Part shown: one piece after another, positions 1 through 57,846 of the stretch
How positions within the stretch are numbered: the stretch's first letter is position 1
Layout of the letters: each line of letters starts with the position of its first letter
Source of the DNA: a virus
Taxonomy: Duplodnaviria > Caudoviricetes
DNA length: 57,846 nt
IMG/VR virus record: IMGVR_UViG_3300043394_000186
Location: 1 to 57,846 of that record
Strand: one strand, 5' to 3'
Position numbers and translations under genes: made by a program
The notes under the pieces: generated by a model
Database searches by the model: none
What the model saw: the letters and a program-made list of their open reading frames with translations, nothing else
What the model was told of the DNA's origin: nothing

Positions 1-198
1 TTGACGGCGTAGGTGAACACCAAACGCAGCACGCTCAAGCACCGGTTGGCCATGTTGGGTGTACTGGATATCCCCTCCTGCATGGCGTAGACGGTGCTCT
101 GCTTGACTTGATGGGGCGCGAACTCCTCGAAGATGCCCTGCAGCTTTCGCACCGCGATCATGTACTGCCGTGCCGTCGATGCCTTGACGTCGCGTGTG
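1..198. repeat. Terminal direct repeat, left copy (circular assembly overlap)
   Basis: 1-198 is identical to 57649-57846 except T71 vs G57719. Confidence 0.97.
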
Positions 199-392
199 AT
201 GTGCGGGGCTGCGTCCTCGATCAGACCAGACATGCCGCCCTTGGACCGACCGAGCAGGCGGGCGTACTCGCGCAGGGCCTCGTCGAGTTCAGCTCCGAGC
301 CGCGTCCACTTGCCGCTCTTGACGTAGTAGTACGCGCCGTGGCGGTGGTATACGCAACTTGGGAGATGGCGGTTCTGTTTTCGCTGTCGCAT
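1..392 (-). CDS. int: Tyrosine integrase, 5' part (continues across the circular join)
   Basis: ATG at 392 gives MRQRKQNRHLPSCVYHRHGAYYYVKSGKW..., in frame with ORF 57072..57809 through the repeat; 322 aa in total. Confidence 0.9.
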   Translation of the reverse strand, partial: MRQRKQNRHLPSCVYHRHGAYYYVKSGKWTRLGAELDEALREYARLLGRSKGGMSGLIEDAAPHITRDVKASTARQYMIAVRKLQGIFEEFAPHQVKQSTVYAMQEGISSTPNMANRCLSVLRLVFTYAV

Positions 393-531
393 TGACGTCG
401 CTGGTGAAGACGACCAAAGACTTGTCTGGCCGCAGGCGATACGGAATGCCCAGCGCTTCGAGTACACGCCGCTGGGCCGATGCCCTTGTGCGCTGGGTCA
501 GTTTCTGCAACTCATCTGGGCTCAGGATCAA
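289..531 (-). CDS. DUF4224-like putative excisionase
   Basis: TTG start in a TTGA overlap; LSPDELQKLTQRTRASAQRRVLEALGIPY pattern; immediately upstream of and overlapping int. Confidence 0.7.
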   Translation of the reverse strand: MILSPDELQKLTQRTRASAQRRVLEALGIPYRLRPDKSLVVFTSDVNATAKTEPPSPKLRIPPPRRVLLRQERQVDAARS

Positions 532-647
532 ATCATGCCCCACCCGGCCATGAAAATGACCCACATGATGCGCATTGTGATACCCATGAGGAACAGGCAG
601 CCGCCCCACAGGCCGATCAGGGCAGCGACGTTGACGAGGTTCTTCAT
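528..647 (-). CDS. Small membrane protein (39 aa), not in ORF track
   Basis: MKNLVNVAALIGLWGGCLFLMGITMRIMWVIFMAGWGMI; ATGA and TTGA coupling with both neighbours. Confidence 0.65.
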   Translation of the reverse strand: MKNLVNVAALIGLWGGCLFLMGITMRIMWVIFMAGWGMI

Positions 648-940
648 GCTGCGCCGTCCGTCCGTGGATCTTCGGCCAGCCGTGCCTCGGCTTTCAACGC
701 GGCGTAGGCGATGCAGTCCTCGAGGCTGTCAACGTGCGGCACTTGGCGCTGGCGGTCGCGTACGTCCTTCAGGAGCTGCAGCAGCAGCCAACCCTCTGAT
801 TCCGTGAGGTTGCGGCCAGTGATGGCATTGAACGCCTGCACGGTGCGGCCCATGCTGCGCTCGCCTTCGGGCTGGTCATACGTTGCTGCTCGGTCGAGCA
901 TGTGGCCCAAGGCCTTCTCCAACAATTTTGGCGCTTGCAT
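644..940 (-). CDS. DUF6378-like phage protein
   Basis: ERSMGRTVQAFNAITG...LLKDVR...HVDSLEDCIAYAAL pattern. Confidence 0.65.
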   Translation of the reverse strand: MQAPKLLEKALGHMLDRAATYDQPEGERSMGRTVQAFNAITGRNLTESEGWLLLQLLKDVRDRQRQVPHVDSLEDCIAYAALKAEARLAEDPRTDGAA

Positions 941-952
941 TGTTTTCTTTCT

Positions 953-1153
953 TCAGAAAGGGATCTCGTCCCAGTTCCAGTCGTCACAGCCCGACTGCTT
1001 GGCCCCCTCAGGTGGGCGTGCGTTGAACTTCTCACACACACCCTGTTGAAAGTTCTGGCACTCGCCACACACCTTGTTCTTGAGCAGGCCCTGCCAATAC
1101 TCCATCTCGCGGCGGGCGAGGTTGATCTTCACTTCGATCTCGACTGCTCTCAT
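953..1153 (-). CDS. Small Cys-rich protein ending in an SSB-like tail (DEIPF)
   Basis: ATG 1153 overlaps the helicase stop; CxxC..C..C; C-terminal WDEIPF. Confidence 0.75.
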   Translation of the reverse strand: MRAVEIEVKINLARREMEYWQGLLKNKVCGECQNFQQGVCEKFNARPPEGAKQSGCDDWNWDEIPF

Positions 1154-2769
1154 GCTGCTTGCTCTTCTTTCTGCCAGTGGTAGCTGACGATCTTCGGGTA
1201 CTTGTCTGCCTTGGTGATCACGATCGCGGCCGGCTGGCGCAGGACGGCGGCGCTGTAGTCCAGCCACTCGATGGCCTCCTCGGTGTTGCCCGGGATCGCG
1301 TCGATCGTCGTGCGCTGCATCCACCAGCTCTCGGCCTTCTTGCGCGCATAGCCTTCGTGGCTCAGGCACACCCACTCGCTGGCCACGCGGATCATGTTGT
1401 CGTAGTACTCCACGCGCATGCTCTCGGGGCTGCCCTCCTTGCGGTGGATGCGGTAGCGCACCTCGGTCACCGGGCGGGTCTCGAGCATCGACTCCTGCTG
1501 GCTGCTCAGGACGGCCGCAGCGGAGGCCTGCGTGCCGTGCTTGATGCGCTCAGGCTCGGGGAAGAGGAAGCCGCAGTCGAGGCACTCGGTGGCGCTGGCG
1601 GCGTTCTGGCTGCCGCAGGAAGGGCACAGCTTGGTCGGGGCCTCACCCTTGCGTCCGCCGGTGGGCAGACGGCCCTTGACGGCGTCCACAGGCCCCATGA
1701 TGGCGGTGGTGTCGGTGAAGTCGGCCCACAGGCAGTTCTCCTTGCCCGGCGCGATGCGCATGCCACGGCCAGCGATCTGCACGTAGAGCACCGGGCTCTT
1801 GGTGGCGCGCAGCAGGGCGATGAAATCGGTCTCAGGCGCATCGAAGCCGGTGGTCAGCACACCGACGTTGACCAGACACCGAATGCGCCCGGCCTTGAAG
1901 TCGGCGATCAGGCTCGCGCGCTCAGCCTTGGGGGTGTTGCCACACACCATGGCGGCAACCACACCCCTGCGCTGCAGGGCCTCGGCCACGTGGTTGGCGT
2001 GGCTCACGTTCACGGCGAACACCAGCCAACGGCTACGCTCGGCCGCGAGCTGCACGATCTCGTCGCAGGTGGCCTCGACCAGTTCTTCGGTGTCGGTGAC
2101 CTTGGCCAGCTCGCTGATTACGTAGTCGTCGCCTGACATGCGCACGTCGTGTGCGTCGATGCGGGTCACCGTCGTGGCGGGCACCAGCGGAGACAGGAAC
2201 TTGAGGTCCAGCAGCTCGCGCATGGTTACGCGGGTGGCGACGTTGGTGAACAGGGCGTCGTCGCCTGCGGTCAGCCAGACACCGTTGCCACGGAAAGGGG
2301 TGCCGGTCCAGCCGATCGTGCGGGCGTGCGGGCAGTACTTGGCCAAGTCGTTCAGGAACGACCGCCACATGCCCGCGTCCTTGGGGTTGATCAGGTGGCA
2401 CTCGTCGGCCAGCACGATGTCGATGCGGCCAAGCAGGTGGGCGTCGCGGTAGATCGAGCCGATCGTGGCGTAGGTGATCTGGCAGCCCAGATCCTTGCGC
2501 CCGGCACCGGCGCTGTAGATGCCGACATTGGCCTCGGGCCAGACGGTGACGATCTTCTCGACGTTCTGCTCGAGCAGCTCCTTCTGGTGGACCAAGACCA
2601 AGATGCGGGTGCCCGGGAACTCGAGGTCAGCGCGCTGCGCCAGCAAAGCGATCATCAGGGACTTGCCGGCACCGACGCAGGCCTCGACGATGGGGTTGCC
2701 ACCATCGTGCTTGCCAAACCACGCCCACAGCTCGTCCAGCGTGCGGGATTGATACGGGCGGGGGATCAT
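1150..2769 (-). CDS. SF2 (RadD/UvsW-like) DNA helicase with Zn finger
   Basis: GAGKS Walker A, DECH, TGTP, LTTGFD, QIAGRGMR; CPSC...CLDC. Confidence 0.93.
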   Translation of the reverse strand: MIPRPYQSRTLDELWAWFGKHDGGNPIVEACVGAGKSLMIALLAQRADLEFPGTRILVLVHQKELLEQNVEKIVTVWPEANVGIYSAGAGRKDLGCQITYATIGSIYRDAHLLGRIDIVLADECHLINPKDAGMWRSFLNDLAKYCPHARTIGWTGTPFRGNGVWLTAGDDALFTNVATRVTMRELLDLKFLSPLVPATTVTRIDAHDVRMSGDDYVISELAKVTDTEELVEATCDEIVQLAAERSRWLVFAVNVSHANHVAEALQRRGVVAAMVCGNTPKAERASLIADFKAGRIRCLVNVGVLTTGFDAPETDFIALLRATKSPVLYVQIAGRGMRIAPGKENCLWADFTDTTAIMGPVDAVKGRLPTGGRKGEAPTKLCPSCGSQNAASATECLDCGFLFPEPERIKHGTQASAAAVLSSQQESMLETRPVTEVRYRIHRKEGSPESMRVEYYDNMIRVASEWVCLSHEGYARKKAESWWMQRTTIDAIPGNTEEAIEWLDYSAAVLRQPAAIVITKADKYPKIVSYHWQKEEQAA

Positions 2770-3827
2770 GCCACCACCTTGCTGTCGATGCCTTGGTCGG
2801 CGAGCTGCAGCTTCATGGCGGCCACATCACCCAGCATCGTCTTCTGCTCGAGGTCGCGAATCTCCTGACTGGTAAGAGCGCCGGGGCCGTCACCGTTGGC
2901 GAACGTCGCGCCGTTGGCGTCGGTGTAGATCACATCACCATTGACATAGTCGGCCTGCGTCGCGAAGCGCTCCAGCAAGATGGGGATGTAGCGGTGCGAC
3001 TGGCAGCCATTGCGCTGCACGGGCACAGGGATCGTCACAGGCGAGGTGCCAGCCAGTGAGCAGCTCCAGCGGCCATCGCCATCCATCTCTGCGGTGCTGT
3101 GCGCGCAGGTGCGGCAGTTGACCTGCGGGGCCTTCTCGCCATGGCAGTGCTCGTGGAAGTCGCACATCTTGCACACGTACCAGCTCGGGTCGTTGCTGCA
3201 GCGAAGCGGCGGCTCGTTGGCCTTGATAACCCGCTCGGCTCGAGCCTTCAGCTTGGCGAACTCCACCGGGTCGAAGTCGACGCGCTCCATGTACAGCTCG
3301 TCGTTGTTCTTGTTCACGGCCATGTACATGGCGCGGTCCATGCCGGTGTAGCCCATGTAGACCTGCATCTGGGCAAAGTGCTGGGGCTTGGCCTTGCGCA
3401 CCCCGTTCTTGAGCAGGTCGGCAAACGACTTGTCGTTGTGCGTCTTGAACTCGAGCACGTGCCACGTCTTGGGGGCCTCGGGCAGGCCGACGCAAGCTCC
3501 GTCCATGCTGCCACCGAAGTGGCCGCCCAGATCGGACACGCGCCACTGGCTGCCGTCGGGCATCACGTCGTGGACCTCGACACCGATGCGGCGCAGGTTC
3601 TTGACGAAGCGGGCCTCGGCCAGTTGACCGGTCTCAAACAGGCGCAGCATGCGCCCGCTGAACTTCTTGCTGTCGACCCAGCGGAACGTCATCCACAGGA
3701 AGCGTTCGCAGGCGTGGCCAATCAGGCTGGCACCAAGGTGCGGCCGGTTACCGTCTTCGGCGTCGCTCTCGTAGGCTTGGTAGATCTTGTTGACCGTGGA
3801 ATGAATGGGTTCGGGCAATGCTGCCAT
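2766..3827 (-). CDS. Cas4-like PD-(D/E)XK exonuclease with probable Fe-S cluster
   Basis: HLGASLIGHACER, GSMDG, LEFKT, AQMQVYM, CKMCDFHEHC; ATG 3827 with upstream GGAG. Confidence 0.85.
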   Translation of the reverse strand: MAALPEPIHSTVNKIYQAYESDAEDGNRPHLGASLIGHACERFLWMTFRWVDSKKFSGRMLRLFETGQLAEARFVKNLRRIGVEVHDVMPDGSQWRVSDLGGHFGGSMDGACVGLPEAPKTWHVLEFKTHNDKSFADLLKNGVRKAKPQHFAQMQVYMGYTGMDRAMYMAVNKNNDELYMERVDFDPVEFAKLKARAERVIKANEPPLRCSNDPSWYVCKMCDFHEHCHGEKAPQVNCRTCAHSTAEMDGDGRWSCSLAGTSPVTIPVPVQRNGCQSHRYIPILLERFATQADYVNGDVIYTDANGATFANGDGPGALTSQEIRDLEQKTMLGDVAAMKLQLADQGIDSKVVA

Positions 3828-3886
3828 GGGATTTCTCCGTGTGTGAGTGATCAATCCATGCCCCCGCACGCGAGGGCACAGGCTGA

Positions 3887-4090
3887 TTACTCGGCTGCTT
3901 CGTTCGCAGGCTCTTCGCCTGCGCGCTCGACCTTCACGCCGTCCTGCATGGCACCGACCAGAGTCTTCTGGGTGGCCACCTCAACGGTGATCAGGTCCTT
4001 GGCCACGTGGCGCAAGGCTGCGTTCTTGGTCGAGGCTTCGACCAGCTTGAAAATGTCCCCAGCTTGGACGGCGTAGATGCGGGTGCTCAT
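3887..4090 (-). CDS. Hypothetical protein
   Basis: ATGA coupling, AGGAG RBS, typical codon use. Confidence 0.75.
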   Translation of the reverse strand: MSTRIYAVQAGDIFKLVEASTKNAALRHVAKDLITVEVATQKTLVGAMQDGVKVERAGEEPANEAAE

Positions 4091-4326
4091 TGAGCTTCTC
4101 CTTCAGGGTTGGTGGCCACTTCGGCCGGGTTGGGTGTTTGTTCTGCGGCTTCGACGGGCGGCTTGTTGGCGGCGGCGGCGAGTTGCTGCAGTTGGTAGTT
4201 GGCCTGAGCTTCGATCTCGGCAATGAGACCTGCGCTCTGTTCGTAGGGCAGCTTGCTCAGGGCGTTCAGGATCAGTTCAGTTCCAAAGCGGTTGACCCGC
4301 AGGGTCAGTTGGACGGGCTGGTTCAT
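4087..4326 (-). CDS. Hypothetical protein
   Basis: MNQPVQLTLRVN...LSKLPYEQSAGLIAEI; purine-rich RBS. Confidence 0.7.
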   Translation of the reverse strand: MNQPVQLTLRVNRFGTELILNALSKLPYEQSAGLIAEIEAQANYQLQQLAAAANKPPVEAAEQTPNPAEVATNPEGEAQ

Positions 4327-4450
4327 GTGTCTTCTTTCTGTTGTTGGGTGGGGCCTACTCGCTGCGTCTGGGTGATATTTGGTGTGATCTGGTTTAGGCC
4401 CATTAATCACCCCCCAGTCAGGTTCCAGCATCCGCTTTCGGCCCCGAAAA

Positions 4451-4981
4451 TCACGCGGCCTTCTTGGCCCAAGGTGGAGTGGCACCACCGGCAGCGGCAG
4501 CAGCAGGCGCAGCACTGGCAGGGGCAGCAGCGCGCTGGGCCATGCCAGCGGCCATCGCCTGACCGTGGGCAGGGCTACCACCGGCGGGCTTGAACGCGGT
4601 GACCTCGTTCTGGTCCTCGTACTGGCCGGTGTCGTCCTTGCGGACCTTGAGCTTCACGGAGAAGGGCTTGTTGTGCAGCTCGACGGTGTCCTGCATGCGG
4701 ACCACACCGATCGACTCGCACAGCTCGCGGAGCTGCTCCTGAGCGATCTGCTCGGCCTTGGGGCTACCGGAGTGGCGCACGTTCAGGCGAGCCCACACCT
4801 TGCGGTTGCGGTAGCCGTCGTCCAGCACCTCGATGGTCAGCTTCAGGGCCTGACCCTGACCGGACTTGAGAGCGACCAGCTCGGACTCGGTCACCTGCGC
4901 GGTGTACCAGCCGGCGGGCAGCAGCTCGTAGTTGTTCTCACGCTTGGGGGCGTTGTTGGTGTCGAAGTTGAATTGCGCCAT
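4451..4981 (-). CDS. DUF669-like ssDNA-binding protein
   Basis: YELLPAGWYTAQVTESE..., QNEVTAFK, C-terminal PPW; next to AAA ATPase. Confidence 0.8.
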   Translation of the reverse strand: MAQFNFDTNNAPKRENNYELLPAGWYTAQVTESELVALKSGQGQALKLTIEVLDDGYRNRKVWARLNVRHSGSPKAEQIAQEQLRELCESIGVVRMQDTVELHNKPFSVKLKVRKDDTGQYEDQNEVTAFKPAGGSPAHGQAMAAGMAQRAAAPASAAPAAAAAGGATPPWAKKAA

Positions 4982-5001
4982 GATGGGTGTCCTTTCAGGA
5001 G

Positions 5002-5688
5002 TTAGTTGGCGGTGGAAGAAATCTTCGCGGCGATGGCCGAAAGATCGGGGGACTCGAACATCTCGAGGCAGCCGGAACGGTCCTTGGCCTCGTAGTTGAA
5101 ATCGCGGTTGGTCTGCAGCCAGCGGGTGGGGTTGCCGTCGGCATCCTTCTCCACGCGCAGGGCCATGACCTCGTCGAAGAAGTAGCTCACGCCCTGCTTC
5201 AACATGTTTCCGGGCATGGCCGGGAAGTACAGCATCGCGCCAGTCATCTCGTCCTTGGCACGCTCTTGCTTGCACGAGAAGTAGACGTTGCGGCCGGGCA
5301 GGTCGCGGAAGGCGCGGATCAGGTCCGTCATCTTCTCGGCGAGCGCACCGTAGGCTTGGCGCGGGTCCTTGGCGACCTTCTTCTCATGGTTGAGCACGAC
5401 CTCGGCGATCTCGCTGATCGAGTCGAGGCAGATCCACGAGAAGGCGCGGCCTTCGTCGGTGTTGACCACGAAGTCGTAGGCCTCGTACATCTGGTCGAGG
5501 GTCTTGACCTCGATCACAGGGATGTCGTGGCCACGCAAGGACAGCAGGCCGGACTCGGCGCTGATGATGATGGTGGGGCCACCAGTGGTGCCGCACAGGC
5601 TGGTCTTGCCTGCACCGGCAGGACCGTGAACCAGAATCTTGATACCGTCGAGAGCGGCGTCCTTGGTGGACTTGAGAACAATAGCCAT
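5002..5688 (-). CDS. AAA_24/Sak4-like ATPase (recombination)
   Basis: GPAGAGKT, SAESG, LDSISE, AKDRSG motifs. Confidence 0.88.
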   Translation of the reverse strand: MAIVLKSTKDAALDGIKILVHGPAGAGKTSLCGTTGGPTIIISAESGLLSLRGHDIPVIEVKTLDQMYEAYDFVVNTDEGRAFSWICLDSISEIAEVVLNHEKKVAKDPRQAYGALAEKMTDLIRAFRDLPGRNVYFSCKQERAKDEMTGAMLYFPAMPGNMLKQGVSYFFDEVMALRVEKDADGNPTRWLQTNRDFNYEAKDRSGCLEMFESPDLSAIAAKISSTAN

Positions 5689-5718
5689 TGTGATAACTCC
5701 AAGAAAAAAACAGGCGGC

Positions 5719-6105
5719 TCAGATCGCTTCGATGGTGATCGAAGGACTGGCTTCTTTGGTGGTGAAGTACTGCGAGGCGCTCAGAGCGGCCTTGCCCTCG
5801 AGCTTGCGGAACTCGGACACGGACAGGTCGGCTTTCCACTTGAAGGCGGCCTGCACGTCGAGCGGCAGCTTGGCCCAGTTGGTGGTGAGCTTGTCGGTGT
5901 CGACCTTGCGGTCCAGCTTGTAGGTCACGGTGACCTTGTAGCCCTCGGCCAGCTTCTGCGACACGGAGCCCTCGGGTTTGGTGGCGTCCTTGAGCAGCTC
6001 GGCGATCTGGCCGTCGATCTCACGGCGGGCTTTGATGGCTGCGTCTTCGGCACGCTTTGCAGCGATGCGGGCGGCGACGAGTTCGGAGATGGTGATTGCT
6101 TGCAT
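5719..6105 (-). CDS. Hypothetical protein of the recombination module
   Basis: ATG 6105 with AAGGA RBS downstream of a strong promoter. Confidence 0.8.
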   Translation of the reverse strand: MQAITISELVAARIAAKRAEDAAIKARREIDGQIAELLKDATKPEGSVSQKLAEGYKVTVTYKLDRKVDTDKLTTNWAKLPLDVQAAFKWKADLSVSEFRKLEGKAALSASQYFTTKEASPSITIEAI

Positions 6106-6151
6106 GATTGCGTCCTTAAAGGAGTGGTTAAAAAACGTGCGTCTCGGAGAA

Positions 6152-6179
6152 ATTATATCAGCATTGTGAAGGTCGTCAA
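6152..6179 (-). promoter_or_regulatory. Sigma70 promoter with TCACAATG box
   Basis: TTGACG-16-TATAAT, extended -10 (TGA TATAAT); box at 6162-6171. Confidence 0.8.
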
Positions 6180-6188
6180 AGACTTTTT

Positions 6189-6527
6189 TCACGCAGCCAT
6201 TTCGGTGGGTTCGTAGGTCAGGGCCTGCAGGTTGCGGATCTGGTCGTTCAGACGGCTGACCTTTTCCTCGGCCTCGGCCTGCACCTGCTTGACCTGATTG
6301 CGCAGCACGGCCACTTGATTGGCAGCGACTTCGCTGCTGTCGTGCAGCTCCACGGTGACGGTGCCCTTGCCGACGACGATGTAACCGTCGGCGCTGGACA
6401 TGTCGCTGGTGCAGTACATCAGGACAGAGCCGATGTCGCCGGTGCGCAGGTCCTCGGGAGTGAGGCGGCTGTAGGGGCTGGCGATGGCGAAGACTTCGGT
6501 GGTGATGGTGCGTTTCATGGTGTTCAT
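6189..6527 (-). CDS. Hypothetical protein with C-terminal coiled coil
   Basis: Open frame, typical codon use. Confidence 0.7.
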   Translation of the reverse strand: MNTMKRTITTEVFAIASPYSRLTPEDLRTGDIGSVLMYCTSDMSSADGYIVVGKGTVTVELHDSSEVAANQVAVLRNQVKQVQAEAEEKVSRLNDQIRNLQALTYEPTEMAA

Positions 6528-6541
6528 CCTGTGGGTAATGA

Positions 6542-6898
6542 TCAAGCCAGCTCGAAAGCGGCCGCTGCAGGAGCAACGCTGTCGGTGTGGATGGTGTGGC
6601 GGTTGCGGCCGGAGCTGTTGATCGTGTTGCAGAAGTCCTTGGGGCTGCAGGTCAGCAGGTGCTGAAGGCCACGCATCTGGCTGGCGCTGGGGCCGAAGTA
6701 GCCGCTGTCAGCGCAGAACAGCTTGTCGGCCACCACGCACATGTCGACGTTGTCCAGCACAGCGATGCCGTTGTGCTCGCTGCCGATCAGGCCGAAGGCG
6801 TTGAAGGCACCGTACACGACGAGGCGATAGCGGCCACGGGTGACGTCCTTGGAGACCCAAGTGTATGGGCCGACGGAGGGGAGGGATTGAATCGACAT
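6542..6898 (-). CDS. Hypothetical protein
   Basis: AAGGA RBS; first gene after a promoter. Confidence 0.75.
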   Translation of the reverse strand: MSIQSLPSVGPYTWVSKDVTRGRYRLVVYGAFNAFGLIGSEHNGIAVLDNVDMCVVADKLFCADSGYFGPSASQMRGLQHLLTCSPKDFCNTINSSGRNRHTIHTDSVAPAAAAFELA

Positions 6899-6948
6899 CT
6901 GCGTTCCTTCTTGGAAGTGCCCCGGAAACTGCCGGGTCAGTGATTGAG

Positions 6949-6978
6949 ATTATATAGGCATTGTGAAGTCGTGTGCAA
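6949..6978 (-). promoter_or_regulatory. Sigma70 promoter with TCACAATG box
   Basis: TTGCAC-18-TATAAT; box at 6959-6968. Confidence 0.75.
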
Positions 6979-7156
6979 TAGCTTTTGTGAAAATCTTCTC
7001 ACTCTGCTCGGTTGCACGGACTTCAGCGATCGGCAGCCAGCCGAAACGACGCCACGTGGCTTGCACGTCGGCACCGGTGGTCCAGACGTAGTCGGGGTGA
7101 TCCACCGGCACGAAGGGCTCTGTGCGCTTGGAGTAGGGGACAGGTGTGAGTTTCAT
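6950..7156 (-). CDS. Hypothetical protein
   Basis: AAGGA RBS; DVQATWRRFGW. Confidence 0.65.
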   Translation of the reverse strand: MKLTPVPYSKRTEPFVPVDHPDYVWTTGADVQATWRRFGWLPIAEVRATEQSEKIFTKAIAHDFTMPI

Positions 7157-7174
7157 GGTCTTCCTTTCGGTTGG

Positions 7175-7273
7175 TTAATTGGGACGCCACACAAGCAGGT
7201 CCATCAGCAAGGTGCGGATGAGAAAGACGAGCAGCAGCACGCGGGCTGTGCGCTCTGATGTGGTGAGGTTCAT
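7175..7273 (-). CDS. Small membrane peptide (32 aa), not in ORF track
   Basis: AAGGAG RBS, ATGA overlap; MNLTTSERTARVLLLVFLIRTLLMDLLVWRPN. Confidence 0.6.
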   Translation of the reverse strand: MNLTTSERTARVLLLVFLIRTLLMDLLVWRPN

Positions 7274-7509
7274 GGCTTGCTCCTTTGTGTGATCGGGTTG
7301 TACTCACCGCGTGCGAAGCGCCGCAGCTCGGCGAGCTTGTTGTTGAATCCACGCTTCTCGCCCGGCGAGTTCGCGAAGATGAAGTTGGCTGACGTGCCGT
7401 CGAGGCGCTGCAGCCGGGCCTTGATGTGCGTGCCACCGGTCATCTTCAGCTCGATGATCTGCAGGCCCGCACACTGTGCGAGGGATAAGACGTATGGGTT
7501 GGGCTTCAT
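7270..7509 (-). CDS. Small basic protein, possibly HicA-like fold
   Basis: GGAG RBS; GGTHIKARL...FANSPGEKRGFNNKLAELRR. Confidence 0.55.
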   Translation of the reverse strand: MKPNPYVLSLAQCAGLQIIELKMTGGTHIKARLQRLDGTSANFIFANSPGEKRGFNNKLAELRRFARGEYNPITQRSKP

Positions 7510-7535
7510 GTCTGTCTCCAATGGCAATGTGATGT

Positions 7536-7739
7536 TCAGTTGCGAAGAGCAACGCGCCAGTTGATGTCGATGGCACCGACGCCTTGCTTGAACTCGCTCA
7601 GGCTGATGTTGCGAGCGCCTTCGGTGTAGAGCGCCTTGCACTCGGCAAGGCCTGCCTTCTTTGTGGCGCAGGCGCTGCTGAGACGGTTGCCCGAGAGGGC
7701 GCTGGTCCAGTGGACGGTGAACTTGGGTGCTTTGGTCAT
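7536..7739 (-). CDS. Hypothetical protein
   Basis: GGAG RBS, open frame. Confidence 0.65.
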   Translation of the reverse strand: MTKAPKFTVHWTSALSGNRLSSACATKKAGLAECKALYTEGARNISLSEFKQGVGAIDINWRVALRN

Positions 7740-7775
7740 GAGGTTCTCCAGAAGATGGGGCCGTGGCCCCGGGAC

Positions 7776-8099
7776 TTAGTTGACGGGATCGAAGATGGCG
7801 CAGTCGCTGAAGTCACCCATCACGCGGGCCTTGTACTGCTGGCCCTCGATCATCACGATGTCACCGTTGCGCACTGGCTCCATGGCGTTCAGGCGGGCGC
7901 GCTCTTCGACGTCCTTGGCGGTGTACTCGCTCTTGAGGCACAGGCTCTTTTGCATGGCCCAGACGATGCCGTCGTCGTCCTTCTGATAACCCTTGTGCAG
8001 CTTGGCAACCAAGCGGCGTTGGCGACGAACGCCAGCCCAGTCGATTACGAAGGTGTTGTCCTGATCTAAAGTGTCATTGCTGAAGTTGAGTGTCTGCAT
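7776..8099 (-). CDS. Hypothetical early protein
   Basis: AGGAG RBS; first gene after the leftward promoter. Confidence 0.75.
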   Translation of the reverse strand: MQTLNFSNDTLDQDNTFVIDWAGVRRQRRLVAKLHKGYQKDDDGIVWAMQKSLCLKSEYTAKDVEERARLNAMEPVRNGDIVMIEGQQYKARVMGDFSDCAIFDPVN

Positions 8100-8162
8100 G
8101 TTGGTCTCCTGACGTGTCCCGGAACCCCCGGGCGGGATCGGTTTGAATCAACCGATGGCTCG

Positions 8163-8193
8163 ACTATATCACAATTGTGAAGTCGGCTGTCAA
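8163..8193 (-). promoter_or_regulatory. Leftward early promoter (pL-like) with palindromic operator
   Basis: TTGACA -35; GATATA/TATAGT -10; TATCACAATTGTGAAG at 8167-8182. Confidence 0.75.
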
Positions 8194-8215
8194 AAAAGGG
8201 GTCTCGAAAGACCCT
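8192..8215 (-). terminator. Intrinsic terminator after the repressor gene
   Basis: GGGTCT-TTCG-AGACCC followed by a T run on the minus strand. Confidence 0.8.
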
Positions 8216-8239
8216 ATGGTTCTATCAGGTATGTGAAGT

Positions 8240-8587
8240 TCAGCGGCTGGACATGGCCTTCGCGGCGGCCAGCAGTGCGGCCTTGGCCTGTTCGTCCATG
8301 GCCCTGAATGCCTCGATGAGCTGCTGCTCACCCTTGGCCCCAACAGTGCTCATCTGGAAGGGCTCACCCTCACCCGTGATGATCCAATCTGGGTTTGCCT
8401 GCAGTGCAGCGGCGAGTTTGAGCAGCGTCGGCGCGCTTGGCTTGCGCGACGAGTCTGTCACCAAGTTGCTGATCGCTGCCTGCGTGACGCCTACCTTCTG
8501 AGCGAGTGCCACCTGCGTGTACCCCCGAACCTCTATGAGGTAGCGGAGCCTATCGCCAATGGACATGCGCTGGAAGTTCTTGGTCAT
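8240..8587 (-). CDS. cI: CI-like XRE HTH repressor without peptidase domain
   Basis: TQVALAQKVGVTQAAISNL HTH, PDWIITGEG; divergent from cro. Confidence 0.88.
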   Translation of the reverse strand: MTKNFQRMSIGDRLRYLIEVRGYTQVALAQKVGVTQAAISNLVTDSSRKPSAPTLLKLAAALQANPDWIITGEGEPFQMSTVGAKGEQQLIEAFRAMDEQAKAALLAAAKAMSSR

Positions 8588-8617
8588 GGCTGCCGTCGGG
8601 ATAGCTTGACCGCTGGT

Positions 8618-8646
8618 TTGCGACCTGTTATCACATGGCTTATACT
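8618..8646 (+). promoter_or_regulatory. Rightward promoter (pR-like)
   Basis: TTGCGA-17-TATACT with variant box TATCACATGG in the spacer. Confidence 0.75.
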
Positions 8647-8670
8647 TCGCATCCTCAGACGAACCTCTGG

Positions 8671-8874
8671 ATGAACATGAAAATTGACAGCGTAATCAAA
8701 CACTTCGGCTCACAGGCTGCAGCCGCAGCGGCTCTGGGCGTGACACAACCCACCATCAGCAACTGGAAGACTCGTGGACGCATCCCGAACCTGCAGCAGT
8801 TGCGGATTGAACACATCTCGCGCGGCAAGCTGCGAGCCGACTCGAAGATCTTGGCGAAGGTATCACGCGCGTGA
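8671..8874 (+). CDS. cro: Cro-like repressor
   Basis: VIKHFGSQAAAAAALGVTQPTISNW...IP...IEHISRGKLRA. Confidence 0.88.
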   Translation: MNMKIDSVIKHFGSQAAAAAALGVTQPTISNWKTRGRIPNLQQLRIEHISRGKLRADSKILAKVSRA

Positions 8875-9014
8875 AGTGCGTTCAACCTCTAAGAACCCGA
8901 GTATCACAATGATGTATTTTGACCCGGCGGGGCGCGGCCACGCCATCCGGTTTTCCGCTTTCACGGATTTCCGCCGGGTCTCCTTTATTGCAAAGCGGCG
9001 GCAGAAAGCGACGA

Positions 9015-11510
9015 ATGAGCACACCCAATGAACAGACACAACTGAGCGACCAACAGCGAACCCAGATCGAGCATGCGTTTGCCTACATCCAGCAGGGCTG
9101 GAATCTGGTGATGATGCCGATGAAGACAAAGGGTCCCAACCACCCGGGCTGGAACGCACCCAGCGAGCTGATCAACACGCCCGAGAAGGCCGTCAAGAAG
9201 CTGGCCCAAGGCCTGCAGAACATGGGCCTCGTTCACCAGCCAAGTGGCACCGGTGCAATCGACGTCGATGACGAAGCGTGGAGCCGCTATATCTTCGAGG
9301 AGTTTGGTCTCGACTACGACGAGATCATGGACTTCGGCATGCGCATTCGCTCCAAGGCGAACCGCGACAAGGCCGTGTTTGCGGGCGTGCCGGAAGACAT
9401 GCCGTTGCTCAAGATCACGTGGCCTAAGCAGGACGCCAAGAGCCCCGTCGATCGGTTCACCATCACAGAGTTCCGCGCAGGACCCAACCAAGACGTGCTG
9501 CCACCATCGCAGCACCCAGACGGTCACCACTACACGTGGGCTGAAGGCAAGGCACCGTGGGACTTCGAGACGCTGCCCCAGATCCCCCCGAGACTGCTCG
9601 AGTTCTGGCGCACCCTTGCAGACAAGTCCTCAGGCCTTCGCGAAGAGATCGAGAACCTGTGCCCATGGAAGAAGATGCACGTGGGCAAGCGCTACGTGCA
9701 GGCAGGGCGCACGGTCCCAGTAGACGGCAACGACATCATCGGCAAGTACAACCGCGCCGTCAGCATCGAGGACCTGCTGTCGCAGGCTGGCTACCGTCAG
9801 AAGGGCAAGCGATGGCTCGCCCCCAGCTCGAGCACCCGCATCCCCGGCGTTGTCGTGTTCAAGGATCAGGACCACCAGAAGTGCTACAGCCACCACGGCT
9901 CTGACCCGATCGCTGACGGGTTCGCGCACGACGCGTTCGACCTGCTGTGCATGCTGCAGCACAACGGCGACATCAAGCGCGCCCTCGACGAGGCGGCCCA
10001 GATCGCAGGCGTTGACCGTCACCCCACAAAGCACAAGCCCGACGTGACGATCGACCTCGATGCGGCGCTGGCCAAGCAGGTGGAGCGCCAGAAAGCAAAG
10101 ACCACCCCTGAGGTTGTGGCAACGCGTGACGACACGCCGGTGAAGGTGGTGGAGCCAAAGGCCACGGCGCAGGCCGACGAGCTGGTCTATGACGTGCCCG
10201 ACTACCCCGAGCACCTGCTCAAGCCGGGCGGCATCGTGCAGCAGATCGCAGACTGGATCTTGCAGACGGCCCAAAAGCCCCAACCCATCCTCGCGCTGGC
10301 TGCGGCCATTTCCGTCGTGGGCACAGTGCTTGGCCGCAAAGTGGCCACCAGCACGGGCCTTCGCACCAACTACTACCTCGTGGGCGTGGCAGGCACGTCT
10401 GCGGGCAAGGACCACGCTCGCAAGTGCGTCAAGGTCCTGTTCCAAGCCGCTGGGCTGTCAGACCTGCTTGGCGGCGAGGAGCTGGCCTCCGGCACAGCCC
10501 TCTTGGCCCGCGCAGCGGATCACCCGGTGAGCCTGTTCCAGATCGACGAGCTGGGCCTGATGCTCAAGGCGGTGGCCACCAAGGGCGCAGGACCGCACCT
10601 CGCATCCATTGTGACCAACCTGATGAAGCTGTTCTCCAGCTCCGGCACGGTCTACCACGGCACCGAGTACGCGGACCGCAAGACCAAGGAGCGCAAGGAC
10701 ATCCCGTACCCCTGCATCGGCCTGCACGGCACCACCACCCCCGAGACCCTCTGGCCAGCCCTTGGCAGTCAGGACGTGGTCAGCGGCTACCTCAACCGCA
10801 TGCTGATGCTGTTCGTGCCCGACCGCAGGGTGGCCAAGAACTATGTCGGCATCGGCCAGCCACCGGCAGCCGTCGTGGAGTGGATGAAGTCCGCCCGCGA
10901 GCTGCAGTGCGGCATCCTCGGCCTCGACCCTGCCAGCCCCATCGAGATGCCCTTCGCTGGCATGACCAACCAGATCTTCCGGGAGTTCGACGACTGGGTC
11001 GAGAACCGCATGGAAGAGGTCAAGGCCAAGGGCCTGTCGCCCCTGTGGGGCAGGGCATGGGAGCACGCGGCCAAACTGGCCCTTGGCATGGCCTGCGCAC
11101 GCTACAGCGCCACCGACATCAAGCAGGTCGCCTCCGGCGGTGGGCTCGAGATCGACCCGACCAGCGCCCAGTGGGCCATCGACTTCGTCAAGTTCACCAT
11201 GCTCATCCAAGAGGAGCAGGTGGCCACCCGGATGGGCGACAGCGACTTCGATCGCTGGTGTCAGGACGTCCTCAGGGTCGTCAAGCAAGCCGGCCCACAA
11301 GGCCGCACAGAGTCCGAGATGACCAAGTTCAGCCGCATGTACCGCGCCCTTGAGCCACGGCAGCAGGACGCGATCATCGACTCCCTCAAGCGCCGGGAAG
11401 CTATCACATTGGTCCAATACCGACCCCCATCAGGACGCGGCAAGAGCCGCATGGCATGGGTGGCCAATGAGTTCGCCCCGGTGGTCGAGGAGGGCGACGA
11501 AGACGAATAA
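9015..11510 (+). CDS. Bifunctional primase-polymerase fused to a DUF3987-like NTPase
   Basis: N-terminal prim-pol (KGP..PGW, NMGL, AIDVD, VLPPSQHPDG); GTSAGKD, IDELG, GYLNRML. Confidence 0.85.
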   Translation: MSTPNEQTQLSDQQRTQIEHAFAYIQQGWNLVMMPMKTKGPNHPGWNAPSELINTPEKAVKKLAQGLQNMGLVHQPSGTGAIDVDDEAWSRYIFEEFGLDYDEIMDFGMRIRSKANRDKAVFAGVPEDMPLLKITWPKQDAKSPVDRFTITEFRAGPNQDVLPPSQHPDGHHYTWAEGKAPWDFETLPQIPPRLLEFWRTLADKSSGLREEIENLCPWKKMHVGKRYVQAGRTVPVDGNDIIGKYNRAVSIEDLLSQAGYRQKGKRWLAPSSSTRIPGVVVFKDQDHQKCYSHHGSDPIADGFAHDAFDLLCMLQHNGDIKRALDEAAQIAGVDRHPTKHKPDVTIDLDAALAKQVERQKAKTTPEVVATRDDTPVKVVEPKATAQADELVYDVPDYPEHLLKPGGIVQQIADWILQTAQKPQPILALAAAISVVGTVLGRKVATSTGLRTNYYLVGVAGTSAGKDHARKCVKVLFQAAGLSDLLGGEELASGTALLARAADHPVSLFQIDELGLMLKAVATKGAGPHLASIVTNLMKLFSSSGTVYHGTEYADRKTKERKDIPYPCIGLHGTTTPETLWPALGSQDVVSGYLNRMLMLFVPDRRVAKNYVGIGQPPAAVVEWMKSARELQCGILGLDPASPIEMPFAGMTNQIFREFDDWVENRMEEVKAKGLSPLWGRAWEHAAKLALGMACARYSATDIKQVASGGGLEIDPTSAQWAIDFVKFTMLIQEEQVATRMGDSDFDRWCQDVLRVVKQAGPQGRTESEMTKFSRMYRALEPRQQDAIIDSLKRREAITLVQYRPPSGRGKSRMAWVANEFAPVVEEGDEDE

Positions 11511-11519
11511 CGCAGCACT

Positions 11520-11670
11520 GTGGAGACACCCCTGTCTCCGGCCAAGAGCCGCATGGATAGGGGCTTTGGGTATATATAGATAATAAAAAAAATACTCTGT
11601 TATTTATATATATTCTCTCTCTCCCCCCCCGTGTAGAGGACCCCGTCGCGTTGTCGCGTTTGTCTCCGTA
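11520..11670. other. Candidate replication origin
   Basis: Strongly AT-rich tract 11570-11615 directly after the primase, flanked by short repeats. Confidence 0.4.
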
Positions 11671-11740
11671 GATGGGGTTTTGTCACCGCAGAAGAAATCA
11701 CAATGATGTAGCGCCGGTATCGGCAGAAAGCATAGGAGAT

Positions 11741-12169
11741 ATGACGAAAACGCATAACGTGACAGTAACAGGAACAAGTGAGCGGGCACTAACTTATGAG
11801 TTTGCGCTGCCTTGGCCCAAGGTCACCGGCAACCACGCGGTCAAGCACACGCGAGCTGGCGGCCACTACAAGACGCCCGAGGCGAAGGCCTACGAGGGCA
11901 TGGTGGCCCAGATCGTGGCCAGCATGGGCATGGGCAGCCTGCTTGGCCAAAAACCGCTTGGCGGCCCGCTGAAGGTCCTGTGGCTGCTGTCACCCCCTGA
12001 TCGGCGAGCGCGGGACATGGACAACGTGCGCAAGGTGGTGGCCGATGCGCTGACCCGGGCCGGGTTCTGGGAGGACGACAGCAACAAGGTGCTGGTGCGC
12101 GAGACGTTCGAGTGGACGGACTCCACCCCCGGCGGCGAGCTGCACCTGACGGTGGAGGTGGTGGCATGA
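11741..12169 (+). CDS. rusA: RusA-like Holliday junction resolvase
   Basis: LPWP..N, PPDRRARDMDNVRKVVADALT, WEDDS; AGGAG RBS. Confidence 0.88.
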   Translation: MTKTHNVTVTGTSERALTYEFALPWPKVTGNHAVKHTRAGGHYKTPEAKAYEGMVAQIVASMGMGSLLGQKPLGGPLKVLWLLSPPDRRARDMDNVRKVVADALTRAGFWEDDSNKVLVRETFEWTDSTPGGELHLTVEVVA

Positions 12170-12375
12170 CCGCGCTGTCCATCATCGGCTTTGTCACCAT
12201 CGTGCTGTGCGCCCTGTACGTCTCGGTCGGGGCCGTCTCCGTCCTCTTCAGCGAGCTGGCATTCGCAGGGCGACTTAGCCCGCTGTCGTTCGTCTTGTCT
12301 GCCGTTGCGGGCGCGCTCTGGGCGTTGGCCGCTTGGCTGAGTCCATTCACCGTCACCTTTGGAGTCGCCGCATGA
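12166..12375 (+). CDS. Two-TM membrane protein
   Basis: ATGA coupling, hydrophobic segments. Confidence 0.65.
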   Translation: MTALSIIGFVTIVLCALYVSVGAVSVLFSELAFAGRLSPLSFVLSAVAGALWALAAWLSPFTVTFGVAA

Positions 12376-12674
12376 ACCTGTCCATCTTCAAACCCAAGGC
12401 CCCGGCTGCGTCCAATGCGCCGGTCGAGACACCTGCGCCTGCGGGCGAGTCGCTCGAGGACGTGCTGATGCAGTTGGCCAAGTGGGGCAGCCCTCGAGTT
12501 GGCCAGTACAGCAGCGACGGGACGTGGCACTGCCATGTCGAAGTGAACGTCACACCAGTCGGGGTGAAGTTCGAGGCCAAGAGCGACTTCAAGCAGCCCA
12601 CGCCACTGGCTGCGGCGCTTCAGTGCCGGGCCAACTTGCTGGCCGCCGTCAAGGCGATCGGGGGTGCGGCATGA
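12372..12674 (+). CDS. Hypothetical protein
   Basis: ATGA coupling, GGAG RBS. Confidence 0.7.
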   Translation: MNLSIFKPKAPAASNAPVETPAPAGESLEDVLMQLAKWGSPRVGQYSSDGTWHCHVEVNVTPVGVKFEAKSDFKQPTPLAAALQCRANLLAAVKAIGGAA

Positions 12675-12907
12675 CCTGCACCCGCATCGGCAACGGCATC
12701 GTCTGCACCAGCCCGTGGAAGCGATTCCACGTTGGTGGCCGCTACATCATGATGGAGTTCCACCCCTACTGCGGCCCGACGTTCTTCACCGACCGTGCCT
12801 GCACGCAGATCTATGAGCCAGTCGAGGGCGACCCAGTCTGGCCGTTGTTCACAAAATGGTACGACCAGTACCAAGAAGCCAAAGAAAAGCGCAGGGCCGT
12901 CACATGA
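12671..12907 (+). CDS. Hypothetical protein
   Basis: ATGA coupling; MTCTRIGNGIVC...EFHPYCGP. Confidence 0.7.
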   Translation: MTCTRIGNGIVCTSPWKRFHVGGRYIMMEFHPYCGPTFFTDRACTQIYEPVEGDPVWPLFTKWYDQYQEAKEKRRAVT

Positions 12908-13203
12908 AATCGAACTCGATGACGGCGCTGACCTTGTATCCCTTCTTGCGCCAGATCAAGATCCGGCGTTCTACTGCTATGGCAGTCACCAAGGGGATCG
13001 ACGCCACCGGTCGGCCGTTCATAGACCAACCAAGAAGGACCGTCGCTCGCGGCATGCGCTTGCGCGTGATCGGAGCCTTCAGCTTGCGATGCAAAGGGGC
13101 CATGGCGCTTTCGTTAAGTTATCGCGCCACTGCAGCGCAGCTCGACCGTATCAACATTGTGAACCCGACAAGATCGTCGGGTTGTCGATTCTCTAGCGTG
13201 TAA
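12904..13203 (+). CDS. Possible hypothetical protein (frame ambiguous)
   Basis: ATGA coupling, but atypical codon use. Confidence 0.35.
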   Translation: MKSNSMTALTLYPFLRQIKIRRSTAMAVTKGIDATGRPFIDQPRRTVARGMRLRVIGAFSLRCKGAMALSLSYRATAAQLDRINIVNPTRSSGCRFSSV

Positions 13204-13213
13204 GGAGACCGCC

Positions 13214-13567
13214 ATGATCAGACTGCAACCAGACTGGGTAGGAGAGCTGCTTGGCCAATGGGCCGCAAAGGACTGGAGCGATGCCCAGCATGAGCTGGGC
13301 TTTGCCAGCGTCTCGCCGATGTTCGCCAAGGCGGTGGGCACATCCTTCGAGTGCGAGGACGTCACCGGCTACAGCCACGCAGAGCTGCGGGCCATGGTCG
13401 CTGGCGTGGACTGGCTGCAGCTCAACCATCCCGAGCACTGGCGCGCCCTGTCGCGTGAGTTCCGCACGTGGACCCGCCGCACGCTCGAGCGCAAGGACGG
13501 CGACGACAAGCTGGTGCTCGAGGCTGGACGACTGCTCGAAAAATATATCGACGATTGTCTTGGCTAA
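13214..13567 (+). CDS. Putative Q-like antiterminator
   Basis: TAAGGAG RBS; LLGQWA...LGFASVSPMF resembles phage-21-type Q N-termini; promoter directly downstream. Confidence 0.5.
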   Translation: MIRLQPDWVGELLGQWAAKDWSDAQHELGFASVSPMFAKAVGTSFECEDVTGYSHAELRAMVAGVDWLQLNHPEHWRALSREFRTWTRRTLERKDGDDKLVLEAGRLLEKYIDDCLG

Positions 13568-13587
13568 ATGTTCACAATGCTTATAAT
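13560..13587 (+). promoter_or_regulatory. Promoter with TCACAATG box
   Basis: TTGGCT-16-TATAAT; box at 13571-13579. Confidence 0.7.
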
Positions 13588-13624
13588 GTGGCTGTGCAAT
13601 ATCGCACGTCACATGGAGTCGAAC

Positions 13625-13810
13625 ATGTCTGGAGTCAAAGCGACCACCGGCAATATGCCGCGCAACCGTACCGTCAGCTCACCAATGAGCGATGACATCT
13701 ACAAGCCCGAGTGGGTGCCCGTGCGCCCCGGCGCTGAGGACCACGAGAACGTGCCCAGCCGCCGCGTCACAACACGCGAGTGGCGCGATGGCCGAGTGGA
13801 GGCCGCATGA
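13625..13810 (+). CDS. Hypothetical protein
   Basis: GGAG RBS; RPGAEDHENVPSR. Confidence 0.65.
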   Translation: MSGVKATTGNMPRNRTVSSPMSDDIYKPEWVPVRPGAEDHENVPSRRVTTREWRDGRVEAA

Positions 13811-14043
13811 GCAATACAAACACAGGTGGGCCAGCGTTTCCAGCAGTCATACCTTTGGTGCATAGCGAGCAACAAGGCAAGGACTACCCGGACTACTCAG
13901 AAGCAGGCATGACCTTGCGCGACTACTTTGCGGCCAAGGCGATGCAGGCGGTGATCGCCCGAGGTGACGACACAAACCGCCCCGGCATGGCCGAATGGTC
14001 TTACGCAATGGCCGACGCCATGCTGAAAGCGAGGGAAGCATGA
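13807..14043 (+). CDS. Conserved phage protein (GGPAFP...GMTLRDYFAAKAM type)
   Basis: Recognisable motif; ATGA coupling. Confidence 0.8.
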   Translation: MSNTNTGGPAFPAVIPLVHSEQQGKDYPDYSEAGMTLRDYFAAKAMQAVIARGDDTNRPGMAEWSYAMADAMLKAREA

Positions 14044-14159
14044 GCACCCCACAGCCATGGCCATTCCCGCCAGCGAACGGCCCAACACCTTGGACACCCG
14101 GCCAACTGCGCGACCATCAGCGCCAGCAGCGCGAGAAGCTCGAGGAGGCCCCATGGTGA
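14040..14159 (+). CDS. Small Pro/Trp-rich protein (39 aa), not in ORF track
   Basis: MSTPQPWPFPPANGPTPWTPGQLRDHQRQQREKLEEAPW; ATGA coupling. Confidence 0.6.
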   Translation: MSTPQPWPFPPANGPTPWTPGQLRDHQRQQREKLEEAPW

Positions 14160-14554
14160 AGCAGCACAACCGCGTGCGCGTCCTGTCCGCGCTGCGATCG
14201 GGTGACAAGTCCGTGGCGCAGCTCAGGCAAGAGCTGCACATCGGCAACACCACTGCGTGGCGCTGGCTGCAGGAGCTGGTCGACGCCAACGAGGCGCACG
14301 TCCGCGCCATGGTCAACCCCGAGACGGGCGGACCCAAGATCGCCATCTACCGCGCAGGTCCTAAGCCATCGAACCTGAAGGTGCGCGTGCAGCGCATCAA
14401 GACGCAGTCCGAGCTGTCGCGCGAGTACCGCAAGCGGCTGCGCGAGTCAGGCGAGTGGGAAGACCGGCTGGCCAAGATGCGTGGCGACTACTGGACCGGC
14501 AGACCTATCGCACGCGACCCGCTGACGGCCGCCTTCTTCGGAGCACACGCATGA
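14153..14554 (+). CDS. Winged-HTH DNA-binding protein
   Basis: GAGGAGG RBS; KSVAQLRQELHIGNTTAWRWLQEL. Confidence 0.7.
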   Translation: MVKQHNRVRVLSALRSGDKSVAQLRQELHIGNTTAWRWLQELVDANEAHVRAMVNPETGGPKIAIYRAGPKPSNLKVRVQRIKTQSELSREYRKRLRESGEWEDRLAKMRGDYWTGRPIARDPLTAAFFGAHA

Positions 14555-14706
14555 AGTGCCCGCAGTGCAACACCTACACCGAAGTGCTCGAGACGCGCAT
14601 GCGGGCTGATGGCGTGAAGCGCCGTCGCTACCTGTGCGCAAACATGCACCGGTTCACGACGCTCGAAGTGATCGTCGAAGACAAGAACAAGAAAGAGCCC
14701 AAATGA
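14551..14706 (+). CDS. NrdR-N-like zinc-ribbon protein
   Basis: MKCPQC...VLETR...RRRYLC..HRFTTLE. Confidence 0.8.
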   Translation: MKCPQCNTYTEVLETRMRADGVKRRRYLCANMHRFTTLEVIVEDKNKKEPK

Positions 14707-14936
14707 ACATCACCGTTTACACCAAGAGCGCTTGCCCCAACTGCGTGAGCGCCAAGCAACTGCTCAAGAGCAAGAATTTGCCCTTCGTCGAACTTGACGC
14801 TGAGAAGCCGGATGAGTTGGCCAACCTTCTCCGTCGTTTCCCAGAGGCTCGTCAGATGCCGCAGATCTTCATCAACGGCCAGCGCGTCGGCGGTCTCGCC
14901 GGTCTGCAGGCAGCACTCAAGCAGGTGGGCGTATGA
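14703..14936 (+). CDS. Glutaredoxin
   Basis: VYTKSACPNC, MPQIFING..VGG. Confidence 0.9.
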   Translation: MNITVYTKSACPNCVSAKQLLKSKNLPFVELDAEKPDELANLLRRFPEARQMPQIFINGQRVGGLAGLQAALKQVGV

Positions 14937-15085
14937 GCAAAGCACAGAAAATGTTCGAGGCCATCATGCGAGTGAAAGGCCATAACGACTTCAGCATGAA
15001 CGGCAACAAGTACGCCAACCCCGGCCTGCAGGTCCGTTGGAACTACTTCCGCATGGGTTGGGAAATGAAGGAGGTGACGGCATGA
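14933..15085 (+). CDS. Small hypothetical protein (50 aa), not in ORF track
   Basis: MSKAQKMFEAIMRVKGH...RWNYFRMGWEM; ATGA coupling at both ends. Confidence 0.65.
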   Translation: MSKAQKMFEAIMRVKGHNDFSMNGNKYANPGLQVRWNYFRMGWEMKEVTA

Positions 15086-15342
15086 AGCAAGCGCCACGAT
15101 TGATTGCTTGGTACCTCAAGCAGCAAGGATACAGAGCCATCACGCTGCCGCCTTTTGGCATCTACGCCGTCAAGGGTTCAGCACAAGACGTTCGACTTGC
15201 CAAGCATGAGAACGCTCATTGGGAACAGTACAAACGAATGGGCTTTTTTGGCTTCTATGCAACGTACTTGTGGTTCATGCTTGTTTATGGCTATGAAAAA
15301 CATCCGATGGAAATCGAAGCAAGAAAGGCTGAAACCAAATGA
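15082..15342 (+). CDS. Small HExxH metallopeptidase-like protein
   Basis: AITLPPFGI, HENAHWEQ, PMEIEAR. Confidence 0.7.
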   Translation: MKQAPRLIAWYLKQQGYRAITLPPFGIYAVKGSAQDVRLAKHENAHWEQYKRMGFFGFYATYLWFMLVYGYEKHPMEIEARKAETK

Positions 15343-15728
15343 TCAAAGACGAAGCATTGAAGCTGGCGCTGGAGGCGTTGGAAAAGTCAATAGCCATAAC
15401 GATGGCCAATATTGATCTGAGAAACAAAGCCATCACCGCCATCAAGCAAGCCCTTGCAGCATCTGTGCAGGAGCCTGTGGCTTGGCGAGTCAAAGTAGAA
15501 ACAAAACTCAGAGATGGGTCAGTGGATGTCGGATACCAGCTACGCAACGAAAAGCTGTCTGTTCACGATGAACCTCTCTACACCACCCCACCCACAGCAC
15601 AGCGGCAATGGGTTGTGCTGACTGATGAGGAGCGGACGGAATGTATTTTTAGCACTCGATGGTCAACAACTCAATTGATGGACACATCCAAAGCCATCGA
15701 AGCCAAACTCAAGGAGAAGAACACATGA
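15339..15728 (+). CDS. Hypothetical protein
   Basis: LALEALE...QEPVAW...PLYT...AIEAKLKEKN mosaic phage pattern. Confidence 0.75.
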   Translation: MIKDEALKLALEALEKSIAITMANIDLRNKAITAIKQALAASVQEPVAWRVKVETKLRDGSVDVGYQLRNEKLSVHDEPLYTTPPTAQRQWVVLTDEERTECIFSTRWSTTQLMDTSKAIEAKLKEKNT

Positions 15729-15850
15729 CCTGCAAACACCGATGGGAGCCGAGCTTCTTCGGCATCAAATACCGCAACCCCGGCAGCTACTGGTATCAGT
15801 GCGCCCGGTGCAATCAAGTGATCTGGACCATTCTGGTGGAGAACCCATGA
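15725..15850 (+). CDS. Small Zn-binding-like protein
   Basis: MTCKHRW...CARC; ATGA coupling. Confidence 0.6.
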   Translation: MTCKHRWEPSFFGIKYRNPGSYWYQCARCNQVIWTILVENP

Positions 15851-16041
15851 GCCACGGCGGCAAGGGCAGCAGCCCACGACCCTACGACGTGCCGCTGGAC
15901 CAGTTCAGCGACAACTACGAGCGCACCTTCGGCAAGAAGGTGACGTGCCCCGACTGCGGCAAGACGTTCAGGCTCAAGCCCGACGACGTCATGATCCACA
16001 CCTGCACACCCAAGGAGGCACAGCATGCGCAAGCGCAGTAA
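15847..16041 (+). CDS. Small protein with Zn finger
   Basis: GGKGSSPRP...CPDCGK...HTC. Confidence 0.7.
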   Translation: MSHGGKGSSPRPYDVPLDQFSDNYERTFGKKVTCPDCGKTFRLKPDDVMIHTCTPKEAQHAQAQ

Positions 16042-16483
16042 CTACCGGCCCAAGGGCGTGCGCCTCGACAACATGAGCTGGATCAAGGCTGGCTTCAAGC
16101 CCGTGGGCAGCGTGCCCAAAGCCGGGGTACATCTCAAGCTGGCCAACGTCGCGGCCATGGATGCGATCATCGCTGGGCACGGCACCGGCGACCACTCGCA
16201 CACCATGCGCGAGGCGTTCGACATGGCCGTGTGCCTGCCAAGGATCAACCCCAAGCTGGGGGCTGACTGGCTGCCCGAGCTGCAGGCGGCCAAGGACGCA
16301 GCCTACGCCGCGCACGAACGAGGCGAGCGCCTTGGTCGGTTCCTGTTCACCGGCCCAGAGATGCAACTGATCAGGGTTGGCATCGAGATCCACACGCAGC
16401 AGCTCGAGGAATGCACCGTGCAGGAGATGGAAAAGGCCATCCGCTTGGCCATCACGACCAAGCAAAAGGAGACCGCAGCGTGA
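16025..16483 (+). CDS. Hypothetical protein
   Basis: AAGGAGG RBS; MRKRSNYRPK. Confidence 0.8.
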   Translation: MRKRSNYRPKGVRLDNMSWIKAGFKPVGSVPKAGVHLKLANVAAMDAIIAGHGTGDHSHTMREAFDMAVCLPRINPKLGADWLPELQAAKDAAYAAHERGERLGRFLFTGPEMQLIRVGIEIHTQQLEECTVQEMEKAIRLAITTKQKETAA

Positions 16484-16770
16484 GTGACCCGGCGAAGATC
16501 GACCCGCAAACCTTGAACCGCAAGAAGGGCTTCAGGTCGCGCAAGCCAGACGCCATGACGGTGGCCGAGCGCCAGCGCAAGTACCGGCTCAAGCAGGGCG
16601 GGCGCACGATCAACACCCGGCTGTCGCCCGAGATCGCCGCCAGCTTCCTGTACCTGAGCAAGGAGTGGGGCATGCAGTCCGACCGCGAGGTGATGGAGGC
16701 GGCCGTCCGGTTCCTGACGCTATGCACCCGGCAAGGCCTTACCCGGCTGCCCCAAACCATGGACGATTGA
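16480..16770 (+). CDS. Putative DNA-binding protein
   Basis: GTGA coupling; AMTVAERQRKYR motif. Confidence 0.65.
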   Translation: MSDPAKIDPQTLNRKKGFRSRKPDAMTVAERQRKYRLKQGGRTINTRLSPEIAASFLYLSKEWGMQSDREVMEAAVRFLTLCTRQGLTRLPQTMDD

Positions 16771-16796
16771 CCGGGGGTATCACAATGCTTTATAGT
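16767..16796 (+). promoter_or_regulatory. Late promoter upstream of the terminases
   Basis: TTGACC-18-TATAGT; GTATCACAATG at 16777-16787. Confidence 0.75.
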
Positions 16797-16824
16797 CCTG
16801 CCCGGGGAAGTGTCCCCAAAATCT

Positions 16825-16855
16825 GGCCCGCCGCGTGCGGGCCTTTTCTATTTTT
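16825..16855 (+). terminator. Leader terminator before terS
   Basis: GGCCCGC-5-GCGGGCC then TTTTCTATTTTT. Confidence 0.8.
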
Positions 16856-16924
16856 GGCCCCGGCTCTCGCTGAAAAGTTCGTCTCCCTCGTAGGTGAGAT
16901 GCCGTGGGCCTCCTCTTCAGCACC

Positions 16925-17428
16925 ATGGCAGACACCACCAAAGACACCAAGCGCAAGCCCCCCGGCACCGCTCTTCACCTCGACCCCAAGCGCGTTGAGG
17001 CAGCGAAGCTCAAGGCTCAAGTGCTCGAGTTCGCCGAGGAGGTGTTCGACCGCTACGTGTGGGGCGAGTCCTTCCAAGAGATCGCCGACAGCATGCCTTT
17101 CGCCATTGCTGGCTGGAAGCTGCGCCAGATCCTCATGGACAGCGAGGAGACAGCAGATCAGTACGCCATGGCTGGCATCGAGCGCGCCCACAACCTCGTG
17201 GACGCAGCTCTCCAGTACGGCCGCCGGGCAGCAGCCATCGGTGACGCATCGGGCCTGAAGGCCGCCATTGACGTCAACCTGAAGGTGGCCGCCAAGCTCA
17301 ACGCGGCAGCCTATGGCGACAAGACCAAGGTCGAGCACACCGGTGCCAATGGCCGGGCCATCGAGATCAAAGCTGACTTGTCGCTGACGGCTGAGCAGGC
17401 CTACGAGCGTCTGATCAAGGGGGAGTGA
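16925..17428 (+). CDS. terS: Terminase small subunit
   Basis: Position; VAAKLNAAAYGDKTKVEHTGANG. Confidence 0.85.
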   Translation: MADTTKDTKRKPPGTALHLDPKRVEAAKLKAQVLEFAEEVFDRYVWGESFQEIADSMPFAIAGWKLRQILMDSEETADQYAMAGIERAHNLVDAALQYGRRAAAIGDASGLKAAIDVNLKVAAKLNAAAYGDKTKVEHTGANGRAIEIKADLSLTAEQAYERLIKGE

Positions 17429-18945
17429 TGGACGGCTTCGACTGGATCAATCCCGACTACGAGAAGGTGTTCCAGACCCGCGTGGAGCGCCTCGAGCGCA
17501 TGCGCGCGCAGCCCGAGATCGTGGCCCGCCTGCTGGACTACTACGCTGGGCACCCGGCCGACTTCATCTCCGATTGGGGCATGACATTCGACCCACGCTT
17601 GGCCGAGAAGGGTCTGCGCACCGTCGTTCCGTTCGTGCTCTTCCCCAAGCAGCGGGAGTTCATCGACTGGTGTCTGGCCCGCTGGCTGGCCCGCGAAGAC
17701 GGCATCGTGGAGAAGAGCCGAGACGCTGGCGTGTCGTGGCTGTGCGTGGCGTTTGCCGCGTGGATGATGCTCTTCAAGGTCGGCACCGTGGTCGGCTTCG
17801 GCTCCCGCAAGGAGAGCTACGTCGACCAGATCGGCAACCCGGCCAGCCTGTTTTGGAAGGTGCGCGAGTACATCAACCTGCTGCCAGCCGAGTTCCAGCC
17901 CGAGAACTGGGACCCGAGCAAGCACGCCCCGTTCATGAAGATCCAGAACCCCGACAACGGGTCCTTCATCACCGGCGAGGCTGGCGACAACATTGGCCGA
18001 GGCAACCGCACGTCGATCTACTTCGTGGACGAGGCGGCGTTCCTCGAGCATCCAGACGCAGCCGACGCTGCGCTGTCTCAGACATCGAACTGCCGGATCT
18101 ACGTGTCAACGCCCAACGGTGCGGGCAATCCGTTCTACCGCCGCGCACACGACGGCCGCACCAAGAAGTTCATCTTCGACTGGCGTGACGACCCGCGTAA
18201 GGACGAGGTCTGGTACGAGAAGCAGCGCGCGACGCTGGACCCTGTCGTGCTGGCCCAAGAGGTGGACCGCAGCTACACCGCGTCTGTGGCCAACGCGTTC
18301 ATCCCGGGCGAACTGGCACAGGCCGCAGCCCGCAAGGGTGCAGCCGACATCATGGCCTACGGCCCCGTGCTGATGGGCATCGACGTCGCCCGCTTCGGCG
18401 ACGACAAGACCTGCTTTACGTTCCGCCAAGGCCGCGTGTGCCTGCGCCAGATCGTGTTCGCCGGCATGGACGTCGTGGACGTTGCAGGCCGCGCCAAGGA
18501 CGAGATCCGCGCCATGAACGGCGACGTGGGCCAGATCGCTGTCGACACCATCGGCATTGGCTCCGGCGTGGCGGACATCCTGCGCCGCGACTTTGGCGAG
18601 CTGGTGGTGGACGTCAACAGCGCCCTGCGAATGGGCGACGGCCAGAACTACAACCTGCGCGCCAAGATGTGGCGCGACATGCGCGAATGGCTCAAGGCCG
18701 GCGCATCTATTCCCAACGATCCCGATCTGATCACCGACCTGACTGCGCTGCAGTACGGCTACAAGGGCGGCGACCTGCTGCTCGAGAGCAAGCAAGACGC
18801 CAAGAAGCGCGGCATCAAGTCCCCCGACCGTGCTGACTCGCTGGCGCTGACGTTCGCTGTGCCGCCCAAGAAGCTCGATGACTGGCAGGTCCCAGTCCAA
18901 AACACAGCCGCATGGGCGGCGCTCGATGAAGTCACAGGCTACTGA
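17425..18945 (+). CDS. terL: Terminase large subunit
   Basis: EKSRDAGVSW, FVDEAAF, VSTPNG, GIDVARFGDD, SPDRADSL. Confidence 0.95.
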   Translation: MMDGFDWINPDYEKVFQTRVERLERMRAQPEIVARLLDYYAGHPADFISDWGMTFDPRLAEKGLRTVVPFVLFPKQREFIDWCLARWLAREDGIVEKSRDAGVSWLCVAFAAWMMLFKVGTVVGFGSRKESYVDQIGNPASLFWKVREYINLLPAEFQPENWDPSKHAPFMKIQNPDNGSFITGEAGDNIGRGNRTSIYFVDEAAFLEHPDAADAALSQTSNCRIYVSTPNGAGNPFYRRAHDGRTKKFIFDWRDDPRKDEVWYEKQRATLDPVVLAQEVDRSYTASVANAFIPGELAQAAARKGAADIMAYGPVLMGIDVARFGDDKTCFTFRQGRVCLRQIVFAGMDVVDVAGRAKDEIRAMNGDVGQIAVDTIGIGSGVADILRRDFGELVVDVNSALRMGDGQNYNLRAKMWRDMREWLKAGASIPNDPDLITDLTALQYGYKGGDLLLESKQDAKKRGIKSPDRADSLALTFAVPPKKLDDWQVPVQNTAAWAALDEVTGY

Positions 18946-18953
18946 GGTAAACC

Positions 18954-21182
18954 ATGAACCCCAAAGACATCCCACAAGACATGGCCGTAATGGTCGGCGA
19001 CGAGGTGCTCACCGCTGAGCAGTTCGAGAACATGCAACGCGAGCAGGTCCATGGCCTGCATGGCCAGTTCACCGCGATGCGCGACAAGTGGGTGCAGCAC
19101 CGCGCCATGTCGGGCGTCGAGAAGCGCTGGCGCAAGAACGCGCAGCTCTACTTCGGTGAGCACACCAACAGCACCGGCGAGTTCGAGAACACCCTGCGCA
19201 ACGGCCCGCCCGCACGCAAGGTGACCGACGGCAACCGCTCCCGCGTGGTGATCAACATCGTGCGCCCCAAGGTCGATCAGGCCGTGGCCCGCATGTGCGA
19301 GATCCTTTTCCCCGTGGACGACCGCAACTGGGACGTCAAGGCCACACCGATCCCCGAGGTGGCCGACATGACCGGCGACCAGCGCCAGACCGTCGACCCA
19401 ATGACCGGCCAGCCCACCGGCATGACCGCAGCCGACGAGGCCAAGTTCGTGATGGAGGCCGCCAAGAAGTCGGCCGAGGCCATGCGCGACTCGATCGACG
19501 ACAGCCTGACCGAGTGCCAGTACAACGGCGAGAGCCGCAAGATGGTCGAGGACGGCGTGCGCTTGGGCGCAGGCATCATGTACGGCCCGTTCCCGGCTCG
19601 CCAGACCAGCAAGGTGTGGCTGCCCCAGCCTGATGGCACGCAGTCCCTGCAGATCAACGAAGCGATCGTGCCGGCCAGCGAGCGCCTTGACCCGTGGGAC
19701 GTGTGGTTCGACCCCGCCTGCGGCAACGACCACCAGCGTGGCCGTGGCTTCTGGTTCCGCCGCAACGTCACCCGCAAGGAGCTGCGCAAGCTGGTGGGCC
19801 TGCCGGGCTACGACACCGACGCCCTGCGCGATGTCCTGCGCACGCCACCCAACCGCATCCGCGTGGCCGAGGGCCGCGTCATCCGTGACGTGATCCAAGA
19901 AGACAGCTACGAGATGTGGACCTACCACGGCGAGATCGAACCCGACGAGATGGAGATGCTCAGCTCACGCACTGGCGACCCGCTGACCGACGTCGCCTTC
20001 GGTGTGCTGATCATGGTCAACGACAAGATCGTCGGTGCCATGCCCTCGTGGGTGGTCGACGAGACCCTGCCCGTGGACGTGTGGTGCTGGCGCAAGGCCG
20101 ACGACTCCCCGTACGGCTACGGCCTGCCCGACGAGCTGGAGCACCAACAGCGCGTGGTCAACAGCGCTTGGCGTCAGGTCATGGACAACGGCCGCACCTC
20201 GCTGGGTGGCCAGATCGTCATGAAGAAGGGTCTGATCATTCCGCAGAACGGCAGCTACGAGATCACCCCCAACAAGATCTGGCTGGCCAAGGACGACCTC
20301 GAGGACGTGCGCCAATCGTTCAGCGTGTTTGAGTTCAACAGCCACCTGCAGGAGCTGCTGTCGATTGCGCAGGCCGCCATGGCGTTTGCTGACACCGAGT
20401 CCAGCATGCCCCAGATCATGGGCGGCGAGCAGGGCAGTGCGCCCGAGACCGTCGGCGGCATGGTCATGCTCTACAACAACGCCAACGCAGTCCTGCGCCA
20501 GCGCGTGAAGCTCTACGACGACAACGTCACGCGCCCGCACATCGGCCGCTACTACGACTGGAAGATGGCCAACGATCCAGATCCAGCGATCAAGGGCGAC
20601 TACGAGGTCGACGCACGCGGCTCCACCGCACTGATCGAGCGCGACATCCAGAACCAAGCGCTGCTCAATCTGGCCAACATCACCAACAACCCGCGCTACA
20701 TCCCTCACCTGAAGGAGCGTGCAGAGCTGCAGGCGATCCTGAAGGCGTTCAAGGTGAATCCTGACGAGCTGATGAAGACCGAGGACCAAGTCGCTCAGGA
20801 CCAGCAGGCCATGGCAGAGCAGGGCGCTCCGCAGGACCCCAAGATCGCCACCGAAGAGATGCGCATGCAGGCCAAGCAGTTGGACCTGCAGGACCGCGAC
20901 AAGCAGCGCAACTTTGAGCTGACTAAGCAGGACCGCGAGCTGCAGGTGCGCCAGCAGACGCTGGCCTACAACATCGAGCGCGAGCGTGCCGAGTCCGAGC
21001 AGCAGGCGATCGACAACCAGCTCACGCGCGACTTGGCCATCGCGAAGCTGCAGTCGACCGATCAGTTCAACCGTGAGTCGATGGCCGCCAAGGAACGACT
21101 CGAGATGATCAAGATCCAAGACGGCCGCGAGCGCTTCAATGCAGAAGCCGCTTTGAAGGTCCGCCAAGGCTCCGGCATTTGA
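18954..21182 (+). CDS. Portal protein
   Basis: Position and size; RLDPWDVWFDP; C-terminal coiled coil. Confidence 0.88.
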   Translation: MNPKDIPQDMAVMVGDEVLTAEQFENMQREQVHGLHGQFTAMRDKWVQHRAMSGVEKRWRKNAQLYFGEHTNSTGEFENTLRNGPPARKVTDGNRSRVVINIVRPKVDQAVARMCEILFPVDDRNWDVKATPIPEVADMTGDQRQTVDPMTGQPTGMTAADEAKFVMEAAKKSAEAMRDSIDDSLTECQYNGESRKMVEDGVRLGAGIMYGPFPARQTSKVWLPQPDGTQSLQINEAIVPASERLDPWDVWFDPACGNDHQRGRGFWFRRNVTRKELRKLVGLPGYDTDALRDVLRTPPNRIRVAEGRVIRDVIQEDSYEMWTYHGEIEPDEMEMLSSRTGDPLTDVAFGVLIMVNDKIVGAMPSWVVDETLPVDVWCWRKADDSPYGYGLPDELEHQQRVVNSAWRQVMDNGRTSLGGQIVMKKGLIIPQNGSYEITPNKIWLAKDDLEDVRQSFSVFEFNSHLQELLSIAQAAMAFADTESSMPQIMGGEQGSAPETVGGMVMLYNNANAVLRQRVKLYDDNVTRPHIGRYYDWKMANDPDPAIKGDYEVDARGSTALIERDIQNQALLNLANITNNPRYIPHLKERAELQAILKAFKVNPDELMKTEDQVAQDQQAMAEQGAPQDPKIATEEMRMQAKQLDLQDRDKQRNFELTKQDRELQVRQQTLAYNIERERAESEQQAIDNQLTRDLAIAKLQSTDQFNRESMAAKERLEMIKIQDGRERFNAEAALKVRQGSGI

Positions 21183-21185
21183 TCG

Positions 21186-21214
21186 TTGCACCCAGTATCA
21201 CAATGCTGTATTAT
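21186..21214 (+). promoter_or_regulatory. Late promoter upstream of the head genes
   Basis: TTGCAC-17-TATTAT; GTATCACAATG at 21195-21205. Confidence 0.75.
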
Positions 21215-21276
21215 TCGCCCCGGGGAAGTGTCTCTTGCAGTTGCCTCCCTGTTTTCCTCAAGGTTGAACAAGTTCC

Positions 21277-21315
21277 GAGCGGGGCTGTCAGAAATGGCGG
21301 CTCCGCTTTTCTTTT
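21277..21315 (+). terminator. Leader terminator before the head genes
   Basis: 14-bp stem including G-U pairs, GAAA loop, T-rich tail. Confidence 0.8.
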
Positions 21316-21327
21316 GTCTGGAGACGA

Positions 21328-21567
21328 ATGAGACCCGAAGACTTCCGCAGTGCCACATGGAAGCGGCTGTCGCAGTTGCTTGAGCAAAGGCTCGAGGAAC
21401 TACGACAGCTCAATGATTCGCCCACGTACGACGCCATCAAGACGGCGCAGATCCGTGGGCAGATTGGCGAGCTAAAACGGATTCTGGCCCTTGCCGAAGA
21501 GGCGAGCGCCAGTCCCGCAGTCGACCCTGACGAACTGTCAGCGTTGGCGAACCCCGGTCAGCGATGA
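21328..21567 (+). CDS. Hypothetical head-region protein
   Basis: GGAG RBS; TAQIRGQIGELK. Confidence 0.8.
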   Translation: MRPEDFRSATWKRLSQLLEQRLEELRQLNDSPTYDAIKTAQIRGQIGELKRILALAEEASASPAVDPDELSALANPGQR

Positions 21568-21589
21568 CCAAAAAGTGAGACGACCCTAA

Positions 21590-22480
21590 ATGAACCCCGC
21601 ACAGGAAACTACGAACCCGAAAGACGAAGCACAGAAGATCTGGGACCAATTGGAAGCAGAGGACGCAGGACGCGCGCAGCCTGCCAACGATGAGCCAACT
21701 GACCCACCAGCAGATCTGACAGCCGAGGCCAACCCCGCCGCCGCAGCGCCCGCCGATTTTCCGGCCGACGCATCCAAGGGCAGCGAAGAGGTGGACCCAC
21801 AAGGCAGTCAGGCCCTGATGGACAAGATCTCTGGACTTGAATCCATGCTTGGCCAAGTCACGCAACGTCTACGAAATGCCGAAGGTCACATCGGTGGACT
21901 GGGCAGCCAACTGAAGCAACAGCAACAGGTGGCAGCACAGGTCACTGCAAAGGGCGGCGACGCGCCAACTGCCGGAGAGATCCGTGCAGCGCAAGTCAAC
22001 CCCGAGAAGATGGACGCTTTGAAACGCGACTATCCCGAGTTCGCGGACGCGATGGAGTCAGCGCTGAATGAGCGACTGAGTCTGCTCGAGCAACAGCTCA
22101 AGCAAGCACAGCAGCCCGTCCAGCAAGGCGCAGGCCCTGCCGAAATCGCACGTCTGAGAGCTGAGATGTCCGTCGAGATTCGGCACCCGGGTTGGCAGGA
22201 TCGTGTGCAGACGCCCGAGTTTGTTGGCTGGCTGCAGCGACAACCACGCGAGGTGCAAATGCTTGCGGCGAGCGAAAGCCCGCAAGACGCAGTGCGCCTG
22301 CTGGACCTGCATTCACAGGCAGCAACCACGGCAACGTCACAAAGAACGCAGCGCCTGTCTGCTGCGGCGGCAATTCCTTCTGGCCGCTCTGGTGCGCAAT
22401 CACGCGCCAAGGCTGTCGAGGATATGACGCCTCAGGAGTACTGGGCCTATCTGGACCAACTTGACAAGCAAAAGGCTTAA
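21590..22480 (+). CDS. Putative scaffolding protein
   Basis: Acidic and coiled-coil; directly upstream of the capsid gene. Confidence 0.7.
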   Translation: MNPAQETTNPKDEAQKIWDQLEAEDAGRAQPANDEPTDPPADLTAEANPAAAAPADFPADASKGSEEVDPQGSQALMDKISGLESMLGQVTQRLRNAEGHIGGLGSQLKQQQQVAAQVTAKGGDAPTAGEIRAAQVNPEKMDALKRDYPEFADAMESALNERLSLLEQQLKQAQQPVQQGAGPAEIARLRAEMSVEIRHPGWQDRVQTPEFVGWLQRQPREVQMLAASESPQDAVRLLDLHSQAATTATSQRTQRLSAAAAIPSGRSGAQSRAKAVEDMTPQEYWAYLDQLDKQKA

Positions 22481-22482
22481 TC

Positions 22483-23514
22483 ATGCAAACCTACTCTCTC
22501 GTTCCTTCCCGGAACCTCATCATGGCCGAGCGCGAAATGCTCAAGCACGCCATGCCCATCAAAGTTCTGAGCACCTTCGGCACCCAGAAACAGATCCCCC
22601 AGAACAAGACTGACACCGTGGTGTTCCGTCGCGCTCTGCCGATCGACGCTGGCACCAACGGCGCTCCTTCGATCACCACCAGCAACTACCTGTTGCAAGA
22701 AGGTGTGACTCCCGGCTCGCGCACCATCACGTACCAAGACGTGCAGGTCACCCTGCAGCAGTACGGCGTGCTGATGAAGCTGTCGAGCAAAGCTGAAGCC
22801 ATGTACGAGGATGACATCCCCGGCGACATGGTGAAGCTGGTCGGCGAGCACATGGCCTCCATCGAAGAGTTGATCTCTTACGGTGTGGTCCGTGGTGGCA
22901 CCAACGTCGTGTACGCCAACGGCACCGCACGTACTTCGGTGAACACCGCCATCACCCTGAACAAGCTGCGTCAAGCCGCTCGTCAACTGGAGAGCGCACA
23001 CGCTCAACTGGTGACCGAGAAGCTGGCCGCGTCCGTGAACTACGGCACCACTGCCGTGGAACCCGGCTACTTGGTGTTCATCCACACCGACATGGAAGCT
23101 GACTTCCGTAACCTGAGCGGCTTCGTTCCTGTTGCCCGCTACGGTTCGCAGAAGCCTGTGCATGAGCGCGAAGTTGGCAGCGTCGAGCGCTTCCGCATCG
23201 TGACCAGCCCCTACTTCAAGCCATTCCTCGTTGCAGGTGGCTCGATCACTTCTGGCACCTTCCTGTCCGCAGGCGGCACTTCCGGCACCACTGCCGACGT
23301 GTACCCCTGCATGGTGGTTGCTCAGGAGGCTTGGGGTCAGGTTGCACTGAAGGGCATGAACGCCATTCAGCCGATCTACTTGCCCGCAAAGCAGATCACT
23401 CACGCCAACCCCATGGGTCAATTCGGTTACGTCGGTGCCAACTTCTACAAGAATGCTGTGCGCCTGAACGAAAACTGGATGGTCCGTGTCGAGGCCGCCT
23501 GCTCGGCTCTGTGA
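22483..23514 (+). CDS. Major capsid protein (N4-gp56-like)
   Basis: LQEGVTP, QQYG, EVGSVERFRIV, NPMGQFGYVG, LNENWMVRVE. Confidence 0.92.
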   Translation: MQTYSLVPSRNLIMAEREMLKHAMPIKVLSTFGTQKQIPQNKTDTVVFRRALPIDAGTNGAPSITTSNYLLQEGVTPGSRTITYQDVQVTLQQYGVLMKLSSKAEAMYEDDIPGDMVKLVGEHMASIEELISYGVVRGGTNVVYANGTARTSVNTAITLNKLRQAARQLESAHAQLVTEKLAASVNYGTTAVEPGYLVFIHTDMEADFRNLSGFVPVARYGSQKPVHEREVGSVERFRIVTSPYFKPFLVAGGSITSGTFLSAGGTSGTTADVYPCMVVAQEAWGQVALKGMNAIQPIYLPAKQITHANPMGQFGYVGANFYKNAVRLNENWMVRVEAACSAL

Positions 23515-23518
23515 TGAC

Positions 23519-23540
23519 CGGGGGCTTCGGCCCCCGTCTT
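23519..23540 (+). terminator. Hairpin after the capsid gene
   Basis: CGGGGGC-TTCG-GCCCCCG; weak T tail. Confidence 0.6.
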
Positions 23541-23568
23541 CCCGAAACTCTTTTCAAGGATTTGAATC

Positions 23569-24084
23569 ATGTCTGACAACCTCTCTATGAACTCCGGTGC
23601 CACGTTTGCTTTGGCATCTGCTGGTCTGGCTGAAGGCACCAACGCCAACACCATCAAGACCACTGCTGACATCACCTACACGATCGACGGCCGCTTCTAC
23701 GCGAAGGCCACGACCGACAACATCGCCATCAGCTACACCGGTGCCTCCGTGTACCAAGCTGCTGCTGGTGGTGTGCAAGCCATCAACGGTGGCTTCACTG
23801 GTGGTGTGAACGGCTCCACTCGCCTGTACCTGTTGACGCTGGATGCCAGCGGTGCCGTCGGCATCGTTCCCGGCGCAATCGTCGACAGCGCTGAGCTGGC
23901 CGCTGGCCGCGTGGCCCTGCAGTTCCCTGACGCCCCCGCTGGCGTTTGCCCCTTCGGTGCCCTGCGCATCGCCCTGACTGCTGGCACCGCGTTCACTCCC
24001 GGTTCCACTGACCTGAGCGCCTCTGGCGTGACTGACACGTTCTACAACCTGATGGACGTGCCTGCCAATCCGCTGACTGCCTAA
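23569..24084 (+). CDS. Putative capsid decoration protein
   Basis: Position; Gly/Ala/Thr-rich; codon bias like the capsid gene. Confidence 0.65.
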   Translation: MSDNLSMNSGATFALASAGLAEGTNANTIKTTADITYTIDGRFYAKATTDNIAISYTGASVYQAAAGGVQAINGGFTGGVNGSTRLYLLTLDASGAVGIVPGAIVDSAELAAGRVALQFPDAPAGVCPFGALRIALTAGTAFTPGSTDLSASGVTDTFYNLMDVPANPLTA

Positions 24085-24092
24085 GTCGGCAA

Positions 24093-24125
24093 GGGGTCAC
24101 CTTCGGGTGACCCCGCCCCCGTTTT
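24093..24125 (+). terminator. Hairpin or terminator
   Basis: GGGGTCACC-TTCG-GGTGACCCC. Confidence 0.6.
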
Positions 24126-24143
24126 AACTGGAGACCAAACCCC

Positions 24144-24626
24144 ATGAGCACCACACCCAACAGCTACGAGCGCAAGCGCTCCCTCGCATCCGAGGACGTC
24201 AAGATCGAGAAGCAGGTCACCCCTGCATCCGAGGCTTCGGCGGCCGGCGGCCACGAGATCGACACCGACCGCGTCATCAGCACCGATGCCCTCGACAATG
24301 AGGCATTCATGCGCGACGAACTCGAGGTGTTCTTCAACGAGCCCAACAACGAGAACGAGGCGGCCTTCGTAGAGGTGAACGTCAATGGCGACTACCGAAT
24401 GGTGATTCGCGGCAACTCAGCGATGCTGCGCCGGTATCACGTTGCTGTATTGGCCAACGCCAAGCAGTCGCGCGTGCGTCAACGCAAGATCGTCGCAGGT
24501 GACGGGTCCATGGGGTTCCAAGAAGAGAACGTGTTGGCTCTGACCTACCCGTTCCAAGTCATGCACGATCCCAACCCAAAGTTGGGCGTGCCATGGTTGC
24601 GCAAACTTCTCTCGAACCCGGTCTAA
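24144..24626 (+). CDS. Hypothetical virion-region protein
   Basis: GGAG RBS; VEVNVNG. Confidence 0.8.
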   Translation: MSTTPNSYERKRSLASEDVKIEKQVTPASEASAAGGHEIDTDRVISTDALDNEAFMRDELEVFFNEPNNENEAAFVEVNVNGDYRMVIRGNSAMLRRYHVAVLANAKQSRVRQRKIVAGDGSMGFQEENVLALTYPFQVMHDPNPKLGVPWLRKLLSNPV

Positions 24627-24629
24627 GAT

Positions 24630-25310
24630 ATGAACTTCTTGCAGCTCGCGCAAACCCTTCGCCAAGAGGCTGGTGCCTCTGGCAATGGACCGGCGGCCGT
24701 CACTGGCATCGTCGGTGAATCCAAACGCTTGGTTGACTGGATCAACCGGGCGTGGATTGAGATCCAAGGCATGCACGATGTCTGGGACTTCATGCGCGAG
24801 CCGTTCTCGTTCAACGTCCCGCAAGGCGACGGTCAGGTCACGCCTGCCCAAGCCGGGTTGTCCGGCTTCCGGTATTGGCATCGTGAGACTTTCCGCTGCC
24901 AGCGCACCGCCATCGGCATCGAGGACGAGCAGTGGCTGGTCGAGTGGGAGTACCAAACCTTCCGCAACACCTACCGGTTCAACTTGCAGCGCGAGCTGCA
25001 AGGCCGGCCCATGGTGTTCGCCATCTACCCCAACGGCAAGGACATCATGTTTGGACCCTTGCCTGACGCTGAGTACACCGTCGTCGGTGAGTACCAGCGC
25101 CTGCCAACACCGTTGGTCAACGCAGAAGACGAGCCGGACATTCCCGAGCATTTGCAGTACGCGATCGTCTACAAGGCGCTCGAGTACTACGGCTTCTACG
25201 AGTCCGCTGCTGAAGTGATCCAGCGCGCTCAGAAGCAGTTCGTGGCCATCAAGGCGCAGCTCGAGCGCGAGATGCTTGGCTCCGTTTATCTGGGCAACCC
25301 GCTGGCCTGA
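24630..25310 (+). CDS. Head-tail adaptor (tail tubular protein A-like)
   Basis: MNFLQLAQ..., WINRA, PLPDAEY, PDIPEHLQYAIVYKA. Confidence 0.78.
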   Translation: MNFLQLAQTLRQEAGASGNGPAAVTGIVGESKRLVDWINRAWIEIQGMHDVWDFMREPFSFNVPQGDGQVTPAQAGLSGFRYWHRETFRCQRTAIGIEDEQWLVEWEYQTFRNTYRFNLQRELQGRPMVFAIYPNGKDIMFGPLPDAEYTVVGEYQRLPTPLVNAEDEPDIPEHLQYAIVYKALEYYGFYESAAEVIQRAQKQFVAIKAQLEREMLGSVYLGNPLA

Positions 25311-25318
25311 GTACCACC

Positions 25319-27361
25319 ATGGCAAACCTACCCACCGTCAGCTACGAACTCATCCGTCTGTCCGGCGGTCTGGATCAGGTCACGCCTACGCTGTCTCTGG
25401 CCCCGGGCGTTGCTCGCCGGGCAGCGAACTTCGAGTGCGCTGTCAATGGCGGCTACACCCGCATCACTGGCTACGAGCGCTTTGACGGACGTCCAGCGCC
25501 ATCGGCGGCCCTCTACAACGTCCTGTCCTGCACGTTTCTGTCCGCAGTGGCTGTGGGCGACACGATCCTTGGCTCCTCGAGCGCTGCATCGGGCAAGGTC
25601 ATTGCGGTGACTGACGACTCCGTGGTGATCACTCGTGAGGTCGGAATCTTTCTGACCGGCGAGCAGTTCTCCGTGAGCGGCACGCCTGCGGCTGAGATCA
25701 CTGCGGTGCTTGGCGTGGCATCCGACGGCCAGACCGACGCGACTTATCGCAGCCTTGCGGCCGATGACTATCGCGCCGACATCGGCGCTGTGCCCGGCTC
25801 CGGCCCGGTGCGAGGTGTCGCTTACTTCAACGGCAACCTCTACGCTTGGCGCGACAACGCAGGCGGCACACAGCTCGACCTGTACAAAAGCTCCAGCTCA
25901 GGCTGGACTCAGATCGAGTACTTTGGCGAGTTTGATTTTGACGTTGGCGTGCGAGAGATCTTCCCCGGCGACACGATCGTTGGTCACTTGAGCGGTGCCA
26001 CCGCACTGGTCAAGGCGGTGATCGTGCAGACAGGAAGCTGGAGCACTGGCGACGCTGCGGGATACATTGTCTTCACCGACATGACTGGCACGCCAGTGGC
26101 CAATGAGCACGTCTACGTTGACGGCTCCAAGCACGCCGAGAGCGTCGGCACCTACGCGATGATCGAGCCGCTCCCCGGAGGCCGTGTTCAGGCTGTCGTG
26201 GCCAACTACGGCGGCGGCGCTCAGAACAAGAAGATCTTCTTCGTGGACGGCTTGAACCGATGCCACTCGTTTGATGGCGAGACAGTAGTGCCAATCCGCA
26301 CGGGCATGGCCGCTGACGCGCCGTCGCACATTGCTTTTCACAAGCAGCACCTGTTCCTTGCGTTCGGTGCATCGCTGCAGTTCTCGGCCATCGCGAACCC
26401 GTACTCGTGGGACCCAGTCCTTGGTGCTGGCGAGATCGTGATGAACGAGAACATCACCAACTTGCTGACGCTGCCCGGCGACCAGACTTCTGGCGCTCTG
26501 GGTGTCTACACGCGCAACGATACGTCGGTGCTGTACGGCACCAGCGCCGAGTCGTTCCAGCTCTCGACGTTCAACTCTGGCACAGGGGCCATCCCTTACA
26601 CCGCGCAGAACATGGACCAAGCCTACGTGCTCGACGACCGTGGTGTCGTGAGTCTGGGCACGTCGCTGAACTTCGGCAACTTCCTGCCTGCGTCGCTGAC
26701 GATGAACCTGCGGCCGTTCCTGAGTGTTCGCAAGAACTTGGCATCGGCCAGCACGGTGAACCGCGACAAGGGCCAGTACCGCGTCTTCTTTTCAGACGGC
26801 TACAGCCTGTACCTGACGATCATGAACTCCAAGTACTTGGGTGCCATGCCTGTGCAGTATGCGCACCCAGTGCTGTGCTGCTTTGAGTCTGAGGACTCTG
26901 ACGGGAACGCCACGGCCTACTTTGGCTCGAGCAATGGCTTTGTGTATCAGATGGACCGTGGGACCAGCTTTGACGGCCTTGAAATTCAGGCCGGCATCAA
27001 CCTGATCTACAACTCGATCAAGAGCCCGCGTGTGCTCAAGCGCTATCGCAAGGCCAGCGTGGAGCTGACTGGCGACGCATGGGCCGAGTTCGCTTTTGGT
27101 TGTGACCTTGGATACCGCACGCAGCAACTTGACCAACCGGTCGACGCTGTCTACGAGAACGATCTCCGCTCTGCATTCTGGGACAGCTTCACGTGGGACC
27201 AGTTTGTCTGGGACGGTCAGGAGCTTTCGCCAAACGAGGTTGATGTCGCCGGCACAGCCGAGAACATCGCCATCCGCATTTCTTCTGTTTCCGCGATCCT
27301 CAAGCCGTTCACGGTCAACAGCATAATCGTTCACTACAGCACCCGGCGAGGGATTCGATAA
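25319..27361 (+). CDS. Tail nozzle/stabilisation protein (tubular B-like)
   Basis: Position and size; LSGGLD N-terminus; beta-rich. Confidence 0.75.
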   Translation: MANLPTVSYELIRLSGGLDQVTPTLSLAPGVARRAANFECAVNGGYTRITGYERFDGRPAPSAALYNVLSCTFLSAVAVGDTILGSSSAASGKVIAVTDDSVVITREVGIFLTGEQFSVSGTPAAEITAVLGVASDGQTDATYRSLAADDYRADIGAVPGSGPVRGVAYFNGNLYAWRDNAGGTQLDLYKSSSSGWTQIEYFGEFDFDVGVREIFPGDTIVGHLSGATALVKAVIVQTGSWSTGDAAGYIVFTDMTGTPVANEHVYVDGSKHAESVGTYAMIEPLPGGRVQAVVANYGGGAQNKKIFFVDGLNRCHSFDGETVVPIRTGMAADAPSHIAFHKQHLFLAFGASLQFSAIANPYSWDPVLGAGEIVMNENITNLLTLPGDQTSGALGVYTRNDTSVLYGTSAESFQLSTFNSGTGAIPYTAQNMDQAYVLDDRGVVSLGTSLNFGNFLPASLTMNLRPFLSVRKNLASASTVNRDKGQYRVFFSDGYSLYLTIMNSKYLGAMPVQYAHPVLCCFESEDSDGNATAYFGSSNGFVYQMDRGTSFDGLEIQAGINLIYNSIKSPRVLKRYRKASVELTGDAWAEFAFGCDLGYRTQQLDQPVDAVYENDLRSAFWDSFTWDQFVWDGQELSPNEVDVAGTAENIAIRISSVSAILKPFTVNSIIVHYSTRRGIR

Positions 27362-29970
27362 TGTCCAACAACTTCTACAACCACACCACGTACCCAACGC
27401 CAAACGCGCCGGGTTCTTCTGCTCAACTGCGCGCCGAGTTGGATCTCGTCGCGGCAGGCTTCAACAAGCTGCCGACGCTGACGGGCAACGCCTACAAGGT
27501 GGCCATGATCAACGCCGCTGGCACAGCGCTGGTGGCATCGTCGGCCCTTCAGGCGCTTGCCATCACTGCCTCGACGCTCGACAACACACCGATTGGCGCG
27601 ACCACACGCGCGGCCGGCAACTTCACCACGCTGTCGGCCAACGGCGCGGCGAACCTTGGCACCTCAGTGACCATTGGTGGCGGCACGATCAACAACACAC
27701 CGATTGGCGGCACCACCGCCTCGAGCGGTGCGTTCACGACGGTCACGGCCAGCTCCGGCTTCACTGGCAACCTGACCGGCAATGTGACGGGCAACGTCAC
27801 GGGTAACGTCACGGGCAACGTGACTGGCAACCTAACTGGCAACGTCACCGCCAACACCGGCACCTCGACGTTCAACAACGTCACGATCAACGGCAGTCTG
27901 GATATGGACGCCGGCAGCTCGGCGACCATCATCAATCTTTCCACGCCAACCAACTCCGGCGACGCGGCCAACAAGGGATACGTTGACACGCAAGCAGCAC
28001 TGAAGCTCAGCCTGTCTGGCGGCACCATGAGTGGTGCCATCGCCATGGGCAGCAGCAAGATCACTGGTCTGGGAACTCCGACCGCTGATGGCGACGCAGC
28101 CACCAAGGCTTATGTCGATGGCGTGGCCCAAGGCTTGGACGTCAAGGGCAGCGTGCGCGTGGCCACCACGGCCGAGATCAGCCTGTCCGGCACCCAGACC
28201 ATTGACGGCGTATCCGTGATTGCTGGTGATCGCGTGCTGGTGAAGAACCAGTCGGCCACCAGCGCCAACGGCGTCTACGTGGTCGCAGCAGGAAGCTGGA
28301 CACGGTCGACCGACATGGATGTCTGGGCCGAATTCCCGGGCGCGTTCTTCTTTGTGGAAGAGGGCACCGCCAACGACAACTCTGGCTGGGTCTGCACCGT
28401 CGCCGCTGGCGGCACGCTGGGCTCGACCTCAGTGACCTTCGAGCAGTTCTCTGGCGCAGGCCAGATCACCGCTGGCACCGGCATGTCCAAGAGCGGCAAC
28501 ACGCTCAACGTCGGCACGGCCTCCAGCGCGCGCATCGTCGTCAACGCCGACAACATTGATCTGGCCACGACCGGTGTGACGGCCGACACCTACGCCGGCC
28601 TGACCATCGACGCCTACGGCCGCGTGACTGCTGCCACCGCCCTGACCACGCTGGCGGGCTACGGCATCTCCAACGCGTACACCAAGACCGAGGTCGACAC
28701 TGCGGTCGGTGCCCGCCTTGCTCTTGCTGGCGGCACCATGTCTGGTGCGATCGCGATGGGTGCCAACAAGATCACCGGCATGGCAGACCCCACCAACGCG
28801 CAGGATGGGGCCACCAAGGCCTATACGGACGCGATCCTTGGCTCAGCCACCAGCGCAGCGGCGAGCGCCTCTGCGGCCGCTACAAGCGCCACCAACGCGG
28901 CAAACAGCGCCACATCGGCCAGCGGCAGTGCAACGGCTGCTGCCGGCAGCGCCACTGCTGCTGCGGCCAGCTACGACGCGTTCGACGATCGCTACCTTGG
29001 CTCCAAGACCAGCGACCCGACCGTCGACAACGATGGCAACGCGTTGCTCGAGGGCGCGCTGTACTGGAACAGCTCGGCCAAGATCATGAAGATCTACGAC
29101 GGCGCTGCATGGACTGCTGCCTACCTGCCTGCGGCCGGCTACGTGCAGAAGACGGGCGACTCCATGAGTGGCAACCTCAGTGTGTTGGCCGCTCTGGGCG
29201 TGGGCATCTCTTCGCTTACGGGCTTCAACATCCGTGTCAACCGCAATTTGACTGGCGCGGTCCAGACCTACGGCGTGACTTCTGAAGGCGCGGTTCAGTC
29301 TGACTCGACCACTGCGGTCAACATGTTCTACACCGCGCCCTCGACAGCGGCGGCTGCGTTTACCTTGGGTAACCTGTACCACTACCGAGCAGTGCAGGGC
29401 ACGATTGGCGCTGGCTCAGCGATCACCACGCAGACCGGCTTCTTGGCTGACTCGACGCTGACCAGCGCGACCACAAACTACGGCTTCCGTGGAGCGCTGC
29501 CATCGGCAAGCAACCGCTGGAACCTGTACATGGACGGCACCGCGTCCAACCACTTGGCCGGCACCGTCCTGATTGGCACCACGTCCGACAACGGCACCGA
29601 CAAGCTGCAGGTCACCGGCAGCATCGCAGCGACCGGCCTCATCAAGGATCGCATCACAACGATCGCAACTGGGACCACGCTGTCGGTGAACGCCGATACG
29701 ACTGACATCGTGATGCACGCCAATACTCAAACCACGGGCACGCTCACAGTTGCCGCGCCCAGTGGCACGCCGATCAACGGTCAAAAGCTGATGATCCGAA
29801 TGACGAGTACCAACGTGCAGACATTTTCGTGGGACGCCATCTTCATCGGCTCGACCGACTTGGCGCTGCCTACCGCGTCCACTGGCGGCGGCAAGGTCGA
29901 CTACTTAGGCTTTATGTACAACAGCACCGCGACCAAGTGGCAACTGGTCGCAAAGAACTTTGGATTCTGA
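27361..29970 (+). CDS. Tail fibre protein
   Basis: TGN(V/L) repeats, duplicated GGTMSGAIAMG..KITG...DAATKAY, GDRVLVKNQ...NGVY, SATSAAAS tract. Confidence 0.85.
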   Translation: MSNNFYNHTTYPTPNAPGSSAQLRAELDLVAAGFNKLPTLTGNAYKVAMINAAGTALVASSALQALAITASTLDNTPIGATTRAAGNFTTLSANGAANLGTSVTIGGGTINNTPIGGTTASSGAFTTVTASSGFTGNLTGNVTGNVTGNVTGNVTGNLTGNVTANTGTSTFNNVTINGSLDMDAGSSATIINLSTPTNSGDAANKGYVDTQAALKLSLSGGTMSGAIAMGSSKITGLGTPTADGDAATKAYVDGVAQGLDVKGSVRVATTAEISLSGTQTIDGVSVIAGDRVLVKNQSATSANGVYVVAAGSWTRSTDMDVWAEFPGAFFFVEEGTANDNSGWVCTVAAGGTLGSTSVTFEQFSGAGQITAGTGMSKSGNTLNVGTASSARIVVNADNIDLATTGVTADTYAGLTIDAYGRVTAATALTTLAGYGISNAYTKTEVDTAVGARLALAGGTMSGAIAMGANKITGMADPTNAQDGATKAYTDAILGSATSAAASASAAATSATNAANSATSASGSATAAAGSATAAAASYDAFDDRYLGSKTSDPTVDNDGNALLEGALYWNSSAKIMKIYDGAAWTAAYLPAAGYVQKTGDSMSGNLSVLAALGVGISSLTGFNIRVNRNLTGAVQTYGVTSEGAVQSDSTTAVNMFYTAPSTAAAAFTLGNLYHYRAVQGTIGAGSAITTQTGFLADSTLTSATTNYGFRGALPSASNRWNLYMDGTASNHLAGTVLIGTTSDNGTDKLQVTGSIAATGLIKDRITTIATGTTLSVNADTTDIVMHANTQTTGTLTVAAPSGTPINGQKLMIRMTSTNVQTFSWDAIFIGSTDLALPTASTGGGKVDYLGFMYNSTATKWQLVAKNFGF
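27763..27846 (+). repeat. 7 x 12-bp coding repeat (TGNV/TGNL)
   Basis: Read directly from the sequence. Confidence 0.9.
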
Positions 29971-29972
29971 TC

Positions 29973-30167
29973 ATGATTAAAATCGACTTTGAATTTGACA
30001 GCAAGTACGGCGTCTTCCGCGACGCCATTCACTTGGCCGATGACCACGCATTCAGCGAAGAGCAGATCGCCGCCATGAAGCAGCAGCGCTTTGACAACTG
30101 GATCGCGGCGATCGAGGCCCCGGCAGTTGAAGCCCCTGTCGAAGAACAGCAACCCGCGCAGGAGTAA
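29973..30167 (+). CDS. Small tail-associated protein or chaperone
   Basis: MIKIDFEF...MKQQRFDNW; lies between the fibre genes. Confidence 0.75.
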   Translation: MIKIDFEFDSKYGVFRDAIHLADDHAFSEEQIAAMKQQRFDNWIAAIEAPAVEAPVEEQQPAQE

Positions 30168-30169
30168 GC

Positions 30170-33100
30170 ATGGCAGATCGTTACTGGGTAGGTGGCAGCG
30201 GTACTTGGAACACGACCAATACCGCCAACTGGTCGGATGCTCCCGGCGGCACAAGTGGTGCAAGCGTGCCCACGCTGGCAGACGATGTGTACTTCGATTC
30301 CGCATCAAGTTCTGGCGACTACACAGTAACAACTTCTGGATCAGCGGTCGCACGGTCTGCGAGCTTTGCGGGCCCATCGACGGGCACGCTGACGGTTGCT
30401 GGTACGGCCACCATTGCTTTGTATGGTGGCCTAACTATTGCCGCAACGGGCGTCACATGGAACCATGCGTCGCAGTTCAATTTTGTTGCGACTGATGGCG
30501 AATGGACAATCAACACCAACGGAAAAACTTTAGGTACGGTTGCGTTCAACGCCGGGAGCAACAACGTTCGGACGTCTTGGGTGCTTGGCGGGGCGCTGAC
30601 AACGGCGGGCAGCCTCACGATAAGCAATGGTGTTCTGGTGACCAACAACTACGCAGTCACCACAAACGCCTCCGGCATGAATTGGAATGGAGGGTTTTGC
30701 ATCAACGGCACCACAACTTTCACGTTGGTTGGCACGTGGACGCGAAACTCTGGCGGCACTTCATTCACACACGCCCCCGACGTCAGCTTTGTGCAGAATG
30801 GCACCGCCGCTGGCGGCACCACTTGCAGTTCCAATTGGTTTCAGTTCGGAAGAGTCAACATTTCAGGTACGGCGGGAGCGTCAACTTTTACCGCGAGCGG
30901 GTACTTTGTTGTCGGTCGGTTTACCAGCACAAAAACAAGCGCGTACACGATCCAATTGCCAACATCGACGGCAGGGCCGTATGTCGGCTCTTGGGAAATT
31001 ACAGGTACTGTCGGCAATGTTGTGACGGTAAATGGAAACCCGGGTTACCCCCTGCAGCTTGGTAAGCAGACCAGCGGAATAAACTACCTGAACTGTGTTG
31101 GCGTATCTGTGGGCAATGCAAACAGTGGTTGCGCAGAATTCTATATTGGGCCGAATTCCGTCAACAACATCGGCTCAGGCAAAATATACGTAAGCAATCC
31201 ACCCGCGCCTGTGACTCGCTACTGGGTCGGAGGCACAGGGACTTGGAATACAACATCCACAACGAACTGGTCTGACACGTCTGGTGGTGCTGGTGGTTTC
31301 AGTGTCCCGACAAGTGTGGACACGGTGGTTTTCGACGCCGCCTCTTCCGCCGGTTCGTACACAGTTACTCGGTCTGGTAATACACTTGTTTCTGGCAATG
31401 TTACTTATGGTGCGCCAGCTTCTGGCACTTTGACCATAGGCAACAGCGGCACCGGCATGCACTTTGGCTCGGTCACAGTTGCTTCTACAGGGGTCAGCGG
31501 CTTCACTGGAGCCAATATCACTGCTGCGTTCGGGCAAACAAATACCCTTACGTTGCCGCCCGCTGCGGTAAATCTCTACATGAACGGGTCAGGAGTTTTT
31601 TCTCTTGCCACTGCAACTACCGGATTCACTGTTCTTTTTCCTTATTTGTCGCCCGGTGCAACTCTTCGCACCAACGGGTACGCGGTTAGCGTGTCATATA
31701 TTGAATCCTCGCTTAGCGGATACCTTGTTCTCGACGCAGCAACCACAACCTTTACGCACACTTCCAACACGGCAAGTGGTGGGTTTTGGTTGACGGGTTC
31801 TGTTGGTACTTTTCAGAATTCAAACGGCACCCCGGCGCTTTCCAGCTCGCCAGCGCTCGACATCGGCACACTGCGCACAACCAGCACTGGGGCGACTCCT
31901 ATTTTTTTCCACGGGGGCTCAGCGCCGTTGGTGGCTACACCGAATTTGAGACTTGGCTTTTCTTGCGGCACGTTCTCTTTGGCTTCTCCAACGGGACCCC
32001 AGTTTGCGACCGTTCTATGCCCGATCAAAGTATCCACGGCGTTTAACGTAAGTGGCAGTGATGGGTTTAGGAGATATATGTTTTCTCCGATACCCGCAGT
32101 GACAACTTCGGGTTCTGCAAATACCGTATACGCCGGGGTAAATGCAATACTGCAACTCAACGGAACCGCTACGTTGGTCGATGTAGATTTTTGGGGGGTA
32201 ACGGTCACCGGTTCCGCAGCGCCGGTTTCTGGCACGCGTCTGGGTGACGCAGGCTTTAACAGCGGCATTACGTTTGACGCCCCGAAAACTGTGTATTGGA
32301 ACGGTGGAGTCCAAACGAATCTTGCAACCATAAGTTGGGCCGCTACTGATGGCGGAACTGCGAGTGCGTCGAACTATCCGCTGCCGCAAGATACCGCTGT
32401 CTTTACAAACACTAGCCCCTCATCAGGCAACTCACTTAGCGCAGGATCTAACTCCGTCTGGCTTCCTGCATTCAATCTTGCTGCTCGAACAAACGCAATT
32501 ACGTTTTCGTCTACGGGTTCGGTAACGAGGTTTTTTGGGGACGTGACGCTTAGCTCCGCAGTGTCTGCATTTTTCACTGGGACCAGTGTGATGTTCTGCA
32601 AGAACGGAACGCAGAACATTGAGCTTGCAGGGAAGATGCTTTCCCTTGCTGGCGTTGCCAGCTATTCGGGAACCGCAGTACTTGCAAGCAATTCGACAAT
32701 TAGTAGCTTCCGCTATGACAATGGCAATTTCGACCTGAATAGCAAGGTCTTGACAATCTCTGGAGCGTTCTATAGCTCTGGCTTTTCTGCGTCGCCGTAC
32801 ACGTTTGCATTTGGCACCGGGAGCATCACGTTTACTGGCACCTACTTTCAACTGCTTGGAGATGTAGCAACGACATTGACTGTGACGGGCTCGCGCACCG
32901 TCAACGTGTCTCGAACAACCGGCTCGGTTACATGGGCTTCCACGGCGATGGATTGGAACGCTTTGGATGTCAACCTGCCGTCCGGCACATTCACGTGGAC
33001 GGACAGTGGCGGCGGTGCCGCATATCGAAATCTGAACTTGACTGGATTTGCCGGCAACTTGGCCAATGCCACCAGAGGCCTGTACGGATCACTTACGCTC

Positions 33101-35035
33101 GGGTCGACTGCGACACTAAGTGCTGGCACGTCGGCAACTACGTTTCGTCCACCCGTTGCTACAACAAGCACGTTGGTAGCCGGCGGCCGGACAGTTGACT
33201 TTCCAGTTGTCGTAAACGGCGCAGGAACTTTTCAGCTTTCTGATGCCTTGACTTTGGCGGCTACACGGGTGTTCACATTGACTGCCGGCACGCTCGACCT
33301 TAACGGATTTACGCTGACCGTTGCCGTTTTCAATTCCAGCAACTCAAACATTCGATCTATTGCTTTTGGTTCCCAGCAGATTGCGTTGACTGGTAACGCA
33401 GCGACAATATGGGACAACAGTGGAGCAACCAACTTTTCTTACACTGGTACGTTCAAGGTCGTTGCAACCTACGCCGGTGCAACTGGGACTCGCACACTGG
33501 CGCAAGGCGGAACTGAAGCCACGGTGCAGCCAATCAGTACGGCTGGAGGCGCTGGATTCATTCTTGACACGACGTCAACTGACATCAAGACGTTGACTGG
33601 CTCTTGGGGCGACATCGACCTTACGGGCGTCACCGGGACGTATACCGAGGGTGTGGCAACCTGCTTTGGGAACTTTAACGCGGGCTCTACTGCAACGATC
33701 GCTTCTAGTTCAAGCGCCCTTACGTTTGCATCCACCTCTGGCACAAAAACCATCACCACCAATGGGCAAACGCTCAACTTCCCGCTAACGTTTGGCGGGA
33801 TCGGCGGTCGTTGGCAACTTCAAGACTCTTTGACATCCGGCACCACGCGGCAGCTTTCTCTTACGGCAGGCACGCTTGATCTTAATGGCTATACGCTGAC
33901 CACTGGGTTGTTTTACTCAAGTGCATCCAGTATATGGCAAGTACGAGCGCTTGCTTTTGGGTCGGGGAATATAACGCTGACCGGCTCTGGTACGGTGTGG
34001 AATACGCTAAACGCTTCCGCGTTGGTCGATTTTTCTCGAACGGGAACCCCAACTGTCAACGTAGCAAACAACAGCGCAACAGCCACAACAATTTCTACCG
34101 GGCCAATGACCGAAGGAAAGGCACTGGACTTCAACTTCACGACTGGCACGTACACGCTGACAGACACGTCTGCGGTGTACCGTAGCGTCAATCTCACTGG
34201 ATTCGGCGGCACTTTTGCGAATAACGCCCGCACCTACTATGGCAGTTTGAATGTTGGCTCTACCGCCACAATGACCGCAGGAGCAAACGCTCAGACATTT
34301 GCCGCTACGTCGGGAACATGGAGCATTACGACCAACGGACGCACATTGGACTTTCCGCTGACCTTCAACGGCGCGGGCGGAACGTGGCAGCTTGCTGACG
34401 CGCTGACGGTGGGTAGCACTCGTGCATTTACTCTGACGGCAGGGACGTTTGATGCCAACATCTACAACGTCACCATCGGCACAATGTCTTCTTCCAACTC
34501 CAACGTGCGGACATTGGCGCTTGGGTCGGGCACATGGACGGTTTCAGGTTCTGGTGCGTCTGCGTGGACGTTCTCCACATCCACAAATGCCACCGTCACT
34601 GGCACTGCCACAATCTCGATGACCAGTGCATCCGCCAAAACGTTTGCTGGCGGCGGACTTGCTTGGCCGACATTGAATCAGGGCGGTAGTGGTGCGCTGA
34701 CAATCTTGGGCAGCAACACGTTTGGCACCCTGAGTAAATCTGTCGCGCCATGCACCATCACATTCGGTGCCGGCACAACGCAGACCGTCAGCACACTAAA
34801 TGTCTCTGGTACGTCCGGCAGCATTACAACAATCAACAGCTCTACCGTAGGCACTCGAGCGACGCTGAATTTGATTGGCGGCGACGTCACGCTGAGCTAT
34901 GTATCGCTGAAGGACAATTCGGCGACGGGTGGCTACAGCTACTCGGCCAAGCTGCTTGACGGCAACGTCAACGCCGGCAACAACTTGGGCTGGAACTTCG
35001 GGTTGGCCACCGGCAACTTCTTGAGCTTTTTCTGA
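30170..35035 (+). CDS. Large repetitive Gly/Thr/Ser-rich receptor-binding or adhesin-like protein
   Basis: AGGAG RBS; duplicated RYWVGG.GTWNTT..NWSD and repeated LTAGTLDLNG blocks. Confidence 0.8.
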   Translation: MADRYWVGGSGTWNTTNTANWSDAPGGTSGASVPTLADDVYFDSASSSGDYTVTTSGSAVARSASFAGPSTGTLTVAGTATIALYGGLTIAATGVTWNHASQFNFVATDGEWTINTNGKTLGTVAFNAGSNNVRTSWVLGGALTTAGSLTISNGVLVTNNYAVTTNASGMNWNGGFCINGTTTFTLVGTWTRNSGGTSFTHAPDVSFVQNGTAAGGTTCSSNWFQFGRVNISGTAGASTFTASGYFVVGRFTSTKTSAYTIQLPTSTAGPYVGSWEITGTVGNVVTVNGNPGYPLQLGKQTSGINYLNCVGVSVGNANSGCAEFYIGPNSVNNIGSGKIYVSNPPAPVTRYWVGGTGTWNTTSTTNWSDTSGGAGGFSVPTSVDTVVFDAASSAGSYTVTRSGNTLVSGNVTYGAPASGTLTIGNSGTGMHFGSVTVASTGVSGFTGANITAAFGQTNTLTLPPAAVNLYMNGSGVFSLATATTGFTVLFPYLSPGATLRTNGYAVSVSYIESSLSGYLVLDAATTTFTHTSNTASGGFWLTGSVGTFQNSNGTPALSSSPALDIGTLRTTSTGATPIFFHGGSAPLVATPNLRLGFSCGTFSLASPTGPQFATVLCPIKVSTAFNVSGSDGFRRYMFSPIPAVTTSGSANTVYAGVNAILQLNGTATLVDVDFWGVTVTGSAAPVSGTRLGDAGFNSGITFDAPKTVYWNGGVQTNLATISWAATDGGTASASNYPLPQDTAVFTNTSPSSGNSLSAGSNSVWLPAFNLAARTNAITFSSTGSVTRFFGDVTLSSAVSAFFTGTSVMFCKNGTQNIELAGKMLSLAGVASYSGTAVLASNSTISSFRYDNGNFDLNSKVLTISGAFYSSGFSASPYTFAFGTGSITFTGTYFQLLGDVATTLTVTGSRTVNVSRTTGSVTWASTAMDWNALDVNLPSGTFTWTDSGGGAAYRNLNLTGFAGNLANATRGLYGSLTLGSTATLSAGTSATTFRPPVATTSTLVAGGRTVDFPVVVNGAGTFQLSDALTLAATRVFTLTAGTLDLNGFTLTVAVFNSSNSNIRSIAFGSQQIALTGNAATIWDNSGATNFSYTGTFKVVATYAGATGTRTLAQGGTEATVQPISTAGGAGFILDTTSTDIKTLTGSWGDIDLTGVTGTYTEGVATCFGNFNAGSTATIASSSSALTFASTSGTKTITTNGQTLNFPLTFGGIGGRWQLQDSLTSGTTRQLSLTAGTLDLNGYTLTTGLFYSSASSIWQVRALAFGSGNITLTGSGTVWNTLNASALVDFSRTGTPTVNVANNSATATTISTGPMTEGKALDFNFTTGTYTLTDTSAVYRSVNLTGFGGTFANNARTYYGSLNVGSTATMTAGANAQTFAATSGTWSITTNGRTLDFPLTFNGAGGTWQLADALTVGSTRAFTLTAGTFDANIYNVTIGTMSSSNSNVRTLALGSGTWTVSGSGASAWTFSTSTNATVTGTATISMTSASAKTFAGGGLAWPTLNQGGSGALTILGSNTFGTLSKSVAPCTITFGAGTTQTVSTLNVSGTSGSITTINSSTVGTRATLNLIGGDVTLSYVSLKDNSATGGYSYSAKLLDGNVNAGNNLGWNFGLATGNFLSFF

Positions 35036-35044
35036 GGTATCACA

Positions 35045-35431
35045 ATGGCTAAGTCCCATGCACCCGTCGGCCAGTTCATCGCTGTCCTGTTCCTGTCCCG
35101 AGACCTTGCTCACCGTGCGCACCTGCGCACGACAGGCCCCGGCAGCTTTGCCCGGCACGAGGCGCTTGGCGAGTTTTACCCGGCCATTGTCGATCTGGCT
35201 GACTCGTTGGCCGAAGCCTATCAAGGCTGCGAGCTGGCGCTCATCGACATCCCGCTGCTGGACAACGAGTTCCCGGGCGAGATCAAGGAGTCCATGCAGG
35301 CCCAGCTCAAGTGGATCAAGGCCAACCGCTACAAGGCTGTCGAGAAGGAGGAGACGCACCTGCAGAACATCATCGACGAAGTCGTCGCGCTCTTTGACCG
35401 CACGATCTTCAAATTGCATTTTCTTGAATGA
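35045..35431 (+). CDS. Ferritin/Dps-like four-helix protein (DUF5856-like)
   Basis: AHRAHL..., HEALGEFY, DSLAEAYQG, LQNIIDE. Confidence 0.65.
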   Translation: MAKSHAPVGQFIAVLFLSRDLAHRAHLRTTGPGSFARHEALGEFYPAIVDLADSLAEAYQGCELALIDIPLLDNEFPGEIKESMQAQLKWIKANRYKAVEKEETHLQNIIDEVVALFDRTIFKLHFLE

Positions 35432-35622
35432 GTAGTACCACCATGTCATCAATCTCCGAAGCAGAGGCACGCCTCAACTCACACGAAGCTGTATGCGCAC
35501 TGCGCTACGAACAGATCAACGCCCGGCTCAAGCGCCTTGAGGGCATCTTGATGAAGACCGCCGGGATCATGTTGGTCTCAATGGCTGGCGTCATCTATGC
35601 GTCGCTGTCCGGTTTGAAATGA
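35428..35622 (+). CDS. Small membrane protein (holin/XhlA-like)
   Basis: HEAVCALRYEQINARLKRLE plus C-terminal TM. Confidence 0.7.
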   Translation: MSSTTMSSISEAEARLNSHEAVCALRYEQINARLKRLEGILMKTAGIMLVSMAGVIYASLSGLK

Positions 35623-36248
35623 GATGGCTCGCCCTGTTGTTCATGGTCGGCTCTGCGATGGCGCAACACAGCGCCACGGTGGACAACCTGTCAACAAACC
35701 AACAGGGCAACAACATCACGAACAACTCGAACTCGAACAACACCAACTCGGCAACGACGTACAACGGCAACGCGCCGGGCAGTGTCCCGCCGTCGCCGCC
35801 GCCAAGCGCCATTGCCCCCTCGTACATGGGGGGAGGGCAGGACTCCTGCCTGATTGGCGTCTCCGGCTCTGTCTCGTCAAGCGTCATCGGGATCGGTGGG
35901 GGCACCTACCGGCGAGACCAGCAGTGCGAGCTGTTGAAGTTGGCCAAGACCCTCAACGAGTTTGGGCTGAAGGTGGCGGCGGTCGCAATCCTTTGTCAGG
36001 ACGCGCGAGTCTTCCAAGGTATGGCTATGGCGGGGACGCCGTGCCCATACCTCGGGGCGATTGGCAAACAGGCCACGTTGTTGTGGCAACAAAACCCCGA
36101 GATGAGGCCCGACTATGAAACACAACCACTTAAACCCATTTCACAGGGTGTGGCTGCTACTGGCAGCGACTCTGGCTCTCTGTCTGATCGCTTCCGGGCA
36201 AGCAAGCGCGCAAACGCTGATGCCCAACCAGCGTCAGGTGGTCAATAA
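35619..36248 (+). CDS. Secreted Cys-containing protein
   Basis: Signal peptide; PPPSAIAPS..DSC...CELLK...LC...TPCP. Confidence 0.75.
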   Translation: MRWLALLFMVGSAMAQHSATVDNLSTNQQGNNITNNSNSNNTNSATTYNGNAPGSVPPSPPPSAIAPSYMGGGQDSCLIGVSGSVSSSVIGIGGGTYRRDQQCELLKLAKTLNEFGLKVAAVAILCQDARVFQGMAMAGTPCPYLGAIGKQATLLWQQNPEMRPDYETQPLKPISQGVAATGSDSGSLSDRFRASKRANADAQPASGGQ

Positions 36249-36948
36249 CCTGATCAGCGCCAGCGGTGACATCAAGGGGCAGATTGCCCTTGGCACGAGC
36301 TACAGCACGGCGCTGGCCAGCGCGGCATCGAGCGGCACAATCGTTGACCCAACGGCATGGCGCAGCGCTCAGATCACCGACGCCCAGCGCACTAGCTACA
36401 ACATGGCCTCCGCTGTGTTTGGCACCACCAACTTCAACGGCTCCCGCCAGTTCTTAGAGCAGCAGGCTGCATCAAACATCGCTTCGATGCAGACCTCGAT
36501 CTCGGCACTGGCCACCGCAACGGTCGACCTGCAGAAGGTTGTCACCGTCAATCAGATGGTGTCGGCCATCACCGACGTCCCAACCGCTCGAACCACGCAG
36601 ACGGCCATCTTGAATGCCGGCCTTGGTGGCGGCATCACTGAGCAGCAGGTGGCGGCATACAACACCAGCTTGGCCAACGTGAACAGCTACGCCTCGCAAG
36701 CTGCCTTGTTCATGCGCGCCGCGCAGAATCAGACACTCACCAGCAACGTGGACCACTTCGTCAACACGTACGCCAAGGACCTGAACTACGTGACGGCCAC
36801 CGCTGCGTATGAGAACACGGCCATCACGCTGGCTTGGGCTGACGGCCTGCAGATCACTCAGCAGGGCATGCTCAACAACTTCCAGAAGAGCAACAGCGAC
36901 TTCTACGTCAGTGTCGTCAACCCATTCGGCGCTACTAGCGGCAACTGA
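36115..36948 (+). CDS. Secreted or periplasmic protein
   Basis: Signal peptide ending ASA; overlaps the previous gene by 134 nt. Confidence 0.7.
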   Translation: MKHNHLNPFHRVWLLLAATLALCLIASGQASAQTLMPNQRQVVNNLISASGDIKGQIALGTSYSTALASAASSGTIVDPTAWRSAQITDAQRTSYNMASAVFGTTNFNGSRQFLEQQAASNIASMQTSISALATATVDLQKVVTVNQMVSAITDVPTARTTQTAILNAGLGGGITEQQVAAYNTSLANVNSYASQAALFMRAAQNQTLTSNVDHFVNTYAKDLNYVTATAAYENTAITLAWADGLQITQQGMLNNFQKSNSDFYVSVVNPFGATSGN

Positions 36949-37496
36949 TGTCAGACGAGAACAAGCCCGGCAAAGCGTCGCTTGAGACCACCGAACTCAA
37001 AGTCGGTGGTGTCACGCTCAAGGGTTCCTACATCGTGTGGGCGCTGGCACTCGCTGGCTCCATCGCAGGCTCGATCATGCTGGTCGGCGGTGAGTGGGAG
37101 AAGTACCAGCGCGTCAAGGGCTTTGTGTCTGAGTTCAAAGCTCCCAACCTTGAGCCAATGATTGAGTTTGCCGAGAAGGTCAAGCAACTCGAGGACAGCG
37201 CGGTCAACTTGTCTCAGGCCATCGCGGCCAACGAGCAGGTCGGAAACAGGCTGATCTCTGATGTTCAATCCATCACAAAGCTGATGGAAGCCAACGACGT
37301 GTCGAAGCTGCAAGGGGCAATCGCGCAGCTCAAGACGACAGTCGACGGCGTGCAGGTCTTTACTCGAGACGTGCAGGCCTTGCGCGAAGCCATGGTCGGT
37401 GTCCAGAAGGACATGGTCGTGTTGAAGAAAGATGTGGACAGCCAGTGGTCGGCGATTGACTCGATCGGCGCTGGTTCGTTGAAAGGCGGCAAATGA
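36948..37496 (+). CDS. Membrane-anchored coiled-coil protein
   Basis: N-proximal TM followed by heptad-rich helix. Confidence 0.75.
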   Translation: MSDENKPGKASLETTELKVGGVTLKGSYIVWALALAGSIAGSIMLVGGEWEKYQRVKGFVSEFKAPNLEPMIEFAEKVKQLEDSAVNLSQAIAANEQVGNRLISDVQSITKLMEANDVSKLQGAIAQLKTTVDGVQVFTRDVQALREAMVGVQKDMVVLKKDVDSQWSAIDSIGAGSLKGGK

Positions 37497-37729
37497 GATA
37501 CCTGATGTTGGGCCTCGCGCTCATTGCAACGGCGCTACTGCTCGAGGGGTGTGAGGACCAATACCGCTACCCGTGCCAGAACCCGGAGAACTTCTCGAAG
37601 CCGGAGTGCCAGAAGCCGAAGTGCCAGTTCACGCAGCAATGCCCCGAATACCTTGTAGCCCCAATCTTGGAGAAACAGATCAATGCTCAACCTGCTCAAC
37701 CCACCCCCGAAGCAGCACCTAACCGCTGA
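37493..37729 (+). CDS. Cys-rich lipoprotein
   Basis: Lipobox-like LEGC; YRYPCQNP...C...C...CPEYL. Confidence 0.75.
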   Translation: MRYLMLGLALIATALLLEGCEDQYRYPCQNPENFSKPECQKPKCQFTQQCPEYLVAPILEKQINAQPAQPTPEAAPNR

Positions 37730-38183
37730 CGACATCCAGGTCCGCATCTGGGGCTTCGTAGTCATTGTCGTGACGCTGATTCTTGCGTTCATCGTTGCGT
37801 CGATCCTGTACTCGGTGACCTTCGTCACCCAGCCGATCAAGTCGATGGCTCCGATTGATCAGGCCTACACGAAGATGCTCAACGACATCGTGTTGCTGAT
37901 CGTTGGCGGCATCGGTGGCGTCATGTCCAAACGCGCCACGGCTGCTGTGGACAAAGCCATCACGCCCGAGCCGCCCAAGCCCGCAGCGCCCGCACCGGGG
38001 GTCGAGCCCCCAAAGCCACCGGCCCATCCAGTAGTACCTGACTGGAACTGGATGGGCTTTCAGAACGCCCAGCTCGACGAGAACTGGGTGCCGCCACCAC
38101 CACCTACCACTGCACCTGACTACATCGACCCTGCGCACGAGGAGATCGGTCTTGAGCGAGCCGCAGCAAGGAGCGACCAATGA
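37683..38183 (+). CDS. Two-TM membrane protein (holin candidate)
   Basis: Two hydrophobic segments, Pro-rich tail. Confidence 0.65.
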   Translation: MLNLLNPPPKQHLTADDIQVRIWGFVVIVVTLILAFIVASILYSVTFVTQPIKSMAPIDQAYTKMLNDIVLLIVGGIGGVMSKRATAAVDKAITPEPPKPAAPAPGVEPPKPPAHPVVPDWNWMGFQNAQLDENWVPPPPPTTAPDYIDPAHEEIGLERAAARSDQ

Positions 38184-38653
38184 TTGGCCTCCAACGCTTG
38201 GGTATCGCGGTGCTGATCACGCTGCTGGTGATCTTTGGCATCTACCGATTTGGCTACAGCAAGGGCTGGAGCAAGCGAGATGGCGAGATGCAGGCGGCCA
38301 TCGCGCAAGCCAACGAGCAGTCGCGGCAGACCGAGCAGCGGCTCACGGAACAGATCAACGCCAACGCAAACCAACTTCAGGAGGCCAACCATGCGCTCAA
38401 TGAAAAATCTTCTGCTCTTGACCGCGCTATCCGTGCTGGCAGGGTGCGTCTCCCAGCCTCAAGTTGCGTACCAGCCACCGCAGGTCCCGCCGCTCCCGCC
38501 GGAGATCGGAACGAAGAGGTCAGCGAATCTGACCGACAGACTCTCGCAGCTATTGCTGCCATCGTCGCCGAAGGAGACAGGGCCATCAACCAGCTCAACT
38601 CCTGCATCGACGCCTACAACCAAGTGAGGGGGCAGATCAATGGTCAGCACTGA
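38180..38653 (+). CDS. Rz: Rz-like i-spanin
   Basis: N-terminal TM, coiled coil, IRAGRVRL, EGDRAINQLNSCIDAY. Confidence 0.8.
   Translation: MIGLQRLGIAVLITLLVIFGIYRFGYSKGWSKRDGEMQAAIAQANEQSRQTEQRLTEQINANANQLQEANHALNEKSSALDRAIRAGRVRLPASSCVPATAGPAAPAGDRNEEVSESDRQTLAAIAAIVAEGDRAINQLNSCIDAYNQVRGQINGQH
38400..38627 (+). CDS. Rz1: Rz1-like o-spanin embedded in Rz (+1 frame)
   Basis: MKNLLLLTALSVLAGC lipobox, Pro-rich mature part. Confidence 0.8.
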   Translation: MKNLLLLTALSVLAGCVSQPQVAYQPPQVPPLPPEIGTKRSANLTDRLSQLLLPSSPKETGPSTSSTPASTPTTK

Positions 38654-39248
38654 TCAACTCAAGCGCCTTCACATCAACCCAGAGCTGGCCGATGTGTTCA
38701 ATGAGACCTTCGAGCGCTGGGGCATCACCACCGCCCGGCAGCAGGCTGGCTTCATCGGGCAGTGTGGCCATGAGTGCGGCAACTTCACCAAGCTCGAGGA
38801 GGGGCTGAGCTACAGCGCTGAGCGTCTGATGAAGATCTGGCCCAAGCGGTTCCCGACCATGGAGATTGCCCAGCGCTACGCCCGCAATCCCAAGGGCTTG
38901 GCCAACAACGTCTACGCCAACCGCATGGGCAACCGCGATGAGGCGTCTGGCGACGGCTGGCGCTTCCGTGGCTCCGGCTGGCTTCAGCTCACCGGGCATG
39001 CAAACTTCTTCCACGCAGGCAAGGCGATCGGCGTGGACTTCGTCAAGGAGCCCGATCTTGTGCGCACGCCAAAGTACGCGGCGCTGACGGCCGGCTGGTT
39101 CTGGGCGACTCACAACTGCAACGCGCTGGCCGAGGCCGGAGACTGGACGGCGCTCACCCGAAAGATCAACGGTGGGACCGTGGGTCTCGAGGACCGCGTC
39201 AAGCATATTCGTCAGGCGCTGAACGTCCTGAACGAGGGGCTGGCGTGA
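38640..39248 (+). CDS. Endolysin, glycoside hydrolase family 19
   Basis: FIGQCGHECG, YANRMGN, DGWRFRGSGWLQLTG, AGWFW, TRKINGG..GLEDR. Confidence 0.93.
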   Translation: MVSTDQLKRLHINPELADVFNETFERWGITTARQQAGFIGQCGHECGNFTKLEEGLSYSAERLMKIWPKRFPTMEIAQRYARNPKGLANNVYANRMGNRDEASGDGWRFRGSGWLQLTGHANFFHAGKAIGVDFVKEPDLVRTPKYAALTAGWFWATHNCNALAEAGDWTALTRKINGGTVGLEDRVKHIRQALNVLNEGLA

Positions 39249-39269
39249 AGTATCACAATGCTTTAGAAT
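39241..39269 (+). promoter_or_regulatory. Late promoter upstream of the ejection genes
   Basis: TGGCGT-17-TAGAAT; GTATCACAATG at 39250-39260. Confidence 0.7.
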
Positions 39270-39306
39270 TCCTGCCGGGTTGGTCCGTCTGGACCGTACC
39301 CGGTTT

Positions 39307-39335
39307 CGCCCCGCTCCGACGGGGCGTTTTCGTTT
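39307..39335 (+). terminator. Leader terminator before the ejection genes
   Basis: CGCCCCG-6-CGGGGCG-TTTTCGTTT. Confidence 0.8.
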
Positions 39336-39347
39336 GAAAGTCCAGAC

Positions 39348-42300
39348 ATGGCCACATTGACTCAAGACAACCCTTTCGACACCCAGCCAGCAAAGCCTGC
39401 CAACGGCGGCATTGTGGGCGGCGCTATGCGCCAGCCGAGCGCAGGTGACGAAGGCGGCATGCGCCAGCAGCCAACGACTCAGGGCCAACTGCCCGGCAAC
39501 GTCGGCACATCGGCACCTACCACCCCCAACGTGGCGACCTACGCCCCGACAACCCGCCAGATCAACCAGCAGACCGACACGGTTCAGGGTCAGGTCAACA
39601 GCATCCTGTCCAAGGACAGCCCGCTGATGGCCCGTGCCCGCACGCTGGCGACCCAGCAGATGGCTCAGCGCGGGCTAGTTAACAGCTCGATGGCGGCCGG
39701 CGCGGGTGTGGCGGCCATGATCGACCGGGCGACCCCGATCGCTCAGCAAGATGCCAACGCCTTCAATGCGGCCAAGCAGGATAACCAAAGCGCGCTCAAC
39801 ACGTCTGGCCAGTTCAACGCGGCCGAGATCAACAAGTTTGGCCTGCAGACAAGCGAGCAAGGGTTCGAGGCCTCCCAGTTGGCCAAGCAGCAGGAGTTTG
39901 CAACCTCCGAGCGAGTGGGCTCTCAGTCCTTCGCCTCCAGTATGGAGAACGCCAAGCAGAACTTCACTGCGGCTCAGGCTCAGCTCGATCGAGCCCAGCA
40001 GACAGTGTTGGCCGACAAGAGCGTCGAGGCCCAGCAGGCCCTGCAGGTGGCTCAGCAGAACTTCCAAGCCGCGCAGTCGGCTATGGACCGCCTGCAGCAG
40101 ACTGCCTTGCAGACCGGCCAGCAGGCCTTCCAAGCGAGCCAGTCGAGCTTGGACCGCGCCCAGCAGGCGTCCTTGCAGCAGGCTCAGCAAACCTTCCAAG
40201 GCACCCAAGCCGAGCTGGAGCGGGCTGCTCAGATCATGCTGGCGGACAAGAACATCTCGGCAACGAGCGCTCTTGAGACCGCACGCCAGCAGTTCCAAGC
40301 CGGCCAGTCCTCTTTGGACCGCAGCCAGCAAACCAGCCTGCAGGCAGCGCAGCAGAGCTTCACGGCCGCTCAGGCCGAGCTGCAGCGCGCGCAGGAAGTG
40401 GCTCTTGCAGACAAGAGTGTCTCCGCACAGCAGGCGCTGCAGGCTGCACAGCAGAATTTCCAAGGGGCTCAAGCCTCATTGGACCGAGCCCAGCAAAGCG
40501 CCCTCCAGACTGGCCAGCAAACCTTCCAAGCAGGACAGTCTGCGCTCGATCGCGGTCAACAGCTCACGGTGCTTCAGGCCCAGCAAGGGTTCCAGTCGGC
40601 ACAGTCCGAACTCGACCGCGCGATGCAGAAGTACCAGACGGACAAGAGCATCGAGTCGCAGCAAGCATTGCAGGTGGCGCAGCAGAATTTCGCGTCTGCT
40701 CAAGCCGCGCTGGATCGCACCCAGCAGACGGGGATTGTCAATCGCCAGATTGAGGGTCAGCAGCAGTTGCAGACGGCTCAGCAGAACTTCTCGGCTGCCC
40801 AGTCGGAACTGCAGCGCGCTCAAGAAGTTGCTTTGGCCGACAAGAGTGTGGCCGCTCAACAAGCACTGCAGACCGCGCAGCAAAACTTCCAAGGTGCGCA
40901 GTCCGCACTCGATCGCGCCCAGCAAACCAACCTGCAGCAAAGCCAGCAGCAGTTTCAAGGTGCTCAGGCTCAACTCGATCGCACGCAGCAGACTTCTCTG
41001 CAGCAGGCCCAACAGACGTTCCAAGGCTCGCAGGCCGAACTCGAGCGTGCGGCCCAGATCATGTTGGCCGATAAGAACATCTCGGCCCAGCAGGCACTGC
41101 AGAAAGCCCAGCAGGAGTTTCAGGGTACGCAGGCTGGCCTCGATCGTACCCAGCAGGCAGCCCTTCAGCAGGCTCAGCAATCGTTCCAAGGGTCTCAGGC
41201 TGAATTGGATCGCGCCGCGCAGATCATGCTGGCCGACAAGAGCATCACTGCTCAGCAAGCACTTCAGCAGGCGCAGCAGGAGTTCCAAGGTTCGCAAGCC
41301 ACACTTGATCGCGCACAGCAACTGAATGTGCTGACCAAGCAGCAGGGTTTCCAAGCAGATCAGGCGACGATTGACCGCGCTCAGCAACTGCTCATCGCGG
41401 ACAAGAACATCACAGCGCAGCAGGCACTGCAACAGGCGCAGCAAGAGTTCCAAGGCCAGCAAGCTGGATTGGACCGCTCGCAGCAGACAAGCCTGCAGAC
41501 CGCTCAACAAAACTTCCAGTCTGCTCAGGCTGAGTTGGAGCGTGCCCAGCAGAAGGCAATGCAGAGCAACTCGATCCAAGCTCAGATTGATTTGCAGACG
41601 GCGCAACAGAACTTCCAAGGCGCGCAGTCTGATCTCGACCGAGCACAGCAAGTCAACCTGCAGGGAAACCAGCAGACATTCCAAGCGGGGCAAGCCGCCT
41701 TGGATCGCGCACAGCAGACCAGCCTGCAGTCTGTCCAGCAGAACTTCCAGTCTGCGCAAGCAGAACTCGAGCGCGCTCAGCAAACCGCTCTGGCCGACAA
41801 GTCAATCACTGCACAGCAGGCGCTTCAGACTGCTCAGCAGAACTTCGCTTCTGCCCAATCGGATCTCGATCGCCGACAGCAGACTGCGATTCAACTCAGT
41901 CAGCAGGAGTTCACTGCTGCTCAACAGACGATTCAGAACGACTTCGGCTTGCGCGTGCAGCAGTTGCAGGAGTCTGGTCAGAACGAACGTCAGGCCAGCG
42001 AGATCGCATCCCGCGAGGCCATGCAGAAGCTCGAGCAAGCCGGCATTGATAACCGCTTTGACCAAGAGCTGGCGCTCAAAGCCGGCCAGTTCAACGTCGA
42101 GCAGTACAACGCAGAGCGTCGTCTCCTGATTCAGAATCAATCCGAGATGGATCGTCTCGGGGTGCAGATCGAAGCCAATAAGGCAAACATCCCGACTGCA
42201 TTCGCGGCGAACATGAGCACCACCGTGATGAACGGTGTCAACGCGATCATGGCTCAGCCGATGGATGCAAACGGCAGGCCATCTTCCGGCGAGCGCGAGG

Positions 42301-42779
42301 CGCAGGTGCAGTCTCTGGTCAACTACGCCAACTCGCAGTTGAGCTGGGCCGCGAAGTTCTACGGAGTCGCGCTTCCATCAATCAGCACTCCAAGCACTTC
42401 AGGGTCGGCGACTTGGTACAACCCTGCCGCGCAGAACCCCGCGACAGCGCAAGTGGTGACTAAGCCGGTCGGATTGATCGACTCCTCGATGGGTGGGGTT
42501 GCCACCACGGGCAAGCCCGTGGCCACTCAGGACCAGATCAACGCGCGCTATCCGGCCGGATACAACGGACAAGGAGGGTCTCCTGAGTATCAGGCTGCCA
42601 TGAAGGCCGCCATTGAGGCGAACAACGGCAACTTGGTCCTGAGCAATGAGCAAGCGATAGCGGCGGCCGAGAAGTTCAATTCCAAGTACGGAACGAACTA
42701 CACGGCCAAGGATTTCAAGATTGACCTTGCCTCGTTGGGCGCAAATCCAATGCAAATCAGTGACCTGTTCTGGTCATAA
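39348..42779 (+). CDS. Gln-rich hendecad-repeat protein, putative DNA-ejection protein
   Basis: AQRGLVNSSMAAGA N-terminal motif; long QQxF..LDRAQQ repeat; first gene of the ejection cluster. Confidence 0.8.
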   Translation: MATLTQDNPFDTQPAKPANGGIVGGAMRQPSAGDEGGMRQQPTTQGQLPGNVGTSAPTTPNVATYAPTTRQINQQTDTVQGQVNSILSKDSPLMARARTLATQQMAQRGLVNSSMAAGAGVAAMIDRATPIAQQDANAFNAAKQDNQSALNTSGQFNAAEINKFGLQTSEQGFEASQLAKQQEFATSERVGSQSFASSMENAKQNFTAAQAQLDRAQQTVLADKSVEAQQALQVAQQNFQAAQSAMDRLQQTALQTGQQAFQASQSSLDRAQQASLQQAQQTFQGTQAELERAAQIMLADKNISATSALETARQQFQAGQSSLDRSQQTSLQAAQQSFTAAQAELQRAQEVALADKSVSAQQALQAAQQNFQGAQASLDRAQQSALQTGQQTFQAGQSALDRGQQLTVLQAQQGFQSAQSELDRAMQKYQTDKSIESQQALQVAQQNFASAQAALDRTQQTGIVNRQIEGQQQLQTAQQNFSAAQSELQRAQEVALADKSVAAQQALQTAQQNFQGAQSALDRAQQTNLQQSQQQFQGAQAQLDRTQQTSLQQAQQTFQGSQAELERAAQIMLADKNISAQQALQKAQQEFQGTQAGLDRTQQAALQQAQQSFQGSQAELDRAAQIMLADKSITAQQALQQAQQEFQGSQATLDRAQQLNVLTKQQGFQADQATIDRAQQLLIADKNITAQQALQQAQQEFQGQQAGLDRSQQTSLQTAQQNFQSAQAELERAQQKAMQSNSIQAQIDLQTAQQNFQGAQSDLDRAQQVNLQGNQQTFQAGQAALDRAQQTSLQSVQQNFQSAQAELERAQQTALADKSITAQQALQTAQQNFASAQSDLDRRQQTAIQLSQQEFTAAQQTIQNDFGLRVQQLQESGQNERQASEIASREAMQKLEQAGIDNRFDQELALKAGQFNVEQYNAERRLLIQNQSEMDRLGVQIEANKANIPTAFAANMSTTVMNGVNAIMAQPMDANGRPSSGEREAQVQSLVNYANSQLSWAAKFYGVALPSISTPSTSGSATWYNPAAQNPATAQVVTKPVGLIDSSMGGVATTGKPVATQDQINARYPAGYNGQGGSPEYQAAMKAAIEANNGNLVLSNEQAIAAAEKFNSKYGTNYTAKDFKIDLASLGANPMQISDLFWS
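39864..41945 (+). repeat. Degenerate 33-bp-period coding repeat (11/22/33-aa units)
   Basis: Marker Phe residues spaced by multiples of 11; 24 (L/M/I)(D/E/Q)R units. Confidence 0.9.
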
Positions 42780-42784
42780 GTTGC

Positions 42785-43231
42785 ATGATCATCCGCAAAG
42801 CCACCATGCAAGACGTTCAAGCCATTGTCGACATCGCGGTCGAGTCGGTGTCGAGAGACCCGCTGCCGGTCAAGATCGACCGCGAGGCGATGGCCGACAC
42901 GGCGAGAACTTGCTTAAACCCCGCGCACTTCATGTGGGTTGCTGAGCAAGATGGCGAAGTTGTTGCTGCCTTTGCGGCGTGCGTTCAGCCCGCCTTCTGG
43001 TTCACTAAGTTGCAGTGCTCTGTGCTGCTGTACTACACACGCGTAGCTGGAGCAGGTCTGCCGCTCATTCGTGAGTTCTCCAGATGGGTGAAGTCTCGCC
43101 CGGCCATTAAGTTGGCTGTCGTTGAACTTGAGCCGGGGGTCGACCCACGGCTTGTTCATTATTTCAAACGGGTTGGGTTCGCTCGCGAGTCCTTGAACCT
43201 GACTTATGTTCGAGAGGTGTCTCATGTCTAA
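42785..43231 (+). CDS. GNAT-like acetyltransferase
   Basis: MIIRKATMQDV, WVAEQDGEVV, YFKRVGF. Confidence 0.7.
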   Translation: MIIRKATMQDVQAIVDIAVESVSRDPLPVKIDREAMADTARTCLNPAHFMWVAEQDGEVVAAFAACVQPAFWFTKLQCSVLLYYTRVAGAGLPLIREFSRWVKSRPAIKLAVVELEPGVDPRLVHYFKRVGFARESLNLTYVREVSHV

Positions 43232-44117
43232 GGTTGTAAAAAAAGTAGGCCGCGCAATCGGTAAGGTTGTCGAAGGTGTGAAGAAGGTCGTGTCCAAGAC
43301 CTTTGCCGAGGTCAAGCGTTTTGCCAAGTCCGATATTGGCAAAGCGTTGATCATTGCGGCCACAGTCTACTTCGGAGGTGCCGCGCTATCGGGGGCCATG
43401 TCGAGTACGGCGGGCAGTAGCGCGCTGACTGGAATCTCCAATGCGTGGACCAGCCTATCGACCGCCGGAAGTCAGGCGCTTGCCGGCAACTTTGCGAACG
43501 CAGCCAGCGCGCTTGGCACCGGCATTCAAGGCGGCGCTGCGGTTGCGGGTGAAGCCGGCTTGATGACCTCTGGCGTTGGCGGCACGGCCGCGTCTTTCGC
43601 GCCAGTTGAGTCTCTTGCGCCGACCTCCGTGGGCACAACGTCGGGCGCATCGAGCGCTGCACTGTCGCCCGCTGCGCCAGAAGCCGCACTGAACGCTGGA
43701 GCGCCTAACCTCACCAAGCCGGCCGCCGATGCCGCATCCAAAGGATTCTTCTCAAGCGACGTTGCCAAGTACGGTGCGATCACAGCCGGCACTCAACTGG
43801 CCGGGGGCCTGATTCAAGGCGCTGGTCAGCAGAAGGCCTTGGAAGACCAGCGTCGCTACGAGCAGCAACTGTTCGAGCAGCAGAACCAGCGATACGCAAA
43901 CAGCGTGTCTGACTTTGGACAGCGAGCAAGTGCCGACGCTGCAATCATGGCCAGCCGTGGGCAGAACATTTCTCCTGCAGCACCTGCAGCACAGGCCGCA
44001 AATCGCTATCAGCCTGCAGTCCCTCCCGTCTTCGCCGGCGGCCCAGCTCAGATTGGCATGATCAATCGTGCCGCGACTGGAGCCCCAATCTACAACCCTT
44101 ACTACCCGCGCGGCTGA
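43224..44117 (+). CDS. Putative ejection (DNA transfer) protein
   Basis: GAGG RBS; basic amphipathic N-terminus, Gly/Ala-rich hydrophobic segments. Confidence 0.65.
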   Translation: MSKVVKKVGRAIGKVVEGVKKVVSKTFAEVKRFAKSDIGKALIIAATVYFGGAALSGAMSSTAGSSALTGISNAWTSLSTAGSQALAGNFANAASALGTGIQGGAAVAGEAGLMTSGVGGTAASFAPVESLAPTSVGTTSGASSAALSPAAPEAALNAGAPNLTKPAADAASKGFFSSDVAKYGAITAGTQLAGGLIQGAGQQKALEDQRRYEQQLFEQQNQRYANSVSDFGQRASADAAIMASRGQNISPAAPAAQAANRYQPAVPPVFAGGPAQIGMINRAATGAPIYNPYYPRG

Positions 44118-44129
44118 TAGGAGCACATC

Positions 44130-44663
44130 ATGGCTGGATTGATTCAACAACAAATGGGCGCTCCTGCGCCAGAGCCACAAGAGCCACAAGAGCCAGCGCC
44201 AGAGAGCATGGCGATGGAAGGCGAGGAAGCCGCAGAAGGTGGTGATGCAGGAGAAGGCAACCCTGTATTTCAGGAGGCCTTGACTCTTGCGTATCAAGCG
44301 CTCTACGAGAGCGAGGCCGCAAAGGATGTTGCAAAGCAATTGAAGTCTGCGCCCAGCATCGCCGCTGGCATGGCCGACATTGCCTACAACATCACATCTG
44401 TCATCGACGAGCGCACGAGCGGCAAGGTTCCAGACGAGCTGCTGGTTCCTCTGGCGATGAATGTTCTGGAAGAGGTTGGCGAGATTGCCGATGCTGCTGG
44501 CCTCGAGCCGCAGCCAGAGGACATCGCTGACGCGCTGAAGACAATGATCCTGCGCTTTCTCGGTGAGCAGGGTGTCGACACTACGCAGCTTCAGCAGGCA
44601 ATGGATCAAGTCGATCCGTCTGTCTTCCGCAAGGCTGCAGAAGGAGAAAAGGTGCCAGCATGA
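44130..44663 (+). CDS. Acidic hypothetical protein
   Basis: AGGAG RBS. Confidence 0.8.
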   Translation: MAGLIQQQMGAPAPEPQEPQEPAPESMAMEGEEAAEGGDAGEGNPVFQEALTLAYQALYESEAAKDVAKQLKSAPSIAAGMADIAYNITSVIDERTSGKVPDELLVPLAMNVLEEVGEIADAAGLEPQPEDIADALKTMILRFLGEQGVDTTQLQQAMDQVDPSVFRKAAEGEKVPA

Positions 44664-45694
44664 GTGGACTGATTCTGGCCGGACTCGGCAAGGGTATCGC
44701 GGACGCCGGCTCGACGTTTGGCAACGCGATGATGAGGGACTACGAGGCCAAGCGGCAGGAAGAACGCGAGGCATTGCGAGAGCAGCGCCTGCTTGAGCGT
44801 CAAGAGGCGCTTGATCGTCTGAAGGCCGACCGTGAAGAAGCCAAGGCCGAGGGGCTGAAGACCCGCGTGGCCCAAGAGTCGGCCGCCGTCGGCACTCGAG
44901 CCGCTGAAATGGGTGCTGCCCGAGACGCCACCCAGCTTGGTCGCGACGCAACAAAGCTCTCCGGGATCTCTTCGCAGGTGGCTGGCGACTCGCCATCGAC
45001 CACGGACGAAGAGTTCAAGAAGCTGATCGAGGAGAACCCGCAGTACCGCGAGACCTATCGCAAGGCGGGGCTGATCGACAAGGCGATGACGCCCAACCAG
45101 CAGCGCATCCAGCGCGCTGACGACGAGGCCACTGCAGCTCTTGAGATGGGTGCCCACTCCAGCGTGATCGACGCGTATGCGAAGAAGCGCAAGGACGTGC
45201 TGGATCAGATCCGCGAAGAGAACAAGGAGGCACGCGACACCCGCCGCGAAGATCGCGCAGACGAGCGCGAGGCTCGCCGCGATGCTGAGTTCCGCGCCTT
45301 GATGCCCATCCGTATACAGAACGCTGATGCCAACACCACCCGTGCAGGTGCGGCCGTGACCAGCGCGAACAAGCCTGCGTCGGGCAGCAACAGCGCAGAC
45401 AAGCCAGCGACCACTGCCGACATCCAGCGTCAGGTAACTGCTGCGCAGAACGGGTTGGCCACTGATCTGGGTGTGGCGAAGAACGAGATCAACGCCGAGA
45501 TCAAGTCGATCCGCAAGCGTGCCGACGCGGGTAACGCTCAGGCCAAGGCAACACTCGAGCGCATCCAACCAATGCTGGATGAGTTGAACGACGCGAACCA
45601 GCGCATGTTGCAGTTCAAACGCGCCAGTCCTTCCACTTCAAATTCAAGGGATAATTCAACAGCCCGACCTCCGCTCAGCAGCTTTGCTCGCTGA
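44660..45694 (+). CDS. Putative ejection protein (coiled coil)
   Basis: MSGLILAGLGKGI N-terminus followed by a charged helix. Confidence 0.7.
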   Translation: MSGLILAGLGKGIADAGSTFGNAMMRDYEAKRQEEREALREQRLLERQEALDRLKADREEAKAEGLKTRVAQESAAVGTRAAEMGAARDATQLGRDATKLSGISSQVAGDSPSTTDEEFKKLIEENPQYRETYRKAGLIDKAMTPNQQRIQRADDEATAALEMGAHSSVIDAYAKKRKDVLDQIREENKEARDTRREDRADEREARRDAEFRALMPIRIQNADANTTRAGAAVTSANKPASGSNSADKPATTADIQRQVTAAQNGLATDLGVAKNEINAEIKSIRKRADAGNAQAKATLERIQPMLDELNDANQRMLQFKRASPSTSNSRDNSTARPPLSSFAR

Positions 45695-45729
45695 GCAACT
45701 TTCATCAACCTTCGTGACGCTCTATTCCC

Positions 45730-48700
45730 ATGAAGTTCGACATCAATGCAGCCCGCAGCTCCGGGTATTCCGACGACGAGATCGCGGACTACTTGGCAAA
45801 AGAAAACAAGTTTGATCTGAGCGGGGCGTTGAAGTCTGGCTACAGTGCGTCCGAGGTCATCGGCTTCCTGTCTGGTGCCGACGCGGCACCGGCAGCACCG
45901 GCGGAGGCGGTTACCGACACCGGTGACGAGGCCGCTCGCCTTGCAGCCCGGTACAAAGCGCCCGAAAAGCCCGGCTTCATCGAGCGTGCAGCCAGCGCCC
46001 TGTCGTCGATGCTGCCCAAGCCCGTGGACCCCATGGGCATCGCCTCCGGCAAACCGCTTGGCAACACGCAAATTCGGGCCGAGGAGCCCGTCAAAGAGCG
46101 CAAGGCACCTACCCCCTACCGCAACCGCCGCGAGGCGCTGGATGACGCTGTCAACCTGCTGGAAGAGGGCGCAGACCAGAAGGCCGTGACCGAGTCGTTC
46201 GCAAGCGCCGGGATTAAGTTCGACGAGATCGTCGCCCATGGTCAAAAGCGCGGCAGCGAATACTTCAAGCAGCAGCCCGGCATGGAGGTGGCTGACCCTG
46301 AGGTGGCCCGCCTTGCAGCGCGATACCCTGCGCAGCCCACCGGCGAACTCAAGGCGTACGAGACCAGCATTGGCGAGGACATTGCCAACTTCGCCAAGCG
46401 CGTGGCTGGCCGCTCGAGTCAGGCGTTCACCGGCCTGTTGGCCAACACCGGCGTGATCGACGAAGATCAGGCAGCCGCAGCGCTGGCGCGCGACGAGCGA
46501 CGCATTCAAGCGGCCCGTGCGCCTGAGTCCATTCAATCCGGGTTTGAGGAGATTGGCCAAGCCAAGACCTACGGCGACGCGGTGACTGCACTGGCCCGCA
46601 ACCCGGGCGCTACGGCCACCATGCTGGCTGAGTCTGTGCTGATGACGGCCCCTGTGCTGGCCGCTTCTGCAGCTCGCTTGCCAGCCGTTGGTTTGGCCGC
46701 CGCCACCGGCGGATTCTCCGCATCGCTCGAGTACGGCGGTGCCATGGCTGACGTGCTGTCCGAGCGCCGCATTGACATGCTCGACGCCAACAAGCTGGCG
46801 TCTGCCCTGAAAGACCCAGAGATCATTGCCGAGATCCGTGACAAGGGCACAAAGCGCGGCCTGACGATCGGCATCATCGACGGCCTGACCGCAGGCATTG
46901 CTGGCAAGTTCCTCGAGCCTGTCCAGAAGACCATCGCAGCAGGCAAGCTGGCGTCCGACGCCGCTCGCCGGGCAACCGTCGGCGCATGGGCCAAGGAGCT
47001 TGGCGCACAGGTCGCAGGCGGCTCCGGCGGCGAGTTCGCCGCTCAGCAACTGACCGGCGAGAACAAGCCAGCAGACGTGCTGCTCGAGGGCTTGGGCGAA
47101 GGCGTCTCGGCTCCGTTCGAGGCTCGCTCGAATCTGGCGGCATCTCGCAAGCTGGACCCGGCCCAGCAGATCGCCGACGCAATCTCTGGCGTGGACTTCA
47201 CCCAGTCCGGCATCGACGCGACTGTGGCCGACCGTGTGCGCACTGAAGGCATCTCTGACCAGATCAGCCCAGCCGCCACCGTTGCCAGCTTCACACCGGC
47301 CGACAGCCCCACCGCTCAGGCCGGGCTGGCTCCGATCGTGGTGCCTGTGCCCACCGCTGCACCAGAGGCAAACGAGCAGCCTCCCGTGCTGCCCGAGATC
47401 AACCCGTCGACCGAACAAGCCTTCGGCCTCGACACACTTCGCATGGGGACAACCAATGTCAGCACAACTGGCGCATCTGGAGCCGCGCCTGCAGTGGGCG
47501 GTGTCGCAGGGAGCGATCAGCTTGGCGGAAGCGTGGACCTTTCAGGACCTGATCTCACTGGCACCGGACAATTCGCTGGTGGAAGCGCCCGACAGCCTGC
47601 AGCCAATGATGGGCAGGATGTGGCTGTTGGAAGTGCCGCCATTCAACAGCCTGCCGGCGTAAGCGCCGCGCAAGATAACAATGCTGTAGCACCTCGCCTT
47701 GTCGAGCCATGGTTTGGCCGCAAAGGCGGTGGATACACAACGCTGGGCGACGCTGAGCAGGCAATGCCCGGCCGCAAGAGAATGTTCCCCGACCTCGAGT
47801 GGAAGGTAGAGGAAATGCCCAACGGCAAGTTCATGCTTGCTGGCTACGAAATCACCCAACAGGAGACGACCCTTGGCGCTCAAACCCCTCAAGCCATCCA
47901 AGGCCAAGCGCAAGGACAGCAAGCACCTGCCATCGCTGGAGCAGCAAGCCCAGCAATGGGTGAGCCAGTGGCGGTTCGAGGAGCTGCGCCGACGCAAGGC
48001 GGAGATGTCACTGGGTTCGGTGCAGTGGCGACAGGACCCGTCGCTGGACCTCGCGAAGCTGGAACCCTCACTACGCCAGAGGGTGCTTCAACTGCTGGAC
48101 TGACGGCATCGCTGCGCCTTGCCCCGCCCGCACCCGTGCGAGCCATCGGCAAGGCCATCACCACGTTGAGAGACAAGACAGGCGTTGAAGCAGAAGTCGA
48201 CAACGCACCTCTCACGGACAAGCAGCAGGCCGCAAGTGCCGTTGCCCGACTGCTTGGTCGAACCGTCACATACCTCAAGGCAGACACGCCTGCGTCTTTG
48301 CCCAACGGGTTCATGATCACTGGAGACTCGAAGAACATCTTCATCGCCAACGATGCCGAGGATTCCCCTCTGACTGTTGCGATGCACGAGATCTACCACA
48401 CGCTGCCCGATCAACAGCGCAAGGCCCTGAACACTCAGTTGGCCCAGTACTTCCGACAGGACCGCCGCACCGAGTTCGCAGTTGAATTTCAGTACGACTC
48501 GAAGAACGACGCGCTGCTGGACGAGGAGATCCCAGCGTTCATGGTCCAAGCGATAAGCAAGCGCGAGGACTTCTGGCAAGACCTGCGCACGAAGATGGGC
48601 AACGCAGAGTTTGGCGAGGTGGCCAAGGTCATCCTGACAAAGCTGAACTCGATCATCAGCGGCTCCAAGGAGCAGTACGGCGAAGAGTTCGTCAACAAGT

Positions 48701-51700
48701 ACATCACCGACGTGTCCAAGGCGCGCGACCTGTTGACCACGGCCTACGCCGAAGCCATGCAGGCGCAAGGCTTCAAGCCTGACGTCGCAGTCACCGGCGA
48801 CATGATGCCCTCGCAGCGCTCGCGCGTGGACATGAACTTCAAGGACGTCATCAAGCGCACGCCTGAGCTGCAGGCTGCGGCCGAGAAGGTCAAGGCTGGC
48901 GAGATGACCGCCGCTGAGTACGACACGCTGGTCAACGAGGCCAAGCCCGTGGAGCCGTACAAGTCGGTGCCTTCGCCGGCCACCGTCACCGACATCCAGA
49001 CCGCGCTGACGTCTGACAAGACCGAGCGCATTGGCAAGGCCAGCCAGTTGAAGGCAGGCCACCCAGTGGGCCTGCGACTGGACATTCCAGCCTACGCAAA
49101 CCACGGCACATGGGTCGTGTCGGTTCACGAGCAAGAGGCTGGCTACAACGCTGGCAAGTCCATCGGCTACGAGCCCGTGGCTGCGGCCACCAACGTCAAC
49201 TTCGGCGTGGTGGAGAAGGCTGCGATGAACATCGCAAGCGGCAAGCCGAAGGCCACGATCGCTGTGATGAAGGGCAACTGGAAACCAACGACGCCCAAGC
49301 AGGCCTACACCGCCGCGCAGGCAGCGCTCAAGTCCAAGGACTGGGTGCAGGTCGGCATGGACCCTGAGCGTCACTCCTACTTCTACGACCGCAAGACCAT
49401 GGAGCCCGTGGTGTCGGCCGACGAGGTCCTGCAAATCGGTCCTCTGGTGTTGGCGAAGAAGCCTGTGTTTGGCGACAAGGCTGACTTCATGTTCAGCAAC
49501 CGCGCCGCTCCTGAGACGCCTGAGTTCAAGAAGTTCTTTGCCGACTCAAAGGTTGTGGATGCCACTGGCAAGCCAATGGTGGTCTATCACGGGACAAGCA
49601 AAGAGTTCAGCACCTTTAGCCTTGGGTATCGAGGCGACGATCAGGGGAACGACCAATACGGTCCGGGCTACTACACCGCGTCAAGCGCCGAGACTGCTGG
49701 AGGTTACGCCAATGGCGACGGTGCAAACATCAAGCCGCTCTACGTCAGCATAAAGAACCCGATTGAAGAGGGGACAAAAGCCTTCCCTCGCTCGGTCATC
49801 GAGCGCCTCATGCGTGCATCGCCCAGTTTCTATGAATCACTCGAGAACTTCGGCGACATTTCGTTTGAGGGAGAGCGCAAGGTGGTGCGCGGTGCGGTCG
49901 ACGGCTTTGAGGGATTCGACAACGCGCTACTCCAGCTCGGCACGTTGCAGCGTGACTTCTGGCCAAATGATGCCGAAGGATTCTTGCGCGCGGCCAAGGA
50001 AATCACTGGCCACGACGGCGTGACAGTTGAAAGCGGTGGCAACAAGATCTTTGTTGCTTGGACGCCTGAGCAGATTAAGTCTGCCACCGGAAACGATGGC
50101 CAGTTCGATGGATCGAACCCAGACATCCGTCGCAGCAACCGCGCATACGAGGGCGCACCTGACTCCTTGATGGGCTTCAAAAAGAGCGGGCCTCAGACCG
50201 CTTACGAAGACTCCAGGTACAAGAAGGAGATCACGGTCCGCGTCACGTTCGATAACGGCAACTCGATGATCGACGGCATGAAGGGGTTGAACACCCCGCA
50301 CGCCATGGAGCGAGCACGCCGCAACTGGGGTGGCGCAAGAATTGAGCTGTTGGCCGAAGAGCCATACACCGATGATCTGGCTGCACGCTTTGAGGCACAG
50401 TCGTTTGAACCAAACGCCGACGTCATGCCACCAGAGCAGATCCGCGCAGACGGGATCATGTTCTCGCTGCGCAAGGTCGAGGAGATCAACGATGCGCCCG
50501 AGATCACGATGAAGGATCTGGTTGGCCAGACGGTGTTCCCGATCCTTGCCGACCTGACAGCCGCTGGCTACGTCTACATGGGCAAGGAACTGCGTGGCGG
50601 CCCGTACTACACGCTGCTGCCATCGAACTCCAAGGCTGGTCTGATATGGGCCAACGACGGCAAGGGCGTGGCCAGCATCAAGAACAAAAAGGCTGCACGC
50701 GGTGTGATCGGCTTGATCGTTGCGATGAAGCAAGACTCGCACGCGACCAACAACACGGTGGCCAACATCATCTTCCGCGCTGTCGAGGACGAGATTCAGA
50801 AGGGCTCTGTCGCCAAGGCAGACATTCCTAAGCTGGACGAGATCGTGCGTGGCCTTGCTACTCGCACCGCCACCAAGACCCGCAAGGTCGACGGCAAGAA
50901 GGTCAAAGAAACGAAGCAGGTGTTCCCGAAGTTCGCGGACTTCCCCGGCTTCAGCGACCGCGCTGCGTCCGAGAAGTTTCTGCGATCCATGCCATTCGAG
51001 GCACGCGGCCTGTTCTTCGAGGAGATGACCAAGCCCACCGTTGAAGACCTTGGTCTTGGCGTTGTGCGCAAGGTGATCAACGACACGGTCGAGCCAGACC
51101 TGCGTGGTCTGAACATGGGCGACGTGGTCATGGCCATCCGCTTTGATCCCAACGCTGACACGATCGAGCTGGGCGCGAAGACTGGCACGCCCGAGCACGA
51201 CTCCTACCGCTACGGCGTGAAGGGCGAAGTGATCGGAAAGTTCAAGCGTCCGATCTCGTTCGAAAACGTGTTCGTCGAACTTATGAAGGAGCGCCGTGCC
51301 GCCGGCAAGGATCGCCCTGCAGGCAACTACCGCTCGCTCACGCTGCGCAAGCCTGAACAATTGATCACTGAAGAGATCGCAGGCGGCGTCGGTCAGGAGA
51401 AGTACAAGACGTTCAAGACCCCGGCCGAGGCCAAGGCAGCCGTGGCTGCTGCAGCCATGGACTGGAAGGTCATCGACCGCCCCGCAGCCGCAGGCGTCAA
51501 GGAGTTCTTGCGCACGGCCCGCATCTACGGCGAAGGCAAAGTCCCATCGTTTGGCGAAGCCAAGATGCTGATCAAGGATGGGCGTCTGAGCATCTTCCGT
51601 TTGGCCAACACCGAGAGCTGGTTCTCGATCGAGAGCCGAGGCAACAAGCGTGTGATGACCAACGCCATGGTCGCGCAGCCGGGCGTTGAGCGCGACATGC

Positions 51701-54700
51701 TGTTTGGTGACATGGTGTTCCAAGCGCGCGCCAACGGTGCCACGCACATCGAAGAGGGCGGCAAGGTCGAGCCGATCACCGAGCAGAAGGCAATGCGCCG
51801 CGTTGCTCCGATCGTCAGCGAGTTGTCTGAGATGCCGGATGCCGACATCAAGAACTTGGGCATCGACCCCAAGGAAGTCGACCGCCTGAACGGGTTGATC
51901 GGTGAGGGCGAAGAGGAATTCTCGGCAGAAGCGCTGCCCGTCTACAGCAACCGGGCCAAGCCTGAGTTCTTCAGCCAGCTCGAGCGCACCATCGCCAACG
52001 TGCCTGCGAAGCTGGCGACGCAGCCTGCCTCCCAGTGGGCGCTGTGGCTGGACTCCAATGGCCCCAAGCAAGGCGTCAAGAAGGACGAGATGGAGTGGTC
52101 CGGCATCAAGGACTACCTCGCCCTGCGCGGCAAGGACAAGGTCACCAGCGCTGATCTTCAGGCCTACCTGAAGGACGGCGGCGTGCGCGTGGAAGAGACA
52201 ACGCTTGGCGCAGTCGACACCGACAAGATCCTCGACGACATCTCCAACGAGCTGTACGAGAAAGACTACTGGGACCTGAGCGCCAAGCAGCAGGACGTTG
52301 TTGTCGACAAGATGGACGAGCGCTACACGTCGCAGACCAAGTACGACAAGTACACACTGCCCGGTGGTGAAAACTACCGCGAGCTGCTGATCACGTTGCC
52401 GAGCAAGAACCCTGTTGCCGGGATCTCTCCTGTGCAAGCGGCCCGCGTCTTGTATGGCAAGGAGTATTCGACACTGACTTCTGAGCAGCAGGACGATGTC
52501 AAGCGGAAGATCGCTGACGACAAGTCTCCAACCTCCTATATGTCCAGCCATTGGCAGCAGCCCAACGTCCTCGCCCACATCCGCATCAACGACCGCACCG
52601 ATGCCGACGGCAACAAGGTTCTGTTTGTGGAAGAGGTGCAGTCCGACTGGGGTCAGGACGGGCTGAAGAAGGGCTTCAAGGGCAAGACACAAGAGGACGC
52701 TAAACGGTTCTTCGGCATCACCGATTCAGACTGGTCCAAGACCAGCGAGATGGACCGTGAGGCGTACCGAAACGAGATGCTTGATTCCAAGGGACGTGAC
52801 ATCATCCCCATCGCTCCGTTCGTCACCAAGACAGAAGGCTGGCTCAACCTTGCACTCAAGCGCATCGCCATGATGGCGGTGGAAGAGGGCTACGACAAGG
52901 TGGCCTTCGTCAATGGCCAGCAGTCTGCTGACCGTTACGACTTGAGCAAGTCGATCAGCTCGATCAGCTACGAGCCCGGCAGCAAGCCAGAGAACGCGGG
53001 CCTGCTGCAGGCTTGGGATCTGGACCGTCAGATGGTCATGAGCGAGATGGTCACCACCGACCGCATCGAGGACTACGTCGGCAAGGAAGTGGCTGTGCGT
53101 TTGCTCGAGACCGACAAGGTCATGGGCAAGCACATGCTCGACGGCGAGAACATCAAGGTCGGCGGCAAGGGCATGATCAAGTTCTACGACGAGATCGTCC
53201 CGCAAGCTATCACAAAGCTGTTGCCGAAACTGGGGGGCGAGAAGCTGGGCAAGGTTGGCATTGACGTCGGCCTGAACAGCAGCATGTCCTACGAAATCAA
53301 AGAGAAAGATGACGGGCGGTTTGCATTGCGGGCTCGCGCCGATGCCAACTCTCTTTGGGCTCCTTATGGCACCTATGACACCAAGGCGCTGGCGGAGCAG
53401 CGCATGTCTGAACTGAAGGCTGAATCCGAGGCCAGCGAGCAACCCGGCTTCGACGTCACCGACAAGATGCGCGAGACCGTGGGTCAGGGCCTGCCGATGT
53501 TCAGCAAGCGCGTACAGCCCACCGACTGGCGCGACGAAGCTGGCCGCGTCCGGTTCATGCCCGGTGCAGTGGCCTACCGCTATGCCGCCGACATCGCCAA
53601 CAAGCTGCTCGACAAGACCCCGCTGATCGGTTCGCTCAAGCCCATCGACAAGGACCTCGCGCTGGCCATGCGCCGCATGAAGGCCGAGATCGAGAACGCA
53701 CAGACCCGCACCGCTGGCGTGGCCTCCAAGTTGGGTGAGCTGCCAGAGGACGAGCGCAAGCTGATCAGCGACGTGATCGAGGGCGAACTCAAGCGCGGCG
53801 TGAAGCCCGCCAAGCGAGTGCTCGAGGTGGCTGCATCCATGCAGTCGATCATGTCCGAGCAGAGCGCTGAGCTGGTCCGTCTGGGCATGCTGACCTCCGA
53901 CGCAGCCAGCCGCTGGGACGGCAAGTACCTGCCACGCTTCTACGAGCAGACGCTCAAGAACGAAGCCAGCCAGTGGGCCAAGGCAGCCAAGGCATTGCTT
54001 GGCCGCAAGAAGACCATGCAGGGCATCAAGGGGTCCAATCTCAAGGGCCGTGGCATCTTCGAGACCATCCCCGTGGACGAGCTGGAAGCGTGGCTGGCCG
54101 AGGGCTGGGAAGAGCGCGATGCTAACTTCGACCCAGCCACCGACACCGAGATCACAGTCTGGCGCGACTACTCCCGTGCTGAGCGGGAGAACATGGGCGA
54201 GATCCGCGATGCCATGTTCCGCTTCGTCATGGGCTACATGAAGAGCCAGCGCGACGTGGCCCTTGGCCGCTTGTACGAGAACCTCGCCGACACGGTGGCC
54301 AGCAAGTCCGAGAAGGAAGGCTACGTGCAGGTGCCCAAGACCAACATCGAGGACACCACCGCCCGCCGCTACGGCAAGCTGTCTGGCAAGTGGGTGCCGC
54401 AAGAGGTGCTCGACCACCTGAGCGCATTCGACAGCAGCATGGAAGGCGACCTGCTCAAGGTCTACCGCAAGGCGCTGTCAATGTGGAAGGAAGGCAAGAC
54501 CGTGCTGAACCCGGTCGCGCACGCCAACAACGTGCTGTCCAACCTGACCATGGCCCACTTCGCTGGCGTGTCCTACTGGGACGCCAACAAGTACCTTGGT
54601 GCCGCAAGCGACATCGTCAAGGGCGCGCCGATGCTGGCCGAGGCACGCGAGGCTGGCCTGTTCGGTGGCACTGTGTCGCAGGCTGAGCTGGTAAGCATGC

Positions 54701-55917
54701 TGCCTGACCAGCTCAAGGTGCTGGCCGCCAAGACCGAGTCGAAGGTGGCCAAGGGTGTGGACACCGTGTGGAGTGCGATGTCGTTCTTCCTGCGCAAGCC
54801 TTTGGGCGTAGCGTACGAAGCCGAAGACCTGTACTTCCGCTACCTGATCTATCGAGACGCACGCGCCAAGGGCATGGAGCCTGAGAACGCTGTGACCTAT
54901 GCGCAGGAGTTCATCTTCACCTATGACGACCTGCCCAAGGGCGCACGCACGATCCGCGACGCACCGATCGGTATCCCGTTCTTCTCGTGGACCTACAAGG
55001 CGATCCCCATGATCGCCCGCACAGCGCTCGAGTACCCATGGCGCATGGCTGCCCCTGCGGCTGCCATGTACGCGGCCAACGCGGCCATGTATGCCATCGC
55101 TGCTGGCGCTGATGCAGGTGACGACGAGCCATGGTGGGAGGCGCTCAAGCGCTACGTCATGGACCCTGAGTTCCGCGATCAGGCCAAGCAGCTCGAGCAG
55201 CAGGAGCGCAAGAACCTCCCTGAGTGGCAGAAGGGCTTCAGCTCGATCGGCACGCCCAAGGCAATCCGTCTGGGCACCGATGACTTGACCAACCTGCCGC
55301 TGTTCTTGGACGTCAGCCGCATCTTCCCGGGCGGCGATCTGGGCGACTTCCACAACAATCTGGGGGGTGTGCCCCTGCCAGCATGGTTGACGCCAAATAA
55401 CCCTGTTCTGACCAGCCTGACGGCCTTCCTGCAGAACAAGGACTCGTTCACCGGCAAGGAGATCGTCAGCGCGAAGCTCGACACCGGCGGCGAGAAGTCA
55501 GCCAAGTGGGGCGAGTATGCGTGGCGTCAGTTCGCACCGGCCGTTGCTCCTTTCAACTACCACTTCGATCGCACGATGAATGCGGTGGCCAACGCCACCG
55601 GCACGACGATTGATCTGGGCGTGAAGGAGTACACCGGCGTGGACAAGATGGGCCAGCCTGTGCAGCCCAAGTACGCGGCCATGCAGACGTTCGGCCTCAA
55701 GGTCCGCCCGACAGACCTCGAGGTCTCCGAGCAGATCGAAGAGTCTCAGCGCAAGCAGTTGATCCGTGAACTCGACAAGCAGATCCGCCAGATCAAGCGC
55801 CTCGAGAACAAGGGCTACTACAGCGAGGAGAAGGCCGAGGCGATCACCGATCCGATCCGCGAGAAGCGTCAGCGCCTGAAGGAAGGCCTGACGATCACCG
55901 GCGAGGAGCGGGAATAA
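45730..55917 (+). CDS. Large polyvalent/internal virion protein (3395 aa)
   Basis: HEIYH zincin motif, ART-PolyVal-like SKVVD..GKPMVVYHGT module, LFVEEVQSDW module, LPD38-like C-terminus. Confidence 0.88.
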   Translation: MKFDINAARSSGYSDDEIADYLAKENKFDLSGALKSGYSASEVIGFLSGADAAPAAPAEAVTDTGDEAARLAARYKAPEKPGFIERAASALSSMLPKPVDPMGIASGKPLGNTQIRAEEPVKERKAPTPYRNRREALDDAVNLLEEGADQKAVTESFASAGIKFDEIVAHGQKRGSEYFKQQPGMEVADPEVARLAARYPAQPTGELKAYETSIGEDIANFAKRVAGRSSQAFTGLLANTGVIDEDQAAAALARDERRIQAARAPESIQSGFEEIGQAKTYGDAVTALARNPGATATMLAESVLMTAPVLAASAARLPAVGLAAATGGFSASLEYGGAMADVLSERRIDMLDANKLASALKDPEIIAEIRDKGTKRGLTIGIIDGLTAGIAGKFLEPVQKTIAAGKLASDAARRATVGAWAKELGAQVAGGSGGEFAAQQLTGENKPADVLLEGLGEGVSAPFEARSNLAASRKLDPAQQIADAISGVDFTQSGIDATVADRVRTEGISDQISPAATVASFTPADSPTAQAGLAPIVVPVPTAAPEANEQPPVLPEINPSTEQAFGLDTLRMGTTNVSTTGASGAAPAVGGVAGSDQLGGSVDLSGPDLTGTGQFAGGSARQPAANDGQDVAVGSAAIQQPAGVSAAQDNNAVAPRLVEPWFGRKGGGYTTLGDAEQAMPGRKRMFPDLEWKVEEMPNGKFMLAGYEITQQETTLGAQTPQAIQGQAQGQQAPAIAGAASPAMGEPVAVRGAAPTQGGDVTGFGAVATGPVAGPREAGTLTTPEGASTAGLTASLRLAPPAPVRAIGKAITTLRDKTGVEAEVDNAPLTDKQQAASAVARLLGRTVTYLKADTPASLPNGFMITGDSKNIFIANDAEDSPLTVAMHEIYHTLPDQQRKALNTQLAQYFRQDRRTEFAVEFQYDSKNDALLDEEIPAFMVQAISKREDFWQDLRTKMGNAEFGEVAKVILTKLNSIISGSKEQYGEEFVNKYITDVSKARDLLTTAYAEAMQAQGFKPDVAVTGDMMPSQRSRVDMNFKDVIKRTPELQAAAEKVKAGEMTAAEYDTLVNEAKPVEPYKSVPSPATVTDIQTALTSDKTERIGKASQLKAGHPVGLRLDIPAYANHGTWVVSVHEQEAGYNAGKSIGYEPVAAATNVNFGVVEKAAMNIASGKPKATIAVMKGNWKPTTPKQAYTAAQAALKSKDWVQVGMDPERHSYFYDRKTMEPVVSADEVLQIGPLVLAKKPVFGDKADFMFSNRAAPETPEFKKFFADSKVVDATGKPMVVYHGTSKEFSTFSLGYRGDDQGNDQYGPGYYTASSAETAGGYANGDGANIKPLYVSIKNPIEEGTKAFPRSVIERLMRASPSFYESLENFGDISFEGERKVVRGAVDGFEGFDNALLQLGTLQRDFWPNDAEGFLRAAKEITGHDGVTVESGGNKIFVAWTPEQIKSATGNDGQFDGSNPDIRRSNRAYEGAPDSLMGFKKSGPQTAYEDSRYKKEITVRVTFDNGNSMIDGMKGLNTPHAMERARRNWGGARIELLAEEPYTDDLAARFEAQSFEPNADVMPPEQIRADGIMFSLRKVEEINDAPEITMKDLVGQTVFPILADLTAAGYVYMGKELRGGPYYTLLPSNSKAGLIWANDGKGVASIKNKKAARGVIGLIVAMKQDSHATNNTVANIIFRAVEDEIQKGSVAKADIPKLDEIVRGLATRTATKTRKVDGKKVKETKQVFPKFADFPGFSDRAASEKFLRSMPFEARGLFFEEMTKPTVEDLGLGVVRKVINDTVEPDLRGLNMGDVVMAIRFDPNADTIELGAKTGTPEHDSYRYGVKGEVIGKFKRPISFENVFVELMKERRAAGKDRPAGNYRSLTLRKPEQLITEEIAGGVGQEKYKTFKTPAEAKAAVAAAAMDWKVIDRPAAAGVKEFLRTARIYGEGKVPSFGEAKMLIKDGRLSIFRLANTESWFSIESRGNKRVMTNAMVAQPGVERDMLFGDMVFQARANGATHIEEGGKVEPITEQKAMRRVAPIVSELSEMPDADIKNLGIDPKEVDRLNGLIGEGEEEFSAEALPVYSNRAKPEFFSQLERTIANVPAKLATQPASQWALWLDSNGPKQGVKKDEMEWSGIKDYLALRGKDKVTSADLQAYLKDGGVRVEETTLGAVDTDKILDDISNELYEKDYWDLSAKQQDVVVDKMDERYTSQTKYDKYTLPGGENYRELLITLPSKNPVAGISPVQAARVLYGKEYSTLTSEQQDDVKRKIADDKSPTSYMSSHWQQPNVLAHIRINDRTDADGNKVLFVEEVQSDWGQDGLKKGFKGKTQEDAKRFFGITDSDWSKTSEMDREAYRNEMLDSKGRDIIPIAPFVTKTEGWLNLALKRIAMMAVEEGYDKVAFVNGQQSADRYDLSKSISSISYEPGSKPENAGLLQAWDLDRQMVMSEMVTTDRIEDYVGKEVAVRLLETDKVMGKHMLDGENIKVGGKGMIKFYDEIVPQAITKLLPKLGGEKLGKVGIDVGLNSSMSYEIKEKDDGRFALRARADANSLWAPYGTYDTKALAEQRMSELKAESEASEQPGFDVTDKMRETVGQGLPMFSKRVQPTDWRDEAGRVRFMPGAVAYRYAADIANKLLDKTPLIGSLKPIDKDLALAMRRMKAEIENAQTRTAGVASKLGELPEDERKLISDVIEGELKRGVKPAKRVLEVAASMQSIMSEQSAELVRLGMLTSDAASRWDGKYLPRFYEQTLKNEASQWAKAAKALLGRKKTMQGIKGSNLKGRGIFETIPVDELEAWLAEGWEERDANFDPATDTEITVWRDYSRAERENMGEIRDAMFRFVMGYMKSQRDVALGRLYENLADTVASKSEKEGYVQVPKTNIEDTTARRYGKLSGKWVPQEVLDHLSAFDSSMEGDLLKVYRKALSMWKEGKTVLNPVAHANNVLSNLTMAHFAGVSYWDANKYLGAASDIVKGAPMLAEAREAGLFGGTVSQAELVSMLPDQLKVLAAKTESKVAKGVDTVWSAMSFFLRKPLGVAYEAEDLYFRYLIYRDARAKGMEPENAVTYAQEFIFTYDDLPKGARTIRDAPIGIPFFSWTYKAIPMIARTALEYPWRMAAPAAAMYAANAAMYAIAAGADAGDDEPWWEALKRYVMDPEFRDQAKQLEQQERKNLPEWQKGFSSIGTPKAIRLGTDDLTNLPLFLDVSRIFPGGDLGDFHNNLGGVPLPAWLTPNNPVLTSLTAFLQNKDSFTGKEIVSAKLDTGGEKSAKWGEYAWRQFAPAVAPFNYHFDRTMNAVANATGTTIDLGVKEYTGVDKMGQPVQPKYAAMQTFGLKVRPTDLEVSEQIEESQRKQLIRELDKQIRQIKRLENKGYYSEEKAEAITDPIREKRQRLKEGLTITGEERE
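47456..47662 (+). CDS. Nested gene 1 (68 aa) in the +1 frame of the polyvalent gene
   Basis: GGGGA RBS, ATG, strongly G/C-ending codons in this frame. Confidence 0.6.
   Translation: MSAQLAHLEPRLQWAVSQGAISLAEAWTFQDLISLAPDNSLVEAPDSLQPMMGRMWLLEVPPFNSLPA
47873..48103 (+). CDS. Nested gene 2 (76 aa) in the +1 frame of the polyvalent gene
   Basis: AGGAG RBS 7 nt before TTG; G/C-ending codons in this frame. Confidence 0.55.
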   Translation: MALKPLKPSKAKRKDSKHLPSLEQQAQQWVSQWRFEELRRRKAEMSLGSVQWRQDPSLDLAKLEPSLRQRVLQLLD

Positions 55918-55943
55918 GAAAGGGGGCCAAGGCCCCCTTCTTT
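55916..55943. terminator. Bidirectional terminator between converging genes
   Basis: AAGAAAGGGGGCC-AA-GGCCCCCTTCTTT. Confidence 0.85.
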
Positions 55944-56529
55944 ACACGAACTCGCGAAGGTTCGGTGGCTTCCAGCCTTCCGGCTTTCCGATCTTGCCGC
56001 CCTCGAGGATGACGGGCTTGCCATCCACCAGCTTGGCGTCGTTGGATGCGAGCACCACGACGTCGGCTGCGGGCTTGTTGAAGCCCGCCAAGTAGGCCAC
56101 GCCGTTGCCGGTCACGTCGGTGTCGCACAGGGCGTCCAGTGCGTCGTCGCGCAGGTGCGTCGGGATGTAGACGAACTGCTCGCGGCGCTTGAGCTTGCTG
56201 CCAAACCACTCGAGGTCATTGCAGGTCCGCTCCAGCAGCTTGGCGTAGCCCTCGCTGTCGGTGCGCAGGGTGCGCAGGAACTCGCAGAACTCCTCGATGT
56301 GGCACCCGACCTGCAGGCTCAGGTTTTCTGGGGTGGGCTCCTTGCCGCAGGCCTTGAGCCAGCGGGCGGTGCGGTCGAAGTTGGTCAGGTGCTCGCGCTG
56401 CAGACCATGCACGGCGCTGACCGCCATCTGGTGCGCACCGCTGGTCTCTTGGCCACCTTCGTCTCCGAAGTTCATGCTGATCTTGACCTCGTCGCCCTCG
56501 TCTTCAAATGTCACTGTTGCCTTGCTCAT
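55942..56529 (-). CDS. MazG-like (PRA-PH family) NTP pyrophosphohydrolase
   Basis: IEEFCEF, ALDALCD, SNDAK, GKIGKPEGWKPPNL. Confidence 0.82.
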   Translation of the reverse strand: MSKATVTFEDEGDEVKISMNFGDEGGQETSGAHQMAVSAVHGLQREHLTNFDRTARWLKACGKEPTPENLSLQVGCHIEEFCEFLRTLRTDSEGYAKLLERTCNDLEWFGSKLKRREQFVYIPTHLRDDALDALCDTDVTGNGVAYLAGFNKPAADVVVLASNDAKLVDGKPVILEGGKIGKPEGWKPPNLREFV

Positions 56530-56834
56530 GCCTCACCTCCCTCTGTGTCGATCGACTTGGCCCGTTGCCACTTGGGCAGGATCGGGTAGCGTTTGCCGTC
56601 GTGGTCGACCAGCCATGGCTCGGTGACCTCGTCGTTGCGAATGACGGTGCAGCCGTGGATCGACTCAGGCTCGAAGCCGGGTTCAACCCCCAGCTCGGTG
56701 CGCAGCTCTTCCATCCACCAGCCCGGGGCGGCGATGACCGGCAGCAGGGTCTCGCTCCACTTTTCGGGTGGGATCATTTCCTTCAGCGCCTGCAGCGAGT
56801 GCTGCACGTTGGCGATTGCGTAGGTTGTGCTCAT
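56526..56834 (-). CDS. Hypothetical protein
   Basis: ATG 56834 after a promoter; ATGA coupling to the MazG-like gene. Confidence 0.75.
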   Translation of the reverse strand: MSTTYAIANVQHSLQALKEMIPPEKWSETLLPVIAAPGWWMEELRTELGVEPGFEPESIHGCTVIRNDEVTEPWLVDHDGKRYPILPKWQRAKSIDTEGGEA

Positions 56835-56861
56835 TCCATTTTCTCTCTTTCTGTTGGTTGA

Positions 56862-56906
56862 AATATAAGCATTGTGATTATACGGCGTCCAATACTGCGC
56901 CGTCAC
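56862..56906 (-). promoter_or_regulatory. Promoter with TCACAATG box
   Basis: TATAAT (56877-82) and TATATT (56862-67) candidate -10 boxes flank the box at 56870-56879. Confidence 0.6.
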
Positions 56907-57090
56907 AAGTGAAAACACCGATCGCCAATAGGGGCCAGACGACTGTGTGAATTGGACGTGATATGTGCATTTCGTCAGCCAGATCAAGACCTTGCGCATC
57001 ACAATGCAAATACTGCTGCATTACCGGCGTGTGCCCGCCAAGCCAGTGTTCATGCGGTTCTTGGTTCGCTGTCAATTGGACTGTCCAAAA
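56880..57090. other. attP region with mutS-like core and arm-type repeats
   Basis: Directly downstream of int; GTCCAA/TTGGAC repeats at 56887, 56952, 57076, 57083; 57033-57007 (minus) encodes HTPVMQQYL. Confidence 0.75.
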
Positions 57091-57846
57091 CTCGGGCCAT
57101 GCACTACCGGCGTCTCGCGGTCTCGAAGGTAGCGGCTGGTCATGGCTGTGCTGGCGTGCCCAAGCAGTGCGGTGGCGTCCTTGCCTTGCTTCTTGGCGTT
57201 GGTCGCGGACATCGCACGGATGTCGCGCATCGTGGTGTCGGCGATGCCAGCCTTGGCGCAGGCGGCGTCCCACTGATCACGCACCGTCCGGTACGCTGGT
57301 GCCCCTCCGAGTCTGGTCCTGAACAGGGTCATGCCGTTGACCTTGCCGCCGACCGCTTTTGCCTGCTCGATGGCGGCACGCAGCTCGGGGGTCCATGCCA
57401 CCAGCAGTTTGGCGTCAGTCTTCTCTTGCCTGAAGTAGACCCCCTCCTCTCGGATAGCCGATCGCGGGAGGGTCGCAACGTCCATGATGCGCTGGCCGGT
57501 GAGGTAGGCGATGTCCATCATGAGCTGCAGTCTTAGCGCGGCCTTCGCACGGATCTTGAAGAACTCCTCGTGCTCAATCAGCCGGTCTCGCCTCTTCTCG
57601 CGCAGACGGTAGACGCCTGTGCATGGGTTGCTGTCAACGATGCCGTGCTTGACGGCGTAGGTGAACACCAAACGCAGCACGCTCAAGCACCGGTTGGCCA
57701 TGTTGGGTGTACTGGATAGCCCCTCCTGCATGGCGTAGACGGTGCTCTGCTTGACTTGATGGGGCGCGAACTCCTCGAAGATGCCCTGCAGCTTTCGCAC
57801 CGCGATCATGTACTGCCGTGCCGTCGATGCCTTGACGTCGCGTGTG
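57072..57846 (-). CDS. int: Tyrosine integrase, 3' part (catalytic domain)
   Basis: TGQRIMD (R), QEKT (K), RDIR (H-x-x-R variant), LLGH, RYL (Y) motifs. Confidence 0.93.
   Translation of the reverse strand, partial: TRDVKASTARQYMIAVRKLQGIFEEFAPHQVKQSTVYAMQEGLSSTPNMANRCLSVLRLVFTYAVKHGIVDSNPCTGVYRLREKRRDRLIEHEEFFKIRAKAALRLQLMMDIAYLTGQRIMDVATLPRSAIREEGVYFRQEKTDAKLLVAWTPELRAAIEQAKAVGGKVNGMTLFRTRLGGAPAYRTVRDQWDAACAKAGIADTTMRDIRAMSATNAKKQGKDATALLGHASTAMTSRYLRDRETPVVHGPSFGQSN
57649..57846. repeat. Terminal direct repeat, right copy
   Basis: Matches 1-198 with one mismatch. Confidence 0.97.

Follow-up and report, generated by a model that had tools for sequence, protein, structure and literature searches.

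To our knowledge, no parts of short-tailed phages are less well understood than their ejection proteins, which are usually recognised by size and gene position alone. The locus described here raises the question of what a phage with no long tail does with a protein that carries almost 700 residues of strictly periodic, glutamine-rich sequence. The window analysed is a whole virus genome (57,846 nucleotides, 57.8 kb; CheckV completeness 100%), and the protein, referred to here as the hendecad protein, is encoded on the + strand by an ORF of 1143 amino acids at 39348..42779. Its most probable role, with a probability of about 0.55, is that of an internal virion component, ejected together with the DNA, that joins a trans-envelope conduit or its periplasmic extension. 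The hendecad protein most likely stands for a new family of highly regular ejection proteins in podophages, for which we infer a mechanism from gene order, composition and predicted fold.

Genome content and tail type

PHROGs and Pfam profiles applied to 29 of the larger ORFs of the window identify a terminase, a T7-type portal, a major capsid protein and an SU10-type adaptor, together with fibre-like proteins, an endolysin and replication genes. None of these 29 ORFs corresponds to a tail tube, sheath, tape measure, tail chaperone or distal tail protein, which, in a complete genome, bears out the earlier proposal that a long tail is absent. The phage is a podophage, and electron microscopy shows the cultured relative StenR_269 to be a podovirus (PMC10747016). 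A search of the whole window with Rfam returned 0 matches. The features of the hendecad locus are collected in Table 1.

Table 1. Features of the hendecad-protein locus (positions in the window)
Feature	Position	Strand	Basis or remark
Late-promoter-like motif TATCACAATGCTTTAGAAT	39251..39269	+	In the gap 3' of the endolysin stop codon
Terminator-like hairpin (7 G-C pairs) and T-run	39307..39336	+	12 bases 5' of the start codon
N-terminal conserved peptide MATxxxxNPFDTQ (residues 1-13) and linker predicted disordered, to residue 69	39348..39554	+	Invariant columns, pLDDT
Conserved N domain, residues 70-172	39555..39863	+	Invariant motif RGLVNSS...GAGVAAM..D..PIA..DA in alignments A1 and A2
Hendecad rod, residues 173-866	39864..41945	+	63 x 11, units of 22 or 33, nine ADK(S/N)(I/V) hinge/turn motifs
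Conserved helical C domain, residues 867-1015, end W1000..F1004 Y1005..P1010	41946..42392	+	Invariant columns, predicted helix
Optional C-terminal tail, residues 1016-1143, and stop codon	42393..42779	+	Relatives, pLDDT
GNAT acetyltransferase	42785..43231	+	phrog_1249 at 1.9e-12; directly 3' of the hendecad-protein gene
p303, Gly/Ala-rich, one membrane-like segment (residues 47-65)	43206..44117	+	Kyte-Doolittle 19-residue window 1.7
p177, acidic, cysteine-free	44130..44663	+	Homologue in 54/77 loci
p344, charged, helical, cysteine-free	44660..45694	+	Homologue in 29/77 loci
3395-aa polyvalent protein, ART-PolyVal domain, no cysteine	45730..55917	+	PF18760 at 5.8e-23

A rod in unbroken hendecad phase

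The rod contains 29 Phe residues, all in one residue class modulo 11. As originally predicted, they recur at 11, 22 or 33 residues (28 of 28 spacings, with no 18-residue spacing), and the first (F173, base 39864) and last (F866, base 41943) are 693 codons apart, that is 63 x 11. The proposed repeat unit and its optional insert are both found, as QQxFQxxQxxLDRxQQxxL and the 11-residue ADK(S/N)(I/V)xAQQAL. Nine DK[SN] sites lie in the rod, at residues 223, 300, 355, 432, 498, 575, 630, 685 and 817; the spacing of the DKS sites is 55, 66 or 77 residues, and the hendecad phase is unbroken over all 63 units, the nine inserts included. Hydrophobicity power at a period of 11/3 (3.667) reaches 340.8 (z = 36), compared with a mean of 8.8 (sd 9.1, maximum 91.7) over 1000 shuffles, and a heptad signal is absent (power 3.2 at period 3.5, z = -0.6).

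The core positions are a (F/Q/A), d (A/S), e (L/Q) and h (L/A/K), while positions b, f, i and j are mostly Gln, which accounts for 200 of the 700 residues from 171 to 870. Large hydrophobic residues make up only 18% of the rod, which is devoid of Cys, His and Trp. Within the ADKS insert, Lys occupies core position h and the hydrophobic residue moves to j; this shift is a true break in the hydrophobic seam. No membrane-like segment occurs in the hendecad protein, whose top Kyte-Doolittle 19-residue window scores 0.93.

Tape measure proteins such as that of TP901-1 (PMC5099701) likewise show aromatic markers, at 11/18 residues, a helical structure and gain or loss of whole repeat units, and they also exit the virion at infection. 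The hendecad protein differs from them in having no 18-residue units, no hydrophobic regions and no match to a tape measure profile. A tape measure identity was rejected on the missing profile match, the low hydropathy maximum and the absence of a long-tail module among the 29 ORFs scanned.

The rod pattern also recalls phiX174 H, which is ejected and, like the hendecad protein, is Gln-rich and helical and contains hendecads; the trait held in common is hendecads with Gln-dominated positions, matching an N/Q/R-rich face in H. The original prediction followed this likeness to a continuous helix of ~690 residues that oligomerises into a ~100 nm Gln-lined DNA barrel tuned to a thick envelope. The lack of any phase slip over 63 units, nine inserts included, would be expected of a helix that runs unbroken in one state or more. 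Positions b, f, i and j are occupied by Gln, and in H the lumen is described as N, Q or R at 18 of 23 positions, in a protein that has hendecads (PMC7354561). The evidence for ejection given below would serve a continuous tube equally well. However, H itself is reported to combine only 3 hendecads with 11 heptads in a 170 Å decameric tube (PMC7354561); the present protein has 63 hendecads without any heptad signal, is predicted to turn in hairpins and shows no sequence match. The broken seam of the insert also speaks against a continuous tube, and 18% large hydrophobics seems low, in our judgement, for a barrel in which each helix has two seams.

Predicted fold and structural searches

The hendecad protein is predicted to be all-helical. 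AlphaFold2, run on the monomer, breaks the helix at 6 of the 9 DK[SN] sites with a pLDDT near 90, and also at SNS740; this hairpin model has a pTM of 0.31, and such monomer runs can fold back an extended oligomer. The pLDDT is below 50 at residues 1-69, 1016-1061 and 1063-1082, with short helices thereafter. VIA-align matches antiparallel hairpins to segments centred on residues 498 and 740, with an rmsd of 0.9-1.8 Å over 74 residues. Local matches to the AlphaFold2 model include the membrane-fusion hairpins of AcrA/MexA (2f1m; Z 9.8, rmsd 1.8 Å, 74 residues) and the hantavirus N coiled coil (2ic9; Z 11.1, rmsd 0.9 Å, 74 residues). For helical repeats, Z below ~13 in VIA-align may mean generic geometry alone; both likenesses are of this generic helical-hairpin kind, and homology is not claimed.

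A wide VIA-align library yielded only generic helical hairpins (Z <= 8.2 with a 340-aa model and <= 11.4 with the full-length model). Foldseek found nothing in the PDB at E <= 0.001 and, in BFVD, only uncharacterised proteins of uncultured phages. The structure of H is present in the PDB, and no PDB chain matches the hendecad protein sequence at E <= 1; the family profile A2 gave four weak, unrelated PDB matches (E 0.06-0.55). Comparison of A2 by hhalign with P22 gp7, gp20 and gp26, T7 gp14 and gp15, and N4 gp51 and gp52 returned probabilities below 1% throughout; known ejection proteins are reported to share less than 10% identity among themselves (PMC8954989, PMC13434306). A trimer predicted for residues 195-525 with alignment A1 scored 0.00 against a mark of 0.42, with the partner's fold uncertain.

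On the AlphaFold2 model, stacked helical hairpins are a more probable fold for the rod than a single 100 nm tube. Helicity and strict 11-residue phase have held for the proposed ~690-residue helix; its continuity has not, given the AlphaFold2 breaks at DKS sites. The antiparallel hairpin apexes that AlphaFold2 and VIA-align place at the ADKS inserts, and the absence of a membrane-like segment, tell against the ~100 nm Gln-lined DNA tube.

A large family that varies in whole hendecads

The protein belongs to a large, unnamed family (2980 HMMER matches, 459 IMG/VR loci) whose members share conserved N and C domains on either side of a rod that varies in length. The N domain is the portion aligned in most HMMER matches, and in StenR_269 as well. 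Alignment A2 (28 sequences) is invariant at residues M1, T3, N7 and P8, as is alignment A1 at N995, W1000, Y1005, P1010 and P1015 of the C domain. The C-terminal tail is missing from the shortest relatives and replaced in others by DUF4214 (3 of 18 family members) or other small modules. Accessory modules in the family look similar to the 'GYSxxEI' motifs that polyvalent proteins carry in tandem at their N termini.

Profiles from Pfam and PHROGs assign the hendecad protein to no family at E <= 0.01, and tblastn of the full protein against INPHARED gave no match at E <= 1e-5. Relatives in cultured phages, namely StenR_269 (299 aa), DES1 and vB_Pun_Y3, surfaced only with domain-sized or relative-derived queries. 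The ESM Atlas returned only unnamed viral clusters; its weak leads P22_gp7, DUF3597, DUF7934 and DUF4214 scored 0.82-0.85, below the level of trust, and the P22 gp7 lead failed under hhalign.

Protein length ranges from 332 to 1207 aa across relatives, and the shortest members have about two repeat units. Where near-identical relatives differ by indels, the lengths are whole multiples of 11 residues, in agreement with the expected multiples of 33 bp. Proteins that are 98-99% identical differ in length by 66 or 77 residues, and rod length spreads 4-fold among otherwise syntenic phages, variation that speaks against a length tailored to a single envelope. Such a range within one phage type is also hard to reconcile with a load-bearing tunnel across a constant periplasm. 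The anchor-to-anchor distance modulo 11 was considered as a sign of selection on phase and judged weak, since whole-unit duplication yields the same outcome without selection.

Taken with the 66- or 77-residue differences, the two-unit members, the AlphaFold2 breaks at 6 of the 9 DK[SN] sites, the superposition of segments on antiparallel hairpins and the lack of a sequence match to any PDB chain, we regard the continuous Gln-lined barrel as improbable.

Organisation of the late unit

The hendecad-protein gene would be the first of a late transcription unit. The TATCACAATGCTTTAGAAT motif, allowing <=3 mismatches, occurs three times in the window (16778, 21196 and 39251; expected 0.01), always on the + strand, and the three copies precede the terminase, scaffold/capsid and hendecad-protein blocks. 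The sequence TATCACAATG is found in 7 of the 12 upstream gaps examined, including that of the window. The TATCACAATGCTTTAGAAT motif is a putative promoter. Between the endolysin and the hendecad-protein gene stands the terminator-like hairpin, which has the most G-C pairs (7/7) among the 11 terminator-like sites in 34500-46500; a hairpin with a T-run was found at this position in 12 of 12 upstream gaps folded, the window's own included.

The unit runs from the hendecad protein through GNAT, p303 (a TM protein), p177 and p344 to the 3395-aa polyvalent protein, which is taken to be giant ejected cargo. With its one membrane-like segment, p303 is a candidate membrane-inserting ejection protein, and equivalent TM-rich proteins hold the same position in three other loci (L083, L084 and L086). 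A weak match links p344 to a 258-aa protein of StenR_269. Searches of PDB sequences with p344, p303 and the polyvalent protein gave no meaningful match. Among 77 IMG/VR loci, many of which end at contig boundaries, genes 3' of the hendecad gene encode GNAT in 63, p177 in 54, p344 in 29 and the polyvalent protein in 36. This order is kept in divergent MAG contigs and in the cultured phage vB_Pun_Y3, GNAT homologue included, and in many loci the GNAT start overlaps or abuts the stop codon of the hendecad gene.

In StenR_269, the family member lies between a nozzle-like gene and a putative virion RNA polymerase, a layout that equals the order gp54-gp53-gp52-gp51-gp50 described for N4 (PMC13434306) and also gp12-gp13-14-15-16 of T7. 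In the window, the hendecad gene cluster sits downstream of adaptor, p680 and p869; a lysis cassette and the terminator-like hairpin intervene between the tail genes and the hendecad gene, which is co-oriented with the polyvalent cargo genes.

The linkage to GNAT (63/77 loci) and the polyvalent protein (36/77), found in vB_Pun_Y3 too, could instead indicate an internal assembly factor: a spacer, tether or chaperone that organises the polyvalent protein in the procapsid, is perhaps modified by GNAT and may or may not exit. The overlapping or abutting GNAT start and the resemblance of accessory modules to the polyvalent 'GYSxxEI' motifs fit this role; a tether would tolerate free length variation, and RimI-like solo GNATs are described among late genes of polyvalent-protein phages (PMC5512222). 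A tether, however, has no evident need for cysteine avoidance or strict hendecad phase. Acetylation of the hinge Lys as a strict requirement is weakened by the 440 hinge motifs compared, which have K in 393, R in 34 and another residue in 13; the Arg replacements make a strict acetyl-lysine role unlikely. On balance, an assembly factor of this kind is doubtful as the main role.

Cysteine avoidance

The hendecad protein has no Cys in 1143 residues. Since the biased composition of the rod alone excludes Cys from the repeats, weight rests only on the non-repeat residues, which contain 0 Cys in 12352 residues across 43 family members. Per 1000 residues, Cys amounts to 0.20 in the hendecad family, 0 in p303, p177 and p344 and 0.17 in the polyvalent protein, in contrast to 19.3 in GNAT, 16.5 in the endolysin, 6.7 in the adaptor, 6.3 in p680 and 1.95 in the fibre-like p869. 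Homologues of p303 (n=3) have 0 Cys, those of p177 0 in 7628 residues and those of p344 0 in 7812. The polyvalent protein lacks Cys in all 3395 residues, and its homologues have 11 in 63663.

Cys suppression is reported to be conserved in the ejection operon of the Schitoviridae (PMC11445570), and controls from P22, T7 and N4 agree. P22 gp7, gp20 and gp16, T7 gp15 and gp16, and N4 gp50, gp51 and gp52 contain 0 Cys and T7 gp14 contains 1, whereas 11 of 13 control neighbours contain 1-8. The other two neighbours, P22 gp26 (needle) and the N4 capsid protein, are cysteine-free, as is the putative scaffold p296 of the window; lack of cysteine is thus not exclusive to ejected proteins. GNAT, being cysteine-rich, is probably not ejected and stays in the cytoplasm.

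These data also bear on whether the protein is an external fibre or whisker, a trimeric coiled coil of the SU10 gp12 or T4 fibritin kind, attached N-terminally to the neck or the SU10-type adaptor and with an optional distal module. Rapid length change is common in fibres, and a conserved N-terminal peptide, a variable rod and an optional variable tail (DUF4214 in 3/18 members) would suit one. In SU10 the adaptor is described as docking a fibre with a proximal coiled coil (PMC9509320), and the window's adaptor belongs to the same Pfam family. Nevertheless, the lysis cassette and hairpin separate the gene from the tail genes, the gene is co-oriented with the polyvalent cargo genes, and 0 Cys in 12352 non-repeat residues compares with 1.95 per 1000 in p869. 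The fibre role is already taken by p869, which matches tail-fibre PHROGs, and p1621, and in both the length and locus distribution of homologues vary much. A conserved C domain with a dispensable tail is unlike a receptor-binding tip, and the predicted hairpins do not suit a parallel trimer. A fibre is therefore an unlikely identity.

Discussion

Ejection of the hendecad protein, as first proposed, is supported indirectly by operon structure, by synteny with the cassettes of N4, T7 and P22 and by near-total cysteine avoidance, a trait it has in common with its giant polyvalent neighbour. Its presence in the virion and its ejection are inferred, as are a tunnel role and docking through its N-terminal peptide.

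In the mechanism we favour, the late unit would supply the hendecad protein with the cysteine-free p303, p177, p344 and polyvalent cargo, and the cysteine-rich GNAT. The conserved peptide at the N terminus, carried on a disordered linker, is possibly a docking peptide. A hydrophobic seam recurs every 11 residues at 11/3 residues per turn, so that the helices would be nearly straight. The ADKS(I/V)xAQQAL inserts may serve as turns or hinges, in which case the monomer rod would be a zigzag of antiparallel alpha-hairpins with arms of 5, 6 or 7 hendecads. Slender, polar and without Cys, His or Trp, the rod could let the protein thread its way through portal and tail channel. Once outside, it would reassemble with p303, p177 and p344 as part of a trans-envelope conduit or its periplasmic extension, a role that T7 gp15 and N4 gp51 play.

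An ejected role is consistent with several features of known tunnel-class proteins. T7 gp15 and N4 gp51 are described as slender helical proteins of the periplasmic tunnel (PMC13434306, PMC8954989), and the hendecad protein resembles them in being predicted all-helical and without a membrane-like segment. With T7 gp15, N4 gp51, DEV gp72 and P22 gp20 it shares a clustered gene position, with the tail genes on one side and the largest ejected protein on the other, and an all-helical, slender and cysteine-free character with no membrane segment. Wide size variation among phages is common to both groups, with gp15-like proteins reported at 431-982 aa (PMC8954989). Five kinds of ejection proteins are reported as released by SU10 (PMC9509320), to be set beside five cysteine-free proteins here, and the adaptor family is common to both phages. 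There is, however, no detectable sequence or fold relation to tunnel-class ejection proteins, and a limited literature search found no report of a long, strictly phased hendecad array in known ejection proteins. Unlike those known, the hendecad protein changes length between near-identical phages and has a GNAT gene as its constant partner.

A bolder version, which we think has little chance of being correct, is a spring-loaded, length-modular device stored as a zigzag in the capsid and extended as a rod or tube after ejection. Hairpins hinged at the ADKS motifs would be compact in the capsid; because the hendecad phase is exact across every hinge, these could straighten on ejection, and the arms would merge into unbroken, almost straight helices, bundled as a long rod or tube with a polar core. 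How far it reaches would depend on how many 55/66/77-residue modules it has, these being gained or lost in single recombination steps, and GNAT may prime the rod by acetylating its N terminus or the hinge Lys at core position h.

For the family as a whole, gene order and cysteine avoidance allow members to be separated from fibres and enzymes. The cysteine-rich GNAT partner suggests that ejected proteins are modified during assembly, a step of which a limited literature search found no description. The natural length series, from 332 to 1207 aa in 11-residue steps, could serve to test if a specific length is required of conduit or cargo proteins, and the three cultured carriers StenR_269, DES1 and vB_Pun_Y3 make this question testable at the bench.

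The rod protein family and its repeats

The 1143-residue product of the repeat-bearing gene (hereafter the rod protein) matched no Pfam or PHROG model and no PDB sequence, and at full length it had no match among INPHARED records at E <= 1e-5. HMMER searches of 1.84 billion representatives returned 2980 proteins at E <= 1e-3, of which 749 reach <= 1e-10 and 103 reach <= 1e-30, and a pattern scan of IMG/VR confirmed 459 relatives, from which 77 loci were retained. Family members have in common the peptide MATxxxNPFDTQ at the N terminus and, after it, a predicted disordered linker, an N domain marked by the invariant pattern RGLVNSS...GAGVAAM...PIA..DA, the repeat rod and a helical C domain with W..FY..P at its end. 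The length of complete proteins varies between 332 and 1207 residues; the shortest, with about two repeat units, end directly after the C domain, while others carry optional tails (DUF4214 in 3/18).

Between F173 and F866 the rod contains 29 Phe, whose 28 spacings are all 11, 22 or 33 residues and which all fall in the same class modulo 11. Hydrophobicity has its top period at 3.667 residues (power 340.8, z = 36; 1000 shuffles gave a mean of 8.8, s.d. 9.1 and maximum 91.7), with no signal at the heptad period of 3.5 (z = -0.6). The hendecad core positions are a = F/Q/A, d = A/S, e = L/Q and h = L/A/K. Of the 700 residues from 171 to 870, 200 are Gln, and an 11-residue insert, ADK(S/N)(I/V)xAQQAL, occurs nine times. 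The original prediction had described this repeat correctly in all details, and its proposal that indels come in 33-bp multiples also held. Near-identical relatives differ by multiples of 11 residues, namely 66 (L004/L007, 99% identical), 77 (L038/L042, 98%) and 22 + 11 (L070/L071, 93%).

Of 593 rod Phe from 35 relatives, 559 share the commonest register. The distance between N and C anchors is 7 modulo 11 in 35 of 41 library matches having both anchors and in 34 of 44 unique IMG/VR-plus-window proteins; with the anchor set before a variable C-domain loop, 34/40 agree, the window's included. Indels in multiples of 11 do not establish selection on phase, since the same pattern would arise by unequal recombination between 11-based units. 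A structural basis for the periodicity is better supported by divergent members on alphaproteobacterial MAG contigs, whose rods have quite different repeats (IQSNTTLTAQDK...), read as 33-residue units. Divergent members in L083, L084 and L085 (MAG contigs labelled Acetobacteraceae, Rhizomicrobium and Alphaproteobacteria) keep the N domain, and their 33-residue rod unit (IQSNTTLTAQDKQ...) lacks the Phe marker and still has a D-K pair.

Predicted shape

AlphaFold2 models of the full protein (pLDDT 67, pTM 0.31) and of a 340-residue relative from L075 (pLDDT 67, pTM 0.26) are all-helical. The earlier view of the rod as one helix is not borne out in the full model. Six of the nine DK[SN] sites (223, 355, 432, 498, 575, 817) carry a DSSP break, on DKS or KS, and so does SNS740, which is equivalent to them. 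Near the breaks, block pLDDT runs from 80 to 92 apart from the one at 575; that site sits in a low-confidence stretch, as do sites 300 and 630, and at 685 the helix is unbroken. In VIA-align, model residues 462-537 (centred on DKS498) and 704-780 (centred on SNS740) superpose on antiparallel alpha-hairpins, with matches to hantavirus N (2ic9; Z 11.1, rmsd 0.9 A, 74 residues) and AcrA (2f1m; Z 9.8, rmsd 1.8 A, 74 residues) that show geometry only, not homology, because Z is in the range called unspecific for helical repeats. Within the ADKS insert, Lys occupies core position h and the hydrophobic residue has moved to j, which agrees with a turn at the DKS sites.

Since the DKS sites are 55, 66 or 77 residues apart, the monomer model forms a zigzag with arms of about 8-11 nm, not a 100 nm rod, although a monomer prediction may fold back a truly extended oligomer. 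The exact hendecad phase across the hinges would fit a straightened state of the rod. A continuous Gln-lined tube of about 100 nm, as originally proposed, is very unlikely in our view, and the four-fold length variation inside one phage type does not suggest a fixed-span, load-bearing tube.

Phage type and gene content

The 57,846-bp record represents a whole virus (CheckV completeness 100%). PHROGs and Pfam scans of 29 of its larger ORFs placed a helicase, a Cas4-like exonuclease, a Sak4-like protein, a primase and a RusA-like resolvase in the left part, followed by a large terminase, a T7-type portal, a major capsid protein and an SU10-type adaptor (PF24175, 1.3e-16). Also encoded are proteins of 680 (p680), 869 (p869, fibre-like) and 1621 residues (p1621, in a low-GC stretch), small membrane proteins and a GH19 endolysin. 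The closest INPHARED capsid proteins (33-42% identity) are those of an uncultured Manatee Spring phage, Pseudoalteromonas phage vB_Pun_Y3, Stenotrophomonas phage StenR_269 and Xanthomonas phage DES1. The scanned ORFs included no tail tube, sheath, tape measure or tail chaperone, and by EM StenR_269 has a short, non-contractile tail on a head about 80 nm in size (PMC10747016); the earlier premise of a phage with no long tail is borne out.

The p1621 gene lies in the sole low-GC stretch (0.53-0.55 against about 0.60-0.64 elsewhere), has homologues in 5/77 loci and looks like an exchanged receptor-binding protein. Encoded after the adaptor, p680 is homologous to the StenR_269 'tip attachment protein', and an amidase PHROG (phrog_5107, 6.9e-14) is matched by its final ~150 residues; one possible reading is a tail protein ending in a cell-wall hydrolase. 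An 85-nt tRNA-Thr(CGT) called by ARAGORN within an opposite-strand ORF is probably spurious, because Rfam finds no tRNA at gathering score across the whole window.

Features of the window discussed in the text
Feature	Position	Strand	Context
Motif copy	16778-16796	+	before terminase block
Motif copy	21196-21214	+	before scaffold/capsid/tail/lysis block
p680	25319-27361		after adaptor
p1621	30170-35035		low GC
ORF containing tRNA call	37683-38183	+	
ARAGORN tRNA-Thr(CGT)	38028-38112	-	
Motif copy	39251-39269	+	before rod gene
Terminator-like site	39307-39326		
Rod gene	39348-42779	+	F173 at 39864, F866 at 41943
GNAT	42785-43231		directly 3' of rod gene
p303	43206 (start)		
Polyvalent protein, N terminus	45730-45880		tandem motifs

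Late transcription unit and gene order

A 19-base TATCACAATGnTTTAGAAT-like motif occurs three times in the window, always on the same strand (0.01 expected), and each copy is followed 30-90 bases downstream by a terminator-like hairpin with a T-run. The tabulated terminator-like site has 7/7 G-C pairs, the most of any such site in 34500-46500, and in each of 12 folded upstream gaps, including that of the window, a hairpin with T-run lies ahead of the start codon. The arrangement matched no Rfam family and resembles late promoters needing an antiterminator, such as lambda PR'-tR'. Motif and hairpin together indicate that the rod protein heads its own late unit, followed by GNAT, p303 (with one membrane-like segment), p177, p344 and a 3395-residue polyvalent protein with an ART-PolyVal domain.

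By blastp, the 77 loci, many cut by contig ends, contain GNAT in 63, p177 in 54, the polyvalent protein in 36 and p344 in 29. The divergent MAG contigs keep the gene order, with a small downstream gene overlapping the stop codon of the rod homologue, an overlap also frequent for GNAT, which always comes immediately after the rod gene; in L086 the small gene is GNAT again. Cultured vB_Pun_Y3 encodes, in order, a tail fibre, a 519-residue family member, an N-acetyltransferase, proteins of 317, 216 and 318 residues and a giant DdrB-ParB protein. In StenR_269 a 299-residue member (pairwise blastp E 6e-8) lies directly 3' of a nozzle-like gene and is followed by three small genes and a putative virion RNA polymerase; DES1 also matches the family. 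T7 gp12-gp16 has the same layout. So does the N4 ejection cassette, transcribed as gp54, gp53, gp52, gp51, gp50 (PMC13434306). A limited literature search found no description of the family's strictly phased 63-hendecad array, of its modular length changes or of its constant GNAT partner.

The polyvalent protein and its homologues in L003-L076 begin with short, interchangeable tandem motifs (KFDINAARSSGYSDDEIADYL x2, KYLSDDEVFGT x2, RFVPISEFEKEE x2), and similar 'G(Y/F/L)(S/T)xxEI' modules form optional ends of rod proteins P0003, P0005, P0006 and P0008. Both may represent a common docking or targeting module. The rod protein could also be an internal tether or chaperone for the giant cargo protein, perhaps a GNAT substrate, which we consider unlikely.

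Cysteine content and proposed role in ejection

The Schitoviridae ejection operon is described as suppressing Cys relative to a background of 0.865%, which is ascribed to passage through the periplasm (PMC11445570). Controls reproduce this pattern: P22 gp7, gp20 and gp16, T7 gp15 and gp16, and N4 gp50, gp51 and gp52 have no Cys and T7 gp14 has one; neighbouring portal, tail and spike proteins have 1-8, the exceptions at 0 being the P22 gp26 needle and the N4 capsid protein. In the window, Cys is absent from the rod protein (0/1143), p177, p344 and the polyvalent protein (0/3395), p303 has one in a doubtful N-terminal extension, and GNAT has 3 in 148 residues. Among relatives, Cys per 1000 residues is 0.20 for the rod protein, 0.17 for the polyvalent protein and 0 for p303, p177 and p344, against 19.3 for GNAT, 16.5 for endolysin, 6.7 for adaptor, 6.3 for p680, 6.6 for p1621 and 1.95 for fibre-like p869. 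To allow for the biased composition of the repeats, a further count took in just the N domain plus the C domain and its tail; it gave 0 Cys in 12,352 residues from 43 proteins. Two Cys-bearing stretches lie upstream of the conserved start motif.

By these counts the rod protein groups with the ejected proteins and not with the fibre, and its being an external fibre or whisker is quite unlikely. As the most likely reading, with a probability of about 0.55, we infer that it is carried inside the virion and ejected together with the DNA; five products of its unit, the rod protein among them, are cysteine-free. SU10, whose adaptor family the phage shares, releases five kinds of ejection proteins (PMC9509320).

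The role of the rod protein within the ejectosome is more uncertain than its ejection. No membrane-like segment was found in it, and this slender, helical protein would best fit a periplasmic part or extension of the conduit, in the class of T7 gp15 and N4 gp51, with p303 as a candidate membrane-inserting partner. The conserved peptide at its N terminus, carried by a flexible linker, may dock inside the lumen of the adaptor or portal, by analogy with N4 gp52 residues 1-16 (PMC13434306). Podophage ejection proteins, the kind proposed here, are already known; this family is unnamed. GNAT composition, in turn, suggests a Cys-rich enzyme that remains in the cytoplasm and would modify proteins bound for ejection.

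Follow-up and report, generated by a model that had tools for sequence, protein, structure and literature searches.

The DNA that follows the integrase gene in this viral genome very probably acts as the attP of a temperate phage whose integrase recombines at the HTP codons of the host mutS gene, and whose own start would then rebuild the gene that it interrupts. Two components of this reading are well supported by comparison with related sites, namely that the stretch would be an attP with the HTP(M/V)MQQ codons of mutS as its core and that it would supply mutS with a rebuilt N-terminus. The likeliest consequence is that the spare start keeps the host repair-proficient, and a phage that spares its host in this way could use a highly conserved target without cost to that host.

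The phage genome and its integrase

Throughout, the window refers to the whole stretch of DNA that was analysed, which is 57,846 nucleotides long. Because bases 1-198 repeat bases 57649-57846 with one mismatch, we regard the genome as complete and circularly permuted, with 57,648 bases (57.6 kb). The window contains PHROGs matches to the large terminase, portal/adaptor, major head protein, primase and helicase, and judged by its sequence it is a real temperate phage genome in its free (attP) form. The two repeat copies differ at position 71 versus position 57719 (T versus G), a difference that changes the integrase by one residue (QEG-SSTP, I versus L) and that suggests either two variants in the sample or assembly from a concatemer. 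A nucleotide search with 56800-57846 gave no match among deposited phages.

The same terminal repeat means that the integrase gene (int) wraps around the permuted end of the window. Its C-terminal part, 257 codons plus the stop, occupies 57072-57846 on the minus strand, and its N-terminal part, an open reading frame (ORF) that begins MRQRKQNRHLP and matches the N-termini of relatives, occupies 1-392 on the same strand with its ATG at 392-390, giving 322 amino acids in all. The product is a tyrosine recombinase of the phage integrase family (Pfam PF00589, E = 2.2e-13). Residues R119, R210, H230 and Y239 are invariant in seven aligned integrase relatives, and we take these to be the catalytic Arg, Arg and His and the Tyr nucleophile of tyrosine recombinases. 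Overlapping the int start, also on the minus strand, is a DUF4224 gene (289-609; PF13986, E = 2.6e-11), and that it encodes an excisionase is a guess.

Just inside attP on its other side lie two phage genes on the minus strand (55942-56834). One is a 102-amino-acid (aa) ORF of no known family, and the other encodes a 195-aa nucleotide pyrophosphohydrolase (phrog_671, E = 6.5e-24); a Pfam search with both of these genes and with the 65-aa open frame described below found no family. In the P' arm (56862-56906, minus strand), a promoter scan found two overlapping sigma-70-like matches that face these two genes, compared with a mean of 0.3 in shuffles. The largest gene of the phage by far is a single ORF of 3,395 aa on the plus strand (45730-55917); it converges on the attP-side genes, and a terminator-like hairpin with a T-run lies between them near 55920-55945.

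The attP core and its match to mutS

On the minus strand, two bases of a TTG at 57075-57073 also belong to the int stop codon (TGA, 57074-57072), forming TTGA, and this TTG opens MTANQEPHEHWLGGHTPVMQQYL. The resulting frame reads M-TANQEPHEHWLGG-HTPVMQQYL-HCDAQ and onward to a stop at 56880-56878, and it shows no likeness to MutS after HTPVMQQYL, whose H codon is at 57033-57031 and whose L codon is at 57009-57007. The int stop lies 38 nt before the H codon, while the TTG lies 14 codons before it with no stop between and is the sole in-frame start within 25 codons upstream of HTP. The segment 57007-57075 (MTANQEPHEHWLGG plus HTPVMQQYL, minus strand) would thus be a phage-borne replacement for the 5' end of mutS, and 56878-57006 on the same strand forms the phage-side tail of the open frame. 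The first-pass annotation of this DNA, which was made from the letters and a list of ORFs, had described both the overlap of the TTG with the int stop and the frame leading into HTPVMQQYL, and both can be read directly from the minus strand and the ORF list.

That annotation had also proposed that mutS codons form the core of attP, and it had expected a nucleotide match to the 5' ends of bacterial mutS genes. Such a match exists, and the cores of relatives agree with it: an exact run of 24 nt (57034-57011, minus strand), which we treat as the att core, is identical between the window and the native mutS 5' ends at loci L108, L113 and L116, and the flanks are unrelated on both sides. Native mutS starts that share this core include MSAAEHTPVMQQYLRIK and others, and native 5' ends matching it carry the Pfam domain MutS_I. 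The window core has GTA (V) where most mutS-type cores have ATG (M), which fits hosts with HTPVMQQ. A scan of metagenome contigs for an exact 20-nt V-type core gave 16 loci. Five of them look native (L108, L111, L113, L116 and L121), with mutS starts of the form HTPVMQQYL(R/G)(I/L)K and no arm motifs upstream; three are of attR type (L107, L110 and L117), in which arm motifs are followed by the core and then by the mutS body; and three are of attP type or have no mutS following (L119, and L106 with L114). The remaining loci are ambiguous (L109, L115), unrelated (L112, L120) or from a different MutS lineage (L118). The exact 27-nt window core had no match in viral contigs, and the exact V-type core was absent from 401 genomes sampled from the phylum of G001, one of the four genomes with integrated relatives described below.

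Around the core, the window carries four short motifs that we consider putative integrase arm sites, all given here on the minus strand. Two stand before it: TTTGGACA at 57082-57089, which is 56 nt before the H codon and within the last int codons, and AATTGACA at 57070-57077, which is 44 nt before the H codon and holds both the TTG and the int stop. Two stand in the P' arm after it: CGTCCAAT, inverted, at 56951-56958 (75 nt after the H codon), and ATTGGACG, direct, at 56886-56893 (140 nt after). These positions (-56, -44, +75 inverted and +140) are those of the motifs in relatives, where most of 58 non-identical core sites have WWTDGACR at -67/-56 and -45/-44 relative to the H codon, and attP-type sites alone have it again on the other side, inverted at +73 to +76 and direct at +138 to +143. 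Two arm motifs before the core, with one inverted and one direct after it, make up what we take to be the lambda-type attP layout, and by its spaced putative arm motifs the window integrase fits the heterobivalent (lambda-type) class. Strand exchange would occur in the (G/A)TnATGCAGCA part of the window core.

The resemblance to MutS covers only nine residues, and it could be argued that these codons are a chance likeness, or a scrap of host mutS left by faulty excision, with no role in integration. We find this hardly credible at all, since the codons keep a constant spacing to the arm motifs even in relatives with as little as about 42% integrase identity, and since the inserted elements in four genomes are flanked by direct repeats of the core.

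The association between integrase and core was examined among viral relatives at two depths. A first integrase scan of viral contigs gave seven loci with 49-82% identity; six of the seven have HTP(M/V/I)MQ-type codons, oriented as int is, at 7-70 nt beyond the int stop, and in the seventh the nucleotide core lies 568 nt further on. A wider scan, made with an alignment of the first-scan integrases, kept 80 loci with 42-82% identity. The amino acid motif lies near the int stop in 35 of these, the exact nucleotide core is found within 1.2 kb in 13 more, and two further loci match the core with 2 and 3 mismatches. Eleven of the 80 loci end at int with no DNA beyond, and at least 21 of the 69 that do have DNA after int lack an exact core within 1.2 kb of the stop; the core lies further downstream in six of the latter, and several carry a different one. 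At six IMG/VR loci (L070, L071, L074, L079, L088 and L102) a mutS-type core lies 0.8-1.1 kb after int, so that one or more genes would stand between int and the rebuilt start.

Several loci carry the same arm-type motifs around another core. In four of the integrase relatives (L057, L058, L092 and L127) the same arm motifs surround a different core that contains GTACTCGG, and in Bordetella phage vB_BbrS_PHB09 this core corresponds to the published 14-bp pilin-gene site. The integrase of PHB09 is 41% identical to that of the window phage and its gene is likewise followed by arm-type motifs; the available part of the PHB09 report describes experiments in which the phage integrates site-specifically at the 14-bp site and disrupts the pilin gene (PMC7010805). 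PHB09 thus represents a sister specificity and not a mutS integrase. The shared core implies that the clade has changed target between the starts of two conserved genes, and given both the loci that lack a mutS-type core and the pilin-gene site of PHB09, integrase likeness alone does not fix the target. At one further IMG/VR locus (L072, integrase 49% identical) the P' arm is very like that of the window (CACGTCCAATTCACA, TTTTCACTTGTGAC) and the core is unrelated to mutS, which suggests that the core was swapped between otherwise related attP regions.

Integrated relatives and the spare start for mutS

An integrase scan of bacterial and archaeal genomes returned seven loci, all bacterial. At five of them (L008, L010, L011, L012 and L013) mutS stands directly behind int on the same strand, and the ORF at L011 spans MutS domains I to V. 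Of the other two, L009 shows the free attP form and L014 is truncated by a contig end. In the four genomes to which these loci belong (G001-G004) a 20-nt core occurs twice in direct orientation, with the copies 18.4 kb (G001), 18.1 kb (G002) and 11.2 kb (G003) apart and, in G004, on two contigs. In all four, copy A follows host DNA and a native start (MDIPSSATSAHTPMM, MNDSALPRHTPMM, MDNSALTDHTPMM or MDSARIHTPMM) and leads into a short tail with a stop, which leaves a short orphan ORF at attL. Copy B is preceded by int and the arm motifs (for example, MNDKVDRHTPMMQQYLRIK); an in-frame TTG stands 7-14 codons upstream of its HTP, and its frame continues into the mutS body (QQYLRIK, then FYRMGDFYELF). 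Base differences between attL and attR in these genomes point to strand exchange within ATGATGCAGCA.

The first-pass annotation had held that the phage separates mutS from its promoter and rebuilds the gene behind int, and it had looked ahead to prophages with such an integrase inside mutS and to their junctions. In the four genomes with related integrases, both the arrangement and its junctions are present. The collections searched held no integrated copy of the window phage, so we infer its integration at mutS from its attP and from these relatives. Contigs from four runs, one of them probably the run from which this DNA comes, contained over 56600-57500 the attP form only and no joints, although contigs cannot show rare junctions; they covered the whole of 56600-57500 in X1, 56887-57146 in X4 and 56918-57088 in X5.

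By analogy with these relatives, the integrase of the window phage would belong to a clade that recombines at HTP(M/V)MQQ codons, a few codons past the mutS start. The promoter, start and first codons native to mutS would remain at the distal prophage end, where they would form a short dead-end ORF in which the phage tail at 56878-57006 would follow the orphaned native start and end the frame at 56880-56878, as happens at attL in G001-G004. The mutS body would be joined directly behind int, as it is in the relatives, and the phage would supply the in-frame TTG and 14 new N-terminal residues, so that a full-length MutS could still be made. In a lysogen, the 102-aa and pyrophosphohydrolase genes would come to lie downstream of the host mutS promoter.

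The condition of mutS behind the integrated relatives varies. G003 and G004 have intact genes, of 873 and 870 aa, and that of G001 is frameshifted. In the latter genome, locus L010 (G001:C1, about 850,850-853,400) shows full-length mutS homology behind the 18.4-kb element with three frame changes, while rpoC is intact at 1,403 aa; the shifts may reflect either real decay of mutS in the lysogen or a local assembly error. In G002, mutS contains many frameshifts, and because rpoC is also split in that genome, these breaks are likely to be assembly errors.

We next considered whether relatives carry a start of their own ahead of the core. Core sites were sorted into 37 clusters that share less than 75% identity with one another across the 60 nt preceding the core. 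In 36 of the 37 (the exception is L106), a potential in-frame start codon (ATG, GTG or TTG) stands 3-25 codons upstream of H and no stop intervenes, whereas the two control frames, read likewise, were open with a start in only 8 and 5 clusters. This difference points to selection for retaining the element-borne start. Many clusters have an ATG 5-6 codons upstream of HTP and encode native-like peptides such as MSSLSDHTP, MNDLSQHTP and MTDLSSHTP. A second option offered by the first-pass annotation, a mini-ORF whose stop overlaps an ATG, is present in the window as it had stated (ATG at 57053-57051, MNTGLAGTRR, TAA at 57023-57021, sharing one A with the ATG at 57021-57019). We rejected it as a conserved coupling device: it is found only in the window's own cluster (including L001/L026), and its control frame is open with a start in 5 of the 37 clusters.

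These results bear on the idea that integration inactivates mutS, such that the phage codons would be an untranslated half-site and every lysogen a constitutive mutator. The frameshifted mutS of G001 alongside an intact rpoC would fit this idea, as would the disruption of the pilin target by the sister integrase of PHB09 (in the available part of PMC7010805) and the nature of the window's start, a TTG inside an arm motif. Nonetheless, we judge inactivation very unlikely, given the open frame with a start in nearly all clusters compared with the control frames, the many clusters with a nearby ATG and native-like peptides, the intact genes of G003 and G004, and the working repair of the published Vibrio lysogen (PMC5296598, in the part available).

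How the rebuilt gene would be translated is a separate matter. We read the window's TTG as a probably weak start, with no clear ribosome-binding site before it, and translation from an ATG inside the motif is possible. Since TTGACA is also part of the arm motif, its conservation need not mean that it serves as a start codon. We rejected TTGACA (57075-57070) as a -35 box, as there is no acceptable -10 at 16-18 nt and the promoter scan is empty there.

The candidate start is closely tied to int. In the window and L011 it shares bases with the int stop (TTGA), as an ATG does in L009 and L041 (ATGA), and in some other clusters it lies inside the 3' end of int. A sigma-70-like match occurs in the 200 nt before HTP in just 2 of the 37 clusters, compared with 2.0 expected from shuffles, and in the window the scan found no promoter match in 57072-57846, in the stretch from int to the core or in 1-1300; since the scan uses one consensus only, a missing match is weak evidence. 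With no promoter match and a start that overlaps or lies inside int, co-transcription with int is the simplest reading, and we infer that the rebuilt mutS would be transcribed from the int message.

This raises the potential for a regulated mutator switch, as the first-pass annotation had suggested, in which integrated mutS lacks its own promoter and is made only from the int message, so that repair follows prophage state or excision. The position of the start at or inside the end of int and the scarcity of promoter matches would fit such a switch, and the same possibility is raised in the discussion of Chu et al. (PMC5296598, in the part available). However, according to the same source, V. 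splendidus 12B01 is repair-proficient with its element integrated and became hypermutable only through a scarred excision, and excision left mutS intact in E. coli 536, P. putida F1 and B. multivorans CF2. Moreover, an in-frame start under selection would fit the maintenance of working MutS equally well, and the promoter scan carries the limits given above. We therefore think a switch of this kind rather unlikely, and we would say the same of its most specific form, in which MutS synthesis in the lysogen would be tied to the transcription and translation of int and repair would follow prophage state without an excision scar. If MutS levels do follow int expression, lysogeny would tune the mutation rate of the host. 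Our preferred reading remains that the phage start rebuilds mutS and leaves repair working.

Comparison with known systems

Integration at the start of mutS with a spare start is already described by Chu et al. 2017, in the part of that paper available (mBio 8:e02045-16, PMC5296598). They report a 27-kb element in the mutS start of Vibrio splendidus 12B01 that provides the gene with a new start and a new upstream region; the element is lost by excision in about 1 in 10,000 genomes, and while the integrated state gives functional MutS, excision leaves a 2-bp deletion and a hypermutator. Their screen, which called for an integrase within 300 bp of mutS, found putative elements, prophages among them, that range from 4 to >150 kb and occupy the HTPMMQQ codons of mutS in hundreds of Beta- and Gammaproteobacteria. 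Excision was shown by PCR in V. splendidus 12B01, E. coli 536, P. putida F1 and B. multivorans CF2, was scar-free in the last three, and is suggested to switch mutS between two regulatory regions (PMC5296598). A full-text literature search for HTPMMQQ found this paper alone.

In E. coli 536, two core sites lie 14.8 kb apart, with an orphan frame (MSTIENFDAHTPMMH, ending in a stop) at one and the rebuilt gene (MSTPENFDAHTPMMQQYL) at the other. There, mutS is adjoined only by a 249-aa DUF4102 protein on the opposite strand, and DUF4102 is presumably the N-terminal domain of P4-type integrases. The integrase type and its orientation differ from those of the window's clade. We rejected this element as a direct relative, as its one weak match to the window integrase (33%, E = 1e-6) lies far from mutS, and the lack of a close relative of the window integrase there implies that more than one integrase type uses the mutS target. 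The element (L125, 2,835,157-2,849,973) carries IS elements along with a gene for a reverse transcriptase and a hypothetical gene of 1,283 aa.

Deposited phages with related integrases show parts of the same arrangement. In Pseudomonas phage phiAH14a (KU708004; integrase 44.6% identical), int is followed by arm motifs and then by ATG-MTDLSS-HTPMMQQ; the main text of its paper (PMC4936722) contains no mention of mutS, attP, attB or an integration site. Pseudomonas phage F_TK1718sp/PAK (KM389229; integrase 39.9% identical) has an in-frame ATG (MNKPNTDIAQHTPMMQQ) and a mutS-type core, and no arm motif scored in it. Both are different phages, with no nucleotide likeness to the window.

Other mobile elements also sit at the 5' ends of conserved genes. 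SXT/R391 ICEs, as Hochhut and Waldor are said to have reported in 1999, insert at the 5' end of prfC and bring a new promoter and N-terminus, so that the gene stays functional; these are conjugative elements that differ from the window phage in both integrase and target gene. A Burkholderia gladioli prophage has been reported, in a source available in part, as "adjacent to MutS". In Streptococcus pyogenes, the phage-like SpyCIM1 likewise lies at the 5' end of a gene for mismatch repair, and the mutation rate there depends on its integration state: in the available parts of the two sources, its integration blocks mutL transcription and its excision restores repair (PMC3430984, PMC5296598). For SpyCIM1 the integrated state therefore means repair off, whereas the window phage would rebuild its target gene and its integrated state is expected to be repair-proficient.

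The closest parallel remains the elements of Chu et al. (PMC5296598, in the part available), which, like the window phage, bear an integrase, have HTPMMQQ-type codons as att core and carry a new start. In those elements the native mutS start is orphaned at one end, as it is in the relatives in G001-G004 and as we would expect for the window phage. They differ in that they are inserts, whereas the window phage is a free 57.6-kb attP form from a freshwater metagenome. To the published picture, our analysis adds anatomy, in the form of fixed arm-motif distances, a start that merges with the int stop, and sister integrases directed at other sites. The free phage form would represent a virus that lands in the most conserved codons of a repair gene and leaves that gene usable.
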